Origin: Vicinamibacteria bacterium
GTDB taxonomy: Bacteria > Acidobacteriota > Vicinamibacteria > Fen-336
NCBI GenBank assembly: GCA_023701125.1
Contig: JAMPXO010000003.1
Location: 32,391 to 96,390 of the forward strand
Length of the DNA: 64,000 nt
Direction of reading: 5' to 3'
Part shown: positions 1 to 64,000 of the stretch, piece after piece
Layout of the letters: every line of letters begins with the position of its first letter
How positions within the stretch are numbered: the first letter of the stretch is position 1
Position numbers and translations under genes: made by a program
Notes under the pieces: model-generated
The model's input: only the letters and a program-made list of their open reading frames with translations
Told to the model about the DNA's origin: nothing
Database searches by the model: none

Positions 1-1
1 G

Positions 2-1084
2 CGGCCCGCCGCCCCTGTCGACGACTCGGCGCGGCTGGACCTGGGCGGCCCGGACGACGTTTCCGGGTTCGCCCGCGCCACGGAGCCGCGACCGCTGCGG
101 CTGCCCGAGGACCACGGCCCGCACTTCGAGTACCAGACGGAGTGGTGGTACTACACGGGCAATCTGGCGGCCGGGGACGGGCGGGCGTTCGCGTATCAGT
201 TCACGGTCTTCCGGCGCGGCCTCTCACCGGGAGACCCGCCCGCCGAGCCTGGCCTGCGCACGAACCAGGTGTACTTCGCGCATCTCGCGCTGACCGACGA
301 GCAGGGGCAGCGCCACGTGTTCGCCGAGCGCTGGGGGCGCGGCGCCGCCGATCTGGCGGGTGCTGCGGCCGAGCCGTATCGGGTCCACGTCGATCACTGG
401 CAGGCGCACGGCAACGCCGGAGGGGGCGTCCGGATAGACGCCCGCCACGAGGGGTTCGGCCTCGCCCTCGAGCTCGAGCCGCGCAAGCCACCCGTGCTGC
501 ACGGCGACCGCGGCCTGTCGCCGAAGAGCGACGAGCCGGGCAATGCCTCGTACTACGTGAGCCTGACCCGGCTCGCGACCCGCGGCCGTGTCGTGCTCGG
601 CGGGCACGAGTTCGAGGTCACGGGCGAGAGCTGGTTCGACCACGAGTGGAGCACGAGCGCGCTGGGGCCCGAGGCGGAGGGCTGGGACTGGTTCAGCCTG
701 CAACTGGACGACGGCCGGGAGCTGATGTTCTTCCGCATTCGCCGCCGCGACGGCGGCTTCGAACCGGCCTCGGGCGGCACCCTCGTGGAGCGCGACGGCA
801 CCACCCGGCGACTCGGGGCCGACGAGCTGCGGATCGAAGTCGGCGACCACTGGACGAGCCCGCGGACCGGCGCACGCTACCCCGCCGCGTGGGAGCTTCA
901 CCTGCAGTCGCCCGCCCTCCGCCTGCGGCTCGAGCCGATCGTCGCGGACCAGGAGATGCGGACCTCGATCGTGTACTGGGAAGGGGCGGTGCGAGTCAGC
1001 GGCACGGCCGGGGAGAGCCCGGTGCAGGGGCGCGGCTTCGTCGAGCTGTCCGGCTACCACGCGCCGATGCAGGGGCTGTTCTGA
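2..1084 (+). CDS. AttH/CrtC-family (hydroxyneurosporene-synthase-like) lipocalin-fold protein, 5' end outside window
   Basis: Frame 2 is open from the window edge. It translates ...LPEDHGPHFEYQTEWWYYTGNL... and continues into track ORF 269..1084. EWWY, FDHEW and VYWEG motifs are typical of this family. Confidence 0.7.
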   Translation, partial: RPAAPVDDSARLDLGGPDDVSGFARATEPRPLRLPEDHGPHFEYQTEWWYYTGNLAAGDGRAFAYQFTVFRRGLSPGDPPAEPGLRTNQVYFAHLALTDEQGQRHVFAERWGRGAADLAGAAAEPYRVHVDHWQAHGNAGGGVRIDARHEGFGLALELEPRKPPVLHGDRGLSPKSDEPGNASYYVSLTRLATRGRVVLGGHEFEVTGESWFDHEWSTSALGPEAEGWDWFSLQLDDGRELMFFRIRRRDGGFEPASGGTLVERDGTTRRLGADELRIEVGDHWTSPRTGARYPAAWELHLQSPALRLRLEPIVADQEMRTSIVYWEGAVRVSGTAGESPVQGRGFVELSGYHAPMQGLF

Positions 1085-1106
1085 CGGGCGAAGGCAAGGG
1101 GAAGGG

Positions 1107-1556
1107 ATGAAGACCATTCACGACGAAGCGACGCGGGCGGAAGTGCTGGCCCGGGTCGCGCGCCTCAGGGCGGACGGCAAGGCGCTCTGGGGCCGCTTCG
1201 ACGCCTCGCGCATGGTGTGCCACCTGATCGACGCGCTGGAGATGGCGAACGGTCAGCGATCGGTCCGGCTGAAGCCGCTGTGGCCCATGCGGCACTTCCC
1301 GCTCAAGCACCTCGTGCTGTACGTGCTCCCCTTCCCCAAGGGCGCTCCGACGGCGCCCGAGCTGCTGTCGACGGCGCCGGCGCCGAGCTTCGACGCCGAC
1401 CGCTCGCGGCTGGTCGACCTCGTCCACCGCTTCGCAGCGATGCCGCAGACGGGCCCCGGCGCCACCCACCCGCTGTTCGGAAAGCTCGACCAGGCCGAGT
1501 GGGGTGCGCTGGTCGCGAAACACCTGGACCACCACCTGCGCCAGTTCGGCGCGTAG
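1107..1556 (+). CDS. DinB-like / DUF1569-type small protein
   Basis: 149-aa ORF with a GGGA motif 6 nt upstream. It has a helical DinB-like pattern and the C-terminal HLDHHLRQFG. Confidence 0.55.
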   Translation: MKTIHDEATRAEVLARVARLRADGKALWGRFDASRMVCHLIDALEMANGQRSVRLKPLWPMRHFPLKHLVLYVLPFPKGAPTAPELLSTAPAPSFDADRSRLVDLVHRFAAMPQTGPGATHPLFGKLDQAEWGALVAKHLDHHLRQFGA

Positions 1557-1562
1557 ATGATC

Positions 1563-1591
1563 TTGACAGAAGAGCACGAGCGTACTATTTT
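1563..1591 (+). promoter_or_regulatory. sigma-70-like promoter (TTGACA-17 nt-TATTTT) driving a probably leaderless tetR transcript
   Basis: TTGACA at 1563-1568 and TATTTT at 1586-1591 with a 17-nt spacer. The GTG start of the TetR gene sits at 1598, about 7 nt after the -10 element. Confidence 0.5.
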
Positions 1592-1597
1592 AAGTTC

Positions 1598-2197
1598 GTG
1601 CGCAAGGGAGAGCTGACCCGGCAGAAGGTGCTCGAGGCCTCGGTGGGCCTCGCCTCCCGGCTCGGCCTCGAGGGCCTCACCATCGGCAACCTCGCGGACG
1701 AACTGGGCCTGTCCAAGAGCGGGCTCTTCGCTCACTTCCAGTCGAAGGAGGCGCTCCAGGTCCAGACCCTGGAGGCCGCCGCCGAGCGCTTCACGGAGGC
1801 CGTGATCCGGCCGGCCCTGGCGGCGCCCCGCGGCATCCCCCGGCTGCGCGAGCTGTGCGAACGCTGGCTGACGTGGCCGCGGGTCGTGCCGCAGGAAGGC
1901 GGCTGCCTGTTCGTCGCTGCCGCCGTGGAACTGGACGATCGTCCAGGCCCCGCCCGCGACACCCTGGTCCGCGTCCAGCGCGACTGGATGGACTTCCTGG
2001 CCGGGGCGGTGCGGATCGCCGTGGCAGAGGGCCACCTGAAGCCGCGGACCGACCCCGTGCAGTTCGCCTTCGAGCTGTACGGCGTGATGCTGTCCACCCA
2101 CCACGCCCATCGCCTGCTCGGCGACCCGAAGGCCACCACCCGCGCCCGCCGTGCGCTCGAAGACCTGATCGCTCGTCACGCGGTCGAGCCGCACTGA
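1598..2197 (+). CDS. TetR/AcrR family transcriptional regulator
   Basis: An in-frame GTG at 1598 lies inside the longer track ORF 1217..2197. N-terminal HTH: LTIGNLADELGLSKSGLFAHFQSKEAL. About 199 aa. Confidence 0.85.
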   Translation: MRKGELTRQKVLEASVGLASRLGLEGLTIGNLADELGLSKSGLFAHFQSKEALQVQTLEAAAERFTEAVIRPALAAPRGIPRLRELCERWLTWPRVVPQEGGCLFVAAAVELDDRPGPARDTLVRVQRDWMDFLAGAVRIAVAEGHLKPRTDPVQFAFELYGVMLSTHHAHRLLGDPKATTRARRALEDLIARHAVEPH

Positions 2198-2213
2198 GAC
2201 CCGGAGGTCCCGC

Positions 2214-3230
2214 TTGCCGACTCCCCCTCCCCCGTCCGTTAATAGCACGAACGTTCGCTCTAGAAAGGCGCCTCTGGCGTTGCGACTCGCTGGCGGATCG
2301 ATCCGCACGCTCGGTGCCGTCTCGCGCTCGGCGGCGGCTGTTCTTGCGGAGCACCTCTTCCTCTCGCCGCCCCGCTTCCCGGCGCCCGCCCGCGAGCGGG
2401 CCGCCTTTGCGCAGGCCCGACCCACGGCGATCGACAGCCCGGAAGGCCGGCTGCGACTGTGGCGCTTCGACGAGCGCCCCGTGGACGTGCTGCTGCTGCA
2501 CGGCTGGGGCGGCCGGTCGAGCCAGATGAGCGCTTTCGTCGCACCCCTGCGTGCGGCCGGCCTGGGGGTCGCAGCGCTCGACGGCCCGGCCCATGGGGCG
2601 TCGGCGGGGCGGCTCGCCACCGTACCCGGGTTCGCACGCGCTCTCCTCGCGGCGCATGCCGTACTCAGGTTCCGGGCGGTCGTCGCGCACTCCATGGGCG
2701 GCGCGGCCACGGGCGTCGCGGTCGGCCGCCACGGCCTCGCCCTCGACGCGGCGGTGCTGATCGGTTCGCCTGCGACGCCGAGCCGTTTCCTGCGCGACTT
2801 CGTCGACGCCGTCGCCCTGCCCGCGGGCATCGAGGCGGCCCTGCTGCGCCGGCTGGCGATCCGCACCGGGCTGACCCTGGCGGACATCGACATCACGTCG
2901 CTCGGTCCCACCCTGAGCGGCGGCGCCCTGGTCATCCACGACCGCGCCGACCGCGAGGTCCCGCACGCCGACGCCGAGGCGATCGCCCACGCCTGGCGCG
3001 GCGCGGAACTGCTGACGACGGCCGGCCTCGGCCACCGCCGCATCCTGCGCGACCCCCACGTCGTCGCCGCCGCCTGTCGCTTCGTGGCTGCGGCCCTCGG
3101 CCACCCGGTCCGCGGCTGCGTGACGCCGGGCTGCCTCGATGTCGCGACGCAACCCGGTGTGCGCTGCGAGCGCTGCGCGCTCGACGCCTTCCTGTTCGAT
3201 CCCCACGCGCGGTGGGCCCCGGCGGCCTGA
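2214..3230 (+). CDS. alpha/beta-fold hydrolase with Cys-rich C-terminal tail
   Basis: LLLHGWGG oxyanion region and AHSMGG nucleophile elbow. C-terminal CVTPGC...VRCERC. The start is uncertain: TTG 2214, or CTG 2274 / TTG 2280 downstream of an operator-like palindrome. Confidence 0.75.
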   Translation: MPTPPPPSVNSTNVRSRKAPLALRLAGGSIRTLGAVSRSAAAVLAEHLFLSPPRFPAPARERAAFAQARPTAIDSPEGRLRLWRFDERPVDVLLLHGWGGRSSQMSAFVAPLRAAGLGVAALDGPAHGASAGRLATVPGFARALLAAHAVLRFRAVVAHSMGGAATGVAVGRHGLALDAAVLIGSPATPSRFLRDFVDAVALPAGIEAALLRRLAIRTGLTLADIDITSLGPTLSGGALVIHDRADREVPHADAEAIAHAWRGAELLTTAGLGHRRILRDPHVVAAACRFVAAALGHPVRGCVTPGCLDVATQPGVRCERCALDAFLFDPHARWAPAA

Positions 3231-3261
3231 GGCGCCCGTCGCGGGGCTATGCTCGCGCCCT

Positions 3262-4362
3262 ATGAGGGTTGCGAGAGGCTTCCTGCCCGCCCTGGCGTTC
3301 TGTGCCGTCGTCCCCTCCATCGGCGCCGCCCAGCCCGCGAGCGGGCCCGTCTGGCTCAAGGGCAGCCTGCACACCCACACCGATCGCAGCGACGGCGACA
3401 CCGCGCCGGAAGTGGTCGTGCGCTGGTACCGGGAGCACGGCTACGGCTTCCTCGCGATCACGGATCACGACCGGATCACCGAACCGGCGCCACTCGCGGA
3501 AGCCGCGGGTCCCGACCTGCTGCTAGTCCCGGCCGAAGAAGTGACCGGCCTCGCCCTTCCTTCCGACGGGCGCAAGGTCCCGGTCCACGTCAACGCCTTC
3601 GTTCCGCGAGAGGTGATCCCACCGTTCAAGGGGGGCACGCCAGCGGAGGCGCTCGCGCAGAACGTGGCGCGGGCGCGGGCGGCGGGGGCCCTGGTCCTCG
3701 TCAATCACCCCAACTTCGGCTGGGCGCTGACGGCGGACGACCTGAAGGCCGCGGCCCCGGGCTTCCGCCTGCTCGAGATCTTCAGCGGCCATCCGCTCGT
3801 CCACTTCCTGGGCGGCGGCGGCGCGCTCTCGGCGGAGGCGCTGTGGGATGCGTTGCTCACGGCCGGCCACCGCGTCCACGGCGCCGCCGTCGACGACTCG
3901 CACCACTTCGCGGGCGAGTGCACGCCGGCCCGCGCCTGCCCGGGCCGCGGTTGGGTGGTCGTCCGGGTTGCCGAGCGCACACCCGCGGCCGTGCTGGCGG
4001 CACTCGAGCGCGGCGACTTCTACGCCTCGAACGGTGTCGCCCTGCGCGACGTGCGGGCGACCGAGGCCAGCCTCGAGCTGACGATCGAACCGCAGAAGAG
4101 CTTCCGTTATCGCACGGAGTTCGTGGGCTCCGGTGGCCGCGTGCTGGCCTCGATCGAGGGCGAGTCCGCCTCCTGGCGCTTCAGGGGCGACGAGGGCTAC
4201 GTTCGCGCCCGCGTCACCGACTCGATGGGCCGCCGGGCCTGGACCCAGCCGGTCTTTGTCCCGGACGGGGGCTTGGGGGCGGAGGAGCTGCGTTCGCGAC
4301 TGAGCCCCCATGGGACCGGCGCCGGGCTCCGCCCGGTGTCGGAAACCGACGAATCGCGCTGA
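3262..4362 (+). CDS. PHP-domain (CehA/McbA-like) metal-dependent phosphoesterase, secreted
   Basis: ATG 3262 is in frame within ORF 3139..4362. Signal peptide MRVARGFLPALAFCAVVPSIGAA and the motif GSLHTHTDRSDGD. The last ~30 codons come from a dispersed repeat. Confidence 0.75.
   Translation: MRVARGFLPALAFCAVVPSIGAAQPASGPVWLKGSLHTHTDRSDGDTAPEVVVRWYREHGYGFLAITDHDRITEPAPLAEAAGPDLLLVPAEEVTGLALPSDGRKVPVHVNAFVPREVIPPFKGGTPAEALAQNVARARAAGALVLVNHPNFGWALTADDLKAAAPGFRLLEIFSGHPLVHFLGGGGALSAEALWDALLTAGHRVHGAAVDDSHHFAGECTPARACPGRGWVVVRVAERTPAAVLAALERGDFYASNGVALRDVRATEASLELTIEPQKSFRYRTEFVGSGGRVLASIEGESASWRFRGDEGYVRARVTDSMGRRAWTQPVFVPDGGLGAEELRSRLSPHGTGAGLRPVSETDESR
4267..4347 (+). repeat. dispersed copy of the 85-bp GC-rich hairpin repeat family
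   Basis: gggggcttgggggcggaggagctgcgttcgcgactgagcccccatgggaccggcgccgggctccgcccggtgtcggaaacc. Near-identical to 60277-60358 and homologous to the tandem units at 56306-56560. Confidence 0.8.
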
Positions 4363-4369
4363 ACGCCTG

Positions 4370-4948
4370 CTACAGGCCGATCTCGTCCGCGATCGGCTTG
4401 AGCGCTTCGATCAGGAAGCCGACGTGCTCGTCGAGCGGGCGGCCGAGGACCTCGGCGCCGCCGTAGACGTAGGTGCGGTCGACCGAGCGCGCGAAGGCCT
4501 TGTCCTTCAGCTTCTTCGTGACCGACTCGACCGGCAGGTCGGCGATCTTCTTCGTCGGCCGCACCTTGACCGCCGCGCCGATGAAGCCGACCAGCTCGTC
4601 GCAGGCGTAGATCGCCTTCTTGAGCGGCGTGTCGCGCGGGATCTTCATGTAGTCGGCGTGGGAGCAGATCGCCTCGACGATCTCCTCCGGGTAGCCCCGC
4701 TCGCGCAGGATGCGGGCGCCGACGTGGAGGTGGGTCTCCTCGGTCGGGTTCTGCTCGTAGTCGAAGTCGTGCAGCAGGCCGACGATCCCCCACTTCTCCA
4801 CCTCGGCGGGATCGGTGATGCCGAACCAGCCGGCGTAGGCGCGCATGGCCTGCTCGACGCCGCGGCCGTGCTTGCGCAAGGCGTCCGACTGGGTGAACTC
4901 GAACAGCAGGGCTTCGGCCTCGGCCCGGGTCGGCACAAGTTCGCTCAT
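4370..4948 (-). CDS. HD/HDIG-domain phosphohydrolase
   Basis: ATG at 4948 (MSELVPTRAEAEALL...) inside the longer ORF 4370..5431. Motifs LLHDFDY and HADY. 192 aa. Confidence 0.8.
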   Translation of the reverse strand: MSELVPTRAEAEALLFEFTQSDALRKHGRGVEQAMRAYAGWFGITDPAEVEKWGIVGLLHDFDYEQNPTEETHLHVGARILRERGYPEEIVEAICSHADYMKIPRDTPLKKAIYACDELVGFIGAAVKVRPTKKIADLPVESVTKKLKDKAFARSVDRTYVYGGAEVLGRPLDEHVGFLIEALKPIADEIGL

Positions 4949-4968
4949 GGCGGCGAGGATACGAAAAT

Positions 4969-5850
4969 TCAGTGCTGACAGCGCGGGCAGTAGTGGGAGG
5001 AGCGACCGCCGATCACCCGCCGCGCGATGACGCCCTCGGCGCAGCGCAGGCAGCGCTCGCCCGTGCGCGCGTAAGCCTGGCGCTCGTCCTGGTAGCCGCC
5101 GTCGCTGCCGTCGGGCCGCACGTAGTCGCTGATGCTCGAGCCGCCGGTCTCGATCGAGCGCAGCAGCACGCGCCGGATCTCGACGGCGACCAGGTCGCAC
5201 TCCGCGCGAGTCAGGCGCCGCGCGCTCCGCGTCGGCCGCACGTGGGCCCCGAACAGCGCCTCGTCCGCGTAGATGTTGCCCACGCCGGCCAGTACGCCCT
5301 GGTCGAGCAGCAGCGTCTTGACCGGCGCCGTGCGCCGCCGCGAGGCCGTCCACAGCAGCGCCCCGTCGACGCCGAGGGCGTCGGGCCCGAGCTTGTCGAG
5401 CCGCGGATCGGAAGCTCCCGGCGCCAGCCACGCGACCTTGCCGAACTTGCGGGTGTCACGGAAGAGCAGGTCGCGCCCGCCGTCGTCGAAGGCCAGCCGC
5501 AGGTGCGTGTGCCGGTCCGGGCCCGGTGCGCTCTCCTGCTCCTCGGGCGACAGCGTGGCGCCCGCCGTCGACGAGAGCAGCCGCACGCTGCTCACCCCCG
5601 AGCCGTAGAGCTGCCCGGTCATGCCCAGGTGCAACAGCACCCGCGCGCCGTCGTCGAGCGCGGCGAGCAGGTACTTCCCGTGCCGCGCGACGGCGGTCGT
5701 CACCCTTCCCGTCAGTCGCCGTTTCAACGTCGCGGGCGGGGTGACGAAGAAGTAGCTCGGCCGCGTGGTGTGCACGGCGGCGATCCGCCGCCCCACCAGC
5801 AGTGGCACGACCTGCCGCCGCGTGACCTCGACCTCGGGGAGTTCAGGCAC
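4969..5850 (-). CDS. mutM: formamidopyrimidine-DNA glycosylase
   Basis: MPELPEVE N-terminus with the catalytic Pro2, an H2TH region and a C-terminal zinc finger C..C...CPRCQ. Confidence 0.9.
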   Translation of the reverse strand: MPELPEVEVTRRQVVPLLVGRRIAAVHTTRPSYFFVTPPATLKRRLTGRVTTAVARHGKYLLAALDDGARVLLHLGMTGQLYGSGVSSVRLLSSTAGATLSPEEQESAPGPDRHTHLRLAFDDGGRDLLFRDTRKFGKVAWLAPGASDPRLDKLGPDALGVDGALLWTASRRRTAPVKTLLLDQGVLAGVGNIYADEALFGAHVRPTRSARRLTRAECDLVAVEIRRVLLRSIETGGSSISDYVRPDGSDGGYQDERQAYARTGERCLRCAEGVIARRVIGGRSSHYCPRCQH

Positions 5851-5960
5851 ATCCGGAGCCTACCGCCTTCGCGCGTCGCCGGGCAGCATGCCCTTCCCGT
5901 GCACGCCCGAAGGGCGCATCATTCGCACGCCGCGCCACCCACTGAAGACCAGGAGCCCCG

Positions 5961-7235
5961 ATGACCCTCTCGCGACGACACTGGCTGGAAGCGACCGGAC
6001 TGGCGACGCTCGGTGCGGCCCTGCCCTCCGGCGCCGAAGCCGCCGACGCGGGGCGCGAGTGGCCGGCGGCGATCGCCGCCCTGAAGCCGATGCTGGACGG
6101 GGTCTCGCCGATCACTGTCGAAGAGCGCCAGGCCCGCATCGCCCGCGCCCGGCAGCGGATGGCCGAGCACGGACTCGACGCGATCGTGATCGCCTCCGGC
6201 ACGACGCTCGACTACTTCACGGGCGCGCGCTGGGGCAACTCGGAGCGCTTCTTCGGCGTCGTGATCCCTCGCGCGGGCGACGTCGCGTGGGTCACGCCGG
6301 CGTTCGAGAAGGGCCGGGCGCTGGAGCAGGTCCAGCCCGGAGACGACGTCCGGGCATGGGAGGAGCACGAATCTCCCTACGCGCTCGTCGCCGGCATCCT
6401 GCGCGACCGCGGCGCCGCATCCGGTCGCACTGGCATCGAGGAGACCGTGGCCTTCGTGTTCGCGGACGGCATCGGCCAGGCGCTACCCGCCGCCAGGGTC
6501 GTCAGCGCCACGCCGGTGACGGCCGGCTGTCGGATGATCAAGGACGCCCACGAGCTGGCGCTGATGCAGCGCGCGGCCGAGATCACGCTGACGGCCCATC
6601 GCGCCGTGTTCGCCTCGCTGAAGGAGGGCCTGAGCCAGGCCGAGGTCGGCGAGCTGTGCGCCGAAGCCCACCGCCGGCTCGGCATGCGCGGCGGCGCGCT
6701 CGTCCTGTTCGGAGCCGACGCGGCCTTCCCGCACGGGACCACGAAGCCCCAGCCGCTGCGCGCCGGCGACGTCGTGCTGATCGACGGCGGCGGGCGCCTG
6801 CACGGCTACGCTAGCGACATCACCCGCACCGGCGTGTTCGGCGCGGCCCCGACGGACCGCCAGCGCAAGGTCTGGGACGTGGTGAAGAAGGCCCAGGAAG
6901 CGGCCTTCGCCGCCGCGCGGCCCGGGGCGGCGTGCCAGGACGTCGACCGCGCCGCCCGCAAGGTGATCGAGGAGGCCGGCTTCGGGCCGGGCTACCGCTA
7001 CTTCACCCACCGCGTCGGCCACGGCATCGGCATGGACGGCCACGAGTGGACGTACCTCGTCGAGGGCAACGCCACGCCGCTGCAGCCGGGCATGTGCTTC
7101 AGCGACGAGCCGGGGATCTACGTGCCTGGCGAGCTGGGCGTGCGCCACGAGGACGCGATCGTGATCACCGAGGGCGGGGCGCGCAACCTGTCCCCGAAGT
7201 GGACGCTCAGCCCCGAGCAGCCCGCCGTCGTCTGA
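5961..7235 (+). CDS. M24-family Xaa-Pro peptidase with Tat signal
   Basis: AGGAG Shine-Dalgarno upstream. Twin-arginine signal LSRRHWLEATGLATLGAA. Motifs HRVGHGIGMDGHE and DEPGIY. Confidence 0.85.
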   Translation: MTLSRRHWLEATGLATLGAALPSGAEAADAGREWPAAIAALKPMLDGVSPITVEERQARIARARQRMAEHGLDAIVIASGTTLDYFTGARWGNSERFFGVVIPRAGDVAWVTPAFEKGRALEQVQPGDDVRAWEEHESPYALVAGILRDRGAASGRTGIEETVAFVFADGIGQALPAARVVSATPVTAGCRMIKDAHELALMQRAAEITLTAHRAVFASLKEGLSQAEVGELCAEAHRRLGMRGGALVLFGADAAFPHGTTKPQPLRAGDVVLIDGGGRLHGYASDITRTGVFGAAPTDRQRKVWDVVKKAQEAAFAAARPGAACQDVDRAARKVIEEAGFGPGYRYFTHRVGHGIGMDGHEWTYLVEGNATPLQPGMCFSDEPGIYVPGELGVRHEDAIVITEGGARNLSPKWTLSPEQPAVV

Positions 7236-7238
7236 AGC

Positions 7239-8111
7239 TCAGGCCTTGCGCGGCGGCGCGAAGACGTTCGCGTAGTCCTGGGCGAAGGTCTCGAAGGCCA
7301 GCGGGGCTCGCCCCAGCACCTTGTGCACGTCGGCGGTGACCCGCGCGCCCGCGCCCTCGCGGAACGACGCGTACAGCTCGAGCATGCCGTCGGCCAGCCA
7401 GTCCGGCAGGCCTGCCGCCCGCATCGACGCGCCCGCAGCGTGCGGGTCCGCGGGCACGTAGCGCACGGCGCGCCCGCTGGTCGCGGAGATCTGCTCGGCC
7501 ATCTCGTCGAAGCGCAGCGCGGCCGAGCCGGTCAGCTCGTACGCCCGGTTCTCGTGGGCCGCGGGGGCCAGCAGCACCGCCGCGGCGACGGCCGCCACGT
7601 CGCGGGCGTCGATGGCAGCGACGGCCGCGGCTCCCGCGGGGATCGAGAAGGCGCCCTGGCCGACGATCGTCGACGCGAACATCAGCAGGTTCTGCATGAA
7701 GTACGACGGGCGCAGCAGCGTGAAGGCCAGCCCCGACTCCTCCAGCCGCGTGTCCGTGGCGGCGTGCCAGCGCGAGAGGCTGACGGGCGCCCCGGCGCGC
7801 GCGCCCGCGCCCGACACGCGGACCACGCGCGGGACCCCGGCGCGGCGTGCGGCGCCGATCGCCCGGCCCTGGATCTCGTCCTGCCGCGGGTCCACGGGCG
7901 AGAGCAGGAACAGGGTGTCGATACCCGCGCAGGCGACCTCGACCTGCTGCGGCTGCTCGAGGTTGCCCTCCACGACTTCCACGCCGGCGGCGCGCAGGAC
8001 CCTGGCCTTGGCGGGGTTGCGGGCGAGCACGCGGAAGGCGACTCCACGGTCGCGGAGCAGGCGCACGAGTTCTGTGCCGATCGTCCCGGTTCCACCGGTC
8101 ACGAGGATCAT
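7239..8111 (-). CDS. NmrA-like / atypical SDR NAD(P)-binding protein
   Basis: MILVTGGTGTIGTELVRLL Rossmann motif. 290 aa. Confidence 0.8.
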   Translation of the reverse strand: MILVTGGTGTIGTELVRLLRDRGVAFRVLARNPAKARVLRAAGVEVVEGNLEQPQQVEVACAGIDTLFLLSPVDPRQDEIQGRAIGAARRAGVPRVVRVSGAGARAGAPVSLSRWHAATDTRLEESGLAFTLLRPSYFMQNLLMFASTIVGQGAFSIPAGAAAVAAIDARDVAAVAAAVLLAPAAHENRAYELTGSAALRFDEMAEQISATSGRAVRYVPADPHAAGASMRAAGLPDWLADGMLELYASFREGAGARVTADVHKVLGRAPLAFETFAQDYANVFAPPRKA

Positions 8112-8145
8112 CGAGGTGAGGCCTCCAGGAGGTCGAAGTTCTTCT

Positions 8146-9324
8146 TCAGAGATCGCGCAGCGCCACGGCGACCGGGACCCGTACCGCGCGTAGCGCAGGA
8201 GGCAGGCCCCCGACCAGGCCCATGGCGAGCGCGAATGCTACGCCCAGGCCGAGCAGGTCGGGGGTCACGCGGAAGGCGAACGAGACGTGGGAGAAGGTCT
8301 GGAAGTTCAGGGTCGAGGTGGTCAGGCCGTCCAGCGGCAGCGCCGCCGCGACTCCGACCAGGCCGCCGACGGCCGACAGCAGCAGCGACTCGGCCACGAT
8401 CGCGATCAGCACGGCGCCGCTGCCGAAGCCGAGTGCGCGGATCGTCGCCAGTTCGCGGGCCCGCTCGGCCACCGCCGAGTAGAGGGTGTTGAGCGCGCCG
8501 CACACGGCGCCGATGCCCATCACCGCGGCGACCAGCGCGCCCAGCGACAGGATCAGGCCGCGCATGGCCTCGGACGCCTTCGCGTAGTAGTCGGTCTCGC
8601 GGTCCACCTGGTGTCGCATCCGGGGGTCGGACGTCAGTCGTTGCCGCAGCAGGTCGAGGGTCTCACGTGAGGCGAGCCGCGCCGCCGCCGATTGATAGTA
8701 CCCCCGCGGTCGCTGGTAGGCGGGGCCGAGCACCGCGGCGTCGGCCCAGATCTCGGAGTCGAAGGCGCTGCCGCCGCCGTCGAGCACGCCCACGACCTGG
8801 AACGGCGTGCCGCCGAGGCGCACCGTGGCGCCGGGCTCGAGGCCGGCGTAGCTCTCCCGGGCGTAGCGGCCGACCACGATCTCGGCCGTGCCGGGCGTCA
8901 GCATCCGGCCCTGGGCGACCCGCACGCCCTGGTGGACGTCCAGGGCGCGGGCGCCGATCCCGCGCACCTGGACGTTGGCCTCGGCCCCTTCCGCGCGAAG
9001 GGCGCGCAGCGGGAGGGCGACGATCACGACGATCTCCGCGCTGACCAGCGGGCCGCGGGCGTCGCGCGCCACCTCGGGCGCGTCCTCGATCACCCGCAGC
9101 TCCTCCATGTCGATCACGCTGTCCATCTCCGAGGTGGCGCCGGCGCGGCGGATCATCGCGTTGTCCGGCGAGCCCGTGGACACGAGCGCCTGCTCGAAGC
9201 CGCGAGCCAGCGCCAGCATCGCGACGAAGACGGCCACGGAGCCGGCGATGCCGGCGACGGCCACCAGCGACGAGCGCCAGCGGGCGCGCAGGCTCTCGAC
9301 GGAGTAGACGAGCGGGAGCGCCAT
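8146..9324 (-). CDS. ABC transporter permease, FtsX/MacB type
   Basis: ATG at 9324 inside ORF 8146..9990. N-terminal TM, a periplasmic domain, and the C-terminal FtsX core ERARELATIRALGFG. Confidence 0.8.
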   Translation of the reverse strand: MALPLVYSVESLRARWRSSLVAVAGIAGSVAVFVAMLALARGFEQALVSTGSPDNAMIRRAGATSEMDSVIDMEELRVIEDAPEVARDARGPLVSAEIVVIVALPLRALRAEGAEANVQVRGIGARALDVHQGVRVAQGRMLTPGTAEIVVGRYARESYAGLEPGATVRLGGTPFQVVGVLDGGGSAFDSEIWADAAVLGPAYQRPRGYYQSAAARLASRETLDLLRQRLTSDPRMRHQVDRETDYYAKASEAMRGLILSLGALVAAVMGIGAVCGALNTLYSAVAERARELATIRALGFGSGAVLIAIVAESLLLSAVGGLVGVAAALPLDGLTTSTLNFQTFSHVSFAFRVTPDLLGLGVAFALAMGLVGGLPPALRAVRVPVAVALRDL

Positions 9325-9329
9325 CGGGA

Positions 9330-10475
9330 CTACAGGCGCCGCAGCGCCGTCGCGACCTCGAGGCGCATCGCGGCCAGGGCCGGCGCGAAGCCGGCGAACA
9401 GCCCGACGGCGACGGACAGGCCGAGCGCGGCCAGCAGGCCGGCGTCGGGCAGGTAGAACACGGGCAACATGCCGCCGGTGGGATCGCCCGCCAGCGTGAA
9501 CGCCTTGGCCAGCCCCGCGCCCAGCGCCCCGCCCATCACGGCGATCGCCAGCGACTCGGCCAGCACCAGGCCCAGCACGAAGCGGTCGCCGTAGCCGATC
9601 GCCTTCAGCACCGCGAGCTCGGACGTGCGCTCGCGCACGGCGCCGGCCATCGTGTTGCCGGTGACCAGCAGCAATGTGAAGACCACGACCGAGCCCACCG
9701 CCAGCATCAGCGTCTCGATGTTGCCCATCTGCTTGACGAACGAGGCGGCCATCGCCTTCTCGCTCTGGGCCCGCGTCTCCCACGCCGAGTTCGCGAAGCG
9801 CTCGTCGATGCGGCGGCAGATCTCGACCATGTCGGCGCCGGCCGCCATCCGCACGGAGTACCAGCCGACGTACCCCTCGGGGTAGCCGTCCGGCAGGTTC
9901 TCGTTCAGGTAGTCCCAGCGGAACCAGAACTGGGTCAGGTCGTCGTTGGCCTTGGTGCCCTCGTAGATGCCGACCAGCAGGAAATTCCACTCGCCCGCGA
10001 AGATCGCGCCCTGGATCGGGATCCGGTCGCCGACCTTCCAGCCGAAGCGTCTCGCGAGCGCCGCGCCCGCGATCGCGGCCGTGCGGTCGGACTGGAAGGA
10101 CTGCCAGGCCGCGTCGTCGATCCGGAACTCCCTGTACATCTCGCGGTAGGTGTCCTTGTCGACCGCGAACTGCGGGAAGAAGTTCTTCGGGTCCTGGTAG
10201 ACGCCGCCGAACCAGTTCGCGTAGCTGACCGCCTGCACGCCGGGGACCTTCAGGATCTGGTCGCGGTAGGCGAGCGGCAACGGCTGGATCAGCGACGTGC
10301 GGTTGGTGACGAAGATGCGGTCGGCACCGGCGGCGTCCACGCCCTGGTTGAACGAGGCGCGGATCGTGACCAGGATGCAGAACAGGAACAGCGCGATCGC
10401 GAACGAGGCCGCCGTGAGCGCGGTGCGCGCTTTCTTGCGCAGCAGGTTGGCCAGGACCAGGGGCAGGAAGCGCAC
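9330..10475 (-). CDS. ABC transporter permease, FtsX/MacB type
   Basis: MRFLPLVLANLLRKKARTALT N-terminus and ERTSELAVLKAIGYG FtsX core. 5 nt upstream of the next permease. Confidence 0.85.
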   Translation of the reverse strand: MRFLPLVLANLLRKKARTALTAASFAIALFLFCILVTIRASFNQGVDAAGADRIFVTNRTSLIQPLPLAYRDQILKVPGVQAVSYANWFGGVYQDPKNFFPQFAVDKDTYREMYREFRIDDAAWQSFQSDRTAAIAGAALARRFGWKVGDRIPIQGAIFAGEWNFLLVGIYEGTKANDDLTQFWFRWDYLNENLPDGYPEGYVGWYSVRMAAGADMVEICRRIDERFANSAWETRAQSEKAMAASFVKQMGNIETLMLAVGSVVVFTLLLVTGNTMAGAVRERTSELAVLKAIGYGDRFVLGLVLAESLAIAVMGGALGAGLAKAFTLAGDPTGGMLPVFYLPDAGLLAALGLSVAVGLFAGFAPALAAMRLEVATALRRL

Positions 10476-10479
10476 GGCG

Positions 10480-11217
10480 CTACGAAAGCTCCCCCTTGTC
10501 GAGGTGGAAGGTGACCTGGGCGCGGGCGGCGGCCCGTGGGTCGTGGGTCACCATCAGCACCGTCTTGCCGAAATCGCCCACCAGGTGGTGGAGCATGTCG
10601 AGGATCTCGTCCGCGCTGTGGCGGTCGAGGTCACCCGTCGGCTCGTCGCACAGCAGGAAGGTCGGGTCGCCGACGATCGCACGCGCGATGGCGACCCGCT
10701 GCTGCTGGCCGCCGGAGAGCTCGCGTGGCTTGTGGTCCATGCGGTCGTCGAGACCGACGACCCGCAGCGCGGTCGCCACCCGCTCGCGCCGCTCGGCCTT
10801 CGACAGCGGCAGCAGCAGCAGCGGCAGCTCGACGTTGCGGAAGGCCGACAGCACCGGGATCAGGTTGTACATCTGGAACACGAAGCCGACGTGGCGCGCC
10901 CGCCACGTCGTCAGCTTCGACCGCGAGAGCGACGTGATCGGGTCGCCGGCCACGCGGATGATCCCGGCCGACGGCACGTCGAGCCCGCCGATCAGGTTCA
11001 GCAGCGTGCTCTTGCCGGAGCCGGAGGGCCCCATCAGGGCGACGAACTCGCCGCGGTCGACGTCGAGGTTGACGTCCGTGAGGACGTGCAGGTCTTCGCT
11101 GCCGCGCCTGTAGTTCTTGGCGACGCCACGCAGACAGATCAGCGCTTCCGAGGGGGCCGTCGCTCCTACCCGGGCCATGATGGCGCTCATGCTACCGCCG
11201 CCCGAAAGAGCTTGCAT
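10480..11217 (-). CDS. ABC transporter ATP-binding protein (MacB/LolD-like)
   Basis: Walker A GPSGSGKST, signature LSGGQQQRVAIARA, Walker B LLCDEPTG. The start is ambiguous: ATG at 11217, 11190 or 11178. Confidence 0.9.
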   Translation of the reverse strand: MQALSGGGSMSAIMARVGATAPSEALICLRGVAKNYRRGSEDLHVLTDVNLDVDRGEFVALMGPSGSGKSTLLNLIGGLDVPSAGIIRVAGDPITSLSRSKLTTWRARHVGFVFQMYNLIPVLSAFRNVELPLLLLPLSKAERRERVATALRVVGLDDRMDHKPRELSGGQQQRVAIARAIVGDPTFLLCDEPTGDLDRHSADEILDMLHHLVGDFGKTVLMVTHDPRAAARAQVTFHLDKGELS

Positions 11218-11276
11218 TCCAGCCGCCGCGGGCCCATCTTGAAGGTGTAGGACACGAGGGTAGATGCTCGGAGGTC

Positions 11277-11396
11277 AAGTGACCATGGAGGGTCCCCCCG
11301 ACCACGATGGGCCCCGCGGAGGACGGCGGGGCCGGTAAAGAGGCGTAGCAGACCGGGTTCGTTGGGTTTCGTCCTCACCCGGTGTTTCGGTCACTT
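11277..11396 (+). promoter_or_regulatory. candidate structured RNA element (three-way junction with loop-loop complementarity); strand unresolved
   Basis: Closing helix aagtgacc (11277-84) / ggtcactt (11389-96). Hairpin ggccccgc/gcggggcc (11310-17/11326-33). Hairpin accgggt/acccggt (11352-58/11377-83). Loop gaggacg (11319-25) is complementary to loop cgtcctc (11370-76). Confidence 0.3.
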
Positions 11397-11441
11397 CAAA
11401 ACCCCCACCACCCGGGTGGGGCGCGAGAAGGAAGCCTCGCT

Positions 11442-11480
11442 GGCCCGGCAGCTGACGTCGCTGCCGGGCCTCTTTCGTCT
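11442..11480 (+). terminator. intrinsic-terminator-like hairpin upstream of btpA
   Basis: 11-bp stem ggcccggcagc / gctgccgggcc with a 7-nt loop, followed by tctttcgtctc. Confidence 0.45.
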
Positions 11481-11507
11481 CGGGCGCTGTGCTAACTTCC
11501 GCCGCGG

Positions 11508-12317
11508 ATGGACCAGCGCGGCGTCGTTCCAGCGCTCTTCGGCGTGCCTCGCGCCCTGATCGGCATGATCCACGCGGGCGCTCTGCCCGGCTCTCCCCTC
11601 TCCGCCGATCCCGTCGACGCCCTCTGCGCCCACGCCGTGGCCGAGGCGCGGGTGCTGGCCGCGGCCGGCTTCCACGGCCTGCTGCTCGAAAACATGCACG
11701 ACCGACCCTACGTGCGTGGCCAGGCCGCGGCCGAGACGGTCGCCGCGATGGCCGTGATCGCGCGCGAGGTCCGGCGCGAGGTGGCGCTGCCGCTGGGCCT
11801 GCAGGTGCTGGCCGGCGCCAACCGTGAGGCGATCGCGATCGCCCACGCGAGCGGGGCCTGTTTCGTGCGCGTCGAGGGCTTCGTCTTCGCCCACGTCGGC
11901 GACGAGGGCGTGCACGAGTCGGATGCGGCCGCCCTGTTGCGCCACAGGCGGGCGATCGGCGCCGGCGAGGTCCGCGTCTTCGCGGACATCAAGAAGAAGC
12001 ACTCCGCACACGCCATCACCGCGGACGTGTCGCTGGTCGAGACCGCCCGCGCCGCGGAGTTCTTCCTCGCCGACGGCGTGATCGTGACCGGCAGCGCCAC
12101 CGGCGACCCGGCCGACGCCCGCGCGGTGGCCGAGGTCGCCGCCGCCACCGGCCTGCCCACGCTGGTCGGCTCCGGCGTGGACCCTCACAACGTCGCCAGT
12201 TACCGGGCGGCGGACGCGCTGATCGTCGGCTCCTCCCTGAAGAAGGGCGGCCACTGGACCGGGTCGCTGGACGAGGCGCGCTGTGTCGCCGTCTCCCGCG
12301 CCTTCCGGGCCAGCTAG
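11508..12317 (+). CDS. BtpA/SgcQ-family TIM-barrel protein
   Basis: LIGMIHAGALPGSP and GFHGLLLENMHD motifs characteristic of the BtpA family. 269 aa. Confidence 0.75.
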   Translation: MDQRGVVPALFGVPRALIGMIHAGALPGSPLSADPVDALCAHAVAEARVLAAAGFHGLLLENMHDRPYVRGQAAAETVAAMAVIAREVRREVALPLGLQVLAGANREAIAIAHASGACFVRVEGFVFAHVGDEGVHESDAAALLRHRRAIGAGEVRVFADIKKKHSAHAITADVSLVETARAAEFFLADGVIVTGSATGDPADARAVAEVAAATGLPTLVGSGVDPHNVASYRAADALIVGSSLKKGGHWTGSLDEARCVAVSRAFRAS

Positions 12318-12326
12318 GAACTCCCC

Positions 12327-13253
12327 GTGACCGCTCCGGACCTCGTCCTGCTCGGCAACCTGCTGGTCGACGACGTCGTGCTGCCGGACGGTCGCACGCG
12401 GATGGCCGAAGCCGGCGGCTCCGTCCTCTACGGTGCGCTCGCCGCTCGCCTGTGGCAGACCCCGGTCGGCCTCGCGACCGTGCGCGGCAGCGACTACCCG
12501 CAGCCCGTGCTGGACGCGCTGCGCTCGCGCGGCGTGGATTTCGAAGGCGTGCGCGAGCTCGGCCGCGAGGGCCTCCGCACCTGGCTGCTCTACGAGGGCA
12601 AGCGCCGCCAGGTGCTGCACCGCCTCGACCGCCCCACCCACGCCGAGGTCTCGCCCACCCCGGGCTCGCTGCCCGAGCGCTACCAACACTCGCGCGCCTT
12701 CCACCTCGGGCCGATGCCGTTCGAGGTCCAGCGCGAGCTGGTGCTCGAGCTGTCCACGCTGCCGGGGGCGATGCTCTCGCTCGACCCGTTCCGGCCGCTG
12801 CGGCCGGATACGCTCGACGCCTGGCAGCCGATCTTCGCCCGCATCGACATGCTGTTCCTCAGCGAGGACGAGATGCAGTTGCCGGGGGCGGTCCAGCGGC
12901 CCGAGGACGTGCTGCGCTCGCTGCGCGGCGGTCGCCTGCGCCACGTGTTCTACAAGCGTGGCGCGCAGGGCGGCCTGGCCTACGACGTGGCGCGCGACCG
13001 GATCGACGCGTGGGGGGGCCGCGCGCCGGAGTACGCGGACGCCACCGGTGCCGGCGACGCCTTCGCCTCGGGTGTGATCAGCGGCCTGCTCCGCGGCGAA
13101 CCGACCGCGCGGGCCGTGGCCCGCGGCATCGTGGGCGCGAGCTTCGCGATCTCGAGCTGGGGCATCGACGGCCTGCTGGAGACTGGCGCAGAGGAGGCCG
13201 AAGGCCGGCTCGCGAACTGGTTCGCGCAGGGCGGAGCGTGGGCGGAGGCGTGA
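12327..13253 (+). CDS. PfkB-family carbohydrate/nucleoside kinase (pseudouridine-kinase-like by context)
   Basis: PfkB signature DATGAGDAFASG. Its stop overlaps the psuG start (GTGA). Confidence 0.8.
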   Translation: MTAPDLVLLGNLLVDDVVLPDGRTRMAEAGGSVLYGALAARLWQTPVGLATVRGSDYPQPVLDALRSRGVDFEGVRELGREGLRTWLLYEGKRRQVLHRLDRPTHAEVSPTPGSLPERYQHSRAFHLGPMPFEVQRELVLELSTLPGAMLSLDPFRPLRPDTLDAWQPIFARIDMLFLSEDEMQLPGAVQRPEDVLRSLRGGRLRHVFYKRGAQGGLAYDVARDRIDAWGGRAPEYADATGAGDAFASGVISGLLRGEPTARAVARGIVGASFAISSWGIDGLLETGAEEAEGRLANWFAQGGAWAEA

Positions 13254-14167
13254 TTCGCGGCCGCCTCCGGATCGCGCCCGCGATCGCGGCGGCCCTGCGC
13301 GCCGACCGTCCCGTGGTCGCGCTGGAGACCACCCTCGTCACCCACGGGCTGCCCGCTCCGGAGGGGGTCGCCACGGCCCGGCAGATGGAGGCCGAGGTCC
13401 GCGACGCGGGCGCCGTGCCCGCGACCATCGGCGTCCTGGACGGCGCGATCGTGGTCGGCCTCGAGGACGTGCAGCTCGATGCGCTCTCCGCCCCGGGGGC
13501 CGTCAAGCTCAACCTCTCGAACCTGGCGGCGGCCCTCGCCCGCGGTCAGCGCGGGTCCACGACCGTGGCGGCCACGGCGTGGTGCGCGTCGCTCGCCGGC
13601 ATCCGGGTCTTCGCGACCGGCGGCATCGGCGGCGTTCATCGTGGATTCGCCGATCGCGGAGACGTCTCTGCGGACCTCGAGGCGCTGGCCCGCTTCGCCG
13701 TGGTCGTGGTCTCGGCCGGGGCCAAGGCCGTGCTCGACCTCCCCCGCACCCGCGAGCTGCTGGAGACGCTCGGCGTGCCCGTCTACGGCTTCGGCACCGA
13801 CACCTGGCCCGCGTTCTACCGCCGTGGCAGCGCGCTGGCCGTCGACGCCCGCTTCGACGACCCCACGGCCCTCGCGGCCGCGGCCGCCGCCCACTTCGAA
13901 CTCGGCGGCGGTGGCGTGCTGGTCGGCAACCCGATCCCGATGGAGCACGAGCTCCCCGCCGAGGTCGAGCGCGAGGCGATCGCCGCAGCGCTGGCCGACG
14001 CGGAAGCCTCGGCCGTGGCCGGGCGCGACCTCACCCCGTTCCTGCTCGATCGCTTGCGCGTGGCGACCGCGGGGCGCAGCGTCGTCAGCAACGTGGCGCT
14101 GCTGCGGAACAACGCGCGCCTCGCCGGGCGAATCGCTGCCGCGCTACCTCCGCGACCGCGCGAATAA
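13250..14167 (+). CDS. psuG: pseudouridine-5'-phosphate glycosidase (IndA family)
   Basis: GTG 13250 is in frame in ORF 12452..14167. Motifs VVALETTLVTHGLP, FATGGIGGVHRG and VVSAGAKAVLDLPRTRELLETLGVPV. Confidence 0.85.
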   Translation: MIRGRLRIAPAIAAALRADRPVVALETTLVTHGLPAPEGVATARQMEAEVRDAGAVPATIGVLDGAIVVGLEDVQLDALSAPGAVKLNLSNLAAALARGQRGSTTVAATAWCASLAGIRVFATGGIGGVHRGFADRGDVSADLEALARFAVVVVSAGAKAVLDLPRTRELLETLGVPVYGFGTDTWPAFYRRGSALAVDARFDDPTALAAAAAAHFELGGGGVLVGNPIPMEHELPAEVEREAIAAALADAEASAVAGRDLTPFLLDRLRVATAGRSVVSNVALLRNNARLAGRIAAALPPRPRE

Positions 14168-14659
14168 CGAGCGCAGGGGCACGCGGGCCAGCGGCCCGTC
14201 GAAGGCCTCCTGCAGGGCGCGCAGTCGCTCCTCCCACGGGCCGAGGGTCCAGCAGCGATCCGGCGGCAACTCCGTCAACGGGGGCCCGGTCTCGTCGTTG
14301 AGCGGGCAGATGTCCCGCTGCTCGACCACGGTGCCGGGGTCCGCCTCGTCTTCCTCGACCCAGCGCAGCGGCAGCCCCTGGGTGCGGCAGACGTAGGGGC
14401 GCAGCGCGTAGACGCGGCAGGCGCCGTCGGCGTCGAGGAAAGCACAGGTGCCCTCGGGCCCCGGCTCGCCTTCCGCCAGCAGCTCCGGCGCGCCGGCGCG
14501 GATGCGCTCGGCCTCGACGGCGAAGACCGTGATGCCGTCGACGCAACACGACGAACAGCCGCGACCGCAGCGCAGCCGCGATCCGTGCGCGGCAGCGACC
14601 CGATTCGCGGCGGCGTCCACCGCGGCGTGGAAGGCCTCGACGTCAGCCGTGCGGTTCAC
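14144..14659 (-). CDS. YkgJ-family (UPF0153) cysteine-cluster protein
   Basis: GTG 14659 overlaps the upstream stop (GTGA). CxxxCxxCC motif CGRGCSSCC plus CAFLDADGACRVYALRPYVCR. Confidence 0.75.
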   Translation of the reverse strand: MNRTADVEAFHAAVDAAANRVAAAHGSRLRCGRGCSSCCVDGITVFAVEAERIRAGAPELLAEGEPGPEGTCAFLDADGACRVYALRPYVCRTQGLPLRWVEEDEADPGTVVEQRDICPLNDETGPPLTELPPDRCWTLGPWEERLRALQEAFDGPLARVPLRSLFARSRR

Positions 14660-15615
14660 GCTCCGCCCGGGCGGCCCTCGGGCGCGTAGATCAGGCCGAT
14701 GTGGTACGTCCCGTCCGGCACGTCCAGCACGGCCCCGCCGAGCGCATCGAGCCGGAGATCGAAGAGGGTCGTCGACGATTCCTGCGGGACCAGCCGCAAC
14801 ACGACGTCGCGCAGGTGGGTCAGGCCCGGGATGTGAACCTGGATGATCCAGCTCTCGTCGCCCAGCATCTGCTCGCGCAGGCAACGCAACGGACCGTAGT
14901 CGCCCAGGTGCGGCAGGTCGCCCGGCACGCGCAGCCGCGGCGTCGAGTAGCCGAGCTTGTCCTTCAGGTAGTTCTGGACGCTGACCTCGACCTCCATCAG
15001 CCGGTACAGGGCGCGCGCGATCTTGTTGCGCTGGATGATCGAGAGCAGTTGTGTCGAGATGATGCCCGCGGCCATCGCGTAGTCGCCGACCACGATGAAG
15101 CCCGCCATCTGGTCGATGCTGCGGAACACGAGGTCGCTCTCCGACGGGGCGAGCTTGACGTCGGAGATCTCGATCAGCACCTTCTCCATCTCGCGCAGCG
15201 CCATCCGACCGTCGGCGCGCTGGGTGTCGCTCGCGCCGAAGTCGTTCCAGGCCACGTGCAACAGGGTCGGCGCCAGGCGGAAGAAGAAGCGCTTGATCAG
15301 GCCGGCGCCTTCGACGGAGAGGGCCGGGACCAGGGTCTGGACGAAGACGACGAAGGCTTCGACGGCCTGGGCGGCGCCGCTGCCCCGGGCCTCGCGGCAG
15401 ATCTCGATCAGCAGGTTGGTGCGCTCGGCGAAGCTCGTCGCGGGCAGCGCGACGAACGCCTCCTCGTCGAGCGGCGTCTCGCCCGGGCCGCCGAGAAAGG
15501 CCTGCCAGCGAACCTGCAGCCCGCTGGTCTCGGCCCCGAAGCCGCCCGGCCCCTGGCCCTCGGCCAGTTCCTCGAGTTCGGTGAGGAACTGGTCGTCGAA
15601 GAACTCGTCGCTCAC
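14656..15615 (-). CDS. hypothetical cytoplasmic protein (acidic N-terminus, no family recognised)
   Basis: 319-aa ORF with normal composition, translationally coupled to ykgJ. MSDEFFDDQFLTELEELAEG... Confidence 0.6.
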   Translation of the reverse strand: MSDEFFDDQFLTELEELAEGQGPGGFGAETSGLQVRWQAFLGGPGETPLDEEAFVALPATSFAERTNLLIEICREARGSGAAQAVEAFVVFVQTLVPALSVEGAGLIKRFFFRLAPTLLHVAWNDFGASDTQRADGRMALREMEKVLIEISDVKLAPSESDLVFRSIDQMAGFIVVGDYAMAAGIISTQLLSIIQRNKIARALYRLMEVEVSVQNYLKDKLGYSTPRLRVPGDLPHLGDYGPLRCLREQMLGDESWIIQVHIPGLTHLRDVVLRLVPQESSTTLFDLRLDALGGAVLDVPDGTYHIGLIYAPEGRPGGA

Positions 15616-15642
15616 GCGGCTATAGGTTACGGCCTTTCCACG

Positions 15643-16257
15643 TCAGGAGCCGAGCACGTGGCGGACCGCCTGCACGAGCCAGACCACGCCGACGACGCGG
15701 AACAGCCAGACCACCGTGAGGCTGCCGACCAGGGCCTGGATGTGGAGCGGGAGCGGCGAGCGGGCGTGGGTCGGCGCCGGACAGCCCGGGCCGAAGAGCG
15801 AGAGCGGGAGCACGCTGAGCGCGACACTGCCCTGGAACAGGGCGACGGCGTCGGAGTAGCGCTCCGACGGGAGAGCGCCCGCAACGACGGCCACGCCCAC
15901 GGCCAGCAGGACGAGCAGCGAGCCGAGGATTCCGGCCTTCAGCAAGGCAGCCCGGCGCTCCGCCCAGCCGACGAAGGCCAGCAGCGGCGTGGCGTGAAGC
16001 GGGCATGCGCTCCAGGCCGCCGCGCCGAGGGGGTCGGAGACCGCGACCCGCTCGACGGCGGAGTTGGCGCCGCACCACAGGCAGCGCTTCGCCGCCCGCG
16101 CGATGACCCAGGGCCGAGCGTACGAACGGTGGCTCGCCATCACCGCGACGCCCAGGCCGAGCGAAAGGCCGAGGCCCAGCGAGGCCCGCACGAACAACAC
16201 GAGGACCAGCGGGACCGGCAGGAACAGCAACGCCCCGATCCAGCGCTCCGCGTTCAT
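15643..16257 (-). CDS. hypothetical polytopic membrane protein with CxxC...C..H cluster
   Basis: ATG 16257 overlaps the upstream stop (ATGA). Several hydrophobic segments. Motif CLWCGANSAVERVAVSDPLGAAAWSACPLH. Confidence 0.6.
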   Translation of the reverse strand: MNAERWIGALLFLPVPLVLVLFVRASLGLGLSLGLGVAVMASHRSYARPWVIARAAKRCLWCGANSAVERVAVSDPLGAAAWSACPLHATPLLAFVGWAERRAALLKAGILGSLLVLLAVGVAVVAGALPSERYSDAVALFQGSVALSVLPLSLFGPGCPAPTHARSPLPLHIQALVGSLTVVWLFRVVGVVWLVQAVRHVLGS

Positions 16258-17726
16258 GCGCCCGGTGCTGCCGCGCGCTTTCGCAGCTCCTCGAGGATCG
16301 CCTCGAACTCCGCGTCGCCGCGCAGCGACGCGAGCTCGGGGTCCTCGGCCAGGGGTACCATCGGACGCGGGACGCCCTTCTCCAGCGCCTTGCGCAGCGC
16401 CGCGATCGCCTCGGCCTTGCGGCCGGCGAGAGCGTGAGCTCGAGCCTGGTTGACCAGCGGCCCGGGCGACTCCGGGTCGATCACCGCGGCCAGCTCCGCC
16501 GACACCATGGCGTTGACCAGCAGGCCGCGCTCGCGCAGGGTGCGCGGGACGTAGGAGTTCGCCTGGGCCATGATCGCGCTCAGGCGCCGGGTCGCGGACA
16601 GCGCCGTGATGCGATCGGCCGCCTCCAGTTGCTGCCGGAGCTGGACGACGTCGAGCTGCTGCACGAGCTGGGCGAGCGGGGGCGGCGGGGTCTGGCCCAG
16701 GCTGGCGATCGTGCGCATCGCCTTCTCGGTCCACTCCTGGTCGCGCTTCACCTGCGCCCGCTCGCGCTCCAGCTCCTTGCGCGCCGCGGTCCCGAGCCGC
16801 TCGGCCTCCTTGACGGCCGCGGTCGAGCCGCCGAAGCCGGCCAGGTCGTCGGCCAGCGCTTCCCACGTCCGCAGCGCCTCGCCGACCCGCCCCTCCTGCT
16901 CGTATCGCGCAGCCCGCGCCGACACGGACGCCCGGTAGCGATCGGCCACCTTCGGATCGGTCGGCGTGCGGTCCTCGGCCATCGCCTGGAGGGCCATCCA
17001 GTCGAGCGCCTCCAGGGCCAGCCCGGAAGGCAGCCATTGGTGACCACCTTCGAACGAGACGATCCGGGACGGCGTGTGCGAAGCCCGGAGCTGCTGCTCC
17101 AGTTGTCGCATCTCGGTGTAGTTGAAGTCCGTCTCCCCCATCGCCCCGTACAACGCGAAGGGCTGCTTGAGCCGGGCGTCGGCCTCGGGCGGCAGGCCCG
17201 CGCCGACCGCGATCACCCCGGCCAGGCCGCCCTTGAGCACTGCGCCGACGCGGGCCGAGAGCCGAGCGCCGCCGGAGAAGCCGCCGGCGTAGAGCCGGCG
17301 CGGGTCCAGGCTGAGCCGCGAGTAGGCGTCCGCCCAGGTCGCCATCACCGCCTCGTTGTTGGGCGCCCTGGGGTCGTCGCTGCGGGTGTCGTTGGAAGAC
17401 ACGAGGATCATGCCGTGCAGCGCAGCGGCTTCCTTGAAGAGTGCCGCGGCCAGCGGGCCGCGCTCGCGCGGGTCGAACAGGAACAGCGCCGGCCACTTCC
17501 TGGCCGGGTCGTAGTCGGCAGGCAGGTACAGCGCGTAGCTGAAGCGCGGCTCCGCGGCGCACTCGACCTTCGGCGTGATCGCGCCGCGCACGACCGAAAG
17601 CGGCGCGGCCGTCGGGCTCGCGGCGGCGGTCGGCGGAGGGGGTGGCGGCGGGGTCTGCGCTGCGGTGGACACGGCGAGCAGGAAGCCGAAGAGCGACGTC
17701 GAACGATGTCTCACGCCTGGCACCAA
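16254..17726 (-). CDS. secreted alpha/beta-hydrolase (esterase/depolymerase-like) fused to a helical TPR-like C-terminal domain
   Basis: Signal-like RHRSTSLFGFLLAVSTAAQ followed by a poly-Pro linker. GGFSGGA nucleophile-elbow-like motif. The C-terminal half is helical-repeat-like. The likely true start is GTG 17714. Confidence 0.65.
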   Translation of the reverse strand: MVPGVRHRSTSLFGFLLAVSTAAQTPPPPPPPTAAASPTAAPLSVVRGAITPKVECAAEPRFSYALYLPADYDPARKWPALFLFDPRERGPLAAALFKEAAALHGMILVSSNDTRSDDPRAPNNEAVMATWADAYSRLSLDPRRLYAGGFSGGARLSARVGAVLKGGLAGVIAVGAGLPPEADARLKQPFALYGAMGETDFNYTEMRQLEQQLRASHTPSRIVSFEGGHQWLPSGLALEALDWMALQAMAEDRTPTDPKVADRYRASVSARAARYEQEGRVGEALRTWEALADDLAGFGGSTAAVKEAERLGTAARKELERERAQVKRDQEWTEKAMRTIASLGQTPPPPLAQLVQQLDVVQLRQQLEAADRITALSATRRLSAIMAQANSYVPRTLRERGLLVNAMVSAELAAVIDPESPGPLVNQARAHALAGRKAEAIAALRKALEKGVPRPMVPLAEDPELASLRGDAEFEAILEELRKRAAAPGA

Positions 17727-17735
17727 GACCCGCGC

Positions 17736-18281
17736 CTAGCGCCCCCGGACTCCTCCCCGCCGGCGCGACGGGTCGCGCGGCGCGGTCGCCCGCGCGCGGG
17801 ACGCGGACGCTGCCCATTGTGGCAGTTCCGGCTTCGAAATCCTCTCGAACAGCAGGTGGGTCTCGAGGTGGGCGACCTCGCGCCGGGTGGTGAAGCCCTC
17901 GAGCGCAATGTCCCGCAGATGGTCGGCGTCTCGCACGGCCAGGTGGACGAGGAAGTCGTGGCGCCCGCCCACGTGGTAGAGCGCGACGGTCTCGGGCAGC
18001 GACAGGGCGTGGGCGCGGAAGGCCTCCACCTGCTTGCGCGAGTGGCGCGCCAGCCGCACGAACAGCAACGCTTGCAGGCCGATGCCGAGGGCCCGCGGAT
18101 CGGCCTCCGCGTGGAAGCCGCGCAGCACGCGGTCGTCGGTCAGCCGCCGCACGCGGCCGAGGCACGTGGACGGCGCGAGCCCGACCCGGGCCGCGACCTC
18201 CTTGTTCGACAATCGAGCATCGTTCTGAAGAAGGCGCACGATTTCGAAGTCGATTCGATCCAGTGACGTGTTTTCCGCCAT
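17736..18281 (-). CDS. Lrp/AsnC family transcriptional regulator
   Basis: ATG 18281 inside ORF 17736..20108. LDRIDFEIVRLLQNDARLSNKEVAARVGLAPSTCLGRVRRL HTH plus an RAM/ASNC domain. Confidence 0.85.
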   Translation of the reverse strand: MAENTSLDRIDFEIVRLLQNDARLSNKEVAARVGLAPSTCLGRVRRLTDDRVLRGFHAEADPRALGIGLQALLFVRLARHSRKQVEAFRAHALSLPETVALYHVGGRHDFLVHLAVRDADHLRDIALEGFTTRREVAHLETHLLFERISKPELPQWAASASRARATAPRDPSRRRGGVRGR

Positions 18282-18282
18282 G

Positions 18283-18301
18283 AATCGAAGTGTATTCGAT
18301 T
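18283..18301. promoter_or_regulatory. inverted repeat in the lrp / PLP-lyase divergent intergenic (candidate Lrp operator)
   Basis: AATCGAA-gtgta-TTCGATT. Related GATTCGAT/TTCGAA words occur just upstream at 18241-18262. It is a locally AT-rich island. Confidence 0.35.
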
Positions 18302-18335
18302 GCGGGGCCTCGCCGCCGAACGTCATCATTCGGTC

Positions 18336-19565
18336 ATGAAGCCTGACACCCGCCGCCCACTCGCCGACACGACCCGCGCCGTCCACGCCGGGCGCCACGA
18401 CCTCGCCGAGTTGGGCCTGCACGCGCCGCCGATCGACCTCTCCAGCACCTACCCGACTCCCGACCTCGAGGCCGCGGGGCTCAGCATGGGTTCGCTGGGC
18501 GCTGGCGGCCGGCCGAAGGGCAGCTTCATCTACTCGCGCATGCACAACCCCACGGTTGCCCGCTTCGAGGACGGCATCGCGGAGCTGGAAGGCGCCGAGG
18601 CCGCGGTCGCGTTCGGCTCGGGCATGGCGGCGATCACGGCCGCGCTGCTGGCCGCGGCCGACAACGGCAAGCGGCGCCACGTGCTGGCGGTGCGCCCGCT
18701 GTACGGCGGCACCGACCATCTGCTCGAGGCCGGCACGCTCGGCCTCGACGTGACCTTCACGGACGCAGCGCATGCTGCCGAGCACATCCGGCCGGACACG
18801 GGGCTCGCCATCGCCGAGACGCCGGGCAACCCGACCCTCGACCTGGTCGACATCCGCGCGCTGGCGACCCGCCTGGGCGACGTGCCGCTGATGCTCGACA
18901 ACACGTTCTCGACGCCGATCCTGCAGAACCCGCTGGCATTCGGCGCTGCGCTCGCTCTCCACTCCGCCACCAAGGCGATCGGCGGCCACGGCGACGTGCT
19001 GGCCGGCGTGATCGCCTGCTCGGAGGCGTGGGCCGAGCGGCTGCGCAAGGTGCGGGTGCTGACCGGAGCGGTGCTGCACCCGCTGGCGGCCTACCTGCTC
19101 CACCGCGGCCTGCCGACGCTGCCGCTGCGCGTGCGCGCGATGCAGGCGACGGCCCAGGTGCTGGCCGAGCGCCTCGCGGCCCACCCGGGGATCTCCCGCG
19201 TGCTGTTCCCCGGCCTGCGTGGCGCGGACCCGAACGGGTTGCTCGGTCGCCAGATGCGCGGCCCCGGCTCGATCATGGCCTTCGAGGTCGAAGGCGGGAT
19301 CGAAGCGGCCGCGCGGATGATGAAGACGCTGCAGATCGTCACCCCCGCGGTCAGCCTCGGCTCGACCGACACGCTGATCCAGCACCCGGCGGCGCTCACC
19401 CACCGCTCGGTGTCCGAGGCGGCGCGGCGCGCCGAGGGCATCACCGGTGGCCTGCTCCGCCTCTCGGTCGGCCTCGAGGACGTCGAGGACCTGTGGCACG
19501 ACCTGGAGACCGGCCTGGCCGCCGCGGCCGAGGTCGCGCATCCGGCGGAGATGGCGAAGGCCTGA
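18336..19565 (+). CDS. Cys/Met-metabolism PLP-dependent enzyme (methionine gamma-lyase / cystathionine gamma-synthase family)
   Basis: ATG 18336. PLP-lysine motif HSATKAIGGHGD. Family-typical SRMHNPT and LSVGLEDVEDL. Confidence 0.85.
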   Translation: MKPDTRRPLADTTRAVHAGRHDLAELGLHAPPIDLSSTYPTPDLEAAGLSMGSLGAGGRPKGSFIYSRMHNPTVARFEDGIAELEGAEAAVAFGSGMAAITAALLAAADNGKRRHVLAVRPLYGGTDHLLEAGTLGLDVTFTDAAHAAEHIRPDTGLAIAETPGNPTLDLVDIRALATRLGDVPLMLDNTFSTPILQNPLAFGAALALHSATKAIGGHGDVLAGVIACSEAWAERLRKVRVLTGAVLHPLAAYLLHRGLPTLPLRVRAMQATAQVLAERLAAHPGISRVLFPGLRGADPNGLLGRQMRGPGSIMAFEVEGGIEAAARMMKTLQIVTPAVSLGSTDTLIQHPAALTHRSVSEAARRAEGITGGLLRLSVGLEDVEDLWHDLETGLAAAAEVAHPAEMAKA

Positions 19566-19637
19566 CGAGCGGCAGGCTCTGCCTGCCGCGAGCCGCCCGA
19601 CTGCCCGCGGGGCGGGGTTCGCGTAAGATCCGGCCCC

Positions 19638-19970
19638 GTGGCAGCAGCCAAGCGACTCTACAAGGTCACCTTCCTGAACCAGGGCCAGGTCTACGAGATC
19701 TACGCCCGCAACGTGAGCCAGGCGAACCTGATGGGGTTCGTGCAGGTCGAGCACCTGGTGTTCGGCCAGCGGACCACGGTCGTGGTCGACCCCGCCGAAG
19801 AACGGCTGCAGCGCGAATTCGAGGGCGTCAAGCGCTGCTTCCTGCCGATGCAGGCGATCGTCCGCATCGACGAGGTCGAGAAGCAGGGCCCGTCGCGGAT
19901 CTCCGAGGCCGGCAAGGGCGACAACGTGGCCTCCTTCCCGATCCCGCTCTTCAAGCCCAAGGGAGAATGA
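19638..19970 (+). CDS. DUF1820-family small protein
   Basis: LYKVTFLNQGQVYEIYARNVSQANLMGFVQVEHLVF matches my recollection of the DUF1820 N-terminal pattern. 110 aa. Confidence 0.6.
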   Translation: MAAAKRLYKVTFLNQGQVYEIYARNVSQANLMGFVQVEHLVFGQRTTVVVDPAEERLQREFEGVKRCFLPMQAIVRIDEVEKQGPSRISEAGKGDNVASFPIPLFKPKGE

Positions 19971-19971
19971 G

Positions 19972-21582
19972 ATGAAGCTCGTCGAGTGCGTCCCCAACTT
20001 CTCCGAGGGCCGCGACCGGGCGGTGATCGACGCGATCGCCGAGGCCGTGCGCCAGACTCCGGGCTGCGCGCTGCTCGACGTCGACCCGGGCGCCTCCACG
20101 AACCGCACCGTCTACACTTTCGTCGGCGAGCCCGAGGCGGTGGTCGAAGGCGCGCTGGCCGCGGCCCGCGTCGCCCGCCAGAAGATCGACATGCGCCGCC
20201 ACCAGGGCGAGCACCCGCGGATGGGCGCGCTCGACGTGTGCCCTTTCGTGCCGATCTCGGGTGTCACGATGGAGGACTGCGTCGCTCTCTCGAAGCAGTT
20301 CGGCCAGCGCCTCGGCGAGGAGTTGGGCGTGCCGGTGTTCCTGTACGAGGCTGCTGCCACGCAAGCCCACCGCAAGGCGCTCTCGCAGATTCGCGCCGGC
20401 GAGTACGAGGGGCTCGCGGCCCGACTGCCGAAGCCCGAGTGGAAGCCGGACTTCGGGCCGCAGGCCTTCGTGGCCGAGTGGGGCGCGACCGCGACTGGCG
20501 CCCGCTTCTTCCTGATCGCCTACAACGTCAACATCCTCGGCACCAAGGAGCAGGCCCACCGCATCGCGCTCGACGTGCGCGAGCAGGGCCGCGGGCCAGG
20601 CGAGCCGGGCGCACTCAAGGCGGTCAAGGCGATCGGCTGGTTCGTCGACGAGTACCAGATGGCTCAGGTCTCGATGAACCTCGACGACTTCACGACCACC
20701 CCGCCCCACGTCGCGTTCGAGGCCTGCGCCGAGCGGGCGCGGGCGCTCAACCTCGGCGTGGTGGGCTCGGAAATGGTGGGCCTCGTCCCGAAGCAGGCGC
20801 TCCTGATGGCGGCCGACCACTACATCGCCCGCGAGAACCTTTTCGTCCTCGACGAGCGGCAGAAGATCCGCCTCGCCGTCGAGCGCCTCGGCCTCTCCTC
20901 CTGCCAGCCCTTCGTGCCCGAGAAGCGGGTCATCGAGTACATGATCCCGGCCGCCACGACACCCACGCTCACGGGCCTCACGCTGCGCGGCTTCATCGAG
21001 CAGGTCGGCGCTCGCACACCCGCGCCGGGCGGCGGCTCCGTGTCCGCCGCGGTCGCCGCGATGGGCGCCGGGCTGGGCGCGATGATGGGCTGGATGACCT
21101 ACGGCAAGCGCAAGTTCGAGGCGCACGACGCGCGCATGCGGCAACTGATCCCGCCCATGCACGAGGCGATGACCGCCCTGATTCCGCTGGTCGACGCGGA
21201 CACGGCGGCGTTCGACGCCTACATGGGGGCGATGGGGTTGCCGAAGGACACGCCCGAAAAGGCCGCGGCGCGCACGGCCGCGATGCAGGCGGGCCTGCGC
21301 CGGGCGATCGAGGTGCCGCTGTCCGTGATGCGGATCGCCGACCGTTGCTGGGAGCCGATGATCGAACTCGCCCGGTACGGCAACCCGGCCTCGCGCTCCG
21401 ACCTCGACGTCGGCGCCAAGGCGCTGGAGGCCGGCATCTGGGGCTGCGGTCAGAACGTGCTGATCAACCTCGCGGACGTGAAGGACGACGGCTTCCGCAC
21501 GGCCGCGCGCACGGAAGCGGAGGCGCTCGCGGCCCGCGCGAAGGCCCAGCTCGAGGCCGTCCTGGCGACGAAGTCGTCGTAG
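19972..21582 (+). CDS. ftcD: glutamate formimidoyltransferase / formimidoyl-THF cyclodeaminase fusion
   Basis: GGGAG Shine-Dalgarno upstream. MKLVECVPNFSEGRD N-terminus typical of FTCD_N, plus a helical cyclodeaminase C-terminal domain. 536 aa. Confidence 0.85.
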   Translation: MKLVECVPNFSEGRDRAVIDAIAEAVRQTPGCALLDVDPGASTNRTVYTFVGEPEAVVEGALAAARVARQKIDMRRHQGEHPRMGALDVCPFVPISGVTMEDCVALSKQFGQRLGEELGVPVFLYEAAATQAHRKALSQIRAGEYEGLAARLPKPEWKPDFGPQAFVAEWGATATGARFFLIAYNVNILGTKEQAHRIALDVREQGRGPGEPGALKAVKAIGWFVDEYQMAQVSMNLDDFTTTPPHVAFEACAERARALNLGVVGSEMVGLVPKQALLMAADHYIARENLFVLDERQKIRLAVERLGLSSCQPFVPEKRVIEYMIPAATTPTLTGLTLRGFIEQVGARTPAPGGGSVSAAVAAMGAGLGAMMGWMTYGKRKFEAHDARMRQLIPPMHEAMTALIPLVDADTAAFDAYMGAMGLPKDTPEKAAARTAAMQAGLRRAIEVPLSVMRIADRCWEPMIELARYGNPASRSDLDVGAKALEAGIWGCGQNVLINLADVKDDGFRTAARTEAEALAARAKAQLEAVLATKSS

Positions 21583-21591
21583 GCCGTCCGA

Positions 21592-22905
21592 CTAGAACAG
21601 CACCGTGAAGCGGGTCGGCCCTCCGGGCGCGGCCTCCAGCGAGAACGCGCAGCGGTGCTGGGCCAGGATTTCCTGGACGAGCGTGAGCCCGATGCCCTGG
21701 CCGCCCTCCTTCGTGCTGAAGAAGGGGGTGAACAGGTTCGCGCGGACCTCTTCGCTCAACCCGGGTCCCGTGTCGCGGACCTCGATCAGGCCGCGACCCT
21801 CGCGCCGCCCGGTCACCAGCGTGACGGTGCCGCCGCGGCCCGCCGCTTCGATGGCGTTCTTGATCACGTTGGCGAGTGCCTGCTCCAGCAGCGCCCGGTC
21901 CGCGTCCACGATGACCGGCGCCGGCGCCAGCTCCCAGGCGATGGCGACGCCTCGGGCCCGGGCGTGGGCCGCCAGCAGGCGGGCGAGATCGCCCAGCAAC
22001 TCCCCCACGTCCAGGCGCTCCCGGCGCGGAGGTGGCAACCGGAACAGCGCGGCGAAGCGGCCCAGGAAGTCGGCCAGCGCGCGGGTGCGTTCGATCACGA
22101 CGCCCAGCGCGTTTTCGTAGTCGCCACGGTCCTCGTCGCGCAACTGCGGCGCGTAGGCGAGGCAGGACTGCAGCAGCGAGCCCGAGGCGGCGACGGTGGT
22201 GTTGACCTCGTGCGACATCGTGCGGATCAGCTTCTCGTAGGCCGCGCGCTCGGAGCGCCGCAGTTCTTCGGTCAGCTCGTCGAGCACGAAGAAGCGCCTT
22301 CGGAATCCGCGATCGAGGAAGTGCCCACATTGCGCGCGGACGCGCCGCCCCGCGCTGAGGGTCGCGACCCGGGCCTCGCCATCCGCGAGGCCCGCCACCG
22401 CCTCGCCGAGCGGGCCCGGTAGCGACAGGAGGGCGACCCCGCGCAGCGCCGCAGGCTCGCTGTCGAGCAGGCGGGCGGCCGCCGGGTTGGCGACGTCGAC
22501 CCGCTCGTCGAAGTCCAGGACCAGGACGCCCGTGGCCGAGACCTCCAGGATGCGGCTCAGGAAGTGGTGCCGCTCCTCCGCGTGGACCCGTTCCGAGCGC
22601 AACTGGTCGGCCATCCGGTTGTAGACGTGGACCAGTTCGTCGACCTGCGGCTGGCCCGTGGCCACGAAGCGGGTCGTGAAGTCGCCCTCCTCCAGCAGCC
22701 GCGCGCTGTCGCGCGCCAGCTCCAGCGGCTCGAACAGCGCGGCCGTCAGACGGAAGCCGAGCAGCAGGCTGGCCACGAACAGCGTCTCGACCACGATCAG
22801 CGCCGAGCGGTTCTCGACGAGCAGCACGAAGGCCAGGGCGGCGAACACGCCGTGGATGGCGGCCAGGTACACGAGCACCCGCCCTCGTGGGCTCAGCAGC
22901 TTCAC
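21592..22905 (-). CDS. sensor histidine kinase (2 TM, HAMP, PAS, HisKA, HATPase)
   Basis: Two N-terminal TM segments. H-box IRTMSHEVNT, N-box NVIKNAIEA, G-boxes DTGPGL and GQGIGLTLV. Confidence 0.85.
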   Translation of the reverse strand: MKLLSPRGRVLVYLAAIHGVFAALAFVLLVENRSALIVVETLFVASLLLGFRLTAALFEPLELARDSARLLEEGDFTTRFVATGQPQVDELVHVYNRMADQLRSERVHAEERHHFLSRILEVSATGVLVLDFDERVDVANPAAARLLDSEPAALRGVALLSLPGPLGEAVAGLADGEARVATLSAGRRVRAQCGHFLDRGFRRRFFVLDELTEELRRSERAAYEKLIRTMSHEVNTTVAASGSLLQSCLAYAPQLRDEDRGDYENALGVVIERTRALADFLGRFAALFRLPPPRRERLDVGELLGDLARLLAAHARARGVAIAWELAPAPVIVDADRALLEQALANVIKNAIEAAGRGGTVTLVTGRREGRGLIEVRDTGPGLSEEVRANLFTPFFSTKEGGQGIGLTLVQEILAQHRCAFSLEAAPGGPTRFTVLF

Positions 22906-24128
22906 GTCGCCAGTCCTCCCGCGGTGTCACAATCCGGCATGCGTCCTGACGGGTCCTGGCACCCGGTCCTGCTGTGGATCACCGCCATTCTCCTGGCCCT
23001 CGGGTTCCACGTTCTGGCCCCGGTACTCGAAGTGCCTGACAGCGCGTCGTACCTCGCGCCGGCCCGTTCATGGGCGCGTGGCGACGGGCTGCTGGAGGCG
23101 GACGGATCGCCGATGTCCTACCGGATGCCGGCCTTCCCGCTGGTCGTCGGCATCGGGATCCGGCTCTCCGGCGATCCCGGGAACCTGGCCTCCGTCAGCC
23201 TGACGAACTTCGTCTGCCTGCTGCTCACCGCGCTGCTGACCCGACGCGCGATCCGGAGTCTCGGGGCGCCCGACCTCGCCGATCTCGGCGGGGCCGTGTG
23301 CCTCCTGTACCCGCCGCTGCTGACCTCCACGGCCCTCGTGCTGCAGGAGACCCTGCTCACGTTGTTCGTGACGCTGCTCTTCTCCTGCCTGGTGACGGCG
23401 ACGAAGGAGGACAGCTGGGGGCCAGCGGGCCTCGCCGGAGCCGCGCTCGGCCTCACGCTGCTGACCAAGCCCGTGATCGCTCCGACGGCGCCGCTGCTGC
23501 TGCTGCTGCTGGCTGCGACGCAGCGCAATGTTCGCAAGCGGGTCGCCGCGTTCTGCCTGCTGGCCGCCCTCGTGGTCGCGCCCTGGGCCATCCGCAACGC
23601 GGTGGTGCTGGGCCGCATCGAGCTGGCGCCGGGCAACACCGGGCACACGCTCCTGGGAGGCACCGTCTCCAACCAGATCGACGACTGGTACGGCTTCGAC
23701 GAGTACGAGAGCGCCGCTCGCGACTGGGCCGCGAGTGCTGCGGGCGCCGACACCCTCGACCGTCACCTGACCCGGGTCGCGCTCCACCGGATCGCGCAGG
23801 ACCCGGCCCGCTGGGCCCGGCTCTGCCTCGAGCGCGTGGGCCGCTTCATGCTTCCCTCGCGGGTCTTCTTCGTGCAGGCGGGGCTCTCGCGGACCGGCAG
23901 CTTCGGCCCCCTGTACGTGGTCGCCAGCCTGGTCAGCGTGGCGCTCTTCGCGCTCACGCTGTTCGTCGGCGGGCTGGCCTGGCGAAGGCGCGACCCCGCG
24001 CTGGCCGTCGGTCCGGTGCTCGTGTTGGGCCACGTGCTGGTCTACGCCGCCACCTACGTGAGCCCCCGCTACGCCCTGCCGATCACCCCGGCGCTGATCG
24101 CCTGCGCCGCCTGGGCCGCGCAAGTCGC

Positions 24129-25502
<1,374 letters not shown>

Positions 25503-25529
25503 GCGCGCTCCGGGGGCCAGGCCTGCGGG

Positions 25530-26741
25530 CTACTCGTAGCGCAGGGCCTCGGCCGGTTCCAGCGAGGCCGCAAGGCGCGCCGGGTAGGCGGCAGCGGCGA
25601 GAGCCAGACCATAGAGGCCGAGGACCGAGAGCGCAAGAGAGCGGGCGAAGACCTCCGGACGGATGCCGCTGACGATGTCCATCAGCGGTACCTGGACCAC
25701 GAGCGCGACGCCAGCCAGCACCGCGATCGTGACCAGCAGCGCCACCTCGGCCAGCACCTGGCGGAACACATCGGCCGCCGCGGCGCCGTGGGCGCGACGC
25801 AGACCGATCTCGCGGGTACGCTGGGTGACGTTCTGCCACAGCACGCCCGACAGGCCGAGCGCCACCATGACCAGCAGGAACAACCCGATCACCCCGCCCG
25901 TCGCCAGCGGCACCAGGCTGATCGAGTTACGCGTGGACCGCATCTGGGACAGCGGCTCGATCTGAAACGTGTAGCCCGGGCGCTCCCGCTCGAGCCGCCG
26001 GAGCAGGCGCTCCTCGAGCGCCACCCCGCTGTCCGGCGCCACCCGGACCAGCATCACCCGCGGCAGCCGCCGGATCGCGCCGCTCGCGGGCTCCGCTCGC
26101 CGGAAGACGTAGTGCTCCGGCCCCATCAGTTCGCCGTCCTGGCGGTAGTCGGCGAGCACGCCGACGATGCGCCGGGCCGGGGGCGGCGCCGAGTCGCGCC
26201 CCTCCTGCTCCGCGGTCGCATCGCGCCCGACCACGTCCGCGGTGTCGAACACGTGGCGGGCGAACGACTCCGTGACGACGATCGGCTCGGCCGCGGCGCC
26301 GTCGTCTTCGCGGGAGAACCAGCGGCCGGCAAGCAGTTTGATCCCCAGCGCTTCGGGCAGCCCGTCGTCCGCGCTCGCGATCCGGAACCTGACCCGCCGG
26401 CCGGCGATGCGTCCGGCGTCCATCCACTGCGACTGCTGGAACGGGGCGGGGTCGATGAATGCCGCGGCCTGCACCTCGGGAAACTCGCGCACGGCAGCGC
26501 GCAGGGCGATCAGGTCTGCGCTCGCCATCACCTCGTCGCGGCGTTCGCCGGTGGACGGGCGGATCTGCACGAACCAGGCGTTCTCCCACTCGAAGCCCAG
26601 CGGCCGTCGCCAGTTGTCCGCTGCGACGACGGAGCCGAGCGTGACGCCGAACAGGACCAGGAACGAGGCGAACAGCTCGGCCAGCAACAGCGCCGACTGG
26701 CGCTTGCGGTGCCACACGAGACGCAGCAGGTGGAGGATCAT
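25530..26741 (-). CDS. ABC transporter permease, FtsX/MacB type
   Basis: ATG 26741 (MILHLLRLVWHRKRQS) overlaps the upstream stop (ATGA). FtsX core QRTREIGLRRAHGA. Confidence 0.8.
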   Translation of the reverse strand: MILHLLRLVWHRKRQSALLLAELFASFLVLFGVTLGSVVAADNWRRPLGFEWENAWFVQIRPSTGERRDEVMASADLIALRAAVREFPEVQAAAFIDPAPFQQSQWMDAGRIAGRRVRFRIASADDGLPEALGIKLLAGRWFSREDDGAAAEPIVVTESFARHVFDTADVVGRDATAEQEGRDSAPPPARRIVGVLADYRQDGELMGPEHYVFRRAEPASGAIRRLPRVMLVRVAPDSGVALEERLLRRLERERPGYTFQIEPLSQMRSTRNSISLVPLATGGVIGLFLLVMVALGLSGVLWQNVTQRTREIGLRRAHGAAAADVFRQVLAEVALLVTIAVLAGVALVVQVPLMDIVSGIRPEVFARSLALSVLGLYGLALAAAAYPARLAASLEPAEALRYE

Positions 26742-27975
26742 CGCGCGGCTCCCTTCAGCGCCTGCACGGGATGGAGGCGGGCCAGGCGCCACGCCGGGTA
26801 GGCCCCCGACAGCACGCCGAAGAAGACGGCCAGGCCGAGGCCGAGGCCGAACGTGCGCAGGTTGAGGCCCAGTTGCGCGTAGGGGATCAGGCCGCTGTGA
26901 TTGATCGCGGCCAGCACCAGCGGCGCGGCCAGCAGGGCGAGAGCGCCACCCAGCAGCGTGAGCACGACGTTCTCCAGTACGAACTGGCCGACCAGGCTCA
27001 ACGCCGACGCGCCGAACGCCTTGCGTACGCCGATCTCCGGGGCTCGCTCCAGGATGCGGCTGACCGAGAGGTTGACCAGGTTGATCGTCGGCAGTCCCAG
27101 GAACAGCAGGGTCAGCAGGCCCAGAACGCCGACCAGCCGCTCGGGCCGGCTCTCCGCTTCGTCATGGGTGTCGAAGAGCATCCGCGAGGTGCTGGCGAAC
27201 AGGGTCTCGGGCAGCGCCAGGATGCGCTCGAACCCGGGCTCCGCCGACAGGTCGATCCGCTGCAGGCGCGATCGGAACTCGGCCTGGATCTGCGGGAAGG
27301 CCGCCGCGTCGCGGGCCAGCAGGAGCCCCCAGAAATCGCCGCCGAGTTCCTTGCGGTAGGCCTGGTCCTTGGCCGCGGAGTGCGGGACCCAGACGTCGGA
27401 GAACGGCAGGGCCCGCAGCATCGAGACGTCCGCGACGACGCCCATCACGCGGTAGTTCACCCCGTCCACCTCGACGTCGCGGCCCAGCGCTGGAGCGTCG
27501 CCGAAGATCCGCTCGCGTGTGGAACGGTTCAGCACCGCCACCCGCGAGCCCGCCTCGACCTCGGCCTCGGCGAACGGAGCGCCCTCCAGGAACTCGAACT
27601 GGAGGACCCGCCAGTACTCGGCGTCGGTGCGCTTCATGTAGAGCCGGTGCTTCTGGCCGCCCTGGTAGGAAAACGCCTCGCGCATCGTCGAGGTGATCGC
27701 CATCCGCTCGACCCCGGGCAGGTCGCGCGCGTAGCGGTCGAGCAGGCCGAAGCCGGCCGGCGAAGTCGACTGCGCGTTCTTGCCCTCCATCCGGACGTTG
27801 AAGATCAGCAGCGTGCGATCGTGGTGGACCTCCGGCGGGAACGCCCCGAACACGTTGTCGAGCAGCGCCCCGGCCACGATCAGGACGAGCAGGGTCAGCG
27901 CGATGCCGAACAGGCTGATGGCCGTGAACACCTTGCGGCGCTGGAGCACGGCCAGGGCCAGGCGCAGGTGGCTCT

Positions 27976-27982
<7 letters not shown>
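26738..27982 (-). CDS. ABC transporter permease, FtsX/MacB type
   Basis: MLKSHLRLALAVLQRRKVFTAISLFGIAL N-terminus and FtsX core ERAPEIGVRKAFGA. Confidence 0.85.
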
Positions 27983-28644
<662 letters not shown>

Positions 28645-28657
28645 CCCTGCTCCTCCG

Positions 28658-29902
28658 TCAGCGCAGCCGCAACCGGCGCGCGGTCCCGAAGGCGCTCGTG
28701 TCGGAGACGAGCACCTCCTCCCCCTCCTGCAGTCCTTCGAGCACCTCGATGTGCTCGTAGCTCGCGACGCCCAGCCGCACGCTGCGGCGGCGGGCTTCCC
28801 CGCCTTCGACCACGAACACGTCCTGCACGCCGAGCCCGGTCAGGCCCGGACCGCGCGCGACCCGCAGCACGCCGGCTCGCTGCTCGGTGAGCACCTCGAC
28901 GTCGACCCGCAGATTCGGCCGCAGCGCCGCGTCGCTGGCGTCCTCCAGGGCCACCCGGAAGCTGACCGCCCCGCCCTGCACCGAGGGCTCGACCGCGGCC
29001 ACCGTGCCGGGCAGCGCCCGCTCGCCGAGCCGCACGCGGACGGGCATCCCGGGCCGGAGGACGTTCGCGTGCACGTCCGACAACGTGGCCTGCACGCGGA
29101 ACCGGGTCAGGTCGGCGACCCGGGCCAGCACGTCGCCCGGCCGCACCGTGGAGCCCTCGTCGGTGATCACGAACGTCAGCACCCCCGCCCGCTCGGCGCG
29201 GGCGGTCGCCCGCTGCAGCGTCCGCCACGCCTCGGCCCGCTCCTGGCGCAGGGTGCCGCCCTCGAGCGCGATCTGGCGCAGCCGGGCCGCGGTGCTGGCC
29301 GCCGCGTTCTTCTGCTCGAACTCGAGCTGCGCCACCTCGATCCGGGCCTGGGCGGTCGCCAGCTCGCTCTGCTGCAGCACTTCTTCCGCGATCAGGCCCT
29401 CGGCGTGCAGCTTGCGGTTGCGGGAGAGCTGGGATTCCAGGCTGGCGAGCTGCAGGCCGCGCACGTTGCGCCGGGCCTCGAGGTCGGACTGGGTGCGCTC
29501 GAGGGCCAGTCGCTCGCGCTCCTCGTCGGTCTCGCGCAGCGAAATCTGCTGGTCGAGCCGCTCCACCGCCAGCCGCGCCGGGGCCACGTCCAGTTCCAGG
29601 ATCGGCTCGCCCGCCGCGAGGGTCGCGCCCGGGCGCTTCAGGACGCGGAGCACACGCGCCTCGACAGGGCTGGTCAGGGCCTGCTCCGACTCGGGCAGCA
29701 CCGTCCCGCTGGCGGAGAGCGAGGCCGCGAGATCGCCACGCTCCACCCGCGCGAGCCGGACGCGGTCGCGGGCGATACTCGGTCCGAACCAGTACGGAAA
29801 CGCGAACCAGGCGGTCAGGCTGGCCACGACCACAGCCGCTGCGAGGCGGATGCGGCGGCGGCGCTGGTCAGCGACGAATTCGGCGTCGAGGGGGCGGTCC
29901 AT
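28658..29902 (-). CDS. HlyD-family periplasmic adaptor (membrane fusion protein)
   Basis: N-terminal TM (IRLAAAVVVASLTAWFAF), a coiled-coil hairpin region, and beta-barrel/lipoyl-like segments. ATG 29902 is preferred over 29965 because a sigma-54 promoter lies between them. Confidence 0.8.
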   Translation of the reverse strand: MDRPLDAEFVADQRRRRIRLAAAVVVASLTAWFAFPYWFGPSIARDRVRLARVERGDLAASLSASGTVLPESEQALTSPVEARVLRVLKRPGATLAAGEPILELDVAPARLAVERLDQQISLRETDEERERLALERTQSDLEARRNVRGLQLASLESQLSRNRKLHAEGLIAEEVLQQSELATAQARIEVAQLEFEQKNAAASTAARLRQIALEGGTLRQERAEAWRTLQRATARAERAGVLTFVITDEGSTVRPGDVLARVADLTRFRVQATLSDVHANVLRPGMPVRVRLGERALPGTVAAVEPSVQGGAVSFRVALEDASDAALRPNLRVDVEVLTEQRAGVLRVARGPGLTGLGVQDVFVVEGGEARRRSVRLGVASYEHIEVLEGLQEGEEVLVSDTSAFGTARRLRLR

Positions 29903-29923
29903 GTCGGTTCCGAGCCGACGTAG

Positions 29924-29939
29924 AGCAACCGCGATGCCA
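29924..29939 (-). promoter_or_regulatory. sigma-54 (-24/-12) promoter
   Basis: The minus strand reads CTGGCATCGCGGTTGCT. This is TGGCAT-N5-TTGCT with exact GG-N10-GC spacing, about 22-37 nt upstream of ATG 29902. Confidence 0.6.
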
Positions 29940-29997
29940 GCCAGAAACCCCTGTTTCAGGGGCACTTGTGGCTGATTCCGTGCGCCTTCGGACGAAC

Positions 29998-30019
29998 GGC
30001 CGTCCGGAACCGGACGGCC
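29998..30019. promoter_or_regulatory. 22-bp perfect palindrome: terminator of the lipid operon and/or bEBP upstream activating site
   Basis: GGCCGTCCGG-AA-CCGGACGGCC. It lies 11 nt after the stop of the CDP-alcohol transferase gene and roughly 95 bp upstream of the predicted sigma-54 start site. Confidence 0.45.
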
Positions 30020-30029
30020 CGGCCCGAGG

Positions 30030-30773
30030 CTAGCGGGAGCGCTCGATCAAGCGCCTCGAGATCCAGATCGTGCGATGGGTCGCGGTCCAGAAGGTGCCGA
30101 CCGCGATCGCGCCGAGCACGAACAGCGACGGCGTCCCGCTCTGCCAGCCGAAGCGCTCGCACAGCGCCGTGTCGGACAGGCAGACGAGACAGGTGAGCAC
30201 GAGTCGCTCCGCGCGCTGCATCAGGCCCTCCTTGCACAGCACGCCGAGCGACTCGCCGCGGGCCCGCGCGTAGCTGACCAGCAGCGAGCCGGACAGCGCC
30301 GCGGCGGCCACCAGCGCACCGTGCTCGCGGTCGCGCAGGAAGTAGACGAAGCCGAGCAGGCAGAACACCTCGACGAAGCGGTCCAGCGTGCTGTCGATGA
30401 ACTTGCCGTAGTCCGAGTCGAGCTTGCGCGCGCGCGCGATGCGGCCGTCGAGGATGTCGCAAACGCCGCCGGCCGCGATCGCCCAGCCGCCGGCCTCGAG
30501 GTGACCGAGCCCGATGCAGACGCCCGACACCGCGCCGAAGAACAGGCCGGCGAAGTTGAACACGTCGGGCGTCGCCCCCATCGCGAGGAAGAGCCGCTCG
30601 ACCGGCCCGATCACCCACATGAACCAGTGAACCAGGAAGTTGCCCGCGCCGCCCGCGAACTGGGTGTTCTTCTTCGTGGCGTCGGCGTCGCGACCTGCGC
30701 CGGTCAGGGCGAACACGGCCATCGAGGCGAACGCGGTGCCGAAGATGGCGAGAAGGATCTGCAAGCTGCTCAT
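30030..30773 (-). CDS. CDP-alcohol phosphatidyltransferase family protein
   Basis: DILDGRIARARKLDSDYGKFIDSTLD matches the DGx2ARx8Gx3Dx3D signature. Multi-TM, 247 aa. Confidence 0.85.
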   Translation of the reverse strand: MSSLQILLAIFGTAFASMAVFALTGAGRDADATKKNTQFAGGAGNFLVHWFMWVIGPVERLFLAMGATPDVFNFAGLFFGAVSGVCIGLGHLEAGGWAIAAGGVCDILDGRIARARKLDSDYGKFIDSTLDRFVEVFCLLGFVYFLRDREHGALVAAAALSGSLLVSYARARGESLGVLCKEGLMQRAERLVLTCLVCLSDTALCERFGWQSGTPSLFVLGAIAVGTFWTATHRTIWISRRLIERSR

Positions 30774-31709
30774 CTACCGTTTCCCCCTGGAGTCCTTGGT
30801 GGCGAAGTAGCGCACGACCCGCGGCCACAGGAACACGAGCGGCCAGCGGCGCTCGCGCGGGGTCAGCTCGATCCGCTGCCCCGTGTGGCGCTCCGCCTTG
30901 CGCACGATGTAATCGAGCCAGTCGTCGAAGGTGACGACGTACTTGGCCCAGCGCAGCGTCGCGCGCAGGCGCGAGCGCTGGAAGAAGATCCACAGCCGGG
31001 CCCGCTCGGCCGAGCCGACCCGCCGCACGAGCGCGAAGCGGCCCGGCGCGACCTCGCGCAGTGCCCCCCGCGCCGCCGCCTCGGCCAGCACCGGGGCGAA
31101 CGCGGGCACCTGCTGCACCCGCTGCGCGTTCCACAGTGCCTCGGCGCGCCCGGCGGGCTCGGGCCGGATCTCGTGCCGCATCGAGACCTGCAGCGCACGA
31201 TGGCAGAACTGCTCGGCGTCGAAGCTCTCCGGCAGCCACGGCCGCGCCCAGTCCAGGGTCACCCGCCGTGCCTCGGCCAGCGCCGTGTCCGCCGCGGTCC
31301 GGGCCTGCTCGTCGGCGGCATAGACGATCGACGCGGGCTGGAACAGCCGCCCCGCGCAGAAGTGGTCGTGGCGGCGTGGCCCGGTCTCGCGCACGAGCGT
31401 CGCCAACTGGATCACCGCGCACTTCGCCGTGCGCTCGCCCGCGCGGACCCGGACCTGGTTGGGCGCCAGTACCGCGTTGATCGAAGCCGCCAGCCCGGGC
31501 GAGCGCCGGTAGGCCCCGGCTCGAACCAGCGCCTCGTAGAACGGGGCGTAGTCGGAGACCGCGACGAAGAAGTCGTAGCCGCTGTGGGGATCCGTCGGCG
31601 TGCCCGTGCGACGCGAGCCGAAGAACACGATCGCCCGCACGGCCTCCCCGCCGACCCGGGCGACCGCCGCGGCGAGGTCGCGCGCGTCCGGGGCCACCTC
31701 GCCCACCAT
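30774..31709 (-). CDS. Tam41/Mmp37-like nucleotidyltransferase (putative lipid-phosphate cytidylyltransferase)
   Basis: ATG 31709 in ORF 30774..32582. FFGSRRTG...GYDFFVAV NTase motif. AKCAVIQLATLV...FCAGRLFQP resembles Tam41 KYGVVS..TLL...YLAGRLQKP. 311 aa. Confidence 0.6.
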   Translation of the reverse strand: MVGEVAPDARDLAAAVARVGGEAVRAIVFFGSRRTGTPTDPHSGYDFFVAVSDYAPFYEALVRAGAYRRSPGLAASINAVLAPNQVRVRAGERTAKCAVIQLATLVRETGPRRHDHFCAGRLFQPASIVYAADEQARTAADTALAEARRVTLDWARPWLPESFDAEQFCHRALQVSMRHEIRPEPAGRAEALWNAQRVQQVPAFAPVLAEAAARGALREVAPGRFALVRRVGSAERARLWIFFQRSRLRATLRWAKYVVTFDDWLDYIVRKAERHTGQRIELTPRERRWPLVFLWPRVVRYFATKDSRGKR

Positions 31710-31714
31710 CGCGC

Positions 31715-32548
31715 TCAGGCCGGAAGCGCGGGCTGACCCGCCGCCGCGCCGCCCTCGGGCTCGCGGCCGCGCATCTGCGCCAGGTGCGCCCGCATGCGGG
31801 CCTCGATCTGCTCCACGAACGCCGGCAGCACCGCGGGGTCCGTCGGCGCCTCGAGCACCGCCGCGACCTCGGTCCGGCCGCGCAGGTGGTGGACGTTGGT
31901 GACGAAGTCGACGAAGGTGCGCGCCTTCCAGAAGCCGTCGGTGACGACCAGCGTGACCGGGGCGCCGGGCTGCTCGCGCAGGATCGCCAGCAACCCGCCC
32001 GTGCGGAAGCCGCCGAGCTCGCCGTTCTTCGTCCGGTGCCCCTCGGGGAACAGCGCGAAGGTGCGGGCCTGGGTCGCGGCCAGCCGCGTCAGCAGGTCGA
32101 CCGCGCCGCGCGCGTCGCGCTTCGGGTCGATCCTGGGCCCGTCGATCAGCCAGATGCCGCCGCCGACCAGCGGGACGTACCAGTGCCCGTAGCGCTGGCG
32201 GGCGATGAAAGCCGGGATCGCCGGGCTCGCCATCAGGCTCAGCGCGGGGATGTCGAGCAGCGACTGGTGGTTCATCACGACCAACCCGCGGCCGCGGGTG
32301 TCGACCTGGCCGACGCGGACGAAGCGGGCGCCGCCCAGCTTGAAGAAGAAGAAGATCCCGGTGCACGTCATGCGGAAGTACCAGAGCGCGATCCGCGACC
32401 GCCAGCCGGGCAGCAGCGCGCAGAGCGGGATCGCGAGCAGGTACATGATCGGCCCGCACGGGAACGCCATCCAGCTCAGCACGAGCAGGAACGAGACCGC
32501 GCTGCGGACCTGACGCAGGCGTTCGACGAACGACACGCCAGCCGTCAC
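31715..32548 (-). CDS. PlsC-type (lysophospholipid/1-acyl-G3P-like) acyltransferase, membrane anchored
   Basis: GTG 32548 overlaps the upstream stop (GTGA). HX4D motif NHQSLLD, plus FPEGHRT. N-terminal TM segments. Confidence 0.8.
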   Translation of the reverse strand: MTAGVSFVERLRQVRSAVSFLLVLSWMAFPCGPIMYLLAIPLCALLPGWRSRIALWYFRMTCTGIFFFFKLGGARFVRVGQVDTRGRGLVVMNHQSLLDIPALSLMASPAIPAFIARQRYGHWYVPLVGGGIWLIDGPRIDPKRDARGAVDLLTRLAATQARTFALFPEGHRTKNGELGGFRTGGLLAILREQPGAPVTLVVTDGFWKARTFVDFVTNVHHLRGRTEVAAVLEAPTDPAVLPAFVEQIEARMRAHLAQMRGREPEGGAAAGQPALPA

Positions 32549-33438
32549 GGGACCAGCACCTCCAGCGCGGCCGGCTCGACATGCACGTCGAGGGTGTCTG
32601 CGTGGGCGCGGTTCCACTCGCCGTCCGTCTCGTAGGTCGGCGCCGTCTCGAAGCGCAGCCTGAGCCGCGCGGGCTGGCCCATCTTCACGTCGGGCGCCTG
32701 CTCGTGGGTCCCGCGCAGCAGCTTGCCCATCAGCGAGAGCCGACGACCGAGGCCCATGTTGGCGAAGGCGACCGAGTCCAGCCGGCCGTCGCCGAGGTCG
32801 GCCCCGGGCGCAATCTTGAAGGCGCCGCCGAACACCCGCGCGTTGGCGACGATCAGCATCAGCAGGTCGTGGGCCTGCTCGGGCTGGTCGTCCGCGGTGA
32901 TCCACACCCGGAAGCCCGGGAAGTTCCGCAACTGGCGCAGCGCGCAGTACAGGTAGAGCAGGTCACCCTGCAGCCGGGTCACCGTCCACGAGTCCTCGAG
33001 CACGGCGACATCGAAGCCGAACCCGAGCACGTTCAGGAAGCGCTTGCCTTCGACGACGCCGACGTCCACGCGTCGCGTGCGTCCCGCGGCCAGGATGTGC
33101 AGGCACTGCCGCAGGTCCTTGCCCGGGATGCCCAGCGTCTTGACGAAATCGCAGCCCGTGCCGCCGGCGATGAAACCGAGCCGGGTCGGCTTGCCCGCCT
33201 CGAGCACGCCGTTCGCCGCATTGCCCCAGGTGCCGTCGCCGCCGACCGCGACGATCGTCCCGAAGCCCCGCGACGCCGCTTCGCGCGCCAGGCGACGCTC
33301 GTCGCCCGGCGCCTCGGTCAGGCCGTGGTCGACCTCGAAGCCCTGCGCGCGCAGCCACGAGGTGACCGGCTCGATGAGCGTGGCGCCGCGCCCCTTGCCG
33401 GAGCGCGGGTTGAACACGACGTAGTAGGACGCGGCCAC
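32545..33438 (-). CDS. DAGK_cat / YegS / LCB5-family lipid kinase
   Basis: YVVFNPRSGKGRG and IVAVGGDGTWGNAANG motifs. 297 aa, GTG start. Confidence 0.85.
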   Translation of the reverse strand: MAASYYVVFNPRSGKGRGATLIEPVTSWLRAQGFEVDHGLTEAPGDERRLAREAASRGFGTIVAVGGDGTWGNAANGVLEAGKPTRLGFIAGGTGCDFVKTLGIPGKDLRQCLHILAAGRTRRVDVGVVEGKRFLNVLGFGFDVAVLEDSWTVTRLQGDLLYLYCALRQLRNFPGFRVWITADDQPEQAHDLLMLIVANARVFGGAFKIAPGADLGDGRLDSVAFANMGLGRRLSLMGKLLRGTHEQAPDVKMGQPARLRLRFETAPTYETDGEWNRAHADTLDVHVEPAALEVLVP

Positions 33439-33466
33439 GCGAACGTCCGTCGACGCGCCCGCCCGC

Positions 33467-34135
33467 TCAGGCCGTCTGCAGCGTGAGCAGCGGGTCGAAG
33501 GTCTGCTTCCCGTTCCGCATCCAGATCTCGCGGAACGGCATCGTCGCGACCTCGCCGATCGACAGCGCCCGGTTGAAGGGATGGTCGTGCAGGACCAGCG
33601 CCCCGGTCTCTTCTTCGTGCTCGCTCTGCTCGCCCTGCATCACGATGTTGGCCTGGTAGGCCCCGGAGTCGTCCTTCATGAAGGACTGGTAGAGCTGGTC
33701 CACGGGCTGCCAGGAGTGCTCGCCGATCGACAGGTCCGCGAGCGGCGTGCCGTCGAGGGTGACCTTCGCCGCGAGCGCGCGCTCGGCGCGCACCCACTCG
33801 ATGCCGACGTCCTCCATCCAGTGCGGCAGGTGCCAGCGCTCGATCGCGTGCTCGCGCGCGGCCCGGGTCGTCGTGCCGACCATGTAGGGGTACAGCGCGA
33901 ACTTGGGCAGCCGCTCGCCGGCCTTGACGATCGGCGCGACCATCACCGACATCACGACCTCGCCGTAGGGACCCACCGAGCTCTGGTCGAAATCGAAGCA
34001 GGTCATCGCGAAGATCGACGTGCCGTGGTGCAACTCGGCCAGTTGCAGGTGATCGGGCACGATGCGCCGCGCGTTCTCGGTCGGAAACTCGAAGAAACCG
34101 GCGATGACGTCGGCGTAGCCGTAGACGGTCTTCAA
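33467..34135 (-). CDS. acetoacetate-decarboxylase-fold (ADC-like) protein, function unknown
   Basis: TTG 34135 overlaps the SPT stop (TTGA). ARRIVPDHLQL...FAMTCFDFDQSSVGPYGEVVMSVMV resembles the ADC-family N-terminal beta pattern. The ADC catalytic KK motif is not evident. Confidence 0.45.
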   Translation of the reverse strand: MKTVYGYADVIAGFFEFPTENARRIVPDHLQLAELHHGTSIFAMTCFDFDQSSVGPYGEVVMSVMVAPIVKAGERLPKFALYPYMVGTTTRAAREHAIERWHLPHWMEDVGIEWVRAERALAAKVTLDGTPLADLSIGEHSWQPVDQLYQSFMKDDSGAYQANIVMQGEQSEHEEETGALVLHDHPFNRALSIGEVATMPFREIWMRNGKQTFDPLLTLQTA

Positions 34136-35415
34136 CGGATGATGCCCTCCTCGCGGAGCACGCCCGCGATGACGTGAACGGCCGTCTCGAGATCCTCCTC
34201 GCTGTGCGCCGCCGAGACCGAGACGCGAAGCCGCGACTTGTGCTTCGGCACGGCCGGGTAGGTCACGGGCTGCAGGAACAGGCCACGGTCCTGGACCTTC
34301 TCGGCGACCGCGAACACGCGAGCGTCGTTGTTGACCATCACCGGCATCACCTGCGAGGTCGACTTGCCGATGTCGACGCCTTCCTCCGCGAAGCGGCGGC
34401 GCAGGTAGGCGACGTTCGACCACAGCTTGGTGCGGAGCTGCGGCTCGGACTGGGCGATGCGCAGGCCGGCCAGCAGCCCGGCCGCGACGGGCGGCGCCAG
34501 GTTGCAGGAGAAGAAGCGCGAGCGGCCGAAGGCGTTGACGTAGTCGATCAGGTCGCGGCTGCCGCACACGAAGCCGCCCTGCCCGCCCAGGCTCTTGGAG
34601 AACGTGCCGAGGTGGAAGTCGATCTCGTTGTCGAGCCCGAAGTGCTCCGCCACGCCGCGGCCGTTGGGGCCGAACAGGAACGTGGAGTGCGCCTCGTCGA
34701 TCAGGATGCGAGCGCCGTGGCGCTTGGCCACCTCGACGATCTCGGGCAGCACGCAGACGTCGCCGTCCATCGAGTAGACGCCCTCGACCACGACCAGCTT
34801 CTTGCCCTTGGCCTTCTGCAGCTTGCGCTCGAGGTCGAGCGGGTTGTTGTGGCGGAACCAGAGCGTGTTCGACTTGGCCAGGATCGCGCCGTCGACGATC
34901 GACGCGTGCGAGTACTGGTCGAGGATGATGTAGTCGCCCGAGCGCATCAGCGCGGCGATGAAGCCCACGTTCGCCGAGTAGCCGGTCGGGAACAGGATCG
35001 CGGCTTCCTTGTCCTTGAACTCGGCCATCTCGCGGGCCAGGTCGAGGTGGACCTGCAGGGTCCCGGACAGCATCGGGGAGCCCGAGGCGCCCAGGCCGTA
35101 GAGGTTGGTGGCATCGATCGCCGCCTGCTTGACCTCGGGCCGGTAGGAGATGCCCAGGTAGTTGTAGGAGGCGAGGTTGATCAGGTCCTGGATGCGGCCG
35201 GTCTTGCGGTTGCGGACCCTGACCCGGGACTCCGGGGCGGTCTGCAGCGGCTCGGAGTAGAGGTAGTAGCCGTTCGGCAACGCCTCGCGATACCACTCGT
35301 TGAACGGACCGAGCAGGTTCAGCGGGTCGTCGCCCGCGCCGTAATAGAAATTGCTGTAGTCGTACTCGGCGAACGTCGACGACTTCCCGGGGTCCTTGCC
35401 GTGGACCGGATCCAT
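34132..35415 (-). CDS. spt: alpha-oxoamine synthase, serine-palmitoyltransferase-like
   Basis: ATG 35415 preceded by AAGGAG. LASYNYLGISY (SPT-type SYNYLG), DEAHS, PLP lysine in GTFSKSLGG. 427 aa. Confidence 0.7.
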   Translation of the reverse strand: MDPVHGKDPGKSSTFAEYDYSNFYYGAGDDPLNLLGPFNEWYREALPNGYYLYSEPLQTAPESRVRVRNRKTGRIQDLINLASYNYLGISYRPEVKQAAIDATNLYGLGASGSPMLSGTLQVHLDLAREMAEFKDKEAAILFPTGYSANVGFIAALMRSGDYIILDQYSHASIVDGAILAKSNTLWFRHNNPLDLERKLQKAKGKKLVVVEGVYSMDGDVCVLPEIVEVAKRHGARILIDEAHSTFLFGPNGRGVAEHFGLDNEIDFHLGTFSKSLGGQGGFVCGSRDLIDYVNAFGRSRFFSCNLAPPVAAGLLAGLRIAQSEPQLRTKLWSNVAYLRRRFAEEGVDIGKSTSQVMPVMVNNDARVFAVAEKVQDRGLFLQPVTYPAVPKHKSRLRVSVSAAHSEEDLETAVHVIAGVLREEGIIR

Positions 35416-35462
35416 AGGGCGGTCTCCTTGTGCGCCACGCACCACCGGCACGCGGCAGCGGG

Positions 35463-35471
35463 ATTCTACCA
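35463..35471 (-). promoter_or_regulatory. possible extended -10 (TGGTAGAAT) in front of spt
   Basis: The minus strand reads ...GGCTGGTAGAATCCC... about 47 nt upstream of the spt ATG, inside the 130-nt SDR-spt gap. No good -35 element. Confidence 0.3.
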
Positions 35472-35545
35472 GCCCCGGCCAGCGGCCGGAAGCGCCCACT
35501 GCGGCAAATCGCCGGACGGCTTGGACTTGCGGCGCAGGGAATGCG

Positions 35546-36343
35546 TCAGCGCGGTCGGAACAACTCCCCCGCCAGGCGCCGGGTCAGGCTGCGTGGCACC
35601 AGCGACTGGGCCGCCACGGTGAGCCGGTTCTGCAGGCCGGGGATCACGACCAGGGTCCCCCGCTCCAGGCCGGCGAGCGAGGCGGCCACCACGTCCTCGG
35701 GAGGACTGGCCGGGGTCTTGTCGAACAGCACCTTGTCGGTGCCGGCGACCTGCTGGAACTCCGTCTTGATGTTCCCGGGACAGAGCGCCTGGACGCGGAC
35801 GCCGGTCCCCTCCAGCTCCACTGCCAGCGACTCGGTGAACGAGAGCAGAAACGACTTGGAGGCGGCGTAGACGGCGAAGAACGGCACCGGCTGGAACGCG
35901 GACATCGACACCACGTTGACCACCCGGCCGCGACCGCGGGCGGCCATCGCCGGCACCAGCCGCGCGCACAACTCCACGGTGGTCCGCACGTTCAGGTCGA
36001 TCACCTCCAGCGACGCTTCGACGGGACGTTCGACGAAACGGCCCGTGTCGCCGCGCCCCGCGTTGTTGACGAGCAGGTCGATCTCCCGACCCCGCTTGCC
36101 CAACTCGGCCTCCAGCCGCGCGGGGCCTTCGGGTCGGGCGAGGTCCAGGGTGATGACGTCCACCTGGTCTGCCCCGCCGAGTTCCTCCTGCAGAGCCCTC
36201 AGCCGTTCGACCCGCCGGGCCACCACCACGACCCGCTCGCCGCGGCTGACCAGGGCGCGCGCGAAGGCGGCGCCGATCCCGCTCGACGCGCCCGTGACCA
36301 GCGCCCAAGGCCCGTCCGCCGACTTGTTTCGCCCTCGCGCCAT
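35546..36343 (-). CDS. classical short-chain dehydrogenase/reductase (3-ketosphinganine-reductase-like by context)
   Basis: ATG 36343 in ORF 35546..37183. Motifs TGASSGIG, NNAG and YAASK. 265 aa. Confidence 0.8.
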   Translation of the reverse strand: MARGRNKSADGPWALVTGASSGIGAAFARALVSRGERVVVVARRVERLRALQEELGGADQVDVITLDLARPEGPARLEAELGKRGREIDLLVNNAGRGDTGRFVERPVEASLEVIDLNVRTTVELCARLVPAMAARGRGRVVNVVSMSAFQPVPFFAVYAASKSFLLSFTESLAVELEGTGVRVQALCPGNIKTEFQQVAGTDKVLFDKTPASPPEDVVAASLAGLERGTLVVIPGLQNRLTVAAQSLVPRSLTRRLAGELFRPR

Positions 36344-36517
36344 GCCGCGTCCCTCTTCGGCGAGCGCCCACCCGGAACCGCGGGTCCGTCGCGCTCGTCG
36401 CGGGGCGACAATAGCAGACGGTCCCGCGGGCTTTAGGCTATGCTCCGCCTTCCGCCGCGGGCCGTCGGCCCGGGTACCAAGGGCGCCCCGAAACCGAAGA
36501 GACCTCGAAGACCCGCA

Positions 36518-37624
36518 ATGGCCAACCTCGCCGCCGCCAACGTGATGCACCGCAAGACCCGGACCCTCGTCTCGGTGCTGGCGGTGGCGATGGAAGTCGC
36601 GATGGTGATGGTGCTGGTCGGGCTGGCCAGCGGCACCCTGGGCGAGATCGCCGACCGCCTCCAGAACGTGGGGGCCGACGTGCTGTTCCAGCCGCCGGAC
36701 GCCTCGCTGCTGCTGGGCGCCACGGCCGCCGTGATGCCGGTGAAGTACATCGACATCATGAAGACCGTCCCGGGCGTGGTCGAGGCCACCCCCGTGCTCA
36801 ACTGGCACGTCTCCAAGGTCAAGGGCGAGACCCGGGCGATCAACCTGTGGGCGATCGACTACCCCTCCTTCACCCGCATCTCGGGCGGCTTCGACCTGCT
36901 CGAGGGCCGCGGCCTTGAGCAGCCCCACGACCTCGTGATCGACACCGTGCTGGCCAACGCCAGCGGCCTGCAGGTCGGCGAGGCGATGCCGATGATGAAC
37001 CGCGAGTTCCGCGTCGCCGGCATCTGCCGCGCGGGCGCGGGCGGCCGGCTGTACGCCCGCATCGAGGACGTGCAGGAGGCGATCGGGGAGCCGGGCAAGG
37101 CCTCGTTCTTCCTGGTCAAGGGCACCGACTCGAAGCAGGCCGACGCGCTGGCGCAGGCGCTCCAGGAGAAGTTCAAGGGCCACAAGATCACGCCCGTCGC
37201 CCAGGTTTCGAGGGCGATGCAGGAGAACGCGATCGGCCTCCAGCAGTTCAAGGAAGCGCTGACCGGGATGGCCGTCATCATCTCGTTCATGGTGGTACTG
37301 CTGGCCATGTACACCACGATCATCGAGCGCACCCGCGAGATCGGCATCCTGCGCGCGATCGGCGCGACCCAGGGCAAGGTCGTGCAGTACGTCGTGGCCG
37401 AGAGTTTCCTGATCTGCCTGGCCGGCGTGCTGCTCGGCAACGCACTGGCGGTCAGTGCGCAGTGGCTGCTACCGAAGATTTTCCCGATGCTGAACATCGC
37501 CTTGAGCCGCGAGTGGGCGCTGATCGCCGCCGCTCTCGGCCTCGTCGGCGGGCTGCTCGGCGCGATCTACCCTGCGATCAAGGCCGCCCGCCTCGACCCC
37601 GTGCAAGCACTCAATTTCGAGTAA
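36518..37624 (+). CDS. orphan FtsX/MacB-type ABC permease (no adjacent ATPase)
   Basis: ATG 36518 in ORF 36440..37624. N-terminal TM, periplasmic domain, and FtsX core ERTREIGILRAIGAT. Confidence 0.8.
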   Translation: MANLAAANVMHRKTRTLVSVLAVAMEVAMVMVLVGLASGTLGEIADRLQNVGADVLFQPPDASLLLGATAAVMPVKYIDIMKTVPGVVEATPVLNWHVSKVKGETRAINLWAIDYPSFTRISGGFDLLEGRGLEQPHDLVIDTVLANASGLQVGEAMPMMNREFRVAGICRAGAGGRLYARIEDVQEAIGEPGKASFFLVKGTDSKQADALAQALQEKFKGHKITPVAQVSRAMQENAIGLQQFKEALTGMAVIISFMVVLLAMYTTIIERTREIGILRAIGATQGKVVQYVVAESFLICLAGVLLGNALAVSAQWLLPKIFPMLNIALSREWALIAAALGLVGGLLGAIYPAIKAARLDPVQALNFE

Positions 37625-37654
37625 CTCCGAAAAGGACTTGGCCCCTTTCAGCTC

Positions 37655-38269
37655 ATGAAACTTCTCAATACCCTGATCGAGAAGGTCTCCGACCACCCGG
37701 TGCTGTTCATCTTCTTCCGGGCGATCCTGGAGAACGATTTCAAGGCGATCCGTGCGGTGATCCGGCGCGAGTTGAACCTCGGCCCCGGCCAGCGGACCCT
37801 GGACCTCGGCTGCGGGCCCGGCGCCTTCTCGGACCTGTTCGAGAAGCACGACTACGTCGGCGCCGACCTCAACAAGCGCTACATCGACTACGCCCGCGAG
37901 CACCGCCGCGGCACGTTCATCGCCTCTGACGCGCGCAAGGTGGACCTGCCGGACGCCCGCTTCGACCAGGTGCTGATCTTCGGCCTGCTCCACCACCTCT
38001 CGGACGAGGACACGCGGGCCGTGTTGTCGGAGGCGCGGCGCATGGTCGTCCCCGGCGGCGTGATCCTGGCGATCGAGGACATCCCGGCCCAGCATCGGCT
38101 CAACCTGATCGGCCACCTGCTGCACGCGATCGAGAACGGCGAGCACATCCGCCCGACCGCGGACTACAAGGGGCTGTACGCCGAGGCCGGCACGATCGAA
38201 CTCGAAGAAGAACTGCGCAGTGGCGTCTGCGACTACTACGTCGCGCGGATTCGCACGCCCAGGGTGTGA
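37655..38269 (+). CDS. class I SAM-dependent methyltransferase
   Basis: SAM motif I LDLGCGPGAF and post-I DLNKRYIDYA. 204 aa. Its stop overlaps the next start (GTGA). Confidence 0.8.
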   Translation: MKLLNTLIEKVSDHPVLFIFFRAILENDFKAIRAVIRRELNLGPGQRTLDLGCGPGAFSDLFEKHDYVGADLNKRYIDYAREHRRGTFIASDARKVDLPDARFDQVLIFGLLHHLSDEDTRAVLSEARRMVVPGGVILAIEDIPAQHRLNLIGHLLHAIENGEHIRPTADYKGLYAEAGTIELEEELRSGVCDYYVARIRTPRV

Positions 38270-40266
38270 GCGGCCGGCGCCTCGCCGGCACGCTGGCCTG
38301 GGCGCTCGCCGCCGCCGTGCTGGCGGTCGCCGGCCTCGCTGCGGGGTTGCGGCAGGCGCGCCCGCTGGTGCTCGACCTGGGGCCCAACGACGCGGCGCAA
38401 CTTGCCGGCTTCCGCGAGGACTGGGAGCGCGAGGGATCGGTCGCGTTCCGCTGGACGACGCTGCGCTCGGAGGTGCGCTTCCCCTTCGCGCTCGCCGAGC
38501 CCGGGGGCCGCGTCGTACTCCGCTATCGGCGCCACTTCGACGACCCCGCTCGGGTGCGCATCGTCTCCGCGGGCGCCACGGTCGTTCAGTTCGAGGCCAG
38601 GGCCGATCGCAAGAGCCCCTACCTCGAGCTCGAGGCTCCGCTCGGCGCGACGCGCGGGCCGCTCACGCTGGTGTTCGAGTCCCACGTCACCAACGAGCGC
38701 CCGCTGGGCATCGCTCTCGACTGGGTGCGGGTCGAAGGCCGAGGCGGCTACCAGACGACGGGAAGCCTGTCCGTCGCGGTCGCCCTGCTGGCGGCAGGCA
38801 CCGTGTTGCTCGTCGCGGCCGCCGGGGCTCCGGCCCTCCCGGCCGCGGCGGCCGGATTGCTGGTTGCGGCGGCGATCGGACTGGGCGGCTGGTGGGACCC
38901 GATGGCACTGGACCGGATCGTCCAGGGCGGCCTGGCGCCGTGGCTGCTCACGGGTGCGGCTGCGGTCCTGCTGCTCCGGGCGCGGCCGTCCTCGGCCTGG
39001 CTGCGTGTCGAAGTCGCGCACCGGCCCGCGCTGCTCGCGCTGGCCCTCGTGGCGCTGGCTGTGCGGCTCGTGCTGGTGCTCCACCCCCGCTTCTACTACC
39101 CGGACGTGCGCACCCATGCGCTCTTCGCGGGACAACTCGCCCGCCACGGGCTCGAGCGCTTCTTGCAGGGCTTCACCGAGAACCAGTTCCGCTACTCGCT
39201 GGGCATCCAGCTCGAGGGCGATCACTGGTACGCGTTCCCCTACCCGCCGCTGTTCTACGTCTTCGCCCAGCCCCTGATCGGATTGTTCCGCCTCGCGCCC
39301 GAGCTCGCCGTCTCGGCGCTGCCGGCGATGGTCAACGCGCTCGAGGTGCTGCTCGTCTACGCGCTCGCCCGTCGCCTGGCGGCCGTCGCGCCGCTGCGCG
39401 CCGCGGCGCTCGTGGTGGTGCTACCGATCTTCCTGGCCCGGGCGTCGCTGGCGCTCTTCCCCGCCCTGGTCGGCCATGCCCTCGATACGTTGCTGCTGGT
39501 CTGCCTGCTCGACCTGTTCCAGGCCGCGCGCCCTCGCGTCCGCAGCGGGGTCGTGTCGGGCCTGCTGCTGGCGACGGCCTTGCTGGCGTACACACAGGGC
39601 GTCCTGAACTTCGGCCTGCTGCTGCCGCTGGTGCTGGCCTGGGATTTTTTCGCGGACCGCACGCCGACGGGCCGCGATCGGCAACGGGCTCTGCTGACCG
39701 CGGGCGTCCTCGGTGTGACGCTGGCAGCCGGGCTCTTCTACGCGCGCTACGTGCCGGTGTTCGTGGACATGCAGCGGGGCATCCCCCAGCCCGAGGAGCG
39801 CATCTGGCTGGAGTTGCAGGAGCGGCGGGCGCTGCAGGGGGACGACGATCAGCCCGAGGAGCCCAACGACCCCTACGCCGCCCCGACGTTCGAGGCCACC
39901 CGGGGGCTGGCCAAGGCGGGCTCGCGCTTGTGGATTTTCTGGGGCCCGTTCGCGCTCCTGCTACCGGTCGGGGTGGGACTACTGGCCGCGGGCGAAGCCG
40001 CGGCCAGCCGGCGCTTCCTGATCGCGTGGGCCAGCCTCTACATCGTGCTGAACTTCGCATCCGGCAGCCTGCCCGGCCCGAACCTCTTCCGCCACAGCAA
40101 GGACGTCGAGGTCGTCGCGCCGCTCTGCGCGCTCTCTCTCTCTCTCGCCGGCTCCGGGCCCCGCTCGCGCCTGGCGTGGCGCGCGGTATGGATGGCCTTC
40201 GTCGTCTACGCAGCCTGGCGAGTCGTCGAGATCTACGGGCGCATCACACCCGCTCCGTTGCCCTAG
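38266..40266 (+). CDS. large polytopic membrane protein, GT-C/PMT_2-like, with N-terminal extracytoplasmic domain
   Basis: 666 aa. An N-terminal TM is followed by a ~150-aa soluble domain and then more than 10 hydrophobic segments. HPRFYYPDVRTHA loop motif. Confidence 0.55.
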   Translation: MSGRRLAGTLAWALAAAVLAVAGLAAGLRQARPLVLDLGPNDAAQLAGFREDWEREGSVAFRWTTLRSEVRFPFALAEPGGRVVLRYRRHFDDPARVRIVSAGATVVQFEARADRKSPYLELEAPLGATRGPLTLVFESHVTNERPLGIALDWVRVEGRGGYQTTGSLSVAVALLAAGTVLLVAAAGAPALPAAAAGLLVAAAIGLGGWWDPMALDRIVQGGLAPWLLTGAAAVLLLRARPSSAWLRVEVAHRPALLALALVALAVRLVLVLHPRFYYPDVRTHALFAGQLARHGLERFLQGFTENQFRYSLGIQLEGDHWYAFPYPPLFYVFAQPLIGLFRLAPELAVSALPAMVNALEVLLVYALARRLAAVAPLRAAALVVVLPIFLARASLALFPALVGHALDTLLLVCLLDLFQAARPRVRSGVVSGLLLATALLAYTQGVLNFGLLLPLVLAWDFFADRTPTGRDRQRALLTAGVLGVTLAAGLFYARYVPVFVDMQRGIPQPEERIWLELQERRALQGDDDQPEEPNDPYAAPTFEATRGLAKAGSRLWIFWGPFALLLPVGVGLLAAGEAAASRRFLIAWASLYIVLNFASGSLPGPNLFRHSKDVEVVAPLCALSLSLAGSGPRSRLAWRAVWMAFVVYAAWRVVEIYGRITPAPLP

Positions 40267-41105
40267 TCGGCCGCCTTCTCCAGGTCCTCGAGGATGCGGC
40301 GCAGGGCCGCGATGACCTCGTCGCGGGAGACCTCGGTCTTGCGGAACTTCAGGTCGAGAGCGAAGGTCTTCTCGGCTGGCTGAAACTGGAACACGTAGTT
40401 CCGGGGCCGTCCCGGCTTCTTCGAGACCTCCTTCGCGGCCCGGCGTGCGACCTCGCGAGTGCCGCCGCCCTCCTGGATTTTTTTGATGAGGGACAGCATC
40501 TTACCCGGGTCTCCCTGCCGAACTACTTGAAGCAGGAGGGACTTCGACTGGATGTCCGCCAGGCGACACAGCTCCCGGATATCGGCCGGCATCGAGGTCA
40601 GCGACAGCATCTCGGTGACGGAGGTCCGGCTCTTGCCCAGCCGCTCGGCCATCAGCTCGTGCGTGTAGCCGTAGCTCTCGGCCAGTTGCTTGAGACCGTC
40701 TGCCTCCTCGAAGGCGCTCAGGTCCTTGCGCTGGAGGTTCTCGATCAGCGCGATCTCGGTGACCTCGGCGTCCGAGCACTCCCGGATCACACAGGGCACC
40801 TCGTCGAGTTCGGCCTCGCGAGCCGCGCGAAAGCGCCGCTCACCCGCGATGATCTGGTAGCGCCCGCCTTGGGGCCGAACCAGGATCGGCTCCAGCACGC
40901 CCTTCTCGCGGACCGAAGCGACCAGTTCAGCCAGGTCTCCGATCTCGCGCCGGGGCTGATCCGGGTTCGGGTCGATCTGGTCGAGCGCGATCAGGCGGCC
41001 GATCGGCTCGCCCGGAGTCCGTCCGAGTTGCTCGACGAAGTGCGTGTCGTGGCGCATGCGGAGCGAACCCGGCAGCCCGAAACGGCGCGCGGCGGTGTTA
41101 GACAC
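40263..41105 (-). CDS. parB: ParB/Spo0J chromosome partitioning protein
   Basis: IIAGERRFRAA ParB box and the HTH region GKSRTSVTEMLSL. GTG 41105 overlaps the parA stop by 8 nt. The longer ORF to 41261 is rejected. Confidence 0.85.
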   Translation of the reverse strand: MSNTAARRFGLPGSLRMRHDTHFVEQLGRTPGEPIGRLIALDQIDPNPDQPRREIGDLAELVASVREKGVLEPILVRPQGGRYQIIAGERRFRAAREAELDEVPCVIRECSDAEVTEIALIENLQRKDLSAFEEADGLKQLAESYGYTHELMAERLGKSRTSVTEMLSLTSMPADIRELCRLADIQSKSLLLQVVRQGDPGKMLSLIKKIQEGGGTREVARRAAKEVSKKPGRPRNYVFQFQPAEKTFALDLKFRKTEVSRDEVIAALRRILEDLEKAAD

Positions 41106-41859
41106 GTTCGATGACCTCCTCGCAGAGCCGGTAGTACTCGAAGGCGCCGCTGGACTGGGGTGCGAAGGTGAAGATGGACTCCTTGTGCGCCGGGCTCTCC
41201 TCGAGGCGAATGCTCTTGGAGATCGTCGTCTGGAACACACGGTCGCCGAACACGTCGGCAACCGCCTTCTGGACGTCCCGAGCCAGCGTCGTACGCTTGT
41301 CGTAGAGCGTGATCACCGCTCCCAGCAGCTTGAGCTGCGGGTTGGGCCGCGAGCGGATCTTCTCCACCGTCTCGAGCAGGTCGTCGGTGCCTTCGAGCGC
41401 GAAGTAGGACGACTGCACGGGAACCAGCAGATGAGTCGCGGCCACGAGCGCGTTGACCGTGATCAGGCCCAGGGCCGGCGGGGTGTCGATCACAGCGAAG
41501 TCGAACTCGTCCGCCACCGCCGCCATCCGGTCCTTCAGGCGGAAGTGACCGTCGATCTCCCCGACCAGCTTGGCCTCGACCTTGGCAAGCGCGATGCGCG
41601 AAGGCGCGACGAACAGGTTGTCCACCGATGTCGGCCGGATGATGTCCTTGAGTTCGCTGTCCCCGGACAACACGTCGTACATCGATCGCTCCAGGGACCG
41701 GACATCCAGATAAGAGATCGACGAATTGGCCTGGGGATCGAGGTCGATCAGCAGGGTCCGTTTGCCCCTCATCGCCAGGGCTGCCGCGAGGTTGATCGCG
41801 GTCGTGGTTTTGCCGACGCCGCCCTTCTGATTCGCGATCGCAATGATCGTCAAAGACAC
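41098..41859 (-). CDS. parA: ParA/Soj partitioning ATPase
   Basis: Deviant Walker A KGGVGKTT. GTG 41859 gives ~253 aa, with TTG 41919 as an alternative start. Confidence 0.9.
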   Translation of the reverse strand: MSLTIIAIANQKGGVGKTTTAINLAAALAMRGKRTLLIDLDPQANSSISYLDVRSLERSMYDVLSGDSELKDIIRPTSVDNLFVAPSRIALAKVEAKLVGEIDGHFRLKDRMAAVADEFDFAVIDTPPALGLITVNALVAATHLLVPVQSSYFALEGTDDLLETVEKIRSRPNPQLKLLGAVITLYDKRTTLARDVQKAVADVFGDRVFQTTISKSIRLEESPAHKESIFTFAPQSSGAFEYYRLCEEVIERV

Positions 41860-41934
41860 CTCGTCAAGGCTGGAGAACGTGCAGGAGCGGATCGTAGGGG
41901 ACTCGATCCGTGGGGTCAAGGGGAGAAGGCACCC

Positions 41935-42426
41935 TTACATCTTGTATTTTCCGAGATCCTCGTCCGAGAGGCCCTCAAGCCACCTCTGGAGCCGCTCGAC
42001 GTCCGCCGAACGAGGTGAGGACTCCTCGGTCGGCACCTCGGGAGCCTCGATCACGTGGTCCTCGACGAAGATCGGCGCCCCGGCTCGGAGGGCCAGGGCG
42101 ATCGCGTCCGACGGGCGGGAGTCGACGAGAACCCGCCCTGCCGGGGTGTCGAGGTGGATCGAGGCGTAAAAGGTGTTCTCACGCAGGTCGCAGACGACCA
42201 CTCGCGCCACTGCACCCCGCAGGTTCTCGATCACGCTCCGCAGGAGGTCGTGGGTCATCGGACGAGGCGTCTGCACGTTTTCGATCTGGAGCGCGATGGC
42301 GTTGGCCTCGAAGACGCCAACCCAAATCGGGAGCATCCGGTCCCCGCCCGGCTCACGGAGGACCACGATCGGCATGCTCGTGATCGGGTCGATCATCAGC
42401 CCCCGGATCGTCATCTCGACCAACAA
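41935..42426 (-). CDS. bifunctional nuclease (DUF151/BFN) family protein
   Basis: Motifs PIVVLRE...LPIWVGVFEA.AIA and RPMTHDLL, plus a C-terminal UVR-like tail. 163 aa. Confidence 0.75.
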   Translation of the reverse strand: MLVEMTIRGLMIDPITSMPIVVLREPGGDRMLPIWVGVFEANAIALQIENVQTPRPMTHDLLRSVIENLRGAVARVVVCDLRENTFYASIHLDTPAGRVLVDSRPSDAIALALRAGAPIFVEDHVIEAPEVPTEESSPRSADVERLQRWLEGLSDEDLGKYKM

Positions 42427-42486
42427 GCAGTCCTCCGCTCGGCAATATAGGCGGGCCGGAAGTGAGCGTCAATGAAGTGTTTGCGG

Positions 42487-42512
42487 GTCATTGTCGGCCG
42501 GCCGACAATGAC
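42487..42512. repeat. 26-bp perfect palindrome, core TGTCGGCCGGCCGACA
   Basis: GTCATTGTCGGCC|GGCCGACAATGAC in the nuclease/miaB intergenic region. Confidence 0.8.
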
Positions 42513-42572
42513 GGGAATATCGAGGCAGGACAAGGCTTAAGCCAAATACCCATGAGGTGTTACGTGAGAGGA

Positions 42573-42590
42573 ATGTCGGCCGGCCGACAT
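42573..42590. repeat. 18-bp perfect palindrome with the same core TGTCGGCCGGCCGACA
   Basis: ATGTCGGCC|GGCCGACAT, 14 nt after the miaB stop. Could act as the miaB terminator hairpin. Confidence 0.8.
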
Positions 42591-42603
42591 CGGGCCGAAG
42601 CCC

Positions 42604-43932
42604 TCAGGCGCTTGTTTCGAGCGCAGAGTCCTCAACACGACTGCCACGGAAGGCGTTTGGGCCCGCCGAGTCGATCCGGACCGCGACCTCACGGCCAAGC
42701 AGTTCGGCCTCGCCGTCGACATGGACCAACCGGAAGTGCATGGTCCGCCCCGACACCCGGCCCGGGCCATCGATGGTATCGACCAGGATCGTCTCCTGCT
42801 CGCCGACGCGGCCCCGATTTCGCTCCTCCTGGAATCGCTGCTGCATGCGCTGGAGGGTGTGCAGCCGATGGCGCTTTTCTTCCTCGGGCACGTCGTCCAC
42901 CTGCCGGAACGCGGTCGTGCCCGGCCGAGGTGAGTACATGAACGAGAAGATGGACTCGAAGCCCACTTGTCCGACCAGGCGGAGGGTGTCCTCGAACTCC
43001 TCTTCGGTCTCTCCGGGATAGCCCACGATCACGTCGGTCGAGAGCGCCAGGTCGGGCCGGTGGGCGCGCAGGAGCGCGACTTTCTCGAGGTACTCCGCGG
43101 GCGTGTAGCCCCGTCGCATGTCCGCCAGCACCCGAGGCGCTCCCGACTGCACCGGCAGATGGAGATAGCCGCCCAGCTTGGGCAACTCGCGGAACGCCCG
43201 AGCGAGGTCCTTGTTCACGTGCTCGGGATGTGACGTCGTGAACCGCAGGCGCCGCAGTCCGGACACCTCGTGGACCCGGTGGAGCAACTCCGCGAAATCG
43301 ATCCCGTCGCTGGCATAGGCGTTGACGGTCTGTCCCAGCAGCATGACCTCTGCAAAGCCCTGCTCGACGACGTGCCGCACCTCGCGGAGGATCTCGCCGG
43401 GCGTCCGGTTGACCTCGGGTCCGCGGGTCCGCGGCACGACACAGAAGCTGCACACGTGGTTGCAGCCTTCCATCACCGTCACGAAGGCGCGAACGCGATT
43501 CGAGTGCACGACGTCGACGGCCTCGACGGCGAAGGCGTCCGCCTTGCGGTCGAGTTCGAGCAACGGCTCCGAAGAGTCCCGAGAGCGCTCCAGGAGTTCC
43601 GGCAGCGACGACAGATTGTGGGTGCCGATCACCACGTCGACGCCAGGCGCGCGATCGAGAATCTCCTTGCCCTGGAGCTGGGCGACACAGCCGCCGACCG
43701 ACACGCGGAGTTCCGGGCGCTGCTTCTTGATCCGGCGGAAGCGTCCGAGCGAGTGGTAGAGCTTCTCGGACGCCTTTTCTCGGACCGCGCAGGTGTTCAC
43801 GAAGACCACGTCGGCCTGGTCGACCGAGGTCGCCTCTTCGTAGCCCTCGCGGCGGAGCAGGCCAGCCACCTTTTCGGAGTCGTTGACGTTCATCTGACAG
43901 CCGAACGTCTCGATGAAATAGCGCTGGGTCAT
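42604..43932 (-). CDS. miaB: tRNA (i6A37) methylthiotransferase
   Basis: FIETFGCQMNVNDSE N-terminus, radical-SAM CNHVCSFCVVP, and a TRAM C-terminus. Confidence 0.9.
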   Translation of the reverse strand: MTQRYFIETFGCQMNVNDSEKVAGLLRREGYEEATSVDQADVVFVNTCAVREKASEKLYHSLGRFRRIKKQRPELRVSVGGCVAQLQGKEILDRAPGVDVVIGTHNLSSLPELLERSRDSSEPLLELDRKADAFAVEAVDVVHSNRVRAFVTVMEGCNHVCSFCVVPRTRGPEVNRTPGEILREVRHVVEQGFAEVMLLGQTVNAYASDGIDFAELLHRVHEVSGLRRLRFTTSHPEHVNKDLARAFRELPKLGGYLHLPVQSGAPRVLADMRRGYTPAEYLEKVALLRAHRPDLALSTDVIVGYPGETEEEFEDTLRLVGQVGFESIFSFMYSPRPGTTAFRQVDDVPEEEKRHRLHTLQRMQQRFQEERNRGRVGEQETILVDTIDGPGRVSGRTMHFRLVHVDGEAELLGREVAVRIDSAGPNAFRGSRVEDSALETSA

Positions 43933-43977
43933 CCGGCCCGCTCCCGAAAAAATGCTGAATTGATCAAAAGGTAGGCG

Positions 43978-45645
43978 TCACTCGCCGGCGGCTTCGACGA
44001 GCTCGCGGGCGTGCTTGCGAGCGGCGTCCGTGACCCGTTCGCCGGCCAGCATCCGGGCCAGCTCGTCGACTCGCTCCCCGGGTTCGAGGCGGTGGACGCG
44101 CGTGAACGTGCGACCGCTTCGGATCTCCTTGGAGACCCGCCAATGGGTGTTCGCCTGGGCTGCGATCGGGGCCAGGTGAGTCACGCAGAGCACCTGATGC
44201 CGCTCCGCCATCGCCCGGAGCCGCCGCCCGACGACTTCGGCAACGCGACCGCCAATGCCGGCGTCGATCTCGTCGAAGACCAGGGTGTGCCCCTGTTCCC
44301 GGATGGCGGCCGACTTGAGAGCGAGAAGCAGGCGCGACAACTCACCGCCCGAGGCGATCCGCGCCAGTGGCCGGAGGTCTTCGCCGAGGTTCGGGGCGAT
44401 GAAGAACTCGCCCCGCTCGAGCCCATGCTCGCCCGCGGCCGACAGGTCTTCCACCGCCGGCGTGAAACGCACCTCGAAGCGGGTGCCCTCGAGCGCCAGC
44501 TCGCGCAGCCCCTTCTGCATCCGCCGCTCGAGATCCCGCGCCGCCGACCGGCGTCGACCCGATAGGGTGCGGCCCGTGTCCAGATAGCGGGCACGGGCCT
44601 CGGTGGCCGCAGTAGACAGCTGTTCGCGACGAGCCTCCGGGGCCTCGAGGGTGGCGAGCTGCCGCCGTGCGTCCTCCGCGAACGTCAGGACCTCGTCGGC
44701 GGTCGCGCCGTACTTTCGGCGAAGGCGGTCGATGGCGGCGAGCCGGGACTCGATCTCGTCGAGCCGGCCCGGGGCGACCTGCAGGTCGTCCGAGAAGTCG
44801 CGAAGCGTGTAGGCCAGGTCCTCGAGCGCCGAGTTGACGGCCGCCCTTGCTTCGAGCGCCGCCGTGAAGCGAGGTTCGAGCGCCGCCAGGTCGTCCACCT
44901 TGCGGTAGACCTGGCGAAGCCGGGAGAGGATCGCGGCGTCTTCATCATAAAGGGAGGCATAAGCCTCAGCGCACAGGGCGGCGAGGCGGTCGGCGTTGGC
45001 GACGACGGCCTTCTCCCGAAGCAGCGCCGTGTCCTCGCCAGGCTGCAAGTGGGCTCGCTCGATCTCCGCGACCTGTTGCTCGAGGGCCTCGCGGTGTCGC
45101 TCGAGCTCGCGGCGATCGCGCTCGAAGCCCGCCAGTTCCGACTCGGCGCGCTGCCAGCGCTGCCAGGCGGCGGCAACCTCGACTGCCAGTTCCTCGAGTT
45201 CGCCGTGCTGATCGACGAGCGGCGTATGGCTGTCCGGGTCGAGCAGGCCCTGGGGCTCGTGCTGTCCATGGACTGCCGCGACCCGGGGAGCCAGTTCGCG
45301 AAGGAGCGCGACCGGGACCAGGACGCCATTGACGGTCGCCCGGCCCTTGGCGCCGGACTGGATCTCGCGGCGCAGGATCACTTCTTCGCCGTCCGCGTCG
45401 ATCGCGTGCTCCTGCAGCCAGCCGCCGATCGCCGGCAGGTCGACGATCGCCTCGACGGCGGCCTTCGTCTCTCCCGTGCGGATCAGATCGGCTCCGGCCC
45501 GGCCACCCAGGACGAGGCCGAGCGCGTCGAGCAGGATCGACTTGCCCGCGCCCGTCTCGCCCGTCAGCACCGTCAGCCCGGGGCCCAGTTCGAGCTCGAC
45601 GCCGGAGGCCAGGGCGATGTTGCTGATACGCAGGAACTTGATCAC
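43978..45645 (-). CDS. recN: DNA repair protein RecN
   Basis: GTG 45645 (VIKFLRISNIAL) with AGGGGG upstream. Walker A GETGAGKS, coiled-coil middle, and C-terminal SGGELSR / LVFDEIDAGIGG. Confidence 0.9.
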   Translation of the reverse strand: MIKFLRISNIALASGVELELGPGLTVLTGETGAGKSILLDALGLVLGGRAGADLIRTGETKAAVEAIVDLPAIGGWLQEHAIDADGEEVILRREIQSGAKGRATVNGVLVPVALLRELAPRVAAVHGQHEPQGLLDPDSHTPLVDQHGELEELAVEVAAAWQRWQRAESELAGFERDRRELERHREALEQQVAEIERAHLQPGEDTALLREKAVVANADRLAALCAEAYASLYDEDAAILSRLRQVYRKVDDLAALEPRFTAALEARAAVNSALEDLAYTLRDFSDDLQVAPGRLDEIESRLAAIDRLRRKYGATADEVLTFAEDARRQLATLEAPEARREQLSTAATEARARYLDTGRTLSGRRRSAARDLERRMQKGLRELALEGTRFEVRFTPAVEDLSAAGEHGLERGEFFIAPNLGEDLRPLARIASGGELSRLLLALKSAAIREQGHTLVFDEIDAGIGGRVAEVVGRRLRAMAERHQVLCVTHLAPIAAQANTHWRVSKEIRSGRTFTRVHRLEPGERVDELARMLAGERVTDAARKHARELVEAAGE

Positions 45646-45795
45646 GCCCGCCCCCTGGTTCCGAACTCCCGGCAACTCTCGTAAGTCAATGATTCCAAAC
45701 AGCTTATATAGCCAGCAGAGGCGCGGGATCGCGCCGCGAAATCGTTGACACCCCCTAGGGATTGTGGCATCCTCTGACGGCAGCGCAATTTAGAG

Positions 45796-46530
45796 GTGAT
45801 CACCCTGCTTTTTTCCACGCTGTTGGCCCAGGCGGGCGGGACCGCATTTTCCGGAGGCGTGTTCGGACTGATCCGCGACAGCGGCCCGGTCGCGATCGCC
45901 GTCCTGTTCACGCTCCTCGTGTTCTCCTTCGTCTCGTGGGCGATCATCGTCTACAAGGGCCTCGCGTTGCGTCAAGCGTACCAGCACTCCGAGACGTTCC
46001 TGGAGATCTTCCGGAAGAGCTCCAAGTTCTCCGAGGTGCACTCCGTCTGCGTCCAGCTCAAGGCGAGCCCGCTGGTCGGTGTCTTCCAGGCCGGCTACCA
46101 GGAGGTCAACCAGCAGGTGCGCGCCGGCCAGCAACCGGCCGCAGCCGCTGCCGCGCGCCCGGTCGTGAAGAGCCTGGAGTCCCTCACCCGTGCGCTGGTC
46201 CGCGCCGCCACCGCCGAGTCCACCCGCCTCGAGCGACGGCTGAGTTTCCTCGCGACCACTGCCGCCGTGTGTCCGTTCGTCGGCCTTTTCGGCACCACGT
46301 GGGGCATCATGAACGCCTTCCAGGAGATCGGCTCGCAGGGATCGGCCAACCTGGCCGTCGTCGCGCCGGGCATCTCCGAGGCGCTGATCACGACGGCGAC
46401 CGGCCTGGCCGCGGCGATCCCCGCGGCCGTCTTCTACAACTACTTCGCCAGCCGCGTGCGGGTGCTGACCGCGATGGTCGACGACTTCGCGCTCGAGTTC
46501 CTCAACATCGTCGAGCGGAACTTCACTTAA
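45796..46530 (+). CDS. tolQ: MotA/TolQ/ExbB proton-channel protein
   Basis: Three TM segments and the C-terminal GLFGTTWGIMNAF...EALITTATGL motif. First gene of the tol-pal cluster. Confidence 0.85.
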   Translation: MITLLFSTLLAQAGGTAFSGGVFGLIRDSGPVAIAVLFTLLVFSFVSWAIIVYKGLALRQAYQHSETFLEIFRKSSKFSEVHSVCVQLKASPLVGVFQAGYQEVNQQVRAGQQPAAAAAARPVVKSLESLTRALVRAATAESTRLERRLSFLATTAAVCPFVGLFGTTWGIMNAFQEIGSQGSANLAVVAPGISEALITTATGLAAAIPAAVFYNYFASRVRVLTAMVDDFALEFLNIVERNFT

Positions 46531-46531
46531 G

Positions 46532-47002
46532 GTGGCGATCGGGACGGGCGGCGGAGGCGGCGGACGCGCGAGCGCGCTGTACTCCGGGTTCCGCTCCAAG
46601 CGCGGCCTGCAGCAGATGGGCGAGATCAACATCACACCGCTGGTCGACGTGGTGCTGGTGCTGCTGCTCGTCTTCATGGTGACAGCGCCGATGATGAGCC
46701 GCGGCATCGACGTGTCGCTGCCGGTGGCGGGCCTCAAGGACCCGCAACCCGAGGACCGGCTGACGGTCTCGGTCAATGCCGAGGGCCGCGTCTACCTCGG
46801 CGACCGGCCGATCGCTCTCGAACTGCTCGAGGACGAGTTGCGGGGCCGCCTGCAGGGCGTCGGCCAGCGCATTGCCTACCTGCGGGCCGACGAGCGCATC
46901 GCCTACGGCCGGGTGATCGCGGTCGTCGACCGAATGAAGAGGGCAGGCGTCGAAAACATCGGGTTCGTCTACGAGCTTCCCGAGGAGAAGGCCGCGCGTT
47001 GA
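46532..47002 (+). CDS. tolR: TolR/ExbD biopolymer transport protein
   Basis: EINITPLVDVVLVLLLVFMV motif. The start is uncertain: GTG 46532 or ATG 46616. Confidence 0.8.
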   Translation: MAIGTGGGGGGRASALYSGFRSKRGLQQMGEINITPLVDVVLVLLLVFMVTAPMMSRGIDVSLPVAGLKDPQPEDRLTVSVNAEGRVYLGDRPIALELLEDELRGRLQGVGQRIAYLRADERIAYGRVIAVVDRMKRAGVENIGFVYELPEEKAAR

Positions 47003-47805
47003 AGGATGCCGTCGATAGCGTGATCGCCGAGCGCGAACGGCTCGACCGGGGCTTCCCGGCCGGGCTCGTGATGTCGCTGGCCGGTCACCTGCTGATCGCG
47101 GGGGCCGCGTTCGCGCTGCCGATCCTGATGCCGGCCAAGCCGAAGCTGCAGGTCTCGATCGGCATCGCCATCCCGATCCCGCGTGGGGGCGGCGGCAGCC
47201 CGACGGCCGGCTCGCCCGACGGCGGCGCCGCACAGCAGCCCCCGGTCACCCAGGCCCCGGAGCCGGAACCGCCCAAGCCCGAGCCTGTCAAGGTCGTGAA
47301 GCCCCCGAAGGAAGCCGAGCGCAAGGGCCTGCCCGACCCGAAGGCGGACAAGAAGAAGGCGAAGGCGAAGAAGCCCGAGCCCGCGCGGCCGTCCAGCACC
47401 ACGTCCGCGAAGTCCACCGCGAGCAAGAAACCGGCCGGCACCGGGGCGCAGAGCACGACCGCCTCCAGCGCGACCCCGGGGGTGGGACTCGGTCCGGTCG
47501 GACCCGGGCTGCCTGGCGGCACGACCTCGACCGGCGACTGGTACCTTGCGGCCGTCCAGCAGAAGATCTGGATGATCTGGAATCAGCAGCTCCGGACCGG
47601 CACGTATCCGCCGGTGACTGTTCGCTTCACCATCCTCGGCGACGGCCAGGTCACCGACGTCGCCATCGTCCAGTCGAGCGGGCAATACCTGCTCGACCAG
47701 GCGGCCCAGCGGGCCGTGCTCACCGCCGGGCCATTCTCGCCGCTGCCCAGGAGCTATGACACCAAGGCCTTCACACTCCAGGCCGTCTTCCAGCCGGTCG
47801 GTTAG
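46999..47805 (+). CDS. tolA: TolA-position energy transducer with TonB-type C-terminal domain
   Basis: The TTG start overlaps the tolR stop (TTGA). N-terminal TM, a Pro/Lys/Ala-rich linker, and a TonB_C-like C-terminus (VTVRFTILGDGQVTDVAIVQSSG). Confidence 0.7.
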   Translation: MKDAVDSVIAERERLDRGFPAGLVMSLAGHLLIAGAAFALPILMPAKPKLQVSIGIAIPIPRGGGGSPTAGSPDGGAAQQPPVTQAPEPEPPKPEPVKVVKPPKEAERKGLPDPKADKKKAKAKKPEPARPSSTTSAKSTASKKPAGTGAQSTTASSATPGVGLGPVGPGLPGGTTSTGDWYLAAVQQKIWMIWNQQLRTGTYPPVTVRFTILGDGQVTDVAIVQSSGQYLLDQAAQRAVLTAGPFSPLPRSYDTKAFTLQAVFQPVG

Positions 47806-49141
47806 CCTCGGCGCCGCCGTCGCGGCGCTGGTGCTCGTACTGACGGGCCGAGAGGCGACGCCTGTCCTTGCGGCGCCCCAGGCCCCGCCTCCCGACACCC
47901 AGATCGTGATCACGAGCGGGACCCAGGGTCCGCGGCTGGCGATCGCCGACTGCGCGCCGCGGCGCGAGGACCCCGCCCTGCGCGCGGCGTGCGGCACCAT
48001 CTCCCAGGTGCTCCGCGCCGACCTGCGCTTCGAGGGACTGTTCCAGTTCGTGCCCGACAGCCTGCTGCGCGCGATCCCGCCGCTCAACCCCGAGTCCCCC
48101 AACATGGAGGACTGGAAGTCGATCGGCGCCGGGGTGCTGGTCGTGACCCGCGTCGACGGCACCGCAGCCGAGCTCGGCGTCGACCTGCGCGTCTACTTCG
48201 TGGAGAACGGCCAGGTGATGCTGGCCAAGCGCTACGCCGGCCCGGCCAGGAACCCGCGCGTGTTCGCCCACCAGGCCTCGGACGACATCGTGCTGCTGAC
48301 CCAGAACCGGGGGGTCGCCCGCACCAAGATCGCCTTTTCCTCCGACCGCGACGCGACCAAGGAGCGCCGCGCGAAGGAGATCTACATCATGGATTACGAC
48401 GGGTTCAACCCGCGCCGGGTCACGGTCAACAACTCGCTGAACATCCTGCCGAACTGGACGCCGGACGCCACCGGGCTCGCCTACGTCTCCTACCGCCAGG
48501 GCCGGCCGCTGGTCTTCCTGTCGCGGATCTACGCGGGGACCAACACCCCGAACCTGACCGGCGAGAAAGAGTCGAGCCAGGCCTTCGCCCCGTCCTTCAG
48601 CCCGGACGGATCGCGCATCGCCTGGGCCAGCAACCGCAGCGGCAACATGGAGGTGTGGGTTGCCAACGCCGACGGCTCCGGGGCCCACGCGGTGACCCAG
48701 AGCGCGGCCTCGGACACGGCCCCGACCTGGAGCCCCACCGGCCGCGAGATCGCCTTCACCTCGAACCGCGGCGGCACGCCCCAGATCTACGTGATGGACG
48801 CCGAGGGCCTGAACGTGCGCCGGCTCTCGACGGTCGGCAATTACAACGACGCCCCGTCGTGGAACCCGAACAAGCAGTTCCTCGAGGTCGCCTACACCTC
48901 TCGGCTGGAGGGCCAGTTCCAGATCGCGATCGTCGACATCGCCAGCGGCCAGGTCCGTCAGATCACCGAGAACCGCGGCTCGTGCGAGTACCCGACCTGG
49001 GCGCCCTCGGGTCGGCACCTCGCGTTCTCGTGCCAGCGCGGCGCGACGTGGCAGATCCACGTCGCGGACCGCGAGGGGCGCATCGTGCAACCGCTCCAGG
49101 CCGGGCCGGGCAGCAACGTCCAGCCCGACTGGAGCAATTGA
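47756..49141 (+). CDS. tolB: Tol-Pal system beta-propeller protein TolB
   Basis: TolB N-domain plus repeated ...P.WSPDG..IAF.S.R.G...I... blades. The ATG 47756 start overlaps tolA by 50 nt. Confidence 0.85.
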   Translation: MTPRPSHSRPSSSRSVSLGAAVAALVLVLTGREATPVLAAPQAPPPDTQIVITSGTQGPRLAIADCAPRREDPALRAACGTISQVLRADLRFEGLFQFVPDSLLRAIPPLNPESPNMEDWKSIGAGVLVVTRVDGTAAELGVDLRVYFVENGQVMLAKRYAGPARNPRVFAHQASDDIVLLTQNRGVARTKIAFSSDRDATKERRAKEIYIMDYDGFNPRRVTVNNSLNILPNWTPDATGLAYVSYRQGRPLVFLSRIYAGTNTPNLTGEKESSQAFAPSFSPDGSRIAWASNRSGNMEVWVANADGSGAHAVTQSAASDTAPTWSPTGREIAFTSNRGGTPQIYVMDAEGLNVRRLSTVGNYNDAPSWNPNKQFLEVAYTSRLEGQFQIAIVDIASGQVRQITENRGSCEYPTWAPSGRHLAFSCQRGATWQIHVADREGRIVQPLQAGPGSNVQPDWSN

Positions 49142-49155
49142 GGAGCGAACCCGAG

Positions 49156-49731
49156 ATGCACGCCCGACGTCTGAACCTGCTCGCGGCCGTGGTGCTGGCC
49201 GTCTTCGCCCTGGCCTGCGGCGGCGGCAAGCGCCCGTCCGCGCTCACCCAGCCCCCGCCCCCGCCCCCGCCCGGCACCGGCTCCACGTACGGCGGCCCGC
49301 GGCCGCAGCCCGTCGATGCCGGTCCCGACGTGGTGCCGCTCGACGGCGAGGGCGTGGCCGCTTCCGATTTCGAGGAGTCGCGCGCCGACGGCGAAGGCGG
49401 GCCGCTGGCCGACGTGCTGTTCGGCTACGACCAGGCCAACCTGTCGGACGAGGGCCGCGCGCTCGTGGAGCGTCACGCGGTCTGGCTCCAGGCCCGTCGC
49501 GAGGCCAAGATCATCATCGAGGGCCACTGCGACGAGCGCGGCACCGTGGAGTACAACCTCGCCCTCGGCGAGTTGCGGGCCAGGGCCGTCCGCGACCTGC
49601 TGGTCAGCCTCGGCGTCGACGGGGCGCGGCTGAACGTCGTCTCCTACGGCAAGGAGCGGCCCCTCGACGGCGGCTCGGGCGAGGCGTCCTGGGCCCGGAA
49701 CCGGCGCGCGCACTTCGTCGTCCGCCGCTGA
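49156..49731 (+). CDS. pal: peptidoglycan-associated lipoprotein (OmpA-family)
   Basis: GAGGAG Shine-Dalgarno upstream. Lipobox VFALAC|G. OmpA_C motifs GHCDERGTVEYNLALGELRA and NRR. Confidence 0.9.
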   Translation: MHARRLNLLAAVVLAVFALACGGGKRPSALTQPPPPPPPGTGSTYGGPRPQPVDAGPDVVPLDGEGVAASDFEESRADGEGGPLADVLFGYDQANLSDEGRALVERHAVWLQARREAKIIIEGHCDERGTVEYNLALGELRARAVRDLLVSLGVDGARLNVVSYGKERPLDGGSGEASWARNRRAHFVVRR

Positions 49732-49834
49732 CGGTCACCACGACTTTCGCGCCGGGCGCGGTCCTCCCGCGGTCTGGCGATTGTCTACCATGCGCCGCAT
49801 GACGGTTGCGGCGCGCTCGATCGAGGAGGTCCCC

Positions 49835-50632
49835 GTGATCCGCCGCACTCTCGCGTTCGCCCTGCTCGTCGCCCTCGTGGCCGTGCCCGCGCGAGCGGAC
49901 GACAAGCAGGAGATCCAGCGCCTCCAGGTCCAGGTGGCGACGCTGCAGGTCCAGGTCTCAGACCTGCTTCGCCTGGGCCAGGACAACCAGCGCGAGATCA
50001 AGCGCCTCAACGAAGCTCTCGCGGAACAGACGCAGCTCGTCCGCAAGCTCGTGCAGGACCAGCGCCTGCAGCTCGAGTCGTTGCAGACCGCGATGCGCGA
50101 GAACGGTGAGCGCCTCGCCGAGATGGGCGAACGCCTCCAGGGCCTGCAGGGTTCGGCCCTGCCCCCGGCCGGCTATGCCCCGGCGCCGACGGCTGCGCCG
50201 GGTGCGGCAACCGACCCCGCGGCTCCCGGCGCCACGCCGCCCGCGGGCGCCGCGGCCCCGCCCCCGCGCGAGCTCTACACCCAGGCCTACGCCGACTTCG
50301 CGCGCGGCAACTACGATCTCGCCATCCAGGGCTTCCAGGAGTACCTGCGCAACTACTCCGGCACCGACTTCGCCGACAACGCGCAGTACTGGATCGGCGA
50401 GTGCCTCTACGGGAAGCTCAAGTACGAGGAGGCGATCGAGGCGTGGAACGGGCTGCTGCGCGACTACGCCGCCAGCGACAAGCTGCCCGACGCGCGGGTC
50501 AAGAAGGGCATGGCGCTCGAGAAGCTCGGCCGCCGCTCCCAGGCCCAGCTCGAGTACCGCTTCGTCGTCGAGCGCTTCCCCAACACCCAGGCCGCGCGCA
50601 TCGCGCGCGAGAAGCTCAACCCCCAGCAGTAA
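49835..50632 (+). CDS. cpoB: Tol-Pal system protein CpoB/YbgF (coiled coil + TPR)
   Basis: GTG 49835 lies 5 nt after GAGGAGG. Signal peptide, coiled coil, and the TPR block YTQAYADFARGNYDLAIQGFQEYL. Confidence 0.85.
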   Translation: MIRRTLAFALLVALVAVPARADDKQEIQRLQVQVATLQVQVSDLLRLGQDNQREIKRLNEALAEQTQLVRKLVQDQRLQLESLQTAMRENGERLAEMGERLQGLQGSALPPAGYAPAPTAAPGAATDPAAPGATPPAGAAAPPPRELYTQAYADFARGNYDLAIQGFQEYLRNYSGTDFADNAQYWIGECLYGKLKYEEAIEAWNGLLRDYAASDKLPDARVKKGMALEKLGRRSQAQLEYRFVVERFPNTQAARIAREKLNPQQ

Positions 50633-50653
50633 GGCTTTCGCGAAGGAGATCGC

Positions 50654-51097
50654 ATGGCCAGCGTCAACAAGGTGATCCTGATCGGCAACCTCGGGCGAGA
50701 CCCCGAGATCCGGTACACGCAGGGCGGCGAGCCGATCGCCAACTTCTCGGTCGCCACCAGCGAGCGCTGGACCGACAAGTCCGGCCAGAAGCAGGAGCGC
50801 ACGGCCTGGCACCGGGTCGAGGTGTTCGGCAAGACCGCGCAGATCGCCAAGGACTACCTGTCCAAGGGCCGCCCGGTCTACCTCGAGGGCAGCATCTACT
50901 ACGACGAGTGGACCGACAAGGACGGCAACAAGCGCAACAGCACCAAGATCCGGATCTCGGGCCCCAACTCGAAGCTGGTTCTGCTCGGCTCGCGCGGGGA
51001 AGGCGGCGCAGGCGGTGGCGGCTCGCGTGGCGGCTCGCCCGACGAGGGCCCGGCCGGGGAGGACTTCGTTCCCGGCGACGAGGACGTCCCGTTCTAG
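50654..51097 (+). CDS. ssb: single-stranded DNA-binding protein
   Basis: AAGGAG Shine-Dalgarno upstream. MASVNKVILIGNLGRDPEIRYT OB fold, a Gly-rich linker, and the acidic tip DEDVPF. Confidence 0.95.
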   Translation: MASVNKVILIGNLGRDPEIRYTQGGEPIANFSVATSERWTDKSGQKQERTAWHRVEVFGKTAQIAKDYLSKGRPVYLEGSIYYDEWTDKDGNKRNSTKIRISGPNSKLVLLGSRGEGGAGGGGSRGGSPDEGPAGEDFVPGDEDVPF

Positions 51098-51114
51098 CCC
51101 ACGGGCGCGCTCCG

Positions 51115-52191
51115 GTGACAGCGGTCGCCGGCCTCCTGCCGATCGCTCGCTGGGCGACGCCGTACGTCTGCTCCCAGGCCCAAGTGGCCGAGCGCGTGCG
51201 CGCTTGGCTCGGCGAACCGGGTACCCCGCCCTCGCTGCAGCGGTTGATGGCGGTGTACGCGGTGGCCGGCGTCGAGGCGCGCTCGTCGGCGCTGCCGATC
51301 GACGAGATCTTCGCGGGCAGCGACTTCGAGTCCCGGAACGACCGCTACGCTGCGGTGATGATCGAGGCCGCCACCGCCGCCTCCCGCGAAGCGCTGGCGC
51401 TCGCCGGCGTGGATGGGACGTCGATCGGCCTCGTCACCAGCGTCTCGTGCACGGGCTTCATGATCCCGGCCGTCGATGCTCACGTCGCCAACGCGCTCCG
51501 GCTCGGGCCGCGCCTGGCCCGGCTGCCGATCACGCAGAGCGGCTGCGCGGGTGGCGCCGTCGGCCTCGCGCGCACCGTCGACTTCCTGGCGGCGCATCCC
51601 GCGCAGGCGGCACTGCTGATCGCGGCGGAGTTCCCGTCGCTGACGTTCCAGCGCTGGGATCGGTCGGCCACCAACGTGATCTCCACCGCGCTGTTCGGCG
51701 ACGGGGCCGCCGCGTGCGTGCTGGTCGGCCGCGACCACCCCCGCTTCGCCTCGGCACCGGTGCACTGGGAGCACGCGGCCAGCCGCTTCTTCGCGGACTC
51801 GCTGCCGATGATGGGCTTCCGGCTCCGCAATCCCGGCCTGCAGATCATCCTCGACAAGGGCCTGGCCCCGTTCGTGCGCCGCCACGCGGGCGAGGCGCTG
51901 GCCACATTTCTCGATGAAGCGCAGGTCTCCCGCGACGAGCTGACGCGCTTCGCGCTCCACCCCGGGGGGCGCAAGGTGATCGAGGGCCTCGCCTCCGCCT
52001 GGGGCCTCACCGCAGCGGACCTCGAGGCCACCCGCCGAGTGCTGCGCGAGCGCGGCAACATGAGCTCGGTGACCGTTCTCCACGTGCTCGCCGAGGTGCT
52101 CGCGGAGCGGCCTGCGGCAGGCGAGCGCGGCCTGCTGGTCGCGTTCGGGCCGGGTTTCGGAGCCGAACTGGCGCTACTGCGCTTCACGTGA
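51115..52191 (+). CDS. type III polyketide synthase (chalcone/stilbene-synthase family)
   Basis: GTG 51115 in ORF 50401..52191. Catalytic Cys in VSCTGFMIPA, His in ALHPGGRKV, Asn in RGNMSSVTV. Confidence 0.85.
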   Translation: MTAVAGLLPIARWATPYVCSQAQVAERVRAWLGEPGTPPSLQRLMAVYAVAGVEARSSALPIDEIFAGSDFESRNDRYAAVMIEAATAASREALALAGVDGTSIGLVTSVSCTGFMIPAVDAHVANALRLGPRLARLPITQSGCAGGAVGLARTVDFLAAHPAQAALLIAAEFPSLTFQRWDRSATNVISTALFGDGAAACVLVGRDHPRFASAPVHWEHAASRFFADSLPMMGFRLRNPGLQIILDKGLAPFVRRHAGEALATFLDEAQVSRDELTRFALHPGGRKVIEGLASAWGLTAADLEATRRVLRERGNMSSVTVLHVLAEVLAERPAAGERGLLVAFGPGFGAELALLRFT

Positions 52192-52889
52192 GCCGGCTGC
52201 CCGACCTCCGCGAGCGGTCGCGCGAGCCGGAGTTGCTGGACCTCGGCGGGGTGCCCGACCACGAAGTCGCGGCCTCGCTCGCCGACATCCGCTTCGTGAA
52301 CACCTGGCTCGGCGGCCACCGGACGTTCGCGATGGTGCTGCGGCCCTTCCTCGCCGAGGCCCGAAAACGCGGCGGGCCGCTGACGCTGCTCGACGTCGGC
52401 TGCGGTTCGGCCGACCTGCCCTCCCACCTGCAGGCGCGCGAGCCGAGGCTGGTCCGCGCGTTCGGCGTCGACCTCAAGCCCGGGCACCTGCGCCAGGCCC
52501 CCGCCTCGATTCACCGCGTGGCCGGCGACGTGTTCGCGCCTCCTTTTGCGGAGCGCTCCTTCGACGTCGTGGCCTGCTCGTTGTTTCTCCATCACCTCGA
52601 CGGCGACGACGTTCCACGGGTGCTCTCGTCCCTCTGGCGCCTGGCCCGCCGGGCGCTGGTCGTCAACGACCTGCGCCGTGCCCAGGTCCCGCACGCGTTC
52701 GCGCGGCTGGTCTTCCCCCACCTCTTCCGCTCCCCGGTCAGCGTGCATGACGGCCTGGTGTCGATCCGCCGCTCCTTCACGCCCGGCGAGTTGCGCGAGG
52801 CCTTCGCCGCCGCGGGCTTGCCCGCCCCGACCGTGACCCGCGTCTTCCCCTACCGCCTCGCCGCCGTCGTGCGACGCGAGTCGCCGTGA
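52188..52889 (+). CDS. class I SAM-dependent methyltransferase (SrsB-like by context)
   Basis: Start overlaps the PKS stop (GTGA). Motif [12 protein letters not shown]. 233 aa. Confidence 0.8.
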
Positions 52890-54094
52890 GCCAGGCGGAG
52901 CGCGAGGTCGTGATCGTGGGTGGCGGCCCGGCCGGTGCCGCCGCGGCGCTGTTCCTGCGGCAGCAGGGCGTCGACGTGCTGCTGCTCGAAGCCGCCCGTT
53001 TTCCCCGCGACAAGATCTGCGGCGAGGGCGTGTCGCCCGAGGCCTGGCGGCTGTTGCGAGCGATGGGGGCCGCAGAGGACGTCGCCCGACTCGCGCCGCG
53101 GCCGCTGCGCGGCATGCGCGTGATCGCGCCCGACGGAACGGTCTTCGAGGGCGTCTACCGGCGCGGCGGCGAGACGCTGACCGGGTTCGCGGTGCGCCGG
53201 ACGCGCCTCGACGCCACCCTGCTCGACGCCGCCCGCCGCGCGGGAGCGGAAGTCCGCGAGGGCGCCCGGGTTGCCGAGGCCGTTCGGTCCGCTGGCGGCG
53301 TCACCGGCGTCCGGATGCAGGACGGCGAATCGATCCGGGCCCGCTTCGTGCTCGGCTGCGACGGCCGCTGGGGGGCCTGCGCGCGGGCCGTGGGCGGCCT
53401 GCGCGGATCCCGCTTCTTCCGGCGCTTCGCGTTGCGCCTTCACCTCGAAGGCGTGGCGGGCCTTGGCTCCGTCGGCGAAATGCACGTGGGCCGCGGCGGG
53501 TACTGCGGCATCGCCCCGCTCTCGGACACGTCGGCCAACGTGGCCTTCGTGCTGGACGCTTCCGCCTTCGCCGCCGCGGCCGGCCGGCTCGAGGACTTCG
53601 CCCGCGAGACGCTCGCGCAGCGCTTCCCCGCGGTCGCGGCCCGCTGTCGCGACGCCAAGTGGCTGGGACCGCCGCGCGCCATCGGGCCGCTCGCGGTCTC
53701 GGTCCCCCGCCGCGCCCTGCCCGGCCTCCTGCTCCTGGGGGACGCCGCAGGCTTCTACGATCCCTTCACCGGCGAAGGCGTGACCCTCGCCCTGCGCAGC
53801 GCCGAACTCGCCGTCGGGCCCGTGGTCGACGCCCTGCACGGCCGCGTGTCGTCTGCGGCTGCCGCCGCGCGCTACGAGCGCGAGTATGCTGGCGCCACTC
53901 GCGACAAGTTCCGCCTCAACCGCCTGCTGCAGTGGGTCGTGGCCTGGCCGGCGGTCGCCAACGCGGTCGCCCGCCGCTTGCGCGCGCGCCCGCGCACGTG
54001 CGACGAACTGGTCGGCATCGCCGGCGATTTCGTGCCGGCGCGGCGCGCCCTGGGCCCCCGCTTCCTGCTCCAGTTGCTCCAGCCCGGCGCCTGA
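52886..54094 (+). CDS. FAD-dependent oxidoreductase, geranylgeranyl-reductase/aromatic-hydroxylase family (SrsC-like by context)
   Basis: Start overlaps the methyltransferase stop (GTGA). [17 protein letters not shown] dinucleotide fold, [25 protein letters not shown]. Confidence 0.8.
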
Positions 54095-54183
54095 CGGCGG
54101 GCCCGAAACCGGGGGGCGGCTCCGCGGGGGGTGCAGTAGAATTCCTTTTTCTCGGCAGCCTGCCGTTCCCGGAGGTAATTCGC

Positions 54184-56298
54184 GTGGCCACGACCGCCCT
54201 CAGCCAGGAGACCGGACTCGACCGCCAGACTCTGGTGGGGATCTACCGGACGATGTACCAGTCGCGCCGGGTCGACGACAAGGAGATCCAGCTCAAGCGC
54301 CAGAACAAGATCTTCTTCCAGATCAGCGGCGCGGGCCACGAAGCGGTGCTGGCGGCGGCGGGCCTCGTGCTCAAGCCCAACCACGACTGGTTCTACGCGT
54401 ACTACCGCGACCGCGCGCTGATGCTGGCGCTGGGCATGACGCCGCTGGAGATGCTGCTCTCCGCGACCGGCGCCGCGGACGACCCGAACTCCGGCGGCCG
54501 CCAGATGCCCTCGCACTGGGGTCACGCGGGCCTCAACATCGTCACCAAGTCTTCGCCCACCGGCACCCAGTTCCTGCAGGCGGTCGGCTGCGCGGAGGCC
54601 GGCATCTACGCTGCCGCCCAGGAGGGAGCCGGCACGAAGCTCGGGCTGCCCTTCCGCTCGGACGAAATCGTGTACGTCTCGACCGGCGACGGCACGACGT
54701 CCGAGGGCGAGTTCTGGGAGAGCCTCAACACCGCCTGCAATCGCAAGCTGCCCGTCCTCTACCTGGTCGAAGACAACGGCTACGCGATCTCGGTCCCGGT
54801 CGAGGTCCAGACGGCCGGTGGCAGCATCTCGAAGCTGGTCTCTTCCTTCCCCAACCTGCTGGTGCGCGAGGTGGACGGTTGCGACCCGCTGGCGAGCCTC
54901 GGCACCCTGCGCGAGGCGGCGACCTGGTGTCGCGAGCGACGCGGGCCTGCGCTCGTCCACGCCAAGGTGATCCGGCCGTACTCGCACTCGTTGTCCGATG
55001 ACGAGGCCCTGTACCGCCCCGGCCACGAGCGCGAGGCCGACGCGGCGCGCGACCCGCTGGTCTCCTGGCCGGCCTTCCTGCTACGCGAGGGACACGCGAC
55101 CGAGGCCGAACTGGAGGCGCTGCGCGCCGAGGTCGACCGCGAGGTGGCCGAGGCCGGCGATCTCGCCTGTGCCGCGCCCCAGCCCGAGCCGGCTTCAGCC
55201 CTGCTCCACGTCTACTCGCCCGAGGTCGACCCGACCTCGAAGGCGTTCGACACCGAGCCGGCCTTCGCGGGCGATCCCAAGACCGTCGTCGACCTGCTCA
55301 ACGCCTGCCTGCACGAGGAGATGGCTCGCGACCCGCGGGTCGTCGTCTTCGGCCAGGACGTCGCCGACTGCAGCCGCGAGGACAACCTGCCCCACGTCAA
55401 GGGCAAGGGCGGCGTGTTCAAGGTCACCCACAACCTGCAGCGGCGCTTCGGCGGTGAGCGCGTGTTCAACTCGCCGCTGGCCGAGGCCAACATCGTCGGC
55501 CGCGCGATCGGCATGGCCACCCGCGGGCTGAAGCCGGTGGTCGAGATCCAGTTCTTCGACTACATCTGGCCCGCGTACATGCAGATGCGCAACGAGCTGG
55601 CGCTGATCCGCTGGCGCTCGAACGGGGCGTTCAAGTGTCCCGCCGTCGTGCGCGTGACCTACGGCGGCTACCTCCAGGGCGGCGCCGTCTATCACTCCCA
55701 GTGCGGTGAGGTGCTGTTCACCCACATCCCCGGCCTGCGGGTCGTGCTGCCGTCGAACGCCGAGGATGCGAACGGCTTGCTGCGCACCGCGATCCGCTGC
55801 GACGACCCCGTGCTCTTCCTCGAGCACAAGCACCTGTACCGTCAGACCTACAACAAGGGCCGCAACCCCGGCCCCGACTACTGCATCCCGTTCGCCAAGG
55901 CGCGCACGGCGCGGCCCGGCAAGGACCTGACGATCGTCACCTTCGGCGCGCTCGTGCAGCGCAGCCTGGTGGCCGCCAAGCAGGTGGCCGAGAGCGACGG
56001 CATCGAGGCCGAGGTGATCGACCTGCGCACGCTGTCGCCCTACGACTGGGACGCGATCGCGGAGAGCGTGAAGCGCACTGGCAAGGTGATCGTGGCCCAG
56101 GAGGACCAGATCTCCTGGGGCTACACCGCGGAGATCGCGGCCCGCATCTCGGACGAGCTGTTCGAGTGGCTGGACGCCCCGGTCAAGCGCATCGGCGCCA
56201 CCGACACCTTCGTCGGCTACGCGCCGTCGCTCGAGGACTTCATCCTGCCCCAGATCCCGGGCATCGCCGCGGAGATCCGCAAGCTCGCCCGCTATTAG
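54184..56298 (+). CDS. 2-oxoacid dehydrogenase E1 component, fused alpha+beta subunits (TPP-dependent)
   Basis: GTG 54184 lies 8 nt after GGAGG. TPP motif [15 protein letters not shown]. The beta-like half carries [13 protein letters not shown]. 704 aa. Confidence 0.85.
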
Positions 56299-56305
56299 GA
56301 CTAGG

Positions 56306-56560
56306 TGGGGGTGCGGGGGCGGAGGAGCGTCCGTTCGCGCCGTAGCCCCCGCGGGACCGGCGACGGGTTCACCCCGGCGCTGGAACCCTATGGGGGTGCG
56401 GGGGCGGAGGAGCGTCCGTTCGCGACGTAGCCCCCGCGGGACCGGCGACGGGTTCACCCCGGCGGTGGAACCCTATGGGGGTGCGGGGGCGGAGAGCGTC
56501 CGTTCGCGCCGTAGCCCCCGCGGGACCGGCGACGGGTTCACCCCGGCGCCGGAACCCTAT
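56306..56560 (+). repeat. three head-to-tail copies (85, 85, 84 bp) of a GC-rich hairpin repeat
   Basis: Units start at 56306, 56391 and 56476. Unit: tgggggtgcgggggcggaggagcgtccgttcgcgccgtagcccccgcgggaccggcgacgggttcaccccggcgctggaacccta. They differ by 2-3 substitutions and a 1-nt deletion. Internal 8-bp stem gcgggggc/gcccccgc. Confidence 0.95.
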
Positions 56561-56928
56561 GGCTTGCTCGTGCCGGCTCGGCCGTAGCGGTCTTCGAGGC
56601 GGACGACGTCGTCCACCTCGGGCGTCGAGACCTCGAGGATGTCCGTGTCCTCGAGTCCGGTCATGCGGTGCAGGGTGCCGGGCGTGATGTGGTAGCTCTC
56701 GCCCGGGGCCATCTCGACCCGGCGCAGCTCGCCCGGCTCGTCCTTGCCCTTGACCTCGAACAGCAGCTTTCCGCTCTGGATCAGGATCGTCTCGTCCTTG
56801 ACCTCGTGGTACTGGAGGGACAGGCTCTCGCCCTTCTTCACGTGCAGCAGCTTGCCCACGTAGCGCTCGGTGCGCGCCCACCAGACCTCGTGCCCCCAGG
56901 GCTTTTCGACCCGCTTGTGCTCGGTCAC
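56557..56928 (-). CDS. cupin-domain protein (mannose-6-phosphate-isomerase type II C-terminal-like)
   Basis: KPWGHEVWW...SLQYHEVKDETILIQSG...PGTLHR cupin motifs. 123 aa. Confidence 0.8.
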   Translation of the reverse strand: MTEHKRVEKPWGHEVWWARTERYVGKLLHVKKGESLSLQYHEVKDETILIQSGKLLFEVKGKDEPGELRRVEMAPGESYHITPGTLHRMTGLEDTDILEVSTPEVDDVVRLEDRYGRAGTSKP

Positions 56929-56931
56929 GTC

Positions 56932-58671
56932 TCAGGACTCCCCGGCGTCGGCCGCGGCCAACGCCTCGTGCAGTTCCGTTCTCAGGTGCGATTCGACCGC
57001 AGCCGCGGACGACAGCCGCAGGGCGCGCAGCGTGGCCTCTCGCACGTGCGCCAGGTCCGCGGCCCGCAGGACCTGCTTGACGCGCGGGATCGCCGTCGGG
57101 CTCATCGACAGCTCGCGCGCGCCAAGGCCGGCCAGCACCAGCGATTGTAGCGGGTCGCCCGCCATCTCCCCGCAGACGCCGACCGGGCGGCCGGCGGCCC
57201 GCGCCTGGTCGAAGGCCGTGACGAGCAGCGCCAGCACCGCGGGGTGCAGTGGCTCGTAGAGGCTCGCCACCCGCGGGTCGGCGCGGTCCACGGCGAGCAG
57301 GTACTGGATCAGGTCGTTGGTGCCGATGCTGAAGAAATCCGCCGCCGGGGCGAGCTGGCCGAGCGTCAGCGCGGCGCTCGGGATCTCGATCATCACGCCG
57401 ACCGGCAGCTCGGCCGCGTACACCCGGCCCTCGGACTCCAGCTCCTGCGCCGTCTCCGCCAGGAACGCCCGCACCTCCGCGAGGTCGGACGCCCCGCGCA
57501 GGAACGGGAACAGGATGCGCAGCGGCCCGTGCACGGCAGCCCGCAGCAGCGCCCGCAGTTGCGGCCGGAAGGCGCCGGGGGCGCGGCTGAGCATGCGCAG
57601 TGCGCGCGGCCCGAGCGCCGGGTTGGGGCTCGAAGGTCCGCCCGGTGCGATGTCCTCGGGCCCCAGGTCCCAGACCCGGACCGTGACCGGGTGCGGGTGC
57701 ATCTGGTCCAGCAGGCGCCGGTACAACTCGTACTGACGCTCCTCGTCGAGGCTGCCGCGCCCGAGCAGGTACTCGCTGCGGAACAGGCCGATGCCCTCCG
57801 CGCCGTACTGCATTGCGGTCGCCGCTTCTTCGGCGAACTCCGCGTTGGCGAGCAGCGCGACGCGCACGCCGTCGCGCGAGGCCGCGGGCTCGCCGCGGGT
57901 CGACTGCAGGCTGATCTCGCGCCGCTGCTGGCGCTCGCGCAGCGCGCGAAAGCCCGCCACCACCGGTTCGGACGGCTCCACGACGAGGCGGCCCTGGGTG
58001 CCGTCGAGCACGACCAGCGCCCCGGGCGGAACCCGCTGGGTCGCGTCGCGCAGCCCGGCGACGGCCGGGATGCCACGCGAGCGGGCGAGGATCGCCGTGT
58101 GGTAGGTGCGCGAGCCGCCATCGAGGGCGATCCCCATCACCTTCGCCCAGTCCAGCTCGGCGGCCTCGGACGGGGTCAGGTCCTGGGCCACCAGCACCAC
58201 CGGCCCCGGCAGCCGCGCCAGCGACGGCCCGTCGGCGGCCCCGGCCAGGTTGAGCAGCACGCGCCCGAGCACGTCGTCGAGGTCGCTGCTGCGCTCCTTC
58301 AGGTACTCGTCTGTGAAGCCGTCGAACAACGCGTGCAACTGCTCGGAGACCTGGCGCAGGGCCCACTCGGCGTTGACGTGGTCCTGGCGCACGATGCCCG
58401 CGGCGCGATCGCGCAGCAGCGGATCCTCGAGCATCAGCAACTGGGCGTCGAAGATGTAGGCGTGGAGCGCGCCGACTTCGCGCGACAGCCGGGCCTTGAT
58501 CGCCTCGAGCTGCTTGCGCGACGCGGCGACGGCCCGCAGCAGCCGCTGCACCTCGCGCTCGACGGCATCCGGCGCGAGCAGCAGCCGGAACACCGGCACC
58601 CGCTCGCGCTCCATGACCAGCGCCTGGCCGACGGCGATTCCCGGCGAGACGCCGTTGCCGGTCAGCTCCAC
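56932..58671 (-). CDS. ptsI: phosphoenolpyruvate-protein phosphotransferase (PTS Enzyme I)
   Basis: Phospho-His region GGSRTYHTAILARSRGIPAV and a PEP-utilising TIM barrel (FFSIGTNDLIQY). 579 aa. Confidence 0.9.
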   Translation of the reverse strand: MELTGNGVSPGIAVGQALVMERERVPVFRLLLAPDAVEREVQRLLRAVAASRKQLEAIKARLSREVGALHAYIFDAQLLMLEDPLLRDRAAGIVRQDHVNAEWALRQVSEQLHALFDGFTDEYLKERSSDLDDVLGRVLLNLAGAADGPSLARLPGPVVLVAQDLTPSEAAELDWAKVMGIALDGGSRTYHTAILARSRGIPAVAGLRDATQRVPPGALVVLDGTQGRLVVEPSEPVVAGFRALRERQQRREISLQSTRGEPAASRDGVRVALLANAEFAEEAATAMQYGAEGIGLFRSEYLLGRGSLDEERQYELYRRLLDQMHPHPVTVRVWDLGPEDIAPGGPSSPNPALGPRALRMLSRAPGAFRPQLRALLRAAVHGPLRILFPFLRGASDLAEVRAFLAETAQELESEGRVYAAELPVGVMIEIPSAALTLGQLAPAADFFSIGTNDLIQYLLAVDRADPRVASLYEPLHPAVLALLVTAFDQARAAGRPVGVCGEMAGDPLQSLVLAGLGARELSMSPTAIPRVKQVLRAADLAHVREATLRALRLSSAAAVESHLRTELHEALAAADAGES

Positions 58672-58714
58672 GCGTCCATCCTGTCCCGTTGTGCGGCAGC
58701 CTGCACGAGTGCGC

Positions 58715-58984
58715 TCAGGCGCCCTCCCCGAAGCCGCTCTCGACCAGCGCGGCCAGCGCGTCGGAGGCGGCCTGCTCGTCGTCGCCGTCGGTCTCGATCC
58801 GCAGCGTGGTGCCGCGCGACGCCGCCAGCAGCAGGATGCCGAGGATCGACTTGCCGTCCATCATGTGCCCGTCGCGACTGACCCGCACCTTGCTCCGGAA
58901 GGTCGACGCGCGGTGGACGAAGCGGGCGGCGGCCCGCGCGTGCAGGCCCAGCCGGTTGGGGATCTTGACCTCGCGCGAGATCAC
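58715..58984 (-). CDS. ptsH: phosphocarrier protein HPr
   Basis: His15 context NRLGLHARAA and Ser46 context GKSILGIL. 89 aa. Confidence 0.9.
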   Translation of the reverse strand: MISREVKIPNRLGLHARAAARFVHRASTFRSKVRVSRDGHMMDGKSILGILLLAASRGTTLRIETDGDDEQAASDALAALVESGFGEGA

Positions 58985-59379
58985 GCCTTGCGCGGCTCCA
59001 GCAGTTCCGACGCCACGTGGATGGCCGCCTGGCCGTACTCGCGGATCGCCCGCGCGACGACCTTGAGCTCGCCGTCGCGCAGGCTGGAGAGCTTGATCAG
59101 CATCGGCAGGTTGACGCCGGTGACGATCTCGACGGTCGGCCCCATCGAGGGCAGCGCCAGGTTGGTGGGCGTGCCGCCGAACATGTCCGTCAGCACCAGC
59201 GCGCCCTCGGCGCCGACATCTGCGATCGCCTTCTCCACGGCCTCGCGGGCCGCCACGGGGTCGTCGCTCCAGCCGATCGAGACCGCGGCCGAGAGCGGAA
59301 GCTCGCCCACGATCTGGGTGGCCGCCGCCACCAGCTCGGAGGCCAGCCCGCCGTGGGTCACGACCACGATCCCGATCAC
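58981..59379 (-). CDS. PTS EIIA component, mannose/fructose family
   Basis: GTG 59379 overlaps the rapZ stop (GTGA). IGIVVVTHGGLA with the phospho-His. 132 aa. Confidence 0.8.
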   Translation of the reverse strand: MIGIVVVTHGGLASELVAAATQIVGELPLSAAVSIGWSDDPVAAREAVEKAIADVGAEGALVLTDMFGGTPTNLALPSMGPTVEIVTGVNLPMLIKLSSLRDGELKVVARAIREYGQAAIHVASELLEPRKA

Positions 59380-60248
59380 GACAGCCTCGCGTCGCGATGG
59401 CGGACCTGGACGCCGTAGCGGCCCTTGCGAAGGGCCTCGCCGATGCGGGTCGCCAGCATCACCGAGCGGTGGCGGCCGCCGGTGCAACCGACTGCGATCG
59501 TCACGTAGCTCCTCCCTTCCTTGCGGTGCCGAGGCAGCACGAACGCCAGCAGCCCCATCACCTTGCGCAGGAACCGCGCCGTGTCCGGCTGGGCGTCGAG
59601 GAAGCGCTGCACGGGGGCCTGCTCGCCTGTCAGCCGCCGCAGCCGCGGCACGAAGTTGGGGTTGGGCAGGAAGCGGGCGTCGAACACCAGGTCCGCCTCG
59701 GCCGGCACCCCGTACTTGTAGCCGAACGAGGTGACGGTGACCATCATCGGCGCGTCCGCCGTGCGGGCGCCGAAGCGCTCCCGCACCCAGGCCCGCAACT
59801 CGTGGACCGTGAATGCCGAGGTGTCGACGATGCGGTCGGCGGTCTTGCGGATCGGCCGCAGCGCCTCGCGCTCCTGGCGCAGTCCCTCGACCACCGGCTC
59901 GTCCACCGCCAGCGGGTGCGGCCGCCGGGTTTCGCTGAAGCGGCGAACGAGGGTGCGCTCGTCGGCCTCCAGGAACAGCAGCTCGACCGGCAGCCCGCGC
60001 TGGCGCAGGCTGCGCAGCGCCGTCGGGAACTGGCGGGTGAAGGCGGGCTCGCGCAGGTCCACCACCAGCGCCGCCCTGCGCAGGCTGGGCGTGTCGCGGA
60101 TCAGCTCCGCGAAACGGGGGATCAGGGCGGTCGGCAGGTTGTCGACGCAGAAGAAGCCGAGGTCCTCCAGTGCGCGCAGGACGTGCGTCTTGCCGGAGCC
60201 CGAGAGCCCGGTCACGATCACCAGCTTGTCGGTCTGCTCGGCCTTCAT
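59376..60248 (-). CDS. rapZ: RNase adapter / nucleotide-binding protein RapZ (YvcJ)
   Basis: ATG 60248. Walker A GLSGSGKT, DLGFFCVDNLP, C-terminal GCTGGRHRSV. 290 aa. Confidence 0.9.
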   Translation of the reverse strand: MKAEQTDKLVIVTGLSGSGKTHVLRALEDLGFFCVDNLPTALIPRFAELIRDTPSLRRAALVVDLREPAFTRQFPTALRSLRQRGLPVELLFLEADERTLVRRFSETRRPHPLAVDEPVVEGLRQEREALRPIRKTADRIVDTSAFTVHELRAWVRERFGARTADAPMMVTVTSFGYKYGVPAEADLVFDARFLPNPNFVPRLRRLTGEQAPVQRFLDAQPDTARFLRKVMGLLAFVLPRHRKEGRSYVTIAVGCTGGRHRSVMLATRIGEALRKGRYGVQVRHRDARLS

Positions 60249-61315
60249 GCCCGCCCCCGCGCCGCCTTCCGCCGTGTGGGGGCTTGGGGGCGGAGGAGCT
60301 CCGTTCGCGACGTAGCCCCCATGGGACCGGCGACGGGCTCCGCCCGGCGTCGGAACCCGTCGGCCGCTGGCCCGGCGATGATCGCCTCCAGTCGGTGGGC
60401 GAAGCGCTGCGCGCCGTCGAGGCCCCGCTCCTTGAGCAGGTGGTTGCGAGCCGCCACCTCGATCAGGATCGCCAGACTGCGGCCGGGCGCCACCGGCATC
60501 CGCAGCCGCGGCACGTCGACGCCCAGCACGTCGACGCTCTCCTGCTGGAGCCCGAGACGGTCGTACTCCTTGCCCGGCTCCCAGCGCTCGAGGTCCACCA
60601 CCAGCTCCACGCGCTGGCTGACCCGCAGCGACGAGACGCCGTACAGGTCGCGGATGTTGATCACGCCGAGGCCGCGCAGCTCCATGTGGTCGCGCAGCAG
60701 CAGCGGCGAGGTGCCGACCAGGGTGTCGCCGATGCGCTTGACCTCCACGACGTCGTCCGCGACCAGCCCGTGGCCGCGGTCGACGAGGTCGAGCGCGCAC
60801 TCCGACTTGCCGATGCCGCTCTCGCCGCTGATCAGCACGCCGAGGCCGAAGACGTCGACCAGCACGCCGTGCAACTGCGCCCGGCGCGCGAGCTGCTCGT
60901 CGAGGTACGCCGTCAGCCGCTTGATGAACGGCGTCGACTCCAGCGGCGTCACCAGCAGCGGCACGCCGCGGCTGTCGGCCGCCTGGACCAGCTCGCGTGG
61001 CGGCGGCAGGCCCTTGGTGACGACGAAGCAGGTCACGTCGCAGGCCGCCAGCCGGGCCAGCAGTCGCCGGCGGGCCACGGCCGACAGCTTCTGGAGGTAG
61101 GTCGACTCGCTGACGCCGAGGATCTGGACGCGACCGTAACGCAGGTACTCGAAGTAGCCGGACAGCGCCAGCCCGGGCCGCTGTACGCGCGACTGCAGGA
61201 TGGCGCGGGCGAGGCCGGTGCGGCCGGCCACCAGCCGCAGCTTCAGCTCCGCTCGCCGCTCCCGCAGCAGGCGGCGGACGCTGACGGCGGGCTCCGGTGC
61301 CGCCTTCCCCGCCAC
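60245..61315 (-). CDS. hprK: HPr kinase/phosphorylase with repeat-derived C-terminal extension
   Basis: Walker A GESGIGKSE, LVADDVV, GLGVINIRDLYG. The ORF reads through the repeat and stops in an ATGA overlap with rapZ. Confidence 0.85.
   Translation of the reverse strand: MAGKAAPEPAVSVRRLLRERRAELKLRLVAGRTGLARAILQSRVQRPGLALSGYFEYLRYGRVQILGVSESTYLQKLSAVARRRLLARLAACDVTCFVVTKGLPPPRELVQAADSRGVPLLVTPLESTPFIKRLTAYLDEQLARRAQLHGVLVDVFGLGVLISGESGIGKSECALDLVDRGHGLVADDVVEVKRIGDTLVGTSPLLLRDHMELRGLGVINIRDLYGVSSLRVSQRVELVVDLERWEPGKEYDRLGLQQESVDVLGVDVPRLRMPVAPGRSLAILIEVAARNHLLKERGLDGAQRFAHRLEAIIAGPAADGFRRRAEPVAGPMGATSRTELLRPQAPTRRKAARGRA
60277..60358 (+). repeat. dispersed copy of the 85-bp repeat family, embedded in the 3' end of hprK
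   Basis: tgggggcttgggggcggaggagctccgttcgcgacgtagcccccatgggaccggcgacgggctccgcccggcgtcggaaccc. About 90% identical to 4267-4347 by eye. Confidence 0.8.
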
Positions 61316-62743
61316 CTAGTGCGCCGACTTGCGAAGGTTGGACGGCGGGATGCGCAGCTCCTCGCGGTACTTGGCGACCGTGCGCCGCGCCAGCGGCACG
61401 CCCTCCGCCTGCAACAGCTCGGCGATCCGCGAGTCGGACAGCGGGTGCTGCGAGTCCTCGGCCTCGATCATCTTGCGGATGCGGTCCTTGATCGTGACCG
61501 AGCTGACCGACTCGCCCATCGAGGAGGTGATGCCGCTGTGGAAGAAGAAGCGCATCTCGTACACCCCGCGCGGGGTGTGCATGTACTTGTTGGCGACCAC
61601 GCGCGACACCGTCGACTCGTGCATGCCGATGTCGTTCGCCACGTCGCGCAGCACCAGCGGCCGCAGGTGCTCGATGCCGCGGTCGAGGAAGGCGCGCTGG
61701 TGGCGCACGATCGACTCGGCGACGCGGAAGATCGTGCGCTGGCGCTGGTCGACGCTCTTCAACAGCCACAGCGCGCTGCGCAGCTTGTCCTTGACGTAGG
61801 CCCGGGTCTGCTCCGAGCCCGGCTCCTTGTCGTCGAGCATGCGCCGGTAGGTCGGGCTGATCCGCAGCCGCGGCAGTCCCTCGTTGTTGAGCTCGATCCG
61901 GTACTCCTCGGCGTCCTTGATCACGAACACGTCGGGCGTGACGTAGGCGGCGTCCTGCGGCGAGTACCGCATCCCGGGCTTGGGGTCGAGGCGCTGGATG
62001 ATCTCCAGGTGGTGGGCGACCTCGTCCTGGGTCAGGTTCATCGCCCGCGCGATCTCGGAGTACTGGTGGGTCTGCAGTTGCTTCAGGTGGTCGCGGACGA
62101 TCAGGTCGGTGACCGAGCCGTCGAGGTGGAGCGCGCGGAGCTGCAGCCGCAGGCACTCGCCGATGTCGCGGGCCGCCACCCCGGCCGGGTCGAGCTGCTG
62201 GACGATGGCGAGTGCCCGCGTCACCTCGTCGGCCGGGTACGGCCCCATGTTGGCGATGTCGTCGAGCGACACCCGCAGCATGCCGTCCTCGTCGAGGCTG
62301 TCGATGATCTTCTCCGCGATCTCGACCAGCAGGTCGTCGGAGACCGACAGCACCAGCTGCCACTTGAGGTGGTCGTAGAGGTTGGTCGCCGCGGTCAGCG
62401 TGTTCTCGATCGGCGGCGCCTCGGGGATCTCGGTGCCGCGCGTGCGGCGCTGCTCGCGGTCGGCCTCGGCGTACTCCTCGAAGAACTTCTCGATGTCGAT
62501 CTGCTCCAGCGGGTCGTCCGCTTTCGCCTTTTCGGCCGCGGCTTCTTCCTGCGTCTCCTCGGCCGTCTGCGCCTCCTGCGGCGCCTCCTCCAGCAGGGGG
62601 TTCTCCATCACCTCCTGCTCCAGGACCTCGGCCAGCTCCAGGGTGGTGAGGGGCAACAGCTTGATCGCCTGCTGCAGCGACGGCGTGAGGACGAGCCGCT
62701 GCGAGAGGCGTGCCTGCAGTCCCAGCTTCTGTTGAATCGCCAA
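61316..62743 (-). CDS. rpoN: RNA polymerase sigma-54 factor
   Basis: N-terminal Gln/Leu region (QKLGLQARLSQRLVLTPSLQQAIKLL), an acidic region II, and the RpoN box ARRTVAKYRE. Confidence 0.95.
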   Translation of the reverse strand: MAIQQKLGLQARLSQRLVLTPSLQQAIKLLPLTTLELAEVLEQEVMENPLLEEAPQEAQTAEETQEEAAAEKAKADDPLEQIDIEKFFEEYAEADREQRRTRGTEIPEAPPIENTLTAATNLYDHLKWQLVLSVSDDLLVEIAEKIIDSLDEDGMLRVSLDDIANMGPYPADEVTRALAIVQQLDPAGVAARDIGECLRLQLRALHLDGSVTDLIVRDHLKQLQTHQYSEIARAMNLTQDEVAHHLEIIQRLDPKPGMRYSPQDAAYVTPDVFVIKDAEEYRIELNNEGLPRLRISPTYRRMLDDKEPGSEQTRAYVKDKLRSALWLLKSVDQRQRTIFRVAESIVRHQRAFLDRGIEHLRPLVLRDVANDIGMHESTVSRVVANKYMHTPRGVYEMRFFFHSGITSSMGESVSSVTIKDRIRKMIEAEDSQHPLSDSRIAELLQAEGVPLARRTVAKYREELRIPPSNLRKSAH

Positions 62744-62752
62744 GATCGGTCC

Positions 62753-63550
62753 CTACGCTCCCGCCGGTCGGGGCGCCTCGGCGTCGAGCCGGAAACCCTC
62801 GCCGAGATAGACCCGTCGGACTTCTTCGTCGCCAGCGAGCGCCTCGGGCGTGCCCGCGCGGAACACCTCGCCGTCGCGAAGAATATAGGCGCGGTCGGTG
62901 ATCTTCAACGTCTCGCGCACGTTGTGGTCGGTGATCAGCACGCCGATCCCACGGTCCTTCAGGTGACTGATGATCTTCTGGATGTCGATCACGGCGATCG
63001 GGTCGATGCCCGCGAACGGCTCGTCCAGCAGGATGAAGGACGGCTCGGTCGCCAGCGCCCGAGCGATCTCCAGCCGGCGCCGTTCGCCACCCGACAGGGT
63101 GTCGGCCCGCTGCCGGGCGAGGCCGTGGATGCCCAGTTCCTCGAGCAGTTCGCGGGTGCGCTGGCGGCTCTCGCCCTGCGGCTCGCCGAGCGCCTCGAGG
63201 ATGGCCAGCACGTTGTCCTGCACGGACATCTTGCGGAAGACGCTGGCCTCCTGCGGCAGGTAGCCGATGCCCGCCCGCGCCCGCTCGTACATCGGCAGGT
63301 CCGTGATGTCGTCCTCGCCCAGCATCACGGTGCCGCCGTCCGGCCGGGCCAGGCCGACGACCATGTAGAAGGTCGTGGTCTTGCCGGCCCCGTTGGGCCC
63401 GAGCAGGCCGACCACCTCGCCCTCCTGGACGTGGAGGTCCACGCCGCGCACGACCGTGCGTCGGCCGTAGCTCTTGGTCAGTCCGCGGGCGTCGAGGGTT
63501 TTCATCGGCGTCCCGATGGTAGCCCGAGCGGCCGCGTCGGCGTCGGTCAT
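62753..63550 (-). CDS. lptB: LPS export ABC transporter ATP-binding protein
   Basis: Walker [14 protein letters not shown], signature [18 protein letters not shown] 63550 overlaps the lptA stop (ATGA). Confidence 0.9.
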
Positions 63551-64000
63551 GGCGTCTTCGTCGGCGCCGGGCTGGCGGCCGGCGGCCGGCCCTGGAAGAT
63601 GGTCTCCGTCCGCGTCTCCTCGCGGCCGTCGATCAGGATCAGGTCGTCGCCCAGGTGGAAGGTCACGCTGCGTCCGCGGGCCGTGCGGTCCGGGTCCTTG
63701 AGCACGACCTCGGGACCGGTCAGCAGCACCTTGCCGTCGGCCGGGGTATAGACGACGCGGGCGCCGTCCGCGACCCGGGCGCCCTGTCGCACCCGTACCG
63801 GCTCGCCTGCCACCAGCCGCTCGAAGCCGCCGCCGGCCGGCTCGAGATGGAGCGTGGCCTGCTCGCTGTCGACCTGGATCTCGCCCTGGGTCAGCGCCAC
63901 GTGGCCCGTGTAGACGACCTCGCGCTTCTTCTCGTCGTAGACCATCGCGTCGGAGCGGCTCTCGACCTGCGGCGGGCCGGCCTTGGCCTTGTCGGCGCCC
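63547..64000 (-). CDS. lptA: LptA/OstA-family LPS transport protein, 5' end outside window
   Basis: OstA-like beta-jellyroll repeats ([23 protein letters not shown]..., [14 protein letters not shown]). The frame stays open to the window edge. Confidence 0.75.

Follow-up and report, generated by a model that had tools for sequence, protein, structure and literature searches.

The divergent gene pair and its intergenic region

The window, by which we mean the whole stretch of 64,000 nt analysed here, comes from a sigma-54-containing diderm with 71% G+C and carries an ABC/MacB operon on the minus strand, back to back with a btpA-pfkB-psuG operon on the plus strand. The two are separated by a gap that an earlier note on this DNA had given as 290 bp. 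The gap is indeed long and non-coding, but its left end lies at 11179 and it spans 329 nt (11179-11507), because the ABC gene begins at the ATG at 11178 and not at that at 11217. The N-terminus read from the former, MARVG(A/S)TAPSEALICLRGVAK, is kept in the related locus L087, where the ATG at 11217, the start given in the list of open reading frames, is out of frame and has a stop after it; in the related-lineage comparison that supports the start at 11178, the ABC ATPase is 93.5% identical over 232 aa. The landmarks on the two flanks of the gap are the following:

11176-11178, minus strand: actual start codon (MARVG...) for the ABC ATPase, by which the left end of the gap is set at 11179
11189-11194, minus strand: TAGCAT, the -10 box for the ABC operon; outside the RNA and 10 nt upstream of an ATG that lacks an SD
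11203-11210, no strand assigned: left arm CGAAAGAG of an inverted repeat, with the right arm CTCTTTCG at 11470-11477
11490-11498, plus strand: TGCTAACTT, the extended -10 box for the btpA operon; outside the RNA and 9 nt upstream of the ATG at 11508, which lacks an SD

Across the lineages compared, the btpA box follows the pattern TGnTAACnT (n being C, A, T and C) and is found 9-10 nt ahead of the btpA ATG, while TAG(C/G)AT is found 8-10 nt ahead of the ABC ATG, as TAGCAT in the window, TAGGAT in the related sequences L082 and J389, and TAGCAT in the outgroup L098. A Shine-Dalgarno (SD) sequence is absent from both btpA and the ABC gene and present at the internal genes psuG and permease. The combination of TANNNT or TGNTANNNT with leaderless genes is a published signature (PMC3898074, PMC3160421), and it is common in the window, where TANNNT occurs 13 times 6-11 nt before the starts of GC3-supported ORFs, against about 0.45 per other offset, and where the TANNNT box together with an SD-less start is enriched about 5-fold. 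From the position of its -10 box and the missing SD, the ABC operon appears to have a leaderless or near-leaderless promoter. Both the btpA and the ABC gene have a start-adjacent -10 box of their own, and these boxes are also present in L098, which lacks the RNA described below; both genes are thus likely transcribed independently of it.

The RNA module is bracketed by the 8-nt inverted repeat with arms CGAAAGAG and CTCTTTCG, which by eye is only partly conserved in other lineages. A repeat or mobile-element origin of the module was rejected, as no second copy is present in the 64-kb window and the flanking repeat is kept only in part.

Parts of the predicted RNA

Between the two start-adjacent boxes, the plus strand would encode an RNA of six hairpins preceded by a candidate promoter, with the following parts:

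11212-11217, plus strand: candidate sRNA -35 hexamer TTGCAT; GCTTGCATTC is invariant in three lineages
11235-11240, plus strand: candidate sRNA -10 hexamer CATCTT (GATCTT in L082); ATCTTGAAG is invariant
11247-11480, plus strand: predicted sRNA transcript of about 235 nt, consisting of P1-P6 and a U-rich tail, with both ends inferred
11267-11290, plus strand: P1 hairpin of 8 pairs, arms CUCGGAGGUC and GACCAUGGAG, loop AAGU; contains GGAGG and AUG
11285-11338, plus strand: small ORF MEGPPDHDGPRGGRRGR with its stop codon, GGAGG 10 nt upstream; judged non-coding
11293-11304, plus strand: UCCCCCCGACCA, C-rich and unpaired, the same in all three full-length lineages; may act as a seed or binding site
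11310-11333, plus strand: P2 hairpin, arms GGCCCCGC and GCGGGGCC, loop GGAGGACG; loop invariant and SD-like
11352-11383, plus strand: P3 hairpin, arms ACCGGGU and ACCCGGU; loop ends in the invariant heptamer CGUCCUC
11403-11421, plus strand: P4 hairpin, arms CCCCACC and GGUGGGG, loop ACCCG; loop variable
11423-11440, plus strand: P5 hairpin, arms GCGAG and CUCGC, loop AAGGAAGC; stem invariant, loop contains GGA
11442-11480, plus strand: P6 intrinsic terminator found by the terminator scan, with a 10-11-bp G+C stem, a variable loop and the U-rich tail UCUUUCGUCU

The candidate promoter, TTGCAT-N17-(C/G)ATCTT, matches the sigma-70 consensus at 6 of 12 positions, was not called by the promoter scan and does not have the TANNNT form seen at the other promoters of the window. 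Within the 15 nt that follow GCTTGCATTC, nine positions differ between the window and L082, yet every lineage has exactly 17 nt up to the next block, a spacer of fixed length and near-neutral sequence. The transcription start is predicted at about 11247. A sigma-54 promoter at TTGCAT was considered and rejected, since by eye the GG-N10-GC spacing is unmet in both the window and L082.

At the other end, the hairpin at 11442-11470 is followed by TCTTTCGTCT and constitutes the only terminator-like site between 11000 and 11700, where 0.3 would be expected in shuffles. The P6 stem has 11 pairs, 10 of them G-C, and is invariant in four sequences, while the loop differs in both sequence and length, and the tail reads UCUUU, UUUUU or UUUUC. 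The terminator-like hairpin that the earlier note had pointed out before btpA therefore looks, from its conserved stem and U-run, like a genuine intrinsic terminator. Every carrier has the RNA in the same orientation as btpA, with its end 28 nt ahead of that gene. Over 26 nt, the P5/P6 region is 77% complementary to the first btpA codons; L082 and J389 lack this complementarity, which was judged to be due to chance.

Conservation and strand of the element

Three related lineages that carry the RNA were recovered, represented by L082/L086/L087, by L097 and L084, and by L083, with J389 also included in the comparisons; of the nine loci returned by a pattern scan of metagenome DNA, L086 and L087 alone proved real, and their RNA is the same as that of L082. 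Comparison of the window with L082 gives 77.5% identity for the gap, as against 56% for the four-fold degenerate sites in btpA, pfkB and psuG, where about 46% is expected from composition. With synonymous sites of the flanking genes near saturation and the gap far more identical, the comparison indicates that the RNA element is under selection. The variation is concentrated outside the helices: 8 of 94 columns are variable in the stems, 24 of 54 in the hairpin loops and 47 of 103 in the linkers (Fisher p = 2e-10), i.e. 8.5% of stem columns against 45% of unpaired columns, with linkers overall at 46%.

Pairing is retained in all 200 pair cells of P1-P6: both partners have changed in three pairs, a single partner in three others to give G.U, and no pair is lost, whereas slid controls reach at most 52% paired cells and no double changes. 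Two of the compensatory changes are in P3, where A-U is replaced by G-C in J389 and U-A by C-G in L082 and J389, and the third is in P4, with A-U replaced by G-C in L082, L084 and J389. The one-sided changes comprise a U-A to U.G change in P1 of L082 and J389, which is a mismatch on the minus strand, and two independent C-to-U changes in P2 (L082 and L083) that give U.G on the plus strand only. The loops, on the other hand, are variable in P1 (AAGT, CATT or CACT) and in P5, in both length and sequence (AAGGAAGC versus AUGGAAC), with GGAA retained in the latter. The observed covariation score was reached by 4 of 500 shuffles, with only three independent and closely related lineages carrying the RNA, and the covariation support is accordingly thin.

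The strand, which the earlier note had left unresolved, can be assigned to plus, since the three one-sided stem changes give G.U pairs on the plus strand and A.C mismatches on the minus strand and since a U-run follows P6 on the plus strand in every lineage. Thermodynamic stability by itself is only modestly unusual and gives no strand choice, the fold z-scores being -2.5 and -2.7 for plus and -2.0 and -3.4 for minus.

All six helices of the earlier note and the 7-nt loop-loop complement are present where it had placed them, and the comparison with relatives supports hairpins 2-6 together with the newly recognized P1, so that its structured RNA element appears to be real and selected, with stems maintained by compensatory changes. 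Its three-way-junction-like fold, in contrast, did not hold up. The 8-bp closing helix (11277-84 / 11389-96) is present in the window, but five of its eight pairs are broken in L082 and J389 and only 58% of its cells are paired across lineages, which leaves the junction unsupported; by our own arithmetic, chance alone would produce about 0.6 perfect inverted repeats of 8 bp in a stretch of 290 nt. The 3′ half of its 5′ arm, GACC (11281-84), pairs locally with GGTC and thereby forms part of the conserved hairpin P1.

A contact between P2 and P3 is a further candidate feature. The heptamer GAGGACG in the P2 loop (11319-11325) is fully complementary to CGUCCUC in the P3 loop (11370-11376), the latter left intact by an 11-nt deletion in the P3 loop of L082/J389, and for loops of such sizes a 7-nt complement has a chance probability of about 0.6-1%. 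The heptamers never vary and hence give no covariation signal, and the kissing contact is best viewed as a candidate only. CGUCCUC also resembles an anti-Shine-Dalgarno sequence, and the P2 loop GGAGGACG is SD-like.

Distribution of the element

The outgroup L098 has the same divergent gene pair (the ABC protein 80%, the permease 61% and the BtpA N-terminus 85% identical) and both -10 boxes, with a gap of 54 nt that does not contain the RNA. Nor was the element found in four closer metagenomic relatives with BtpA of about 70% identity, in which the gaps measure 3-95 nt, or at the btpA loci of 80 GTDB species searched with blastn, with nhmmer using both a single sequence and a profile, and with a covariance model, R1, built on P2-P6. 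The best GTDB matches of BtpA itself are 65-67% identical and scattered over several phyla. Where DNA was available, btpA operons at 56-70% identity and ABC operons at 78-80% identity have other neighbours and short gaps, and neither nhmmer nor a covariance model gave a match in them. When the N-terminal 90 aa of BtpA were used to look for truncated genes on short contigs, only distant short proteins came up. The btpA-pfkB-psuG cluster is widespread, being present at 34 of 76 GTDB loci, and the recurrence of the element upstream of orthologous operons in diverse taxa that is expected for a riboswitch of this cluster was not observed. Within the window, a match of R1 at 47563-47740 (20.6 bits) falls inside a TonB/TolA-like coding sequence and was judged to be due to chance.

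Interpretation of the locus

Taken together, the region probably encodes a stand-alone sRNA gene of about 235 nt (~11247-11480) on the plus strand, belonging to a narrow uncultured lineage. The earlier note had called the region a candidate riboswitch leader or sRNA, and it is the sRNA half of that title that is better supported, the leader half being less likely. Transcription would start at the promoter formed by TTGCAT (11212-17) and CATCTT (11235-40) with the variable 17-nt spacer between them; the body of the RNA, as judged from the conservation and the compensatory changes, consists of six independent hairpins P1-P6; and the observed and conserved G+C hairpin of P6 with its U-run would end the transcript. 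The RNA would thus be a separable module placed between the back-to-back promoters of the ABC/MacB operon on the minus strand and of btpA-pfkB-psuG on the plus strand, and with the flanking mRNAs being leaderless or near-leaderless, neither gene would need it. The parts most likely to be functional are those that are both unpaired and invariant, namely UCCCCCCGACCA, the CGUCCUC of the P3 loop and the P2 loop GGAGGACG. C-rich sRNA seeds pair with G-rich ribosome-binding regions, and the C-rich and CCUC elements here, with UCCCCCCGACC or CGUCCUC as candidate seeds, may similarly pair with the G-rich ribosome-binding sites of target mRNAs. As for the complement between the P2 and P3 loops, it would serve either to shape the RNA through an intramolecular kissing contact or to mask the seed.

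A different view of the same structure is that it acts in cis as the leader of btpA-pfkB-psuG, being either a new riboswitch or an attenuator controlled by a protein or an RNA, which we consider possible but unlikely. In such a model, transcription would start at the upstream promoter, P1-P5 would sense the signal, and P6 would either terminate or be bypassed, with the read-through adding to the proximal btpA promoter. The element does lie on the same strand as btpA, with the terminator at its fixed distance from the ATG, and its multi-hairpin architecture, invariant loops and loop-loop complement also speak for this model; the 5′ arm of P3, (A/G)CCGGGY, can moreover pair with the GCCCGGC of the P6 5′ arm in a conceivable antiterminator, an alternative pairing with seven perfect pairs in J389 and, by eye, no covariation, and a literature search turned up no known pseudouridine riboswitch. 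However, the terminator is separated from the SD-less ATG by the conserved extended -10 box, and a read-through RNA would present btpA as an internal AUG without an SD. L098 has the same gene pair and boxes without the element, and in spite of the wide occurrence of the cluster the element is found in 0 of the 80 species loci and 0 of the 4 closer relatives. The putative junction-closing helix is not conserved, and no Rfam family matches. Of the aptamer and terminator that the earlier note had read in front of btpA, the plus strand and the terminator have stood, while the role as a leader is weakened by the intervening -10 box, by L098 and by the element-less operons. Clearly more doubtful is the specific case of an RNA switch for btpA-psuK-psuG, in which the kissing loops of P2 and P3 would sense pseudouridine or a related metabolite and P6 would alternate with an antiterminator built from the 5′ arms of P3 and P6, so that regulated read-through would be superimposed on a constitutive leaderless promoter. 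Another model assigns the signal to translation, with the ORF at 11285-11338 encoding a leader peptide, or the molecule being a dual-function RNA, in which ribosome stalling at PPD would control folding or termination. Pro-Pro-Asp is an EF-P-dependent stalling motif, GGAGG lies 10 nt ahead of the ATG, and three lineages share most of the first 17 codons, which read ME(G/V)PPD(H/Q)(D/C/F)GPRGGRRGR. This model nevertheless appears improbable, as the stop is not conserved (a 1-nt deletion in L082/J389 turns 17 aa into 33 aa), L082 and J389 differ at five non-synonymous and three synonymous positions, P1 sequesters the SD as well as the AUG, and the downstream part accommodates an 11-nt deletion and 1-nt indels. 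The sequences thus point to neither a conserved stop nor selection at the protein level. In the first six codons, the window and L082 agree at every third position while synonymous sites elsewhere are saturated, which argues for a constraint at the level of the RNA.

The conserved blocks might also be explained at the level of DNA, as operators of the divergent promoters with the hairpins being incidental palindromic sites. Shared operators are common at divergent promoters, several of the conserved blocks are palindromic, and the 8-nt inverted repeat brackets the module; against this, the compensatory changes preserve pairing while altering both arms, G.U-type changes are tolerated in the sense of one strand only, loop lengths vary while stems are fixed, L098 keeps both promoters without this DNA, and the number of different hairpins, six, exceeds what one operator logic would account for, all of which makes the explanation very unlikely. 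Least credible of all is an RNA read from the minus strand, whether as the 5′ leader of the ABC/MacB operon or as a minus-strand sRNA. All helices are formally possible there and the z-score is slightly better (-3.4 versus -2.7), but the three stem substitutions turn into A.C mismatches, the ABC -10 box is 10 nt from the ATG and hence downstream of the element in that orientation, and no U-run follows P6. The minus-strand TTTT after hairpin 4, which the earlier note had remarked on, is not conserved across lineages (TTTTGAAG, TTCTCATG and TTCCTACG).

If the stand-alone sRNA is confirmed, it would represent a further sRNA family not described so far, and its host lineage, which is uncultured, high in G+C and equipped with sigma-54, has no regulatory RNAs that we know of. 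It would also set an sRNA gene in one clade against a syntenic "empty site" between back-to-back leaderless promoters, which could inform on the origin of sRNA genes. For annotation, the locus illustrates that a long structured gap with a terminator before an operon is insufficient for calling a riboswitch where leaderless promoters sit on the start codons. A pseudouridine-responsive switch, if true, would be the first case of a riboswitch serving the salvage of a modified nucleoside.

Comparison with known RNAs

A search of the whole window against Rfam at gathering thresholds gave no match, and a search of the region at E <= 10 gave nothing credible, only three sub-threshold matches to mir-1538 (16.7 bits, threshold 78), Pxr (14.4, threshold 80) and ncS037 (13.7, threshold 112). 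The remark of the earlier note that no known riboswitch consensus fits is thus borne out by the Rfam covariance models, none of which reaches its gathering threshold. Of the three, the Pxr sRNA of Myxococcus (RF01812) is the only plus-strand match that spans more than one hairpin, covering P4-P6, and the two RNAs are alike in being multi-hairpin sRNAs of high-G+C diderms. The score of 14.4 bits against a gathering score of 80 (E = 5.8) comes, however, from an alignment that is almost wholly a generic G+C terminator hairpin, and membership in the Pxr family was rejected as far below the gathering score.

The likeness that essentially underlies the view of the earlier note is to the "tuning fork" of the purine riboswitch (RF00167), a three-way junction with kissing L2 and L3 loops. 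In the window, P2 and P3 are likewise neighbours with complementary loops, and an intrinsic terminator follows ahead of an operon for nucleoside metabolism. In contrast to RF00167, the closing helix is not conserved, P2 and P3 are connected by a linker of 18 nt in place of a tight junction, the loop-loop complement consists of seven contiguous Watson-Crick pairs, and the model does not match; in addition, a promoter-like box separates the element from the gene, and other btpA/psuG operons do not have the element. With the CsrB/RsmZ sponge RNAs the window RNA shares GGA in hairpin loops, in P2 (GGAGGACG) and in P5 (A(A/U)GGAA), conserved in all lineages. There are, however, about six GGA in 235 nt, against about four expected from composition, and two or three of them are in loops, whereas the sponges carry many more; a reading as a CsrA sponge was rejected, the GGA motifs not being clearly enriched.

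The stand-alone sRNA is best compared with trans-acting bacterial sRNAs that have C-rich seeds and Rho-independent terminators, such as RsaE/RoxS of the Firmicutes. The window RNA is larger than RsaE, with about 235 nt and six hairpins, it has no sequence or covariance-model similarity to any Rfam sRNA, and it is predicted for a 71% G+C, sigma-54-containing diderm. What the RNAs presumably have in common is the general plan, a free-standing intergenic gene with several stem-loops and its own terminator hairpin followed by a U-run, and, as we take it, C-rich unpaired or loop sequences, here the invariant UCCCCCCGACCA and CGUCCUC, that are able to pair with a G-rich ribosome-binding site.

Gene context and selection

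In the window, which is 71% G+C, the region lies between two divergent operons, whose genes are those named in the earlier note.

Genes flanking the intergenic region
start ATG 11178, minus strand: ABC ATPase (MARVG...; N-terminus compared with that of the metagenomic relative L087), then MacB/FtsX permeases
11508–12317, plus strand: btpA (BtpA/SgcQ TIM-barrel family)
12327–13253, plus strand: PfkB kinase
13250–14167, plus strand: psuG (Indigoidine_A/PsuG protein), overlapping pfkB by 4 nt

The gap had been given a left edge at 11218, which needs correction. The mechanical ORF call begins the ABC ATPase at ATG 11217 in error; conservation places the start at ATG 11178, so that the gap spans 11179–11507 (329 nt). 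In L087 the ATG equivalent to 11217 lies in a different frame and has a stop after it, and by this comparison the window's in-frame extension up to ATG 11217 is a coincidence. At 28108–28574 lies another MacB-type ABC ATPase gene, a paralogue 72% identical in nucleotides to 10606–11072; it adjoins HlyD-family and FtsX/MacB genes (26.7–30 kb) and has no copy of the RNA upstream of it.

Among GTDB species representatives only distant BtpA loci (56–67% identity) were found, none resembling the gap by blastn or nhmmer. Three close BtpA relatives came from a large protein collection, L086 and L087 from scanning metagenome contigs with a DNA pattern (seven other matches being chance), and L097 and L098 from an ABC ATPase search; L097 and L084, from the same JGI sample and overlapping by 24 nt, were joined into a complete third gap, J389. 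The comparison set thus comprised the window, itself identical to a Logan contig, L083 (partial; BtpA 93% identical), L082 with L086 and L087, both identical to it in this region (BtpA 86%), J389 (BtpA 87%, ABC 94%) and the outgroup L098 (ABC 80%, permease 61%, BtpA N-terminus 85%). Window and L082 share 77.5% identity over the aligned columns of the gap, compared with 56% for btpA, pfkB and psuG at their near-saturated four-fold degenerate sites, where ~46% is expected from the C/G-only composition; the gap is therefore under selection.

Conserved hairpins and strand

Every inverted repeat that had been described in 11218–11507 was recovered in an inverted-repeat listing at the positions given for it, and the six local hairpins of the predicted RNA, P1–P6, are kept in all lineages.

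Hairpins and complementary segments of the predicted RNA
11267–11290, plus strand: P1
11310–11333, plus strand: P2, stem repeat GGCCCCGC/GCGGGGCC
11352–11383, plus strand: P3, stem repeat ACCGGGT/ACCCGGT
11403–11421, plus strand: P4, stem repeat CCCCACC/GGTGGGG
11423–11440, plus strand: P5
11442–11470, plus strand: P6, 11-bp hairpin, then TCTTTCGTCT
11277–84 / 11389–96: long-range 8-mer AAGTGACC/GGTCACTT, the proposed closing helix
P2 loop / P3 loop: 7-nt complement GAGGACG/CGTCCTC

In an alignment anchored on the hairpins, with gaps written as N, 8 of 94 stem columns are variable, compared with 24 of 54 in hairpin loops and 47 of 103 in linkers (Fisher p = 2e-10). Standard pairs occupy 200 of 200 pair cells and none is broken; three pairs change on both sides (A-U to G-C and U-A to C-G in P3, A-U to G-C in P4), and three one-sided changes lead to G·U (a single one in P1 and two that arose independently in P2). 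When the 3′ partners were slid by 1–3 columns as a control, at most 52% of cells paired and no double change appeared. The observed covariation score was reached by 4 of 500 shuffles, the pattern being consistent and the statistics thin with only three independent lineages. The P3 loop of L082 and J389 carries an 11-nt deletion and their P6 loop is 3 nt longer, the stems being unchanged.

These comparisons place the RNA on the plus strand, because the three G·U changes would be A·C mismatches on the minus strand and the U-run after P6 is kept on the plus strand (UCUUU, UUUUU, UUUUC), whereas the minus-strand TTTT following the P4 hairpin, to which the earlier note had drawn attention, is not conserved. 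P6 with TCTTTCGTCT is also the sole site in 11000–11700 that a terminator scan reports. Folding energies are moderately better than those of shuffles on both strands (z of −2.5 plus and −2.0 minus for 11218–11507; −2.7 plus and −3.4 minus for 11247–11482), and thermodynamics is therefore neither a proof nor a guide to the strand. The suggested three-way junction finds no support in the alignment: 5 of the 8 pairs of its closing helix are broken in L082 and J389, and GACC (11281–84), the 3′ half of the helix's 5′ arm, belongs to P1.

Unpaired segments are conserved as well. The P2 loop GGAGGACG, UCCCCCCGACCA 3′ of P1, GGAA of the P5 loop and the last seven P3-loop bases, CGUCCUC, are invariant, the latter spared by the adjoining 11-nt deletion. 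For loops of such size and composition, a complement like that of the P2 and P3 loops would arise by chance with a probability of ~0.6–1%, and the kissing contact is a candidate whose heptamers are invariant, hence offering no covariation to read. At L082:636–700 and in the J389 composite (L097 reverse complement plus L084), GAGGACG is repeated in the P2–P3 linker (AGAGGACGGAG; degenerate in the window, AGAGGCGTAG), and CGUCCUC therefore has two possible partners there; this points to the segment GAGGACGG...CCGG having been duplicated internally.

Candidate promoters within and around the gap

Two invariant blocks, GCTTGCATTC and ATCTTGAAG, lie 5′ of P1, and the 15 nt between them hold 9 differences between the window and L082. 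The spacing TTGCAT-N17-(C/G)ATCTT is constant, a footprint expected of a promoter with a predicted start near 11247. The candidate hexamers agree with the sigma-70 consensus in only 6 of 12 positions, and a promoter scan did not call TTGCAT/CATCTT.

Directly after the terminator stands TGCTAACTT (11490–98), with the btpA ATG 9 nt further and no Shine-Dalgarno (SD) sequence; the box reads TGnTAACnT in all lineages, n being variable. On the ABC side, TAGCAT (TAGGAT in L082 and J389) stands 8–10 nt before an SD-less ATG. GGAGG-like SDs do precede psuG and the permease gene, which are internal to their operons. Throughout the window, TANNNT ends 6–11 nt before GC3-supported ORF starts in 13 cases, compared with ~0.45 per offset elsewhere, an approximately 5-fold enrichment; such starts include 3262(+), 5850(−), 11178(−), 11508(+), 15615(−), 19638(+), 35451(−) and 49799(+). 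Since the boxes adjoin the starts and TANNNT is a published signature of leaderless genes and extended −10 elements (PMC3898074; PMC3160421), both flanking operons appear to have their own promoters at their start codons. Genes at 21592–25529 encode a histidine kinase together with a response regulator of the sigma-54-dependent type (Sigma54_activat + Response_reg + HTH_8), and the organism therefore has sigma-54, which rules out Actinobacteria in spite of the G+C content and the leaderless genes; this G+C-rich, diderm-like bacterium seems to make wide use of leaderless or near-leaderless mRNAs.

Related loci that lack the RNA

The most telling result comes from the outgroup L098, where the ABC and btpA genes diverge in the same way and both boxes (TAGCAT, TGTGCTAACGT) lie in a gap of 54 nt between start codons, with no trace of the RNA in it. 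The ~280-nt module (about 11201–11480) is therefore separable from both promoters. This 'empty site' relative (L098:1–190) is JGI 3300037479 contig Ga0394879_0020049, and its btpA extended −10 (TGTGCTAACGT) overlaps an opposite-strand TTAGCA at the −35 position of the ABC promoter. In the window the module is flanked by an 8-nt inverted repeat, CGAAAGAG (11203–11210) and CTCTTTCG (11470–11477), whose arms nearly coincide with the limits of the difference from the empty site; L082 and J389 retain the repeat only in part, and it could be an insertion relic or a coincidence.

More distant btpA operons have upstream gaps of 3–95 nt and other neighbours, as do, with likewise short gaps, ABC operons at 78–80% identity, and neither group gave a match to R1, the covariance model of P2–P6, or to the nhmmer profile. 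As the btpA-pfkB-psuG cluster occurs in 34 of 76 GTDB-species loci across many phyla, this operon does not in general carry the RNA. A weak, full-length R1 match at 47563–47740 (20.6 bits) is G+C-rich, lies within a TonB/TolA-like CDS towards its C-terminal end and was judged chance. Pseudouridine salvage may have in BtpA a third enzyme that has gone unrecognised; the literature searched describes no link between BtpA and pseudouridine genes.

Interpretation

The best reading of the RNA, with somewhat better than even probability, is that of a free-standing sRNA gene on the plus strand, ~235 nt long and equipped with a weak-consensus promoter of its own and an intrinsic terminator, which sits between two back-to-back leaderless promoters and is confined to a narrow uncultured lineage. 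The comparisons demonstrate selection, the strand and the six hairpins, along with the terminator motif, a module that can be separated from its surroundings and its absence from other btpA and ABC loci; transcription itself, both transcript ends and the function are inferred. Of the earlier 'riboswitch leader or sRNA', the second part is thus the better supported. A leader acting in cis on btpA-pfkB-psuG, or a new riboswitch of this operon, a role that the position upstream of btpA would suit, is possible but disfavoured; btpA has its own start-adjacent box beyond the terminator, and L098 keeps the gene pair and boxes alone. Considerably less likely is a translated leader peptide: GGAGG, 10 nt and ATG (11285) open a small ORF, MEGPPDHDGPRGGRRGR, but its stop is lost in L082 and J389 through a 1-nt deletion (giving 33 aa), 5 of the changes between these two are non-synonymous and 3 are synonymous, the initial six codons have identical third positions in the window and L082 where synonymous sites elsewhere are saturated, and SD and AUG are buried in P1, all of which argues against coding; we take the constraint to act on RNA rather than peptide. 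DNA-level operators, for which inverted repeats might also serve, are very unlikely beside the paired changes and G·U pairs, and a minus-strand RNA, which the folding energies alone would allow, is the least credible in view of the A·C mismatches.

If the sRNA is made as predicted, its invariant C-rich or CCUC sequences might, as a guess, base-pair with G-rich ribosome-binding regions, and the SD-like P2 loop could either give the RNA its shape by kissing the P3 loop or cover the seed.

Comparison with known systems

The proposed Rfam search gave no membership in any family; for Pxr, where the threshold is 80, the match comes to 14.4 bits and is carried by the terminator hairpin. No psuG riboswitch emerged from the literature searches. 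In purine riboswitches L2 and L3 make a contact of which the P2/P3 loop complement is reminiscent, but the counterpart of their defining junction helix did not hold up when tested for conservation. The structured RNA is real and previously undescribed, yet it belongs to a familiar type as a candidate sRNA specific to its lineage, and its layout works like that of an ordinary sRNA with a Rho-independent terminator.

Follow-up and report, generated by a model that had tools for sequence, protein, structure and literature searches.

The window (the whole stretch of DNA analysed here, 64,000 nucleotides) carries on its minus strand an operon of overlapping or closely spaced genes for a MacB-type exporter, and a 127-bp gap separates the first of them from an upstream lipid gene. 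The gene order given in the first-pass annotation (adaptor, ATPase, permease, permease, NtrC-type activator) was confirmed by Pfam, and rpoN, which it had also placed in this stretch, was found there with its RpoN box. The relevant genes are:

28658-29902, minus strand: HlyD-type periplasmic adaptor, 414 aa, from ATG 29902 (Pfam HlyD_3 and HlyD_D23)
27976-28644, minus strand: ABC ATPase of the MacB/LolD/DarD type (Pfam, NCBIfam), with a GGAGG ribosome-binding site where it adjoins the adaptor gene
26738-27982, minus strand: MacB_PCD/FtsX permease 1, 414 aa (Pfam, NCBIfam), its start overlapping the ATPase stop codon
25530-26741, minus strand: MacB_PCD/FtsX permease 2, 403 aa, from ATG 26741 (Pfam, NCBIfam), with an ATGA overlap with permease 1
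24129-25502, minus strand: NtrC-family response-regulator activator with REC, AAA+ (GAFTDA loop) and HTH_8 domains (Pfam)
21592-22905, minus strand: histidine kinase with two transmembrane helices, HAMP, PAS and HATPase_c (Pfam)
61316-62752 (approximate, stop-to-stop ORF), minus strand: rpoN, encoding sigma-54, recognised by the RpoN box ARRTVAKYR and a typical N-terminus

Exporter genes, activator and kinase

According to Pfam, the domain set of a MacB-type tripartite exporter is complete (MacB core, FtsX, ATPase and HlyD-type adaptor). The operon resembles MacAB-TolC, LolCDE and DarCDE type VII exporters in its MacB_PCD and FtsX permeases, LolD/DarD-like ATPase and HlyD-type adaptor, and LolC/LolE in having two separate permease genes; unlike in those systems, all NCBIfam matches stay below the family cut-offs. 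No gene for a TolC-like outer-membrane factor was found within the operon. Each permease also resembles one half of the acidobacterial duplicated permease ADOP, since the 414-aa and 403-aa proteins match the N-terminal and C-terminal halves of TIGR03434 at 142 and 168 bits, respectively. ADOP itself was rejected as an assignment: it joins two FtsX modules in a single protein of about 800 aa (cut-off 622), and here there are two proteins. The orthologue of permease 2 in the close relative L001 likewise has 403 aa.

The activator gene comes fifth in the tightly packed operon and is the only one of its kind in the window; the feedback itself is a prediction from this arrangement. Its AAA+ domain matched Sigma54_activat (E = 2.7e-65), and its GAFTDA loop, kept in 48 of 51 orthologues, is among the tolerated loop variants (PMC4641369). 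The receiver domain matched Response_reg, with a conserved QDMNF context around Asp50. For the named orthologues searched, scores fell below the NCBIfam cut-offs: AtoC (394.9 vs 714), NtrC (377 vs 558.6), GlrR (343.7 vs 763) and ZraR (318.9 vs 760).

In this genome, a PMT_2 glycosyltransferase gene (22939-24165, plus strand) splits the kinase from the operon, of which the kinase is the last gene in relatives. It is 80% identical to the kinase encoded directly after the activator in L001, and its topology is kept in 31 of 32 orthologues, with the helices joined by a loop of only 2-6 residues. Activator and kinase accompany the operon in most complete loci. On these comparisons the kinase is the predicted cognate partner of the operon's activator and a putative member of the ancestral operon, detached here; because of this detachment, feedback in this genome would be limited to the regulator.

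Predicted promoter and start codon of the adaptor gene

Two features lie directly in front of the adaptor gene:

29924-29939, minus strand: predicted sigma-54 -24/-12 promoter element TGGCATCGCGGTTGCT (consensus match, matrix, conservation in orthologues)
29903-29913, minus strand: predicted transcription start near 29913 and an 11-nt leader (usual distance from -12 to +1)

A sigma-54 promoter had been proposed at 29939-29924, 22 nt before ATG 29902, and its coordinates, letters and spacing all proved right. The element TGGCATCGCGGTTGCT matches 10 of the 11 specified positions of TGGCAC-N5-TTGCW with a gap of 10 nt between GG and GC, and 22 nt lead from its last base to the A of the ATG. The pattern TGGCAYN5TTGCW occurs once on both strands of the 64-kb window, against 0.02 occurrences expected. 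The leader has no clear Shine-Dalgarno sequence and varies in length via indels among close relatives. No sigma-70-like promoter was found in a scan of the region.

The matrix scan recommended earlier for estimating false positives gave a divided answer. With a matrix built from 64 orthologous promoters, leaving out the window and its close relatives L001-L004, TGGCATCGCGGTTGCT scored 17.07 bits and ranked top of the window (runner-up 12.55). Moreover, 729 kb of DNA from high-GC relatives, with own-promoter regions excluded, held a single site of at least 13 bits and none of at least 15; with 14.3 bits and a position about 29 nt ahead of the L067 adaptor, that site is probably the adaptor's own promoter. 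However, 17.07 bits was attained in 24 of 200 Markov-simulated windows (12%), and therefore the score alone is not decisive; it is position and conservation that decide the promoter call. Other matches in the window, at 22613, 9685, 23548 and 10453 (minus) and 29401 (plus), some of them inside genes, are probably due to chance, as is a sigma-54-like match at 42544 that has no GC doublet.

Conservation was counted across orthologous loci, mostly from Acidobacteriota. The -24/-12 core upstream of the adaptor gene was present in 53 of 71 loci under the strict pattern TGG[CT]N7TTGC and in 65 of 71 under a loose one, compared with 0.5% (strict, 11,614 windows) and 5.8% (loose) of control DNA. Most family promoters read TGGCC or TGGCG; the pattern TGGCA[CT] matched few of them, and it was loosened for the family counts. 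Among relatives at 83-97% protein identity, TGGCATC and GTTGC are unchanged, and the spacer and flanks vary.

These data also bear on where the adaptor begins. Its frame is open from GTG 29965, and were this the start, the promoter-like letters and the palindrome next to them would encode an N-terminus, the former as a chance match in coding DNA of the kind that 12% of the simulated windows permit. Three observations make this reading almost certainly wrong. About 100 of 120 homologues among the matches listed have 414 aa at 100% coverage, beginning MDRPLD with invariant D2 and R3; the supposed extension carries a 1-nt deletion in a relative whose protein is 97% identical, and 4- and 6-nt indels in other close relatives; and the promoter is conserved among orthologues. 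A start at ATG 29902 rather than GTG 29965 is thus supported by comparison, and the earlier suspicion that the longer start is wrong appears well founded.

Tandem upstream sites and the spacer

Upstream of the promoter the following elements were distinguished:

30001-30016, minus strand: candidate upstream activating site UAS1, distal and stronger, CGTCCGGTTCCGGACG, centre at about -95.5 relative to the predicted transcription start, the core of a 22-bp palindrome
29979-29994, minus strand: candidate site UAS2, proximal and weaker, CGTCCGAAGGCGCACG, centre at about -73.5, 22 bp from UAS1
29943-29962, minus strand: A/T-containing spacer element CCCCTGAAACAGGGGTTTCT, which holds a second palindrome and a GAAAC..GTTTC repeat

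The first-pass annotation had described a single perfect palindrome at 29998-30019 as a possible enhancer. The 22-mer is in fact not perfect, as the TT/AA between its two arms of 10 bp is not symmetric; furthermore, there are two sites and not one, and the outer GGCC arms are not conserved. What stands is the enhancer-type core, a 16-bp motif found in 64 of 66 loci, mostly in tandem, and independently of the upstream gene.

A family matrix run over the whole 64 kb returned UAS1 as the best match (20.5 bits) and UAS2 as the second (11.8 bits), the consensus of the tandem sites being TGTCCG-N4-CGGACA. In five close relatives the UAS1 core CCGTCCGG-NN-CCGGACG is unchanged and the outer arms vary, the core being conserved as sequence and not via compensatory changes; UAS2 shows substitutions at the degenerate positions of the motif. 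GTNCG-N4-CGNAC occurred in 47 of 71 loci and in 0.4% of controls. By matrix, the 64 loci had at least one site upstream of the promoter and 51 of them at least two; in the latter, adjacent sites were 20-22 bp apart in 50 of 53 cases and 21-22 bp apart in 45. The helical phase between sites and promoter gives no more than a suggestive signal, a Rayleigh peak at 10.5-11 bp that weakens to p ~0.05 once identical positions are collapsed, the loci being non-independent. No convincing extra targets were found in the 7-kb flanks of relatives.

The palindrome could instead be mainly a hairpin terminator of the upstream lipid-synthesis genes, its likeness to an enhancer being incidental. UAS1 begins about 14 nt past the TAG of the co-directional CDP-alcohol phosphatidyltransferase gene, the palindrome region folds strongly (-73.9 kcal/mol, z = -3.2), and terminator hairpins lacking U tails have been reported from high-GC bacteria. 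However, the tail after the hairpin, GTTCGTCCG, has no T-run and a scan for intrinsic terminators was empty; the core sequence is unchanged where outer stem positions are not kept; and a terminator has no need of a weaker second copy 22 bp away. The neighbouring gene upstream is the same only in the closest relatives and is read from the opposite strand in about 39 of 64 loci; where that gene is unrelated or divergent, the 16-bp motif still keeps its fixed distance to the promoter. Because the paired sites are conserved whatever gene adjoins them, in identity or strand, they are best read as an enhancer and not merely as a terminator, which as the main function is very unlikely. A second role of the UAS1 hairpin in ending upstream transcription, besides that of enhancer, is a doubtful but conceivable addition. 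An Rfam search of 29600-30300 gave only a sub-threshold miRNA match, taken as chance.

It should be asked, too, which protein would bind the sites. They might be operators of another factor, e.g. a repressor, acting on an unrecognised sigma-70-type promoter with the -24/-12 element as a bystander. Sigma-70 promoters of high-GC genomes are difficult to recognise, and the sites are tied to the operon's activator by association only: four loci (L014, L048, L068 and L070) hold the sites and the promoter with no activator within 7 kb. Co-location is for this reason common, not universal, and a paralogous activator could read the motif. Against a different factor, the sigma-70 scan was negative, across Acidobacteriota classes the sites are conserved jointly with the -24/-12 element and at a constrained distance from it, and a tandem pair of dyads that are spaced by two turns and placed 50-90 bp ahead of -24 is the classic layout for an activator; the frequent company of activator and kinase with the operon points the same way. 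We consider the other-factor reading improbable, and retain UAS1 and UAS2 as candidate activator-binding sites, whose binding by the operon's own regulator we infer from co-occurrence.

As for the palindrome reported between promoter and enhancer, CCCCTGAAACAGGGG (29962-29948, minus) is present, although it is not conserved as a palindrome and overlaps the conserved A/T element. Close relatives keep GAAA(A)C and GGTTT, but not the CCCCTG/CAGGGG arms. In 24 of 65 loci, TGG is preceded at a distance of 16-20 nt by an AAWYC element, low-GC relatives reading AATCAANNNNTTA there; in these relatives the conserved A/T element resembles an IHF site. The strict IHF consensus occurred at a fixed position in six loci, and the window's own element differs from it by three mismatches. 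The element at 29943-29962 is possibly an IHF or other DNA-bending site, or else a weak stop to read-through.

Scanning genomes yielded 399 relatives, 80 of which were looked at. In a metagenome scan starting from the motif, 27 of 115 usable matches directly preceded HlyD adaptors and a further 8 preceded FtsX permeases, an ABC ATPase or a distant adaptor; about 65 had one site only and seem to be due to chance. The scan suggests that GTCCGG-NN-CCGGAC pairs together with -24/-12 elements may be common to several distantly related HlyD/FtsX operons.

Proposed regulation and comparison with known systems

Taken together, the 127 bp that separate the adaptor gene from the lipid gene upstream are likely to be a compact enhancer-dependent sigma-54 control region with regulator feedback, and the MacB-type pump is probably under a self-activating sigma-54 switch. 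Sequence and comparison support the predicted promoter and the pair of upstream sites with the distance between them, as well as the make-up of the operon and the start codon of the adaptor. On the proposed mechanism, sigma-54 RNA polymerase would form a closed complex on TGGCAT-N5-TTGCT (29939-29924), and the cognate membrane kinase would phosphorylate the NtrC-type regulator at Asp50. Regulator dimers would occupy the tandem dyads UAS1 (30016-30001) and UAS2 (29994-29979), two helical turns apart, and assemble into an ATPase ring that would reach the polymerase by looping the spacer of about 40 bp, perhaps aided by a bend at 29962-29943, and open the promoter. The transcript would run from near 29913 through adaptor, ATPase, both permeases and activator (29902 to 24129), and since the activator lies within it, activation would raise the regulator's own level, i.e. 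act as positive feedback. Regulator binding, the transcription start, looping or bending, and feedback are predictions.

NtrC-family regulators act from tandem upstream sites on sigma-54 promoters in, for example, glnAp2/NtrC and dctA/DctD. The present locus shares with them the GG-N10-GC promoter, a strong and a weak upstream dyad that probably lie on the same helix face, a regulator gene inside the regulated operon, and an activator that is built of REC, AAA+ and Fis-type HTH domains and has a histidine kinase as partner. It differs in the very compact region (sites at about -95 and -73), in an L1 loop reading GAFTDA and not GAFTGA, and in its target, an export pump instead of nitrogen or dicarboxylate metabolism.

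Another point of comparison is BceRS-BceAB, the Bce-type module for detoxification of antimicrobial peptides in Firmicutes. Here as there, an FtsX-family ABC transporter is encoded with a two-component system whose kinase spans the membrane with two helices and exposes hardly any loop outside. In contrast to Bce, the regulator belongs to the NtrC-type sigma-54 activators and not to the OmpR type, HAMP and PAS domains are part of the kinase, the transporter comes with a periplasmic adaptor and the host is diderm. Tentatively, and with the odds against it, the module could be a diderm, sigma-54-wired counterpart of Bce, in which the sensorless kinase would read pump activity or load and the enhancer would make the response self-amplifying.

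In the literature searched, no description of the TGTCCG-N4-CGGACA consensus or of the pump module was found. HlyD, FtsX and Acidobacteria are unmentioned by Francke et al. 2011 (PMC3162934). A later study based on promoter matrices (PLoS One 2025, PMC12316311) found COG0577 permeases and COG1136 ATPases enriched downstream of sigma-54 promoters and claims the first evidence tying sigma-54 to the FtsX/MacB-type transporter family; the link covers Opitutia, Bacteroidia and Gammaproteobacteria, with Acidobacteria absent from the text, and the study defines no activator site, tandem enhancer or operon-encoded two-component system. The present locus would extend this link between sigma-54 and MacB/FtsX exporters, so far a computational prediction only, to a new phylum and add an activator site to it.

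The promoter and both sites are met again in front of the operon in dozens of distant soil bacteria, so that the switch is very probably real, if ordinary for its kind, and the understanding of sigma-54 control as such is unchanged. Besides the corrected start codon of the adaptor, the analysis offers a testable regulatory grammar (promoter, two-site enhancer consensus and spacing) for a widespread module of the Acidobacteriota, a soil phylum both major and little studied, and a site consensus usable for finding the regulon in metagenomes. Were the enhancer grammar shared by several HlyD/FtsX operons, as the Bce-like reading has it, it would point to a broad, undescribed type of regulon for envelope export in soil bacteria.

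Promoter element and adaptor start codon

The gap upstream of the adaptor gene, with the stop codon that borders it, contains the following elements:

30032-30030, minus strand: TAG stop of the upstream CDP-alcohol phosphatidyltransferase gene
30019-29998, minus strand: first palindrome, 22-mer GGCCGTCCGGTTCCGGACGGCC
30002-30015: matrix match UAS1 (distal activator site), 20.5 bits, the core of the first palindrome
29994-29979, minus strand: second dyad site CGTCCGAAGGCGCACG
29980-29993: matrix match UAS2 (proximal activator site), 11.8 bits, 22 bp downstream of UAS1
29962-29943, minus strand: A/T spacer element with the second palindrome, CCCCTGAAACAGGGGTTTCT
29939-29924, minus strand: sigma-54 promoter element TGGCATCGCGGTTGCT, followed by a 21-nt stretch before ATG 29902

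The window has a G+C content of ~72%; a dip to ~0.655 was seen at 40001-44000, against ~0.72 elsewhere.

Adaptor homologues number in the hundreds. Of 399 relatives in one genome scan, 80 loci were examined, mostly of Acidobacteriota (Vicinamibacteria, Blastocatellia and others), and look-ups of closer relatives (83-97% identity) added seven. It should be added that some MAG records with the Acidobacteria-type operon (L009, L010, L013, L015, L050, L066 and others) are titled Heliomicrobium, Heliobacteriaceae, Clostridia, Bifidobacteriaceae or Cytophagia, titles that seem at odds with the genes and the G+C content of these contigs.

The sigma-54 promoter proposed in the first-pass annotation withstood every comparison. 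It is the only match to TGGCAYN5TTGCW in the 128 kb of both window strands, against 0.02 expected, and it has the top score in the window (17.07 bits; runner-up 12.55 bits, within the kinase gene) under a matrix built from 64 orthologous promoters that include neither the window nor its close relatives L001-L004. A scan over 729 kb of positions in high-GC relatives returned, outside the designated own-promoter regions, one site of at least 13 bits and none of at least 15 bits. The former (14.3 bits), ~29 nt upstream of the adaptor gene of locus L067, is probably that locus's own promoter. Nevertheless, 17.07 bits was attained in 24 of 200 Markov-simulated windows; the case is therefore decided not by the matrix score on its own but by position and conservation. 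The strict core TGG[CT]N7TTGC was present no more than 150 nt ahead of the adaptor start in 53 of 71 loci versus 0.5% of controls, and a looser core upstream of the adaptor in 65 of 71 versus 5.8%, the controls being 11,614 windows drawn from the same loci. TGGCATC and GTTGC stay unchanged throughout the close relatives, whose spacer and leader vary.

As for the adaptor start, we favour ATG 29902 over the longer annotated GTG 29965, which had already been suspected to be wrong. This prediction draws on the length of homologues (~100 of the 120 listed have 414 aa at full coverage), on residues D2 and R3, invariant among 25 diverse members, and on indels between 29965 and 29902, namely a 1-nt deletion in a 97%-identical relative and 4-6-nt indels in other close relatives. 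The predicted leader of ~11 nt has no clear ribosome-binding site; internal genes have GGAGG. In 13 loci (L005, L006, L016, L020, L025, L029, L036, L044, L054, L063, L074, L082 and L083), several of which begin with GTG, only 11-13 nt separate promoter motif and start codon, so that any predicted sigma-54 transcript would lack a leader or have one of ~2 nt.

Tandem dyads and the A/T element

Further upstream than the promoter, a pair of dyads with the consensus TGTCCG-N4-CGGACA recurs in the orthologous regions. In 47 of 71 loci, versus 0.4% of controls, the strict form GTNCG-N4-CGNAC lay no more than 150 nt upstream of the -24 element. With the family matrix, at least one site was found in 64 of 66 loci and at least two in 51; adjacent sites were spaced by 21-22 bp in 45 of 53 cases (20-22 bp in 50), the stronger one usually being distal. 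Over the whole window this matrix gave exactly two outstanding matches, UAS1 and UAS2, centred at ~-95.5 and ~-73.5 if transcription starts at the predicted ~29913. The proposal that the first palindrome is an upstream activator site thus holds for its core, the family dyad, but there are two sites rather than one. Neither is the 22-mer a perfect palindrome, as had been stated: 10-bp arms flank a TT centre. A high-scoring enhancer-like dyad, TGTACGAATCCGTACA, was also observed inside the adaptor gene at position +135 in L069, L070 and L077; it encodes the conserved peptide V-R-I-R-T and may be a by-product of protein sequence.

The same palindrome could be read as a terminator. We favour a protein-binding site, judging from the comparison of loci. 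Close relatives all have the same core sequence, CCGTCCGG-NN-CCGGACG, but have not kept the outer GGCC arms, and compensatory changes are absent. The upstream lipid gene is common to the closest relatives only, with unrelated neighbours elsewhere; the upstream neighbour lies on the opposite strand in ~39 of 64 loci (called crudely from ORFs and GC3), and the dyads persist beside unrelated or opposite-strand neighbours. No T-run is present at the first palindrome, and a terminator scan returned no terminator. A side role in stopping read-through from upstream is conceivable because the hairpin is very stable, though we consider it unlikely.

The second palindrome does lie between the first one and the promoter, as reported, but is not conserved as a palindrome: its arms are lost even at 83% protein identity. 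Close relatives keep GAAA(A)C, then GGTTT, and an AAWYC element occurs 16-20 nt upstream of TGG in 24 of 65 loci. In low-GC relatives the A/T element reads AATCAANNNNTTA and matches the IHF consensus, to which that of the window has three mismatches. A putative site for a bending protein is a reasonable guess; alternatively, the element might be a weak read-through stop, composed of a hairpin plus TTTCT.

Operon, regulator and kinase

All five genes named in the first-pass annotation were confirmed by Pfam (HlyD-type adaptor, ABC ATPase, two MacB_PCD/FtsX permeases and a REC-AAA+-HTH_8 activator), and rpoN was located in the same window. rpoN and the genes next to the activator lie as follows:

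~61316-62752, minus strand: rpoN
22939-24165, plus strand: PMT_2 (ArnT-like) membrane glycosyltransferase gene, separating activator and kinase
22905-21592, minus strand: cognate kinase, 80% identical to the kinase of relative L001

The adaptor/ATPase junction carries a GGAGG site, ATPase and permease 1 overlap by start and stop, the permeases overlap by ATGA, and 27 nt precede the activator gene; with genes this tightly packed, a single predicted transcript fits. The permeases (26738-27982 and 25530-26741, minus strand) match the two halves, N-terminal and C-terminal, of TIGR03434, the model of the acidobacterial ADOP duplicated permease, below its cut-off; they resemble that fusion in split form. 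By eye, the translations of two other minus-strand ORFs (381 aa, 9330-10475; 245 aa, 10480-11217) resemble a second FtsX-type permease/ABC ATPase pair; sigma-54-like matches at 9685-9670 and 10453-10438 lie within the larger of these ORFs and probably arose by chance.

The operon's activator is the only one in the window. It has Asp50 within a conserved QDMNF context of the receiver domain, Walker motifs, a Fis-type HTH and the loop GAFTDA (kept in 48 of 51 orthologues), one of the tolerated variants (PMC4641369). It scored under the NCBIfam cut-offs for AtoC, NtrC, GlrR and ZraR; of the proteins with solved structures, its closest relatives are NtrC-family members from Aquifex. In most complete loci a kinase directly after the activator ends the operon, and in L001, an 83%-identical relative, the two are adjacent with a 4-nt gap. 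In the window the glycosyltransferase gene intervenes: its start lies only 33 nt from the kinase start, and its 3' end shares 37 nt with that of the activator gene. Two membrane helices, 2-6 residues apart, are followed in the kinase by HAMP, PAS and catalytic domains, a topology conserved in 31 of 32 orthologues.

Occurrence of the arrangement and its meaning

Metagenome contigs were scanned for GTCCGGNNCCGGAC-N58-80-TGGC-N7-TTGC, with at least 120 matches. Among the matches listed, 115 were usable: an HlyD adaptor homologue (23-50% identity) was directly next in 27, FtsX permeases or ABC ATPases in 5 and a distant adaptor or duplicated FtsX permeases in 3 more, while ~65 without a second site look like chance. 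Adaptor-linked matches among those listed had higher promoter scores and, in about half, a recognisable second site. Five listed loci (L103, L108, L142, L164 and L182) carry a strong tandem pair and a -24/-12 element ~115 nt ahead of a gene for protein-L-isoaspartate O-methyltransferase (PCMT), which may be another target class for such activators. The grammar thus shows strong enrichment for such pumps without being exclusive to them.

The best reading of the control region is a classic enhancer-dependent promoter, with the same architecture as NtrC-family promoters: the phosphorylated regulator would bind the two dyads, oligomerise, loop to the closed sigma-54 complex and drive the pump operon, its own gene included. 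Of this scheme, the comparison shows the sequence elements, how they are conserved and spaced, and which genes the operon holds, whereas the identity of the binding protein, the start site, bending, feedback, signal and substrate are inferred. That the module is a pump-coupled, Bce-like sensing system wired through sigma-54 is a tentative and rather doubtful proposition.

In the literature searched, we found no description of this pump module or of the TGTCCG-N4-CGGACA motif. According to predictions in a matrix-based survey of 2025 (PMC12316311), FtsX-type ABC systems of Opitutia, Bacteroidia and Gammaproteobacteria are under sigma-54 control, a link for which its authors claimed the first such evidence; Acidobacteria are not mentioned there and no activator site is defined. 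The sigma-54 finding is solid, cleanly resolved and mechanistically expected, and its useful additions are the phylum-wide conservation and that consensus.

Follow-up and report, generated by a model that had tools for sequence, protein, structure and literature searches.

The locus described here raises the question of whether a bacterium can join sphingoid-base synthesis to CMP-dependent head-group chemistry within a single operon. It comes from an uncultured soil Acidobacterium (Vicinamibacteria) and lies at positions 30030-36343 of the 64,000-nt stretch of DNA that we analysed (the window), where seven minus-strand genes are tightly packed (Table 1). On re-reading the minus strand, every junction was as originally claimed: g2 and g3 overlap by TTGA (34132-34135) and g4 and g5 by GTGA (32545-32548), and gaps of 28, 5 and 0 nt separate g3/g4, g5/g6 and g6/g7 (30773/30774), respectively. 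Genes called independently on a Logan contig were the same seven, and GC3 is 0.91-0.97 across all seven frames. The g1/g2 spacer matched no Rfam family and no sigma-70-type promoter. The hairpin past g7 folds, in a 71-nt context, at -40 kcal/mol (z -3.1 against shuffles); it is without a T-tract, so that it is not a canonical intrinsic terminator, and it marks a possible end of the operon.

Table 1. Features of the operon, in order of transcription (window coordinates).
Feature	Position	Strand	Start	Description
g1	35546-36343	-	ATG	Classical short-chain dehydrogenase (SDR), 265 aa
g1/g2 spacer	35416-35545	-		130 nt; ribosome-binding site AAGGAGA at 35423-35429
g2	34132-35415	-	ATG	SPT-type alpha-oxoamine synthase (AOS), 427 aa
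g3	33467-34135	-	TTG	ADC-fold protein, 222 aa; start overlaps g2 stop
g4	32545-33438	-	GTG	Soluble YegS/DgkB/BmrU-family lipid kinase, 297 aa
g5	31715-32548	-	GTG	Membrane PlsC/LPLAT-type acyltransferase, 277 aa
g6	30774-31709	-	ATG	Tam41-like nucleotidyltransferase, 311 aa
g7	30030-30773	-	ATG	PIP/AIP-synthase-type CDP-alcohol phosphatidyltransferase, 247 aa
GC-rich hairpin	29998-30019	-		11 nt past g7 stop; 9-bp perfect stem

Profile searches bore out six of the family assignments (SDR, AOS, ADC fold, YegS/DgkB-type kinase, PlsC-type acyltransferase and CDP-alcohol transferase). The Pfam profiles expected for five of the proteins were recovered, and the motifs quoted for these five were all found in the translations: adh_short in g1 (E 1e-49; TGASSGIG, NNAG, YAASK), Aminotran_1_2 in g2 (E 4e-55; SYNYLG, GTFSKSLGG), DAGK_cat with YegS_C in g4 (DAGK_cat E 1e-29; VAVGGDGT), Acyltransferase in g5 (E 8e-14; NHQSLLD, FPEGHRT and, additionally, FIARQR) and CDP-OH_P_transf in g7 (E 5e-13; DGRIAR-x8-G-x3-D-x3-D). 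The ADC profile expected for g3 was sub-threshold in g3 itself but above threshold in an orthologue. None of g2, g6 and g7 reaches the curated NCBIfam/Pfam cut-off of the family it resembles.

The co-conservation foreseen for related genomes was borne out in several phyla. Among 50 complete (sufficiently long) related loci from Acidobacteriota, Latescibacteria, Krumholzibacteriia, Gemmatimonadota and Acidimicrobiia, anchored on g6, g2 is present in 49 and g3, g4 and g7 in all 50; when g3 is the anchor, g4 accompanies it in 20/20 loci, g6 and g7 each in 19/20, and g2 in 28/28. Flanking genes are not conserved past close relatives, and since the same genes stay together in 50/50 loci while the flanks vary, the arrangement is more than chance. 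Two layouts occur, a colinear one (36 loci) and a divergent one, whose first arm carries the kinase, AOS, ADC-like and reductase genes and whose second arm carries the acyltransferase, Tam41-like and transferase genes. There are also fusions between members (YegS_C::g6, g6::CDP-OH and, in P0121, P0123, P0134 and P0139, acyltransferase::g6), and in one metagenomic locus (L152) g4 is followed directly by g7, without g6.

We consider it likely that one conserved lipid pathway joins sphingoid-base synthesis to CMP/inositol-phosphate head-group chemistry. Its more specific form, a phospho-inositol sphingolipid operon that would work through a CMP-activated sphingolipid, placing CDP-diacylglycerol logic on a sphingoid backbone, is the reading that we prefer, with belief and doubt evenly weighed. 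In this scheme, the SPT-type PLP enzyme g2 would make 3-ketosphinganine from serine and a long-chain acyl thioester, and the ketone would be reduced by g1, or by a Zn-dehydrogenase in other lineages. The long-chain base would then be phosphorylated at C1 by g4, giving a product that resembles lysophosphatidate, and its C2 amine acylated by the PlsC-like g5 to ceramide-1-phosphate, which resembles phosphatidate. Finally, the Tam41-like g6 would move CMP from CTP to form CDP-ceramide, and g7 would swap the CMP for inositol-1-phosphate, yielding ceramide-phospho-inositol-phosphate. An unlinked phosphatase may trim this product to inositol phosphoceramide; the cluster itself has no phosphatase. 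No bCerS-type ceramide synthase, IPC synthase (PAP2) or ACP was found in or near the cluster; only a CDP-lipid route makes the gene set self-sufficient. The literature that we searched holds no description of the gene set or of "CDP-ceramide".

The head-group end of the scheme depends on g7. Its best NCBIfam matches, all under cut-off, are the archaetidylinositol-phosphate synthase (120 bits), BT1523 PIP synthase (110 bits) and PIP synthase (96 bits) models, and its best PDB matches are the PIP synthases 5d92 and 6h53. It shares with the mycobacterial and archaeal PIP/AIP synthases (PgsA1, RsPIPS, AIPS) the signature D-x2-D-G-x2-A-R-x8-G-x3-D-x3-D and the conserved S/K/R/R inositol-phosphate site, the binding residues S132, K135, R155 and R195 of MtPIPS corresponding to S167, R170, R190 and R234 of g7; its length of 247 aa, too, fits the six-helix class that uses a soluble acceptor. 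It differs from them in scoring under their equivalog cut-offs and in the replacement of a proline, P153 of MtPIPS, which packs against the CDP-DAG acyl chain and is an alanine in g7. Judging from these residues, the acceptor is most likely inositol-1-phosphate, which narrows the unspecified polar alcohol for which CMP was predicted to be exchanged. Because the acceptor is probably inositol phosphate, the CMP-activated partner must be a lipid, one that we infer and that is probably neither CDP-DAG nor CDP-archaeol. Against the scheme, no inositol-1-phosphate synthase turned up in the window or less than 10 kb from any of about 150 related loci.

For g6, the predicted resemblance to Tam41 held at the level of the fold, but the expected Tam41_Mmp37 profile match was absent, as was any other Pfam or NCBIfam match. 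Its AF2 model (pLDDT 88) has as best Foldseek PDB matches the Tam41 structures 6ig2 and 6ig4 and the Firmicutes Tam41 7ecd (E 2e-8 to 4e-8, TM 0.52-0.66), and a fused homologue (P0134) scores 29 bits with Tam41_Mmp37 (gathering score 24); on this predicted structure and one homologue, Tam41 is the family that g6 matches best. Like the Tam41/Mmp37 CDP-DAG synthases of mitochondria and Firmicutes (7ECD), g6 is predicted to consist of a nucleotidyltransferase domain with a helical domain behind it; its nucleotidyltransferase motif, too, contains just one invariant acidic residue (D46, after G31-S32), and it would act immediately upstream of a CDP-alcohol phosphatidyltransferase. Unlike them, its gene is linked to that of an SPT-like enzyme and, at about 12% identity, it falls into a distinct, unnamed family, which has invariant residues of its own and 764 or more representative sequences. 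It is the only nucleotidyltransferase of the cluster. We know of no Tam41 substrate other than phosphatidate.

The kinase g4 scores 155 bits with TIGR00147 (cut-off 118.65) and shows 26% identity (E 4e-27) with the DAGK-family gene adjoining the Parabacteroides SPT. Its type is present in 50/50 loci, always within the AOS module, and as divergent loci transcribe it in the AOS arm, we place it on the sphingoid side. To our knowledge, kinases of this family act only on DAG, PG or sphingoid substrates; precedents exist in a bacterial ceramide kinase, CpgB, and a dihydrosphingosine kinase. The acyltransferase g5 has retained the motifs by which a phosphorylated acceptor is held. Genes of its type are found in 36/50 complete loci and are absent from 13 of the 36 colinear clusters, so that it is not a universal ceramide-forming step. 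PlsC-type enzymes are known as O-acyltransferases, and N-acylation by g5 is an assumption. The order first proposed, acylation and then phosphorylation, is not favoured: the divergent layout puts the kinase in one transcript with the AOS module and the PlsC-like gene in one with the Tam41-like gene, to which it is sometimes fused, which together with the g5 motifs points to phosphorylation before acylation.

Inositol sphingolipids of Bacteroides thetaiotaomicron involve the SPT BT_0870, the MIPS BT_1526, the PIP synthase BT_1523, the PIP phosphatase BT_1525 and the PI-dihydroceramide synthase BT_1522 (Heaver et al. 2022, PMC9246714). Both systems have an SPT-type enzyme together with a CDP-alcohol transferase of PIP-synthase type that uses inositol phosphate, and both likely end in an inositol phosphosphingolipid; also, Bacteroidales SPT genes adjoin a DAGK-family kinase gene, as g4 accompanies g2. 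In Bacteroides, however, the inositol cluster lies apart from SPT, the housekeeping CdsA supplies CDP-DAG, and an AUR1-like enzyme passes phospho-inositol from PI to ceramide, whereas our operon lacks MIPS, PgpA-like phosphatase and AUR1-like genes and groups the SPT-like gene with kinase, PlsC-like acyltransferase and Tam41-like cytidylyltransferase genes. The ceramide (di)phosphoglycerate pathway of Caulobacter crescentus (Spt, ACP, bCerS, CerR, the ceramide kinase CpgB and the CTP:phosphoglycerate cytidylyltransferase CpgD; PMC10331486, PMC12275187) similarly follows sphingolipid synthesis with a DAGK-fold lipid kinase and CTP-dependent activation for head-group attachment. There, the head group is activated (CDP-glycerate) and not the lipid, whereas the cytidylyltransferase of the operon has the predicted, lipid-phosphate-acting Tam41 fold; the GNAT-type bCerS, NDUFA9-like CerR and dedicated ACP families are missing from the operon.

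As the main alternative, one already raised at the outset, the operon could hold two ordinary modules: g1-g3 would make a sphingoid base, and g4-g7 would be a dedicated line from DAG or lysophosphatidate through phosphatidate and CDP-DAG to phosphatidylinositol phosphate. The lines would meet later, PI being the phospho-inositol donor to ceramide via an unlinked IPC-synthase-like enzyme, or a mere partner lipid. Indeed, Tam41 enzymes, one bacterial included, make CDP-DAG, which PIP synthases use, DgkB-type kinases phosphorylate DAG and PlsC acylates lysophosphatidate; clusters lacking g5 are still complete for DAG (kinase, Tam41-like, PIPS-like), and Bacteroides needs the PIP-synthase route and BT_1522 for its inositol phosphoceramide. 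We nevertheless regard this as rather unlikely, because divergent loci invariably carry the kinase in the AOS arm and never in the Tam41/transferase arm, co-occurrence is near-exceptionless across several phyla whichever side is the anchor, and the CDP-DAG synthase and PlsC of this line would be redundant with the housekeeping ones. Moreover, no IPC synthase, ceramide synthase or PIP phosphatase was found in or near any related locus, to which the alanine at the MtPIPS P153 position may be added as a weak point.

The CMP-activated sphingolipid reading takes g2 for an SPT. Among PDB sequences, it scores best against the SPTs of Sphingobacterium (300 bits) and Sphingomonas (254 bits), compared with 216 bits for KBL and 190 bits for BioF; the PLP lysine, His, Asp and His are conserved, and the N-terminal aromatic segment that lines the Sphingobacterium SPT acyl pocket aligns with g2. 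In a small NJ tree with 15 references, the AOS proteins of the cluster grouped with the reference SPTs, apart from BioF, KBL and ALAS, as had been predicted: their clade (100% support) falls inside a group with all reference SPTs that has moderate (74%) bootstrap support. It is a deep clade of its own, with only 30% support for a sister relation to Sphingomonas SPT, the one tree reference sharing the YNY motif of g2. For g1, the best NCBIfam match is a mycolate (long-chain beta-keto lipid) reductase (158 bits, under cut-off), making it a candidate 3-ketosphinganine reductase. The g1-type SDR is present in 34/50 complete loci overall and in 33/36 colinear ones; in the divergent layout a Zn-MDR dehydrogenase, weakly TDH-like, takes its place, and this non-orthologous swap indicates that ketoreduction beside an amine is required. 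As in the eukaryotic/Bacteroides order (SPT, then an SDR-type 3-ketosphinganine reductase), a classical SDR adjoins the SPT-like gene, implying that the free base is reduced before acylation; the operon family differs in that a Zn-dependent medium-chain dehydrogenase replaces the SDR in other phyla and an ADC-fold protein is always interposed.

It is improbable, in our view, that the AOS is something other than an SPT. On that reading, the amino acid joined to the acyl thioester would be glycine, alanine or threonine in place of serine, or the enzyme would work in a KBL-like manner without decarboxylation; g3 would process the amino-keto (acid) compound so formed, and the product, no true sphingolipid, would be either an amino-alcohol phospholipid of non-canonical type or some smaller metabolite. 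In its favour, g2 falls under the curated cut-off of every SPT model (NCBIfam), with near-equal scores for bioF and BioF/Kbl-related models (363, 354 and 351 bits), its clade is deep, a decarboxylase-fold protein is translationally coupled to the AOS in every locus, and the usual partner of KBL is threonine dehydrogenase, which the replacement reductase weakly resembles. On the other hand, the tree and the acyl-pocket segment place g2 with the SPTs, the downstream enzymes are all membrane-lipid enzymes, and the Schiff-base lysine of true ADCs is apparently an invariant histidine in g3 (from secondary-structure register and profile coordinates), which makes classical beta-keto-acid decarboxylation unlikely. 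Found in 50/50 complete loci, g3 is an obligatory partner that probably acts with the SPT-like enzyme, and it has no place in the proposed scheme.

That the seven genes are unrelated neighbours and the pathway only apparent is scarcely credible, since, against the general caution that adjacency is not function, stand the overlapping or abutting reading frames, the fusions between members and co-occurrence in 49-50 of 50 loci across several phyla, two layouts and varying flanks. In keeping with the main reading, soil ceramides have been found to correlate with a Vicinamibacteraceae ASV (PMC9969633). If the proposed pathway is true, the operon would represent a previously undescribed route to inositol phosphosphingolipids, one that passes by way of a CMP-activated sphingolipid.

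The seven minus-strand genes of the operon (g1 to g7, numbered 5' to 3') were defined by ORF reading in a window of 65-75% G+C, and GC3 was 0.91-0.97 across all seven frames. Genes called separately on a public 8.9-kb Logan contig, the one hit of an exact look-up of the window proteins, make up the identical set. The tight packing described in the original prediction was borne out: a 130-nt spacer parts g1 from g2, g2 and g3 overlap by TTGA, g3 and g4 are 28 nt apart, g4 and g5 overlap by GTGA, and 5 nt and 0 nt separate g5 from g6 and g6 from g7. The ribosome-binding site AAGGAGA stands 5' of g2, and a GC-rich hairpin follows the last gene. A promoter scan of the operon found none, a terminator scan gave chance-level matches only, and the Rfam scan returned no family.

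We scanned for the g6 family, taking one genome per species, and obtained 70 loci, all from uncultured organisms. The carriers are mostly Vicinamibacteria and other Acidobacteriota, together with Latescibacteria, Krumholzibacteriia, Eisenbacteria, Gemmatimonadota and Acidimicrobiia. Presence of the other genes was counted in the 50 of these 70 loci with enough flanking DNA. Co-conservation, which had been proposed as a check on the operon, was observed: g2-g4 and g7 accompany g6 in 49-50 of the 50 loci, and the reverse scan, with g3 as the anchor in metagenome contigs, agrees (g4 in 20/20, g6 in 19/20, g7 in 19/20 and g2 in 28/28). Flanking genes are common to close relatives only. The cluster is present on the complete MAG chromosomes OY970399.1 (4.09 Mb), CBDFGD010000002.1 (5.1 Mb) and CAVPGH010000001.1 (3.6 Mb).

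Features of the operon (genes from ORF reading) and occurrence of each gene in g6-anchored loci
Feature	Position	Strand	Loci with gene (of 50)	Remark
g1, SDR	35546-36343	-	34	
g2, alpha-oxoamine synthase (AOS)	34132-35415	-	49	
g3, ADC fold	33467-34135	-	50	
g4, lipid kinase	32545-33438	-	50	
g5, PlsC-type acyltransferase	31715-32548	-	36	
g6, Tam41-like	30774-31709	-		
g7, CDP-alcohol transferase	30030-30773	-	50	
GC-rich hairpin	29998-30019			past g7 stop

The clusters take two layouts, one colinear, as in the window, and one divergent. In the latter, one arm holds the AOS, the ADC-like gene, the kinase and a Zn-dependent medium-chain dehydrogenase, and the other, in the opposite direction, the acyltransferase, the Tam41-like gene and the transferase; independent gene calls with Pfam labels upheld this arrangement. 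The acyltransferase is missing in 13 of 36 colinear clusters. In one metagenomic locus (L152:2403-6967), a g7 homologue comes straight after g1, g2, g3 and g4, with no g5 and no g6. The Tam41-like domain is also found fused to an acyltransferase, the kinase C-terminal domain, a CDP-alcohol transferase, a P450 or an NTP-transferase. The cytochrome P450 fusions are the g6 homologues P0132 and P0146 (L088:714-2984), and in locus L088 a CDP-alcohol transferase gene comes next.

Several other genes occur around the clusters. A radical SAM gene of ~350 aa lies on the same strand and ends less than 400 nt before g1 in 27 of the 52 loci holding g1 (L004, L008, L010-L014, L017-L019, L025, L063, L097, L098, L103, L105, L106, L112, L117, L122, L131, L141-L143, L149, L152 and L158), and such a gene is also found near divergent-layout clusters (L170:10469-11485 and L047). 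Its product has a generic MoaA/PqqE-like core with weak likeness to the lipid-modifying Tes and HpnH. The gene is absent from the window and may count as an optional eighth member, with a role in modifying the lipid. A VTT/DedA-family membrane gene stands beside divergent clusters (L169:2383-2943, L170:9865-10506, L061 ~5539-6072 and L047 ~12221-12790); proteins of this family have been implicated in lipid flipping. In the window itself, the operon has parts of a MacB/FtsX-type ABC exporter on either side (36440-37624, plus strand, and 25530-29965, minus strand): an ATPase, an HlyD-type adaptor, a permease and two more FtsX permeases. We rejected them as members of the system: they are probably outside it, because just 2-13 of the 70 loci from genomes keep them beside the cluster. 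Further along, on the plus strand, a class I SAM methyltransferase gene (37655-38269) shares its last 4 nt with a gene (38266-40266) for a polytopic membrane protein of 666 aa that matched nothing in Pfam or NCBIfam, and this pair was found near the cluster in 13-18 related loci. Genes for ParB, ParA, a MiaB/RimO-like methylthiotransferase and a RecN-like protein on the g1 side (40263-45675, minus strand) keep their synteny in 10-30 related loci, which places the operon in a conserved chromosomal neighbourhood, with no obvious mobile island.

Compared with solved structures, g2 matched the serine palmitoyltransferase (SPT) of Sphingobacterium best (300 bits), with 254 bits for Sphingomonas SPT and 245, 230, 216 and 190 bits for Thermus BioF/KBL, ALAS, KBL and BioF. 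In the alignment with Sphingobacterium SPT, g2 has every one of its PLP-binding and catalytic residues (His138, Asp210, His213, Thr241, Ser243, Lys244 within GTFSKSL, and Gly80-Ser81), and the YNY form of the N-terminal motif was seen in g2 and Sphingomonas SPT only. The protein scored under all curated SPT cut-offs (NF047600, 363 bits against 640; NF047599, 335 against 500; NF047603, 272 against 670), and the bioF model gave 354 bits (cut-off 426). In a neighbour-joining tree (387 columns, 200 bootstraps) with a small set of annotated references from plasmid and E. coli records and PDB alignments, the AOS proteins of this cluster type form a single clade with 100% bootstrap, inside a 74% group that takes in all the reference SPTs and leaves out KBL, BioF and ALAS. 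The enzyme thus falls on the Spt side rather than the BioF/KBL side, as had been predicted. We regard g2 as an SPT-like enzyme with a lineage of its own, whose amino-acid substrate is a prediction. A further relative is encoded on a plasmid of Streptomyces sp. NBC_00158 (NZ_CP108162.1 398646-399761); annotated 'bifunctional SDR family oxidoreductase/pyridoxal phosphate-dependent', this product is an SDR fused to an AOS, with 37.6% identity to g2.

The first gene, g1, encodes a classical SDR (Pfam adh_short, E 1e-49), and its closest curated model, under cut-off, is a long-chain beta-keto-lipid reductase of mycolate synthesis. Where this SDR is absent, a Zn-dependent medium-chain dehydrogenase of ~407 aa with weak threonine 3-dehydrogenase likeness follows the kinase (L042:4805-6028, L049:5079-6299, L055:4935-6149, L169:2940-4184 and nine more divergent-layout loci). 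This dehydrogenase takes over the reductase step as a non-orthologous replacement.

The lipid kinase g4 passes the YegS/Rv2252/BmrU model TIGR00147 (155 bits, cut-off 118.65), carries DAGK_cat and YegS_C domains with the GGDG motif as VAVGGDGT, and finds DgkB, BmrU and YegS in the PDB. Its sequence points to a YegS/DgkB/BmrU-type lipid kinase with a lipid substrate that is itself predicted. Ceramide kinases and dihydrosphingosine kinases with this fold have been described in bacteria (PMC10331486). In Parabacteroides distasonis (NZ_OY725812.1, L073:1789-4146) an SPT gene is divergent beside a 'diacylglycerol kinase family protein' 26% identical to g4, so that SPT and a lipid kinase are linked outside this cluster type as well. 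The next gene, g5, is of the PlsC type, with the motifs NHQSLLD (HX4D), FIARQR and FPEGHRT and a Pfam score of 52 bits (cut-off 23), and is under the cut-off of the AGPAT subfamily (36.6 against 103). In GPAT and LPAAT enzymes, motifs of the FIARQR and FPEGHRT types hold the acceptor phosphate; we know of no precedent for N-acylation by a PlsC-type enzyme.

The sole nucleotidyltransferase of the operon is g6, whose protein matches, at 100% identity, a hypothetical protein from a metagenome-assembled genome of Vicinamibacteria (Acidobacteriota). Pfam and NCBIfam scans gave no family for it even at E 1, just a 14.5-bit Polbeta match, and PF09139 (Tam41_Mmp37) was likewise unmatched at E 1; among its homologues, the fused protein P0134 passes PF09139 (29 bits, gathering score 24) and P0138 is sub-threshold at 14.5 bits. 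Since sequence-profile searches of the PDB returned nothing for g6 and g3, structure prediction was needed for both. The AF2 model of g6 (pLDDT 88) has Tam41, including the bacterial one, as all of its top five Foldseek matches in the PDB (E 2e-8 to 5e-7, TM 0.52-0.66), followed by aminoglycoside nucleotidyltransferases (E 1e-4, TM below 0.35). The Tam41 assignment originally made for g6 is upheld by the predicted fold, and the profile match expected along with it was not found. Tam41 is reported to have only one of the three acidic residues usual in nucleotidyltransferases (PMC11646218). By the family alignment, g6 proteins have an invariant G31-S32 and then one invariant Asp46 in that segment, and would resemble Tam41 in having one acidic residue in the nucleotidyltransferase motif.

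In profile searches g3 gave a sub-threshold ADC match and an orthologue exceeded the threshold; the ADC fold was found for g3. Strand order and profile coordinates would put P104-H105 of g3 at P114-K115 of Clostridium ADC, with an invariant histidine in the place of the Schiff-base lysine; there is no lysine within residues 95-110. An hhalign comparison of the g3 family with Clostridium ADC paired K78 with K115 at 1.5% probability and was set aside because it is at odds with the strand order of the model. We do not read g3 as a classical beta-keto-acid decarboxylase, since the Schiff-base lysine (K115) appears to be missing.

The CDP-alcohol signature D-x2-D-G-x2-A-R-x8-G-x3-D-x3-D is present in g7 as CDILDGRIARARKLDSDYGKFIDSTLD, and the protein scored 50 bits on the Pfam family (cut-off 22). 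It is under the curated equivalogs for archaetidylinositol-phosphate synthase (120 bits against 180), the BT1523 type (110 against 350) and phosphatidylinositol-phosphate synthase (96 against 170), and its nearest curated or solved relatives are archaeal, Bacteroides and mycobacterial synthases that use inositol phosphate. In MtPIPS, mutagenesis has shown that S132, K135, R155 and R195 bind inositol phosphate (PMC4634129), and in a phmmer alignment to 6h53 these residues align with S167, R170, R190 and R234 of g7. The polar alcohol, which the original prediction left unnamed, would by these residues be inositol phosphate; as g7 retains the acceptor site for it, the CMP-activated substrate should be the lipid. 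Neither the 64-kb window nor the flanks of ~150 related loci contained a homologue of inositol-1-phosphate synthase (MIPS), and no phosphatase was found near the cluster. At a single locus (L170:13708-15081), ~4 kb beyond the CDP-alcohol transferase gene, come a PIG-L-family fragment and a GT4 glycosyltransferase, a pairing that recalls the GlcNAc-inositol chemistry of GPI and mycothiol synthesis.

These assignments can be arranged in a six-step scheme. An SPT-like condensation by g2 would be followed by ketoreduction by g1 or the Zn-dehydrogenase, and g4 would phosphorylate the base at C1. The product, sphinganine-1-phosphate, a lysophosphatidate look-alike, would then be N-acylated by g5 to ceramide-1-phosphate, to which g6 would transfer CMP, yielding CDP-ceramide; finally, g7 would swap CMP for inositol-1-phosphate. 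The scheme uses each assigned gene once and in operon order. Its weak points are the colinear clusters that lack g5, the L152 locus, the N-acylation asked of a PlsC-type enzyme, the lack of a nearby MIPS or phosphatase, and g3, which has no place in it. We give an even chance to this specific CDP-sphingolipid route, in which we infer each step. The alternative, that g4-g7 are a dedicated line from DAG to PIP, seems to us unlikely. We favour a sphingoid-type rather than a DAG-type lipid phosphate as the substrate of g6 because the kinase is always in the AOS arm, because the acyltransferase is in the Tam41-like arm and sometimes fused, because no ceramide synthase, IPC synthase or ACP stands beside the cluster in any lineage, and because the two arms are almost never apart. 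The CDP-activated phosphosphingolipid pathway first proposed for the operon is therefore supported in part, its head group sharpened to inositol phosphate and its order of acylation before phosphorylation less likely than the reverse.

That known bacterial ceramide routes use other gene sets was confirmed, as none of the sets compared matches the operon. The Bacteroides route differs in keeping its inositol genes in a cluster apart and in using AUR1-like transfer from PI, and that of Caulobacter in its ACP, bCerS, CerR and CDP-activated head group; no Caulobacter-type ACP, GNAT-type bCerS or NDUFA9-like CerR was found among g1-g7 or their conserved neighbours. A Sphingomonas comparison locus has an ACP and an NAD(P)H-binding protein beside Spt. 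Tam41 is known with phosphatidate only; the g6 gene is linked to one for an SPT-like enzyme. To our knowledge, all known head-group routes transfer from a glycerophospholipid or sugar nucleotide to ceramide or, in Caulobacter, use a CDP-activated head group. A full-text literature search found no paper on 'CDP-ceramide', and none on Tam41 with sphingolipid, ADC with SPT or Acidobacteria with SPT that describes the cluster. The cluster is an undescribed combination of known enzyme families, and it predicts a new intermediate.

We tentatively propose, at slightly less than an even chance, that several uncultured soil and sediment lineages make inositol phosphosphingolipids by a sphingolipid counterpart of the CDP-diacylglycerol pathway, through CDP-ceramide, with the ADC-fold protein as a new accessory or catalytic component of sphingoid-base synthesis. 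Acidobacteriota are among the most abundant soil bacteria. A soil lipidome study found a correlation between ceramides and a Vicinamibacteraceae sequence variant, and its authors asked whether Acidobacteriota make sphingolipids (PMC9969633). If our proposal is true, it would supply a genetic basis for such lipids in Acidobacteriota and add Latescibacteria, Krumholzibacteriia, Gemmatimonadota and Acidimicrobiia to the groups able to make sphingolipids. Ceramide activated with CMP would amount to a third head-group logic and a new lipid nucleotide, and the g6 proteins, with at least 764 representative sequences, would make up a new family of Tam41-like enzymes in bacteria. The system is widespread among abundant uncultured bacteria and its key claim is testable with seven small genes; if it holds, the attribution of environmental ceramides and inositol lipids would change.
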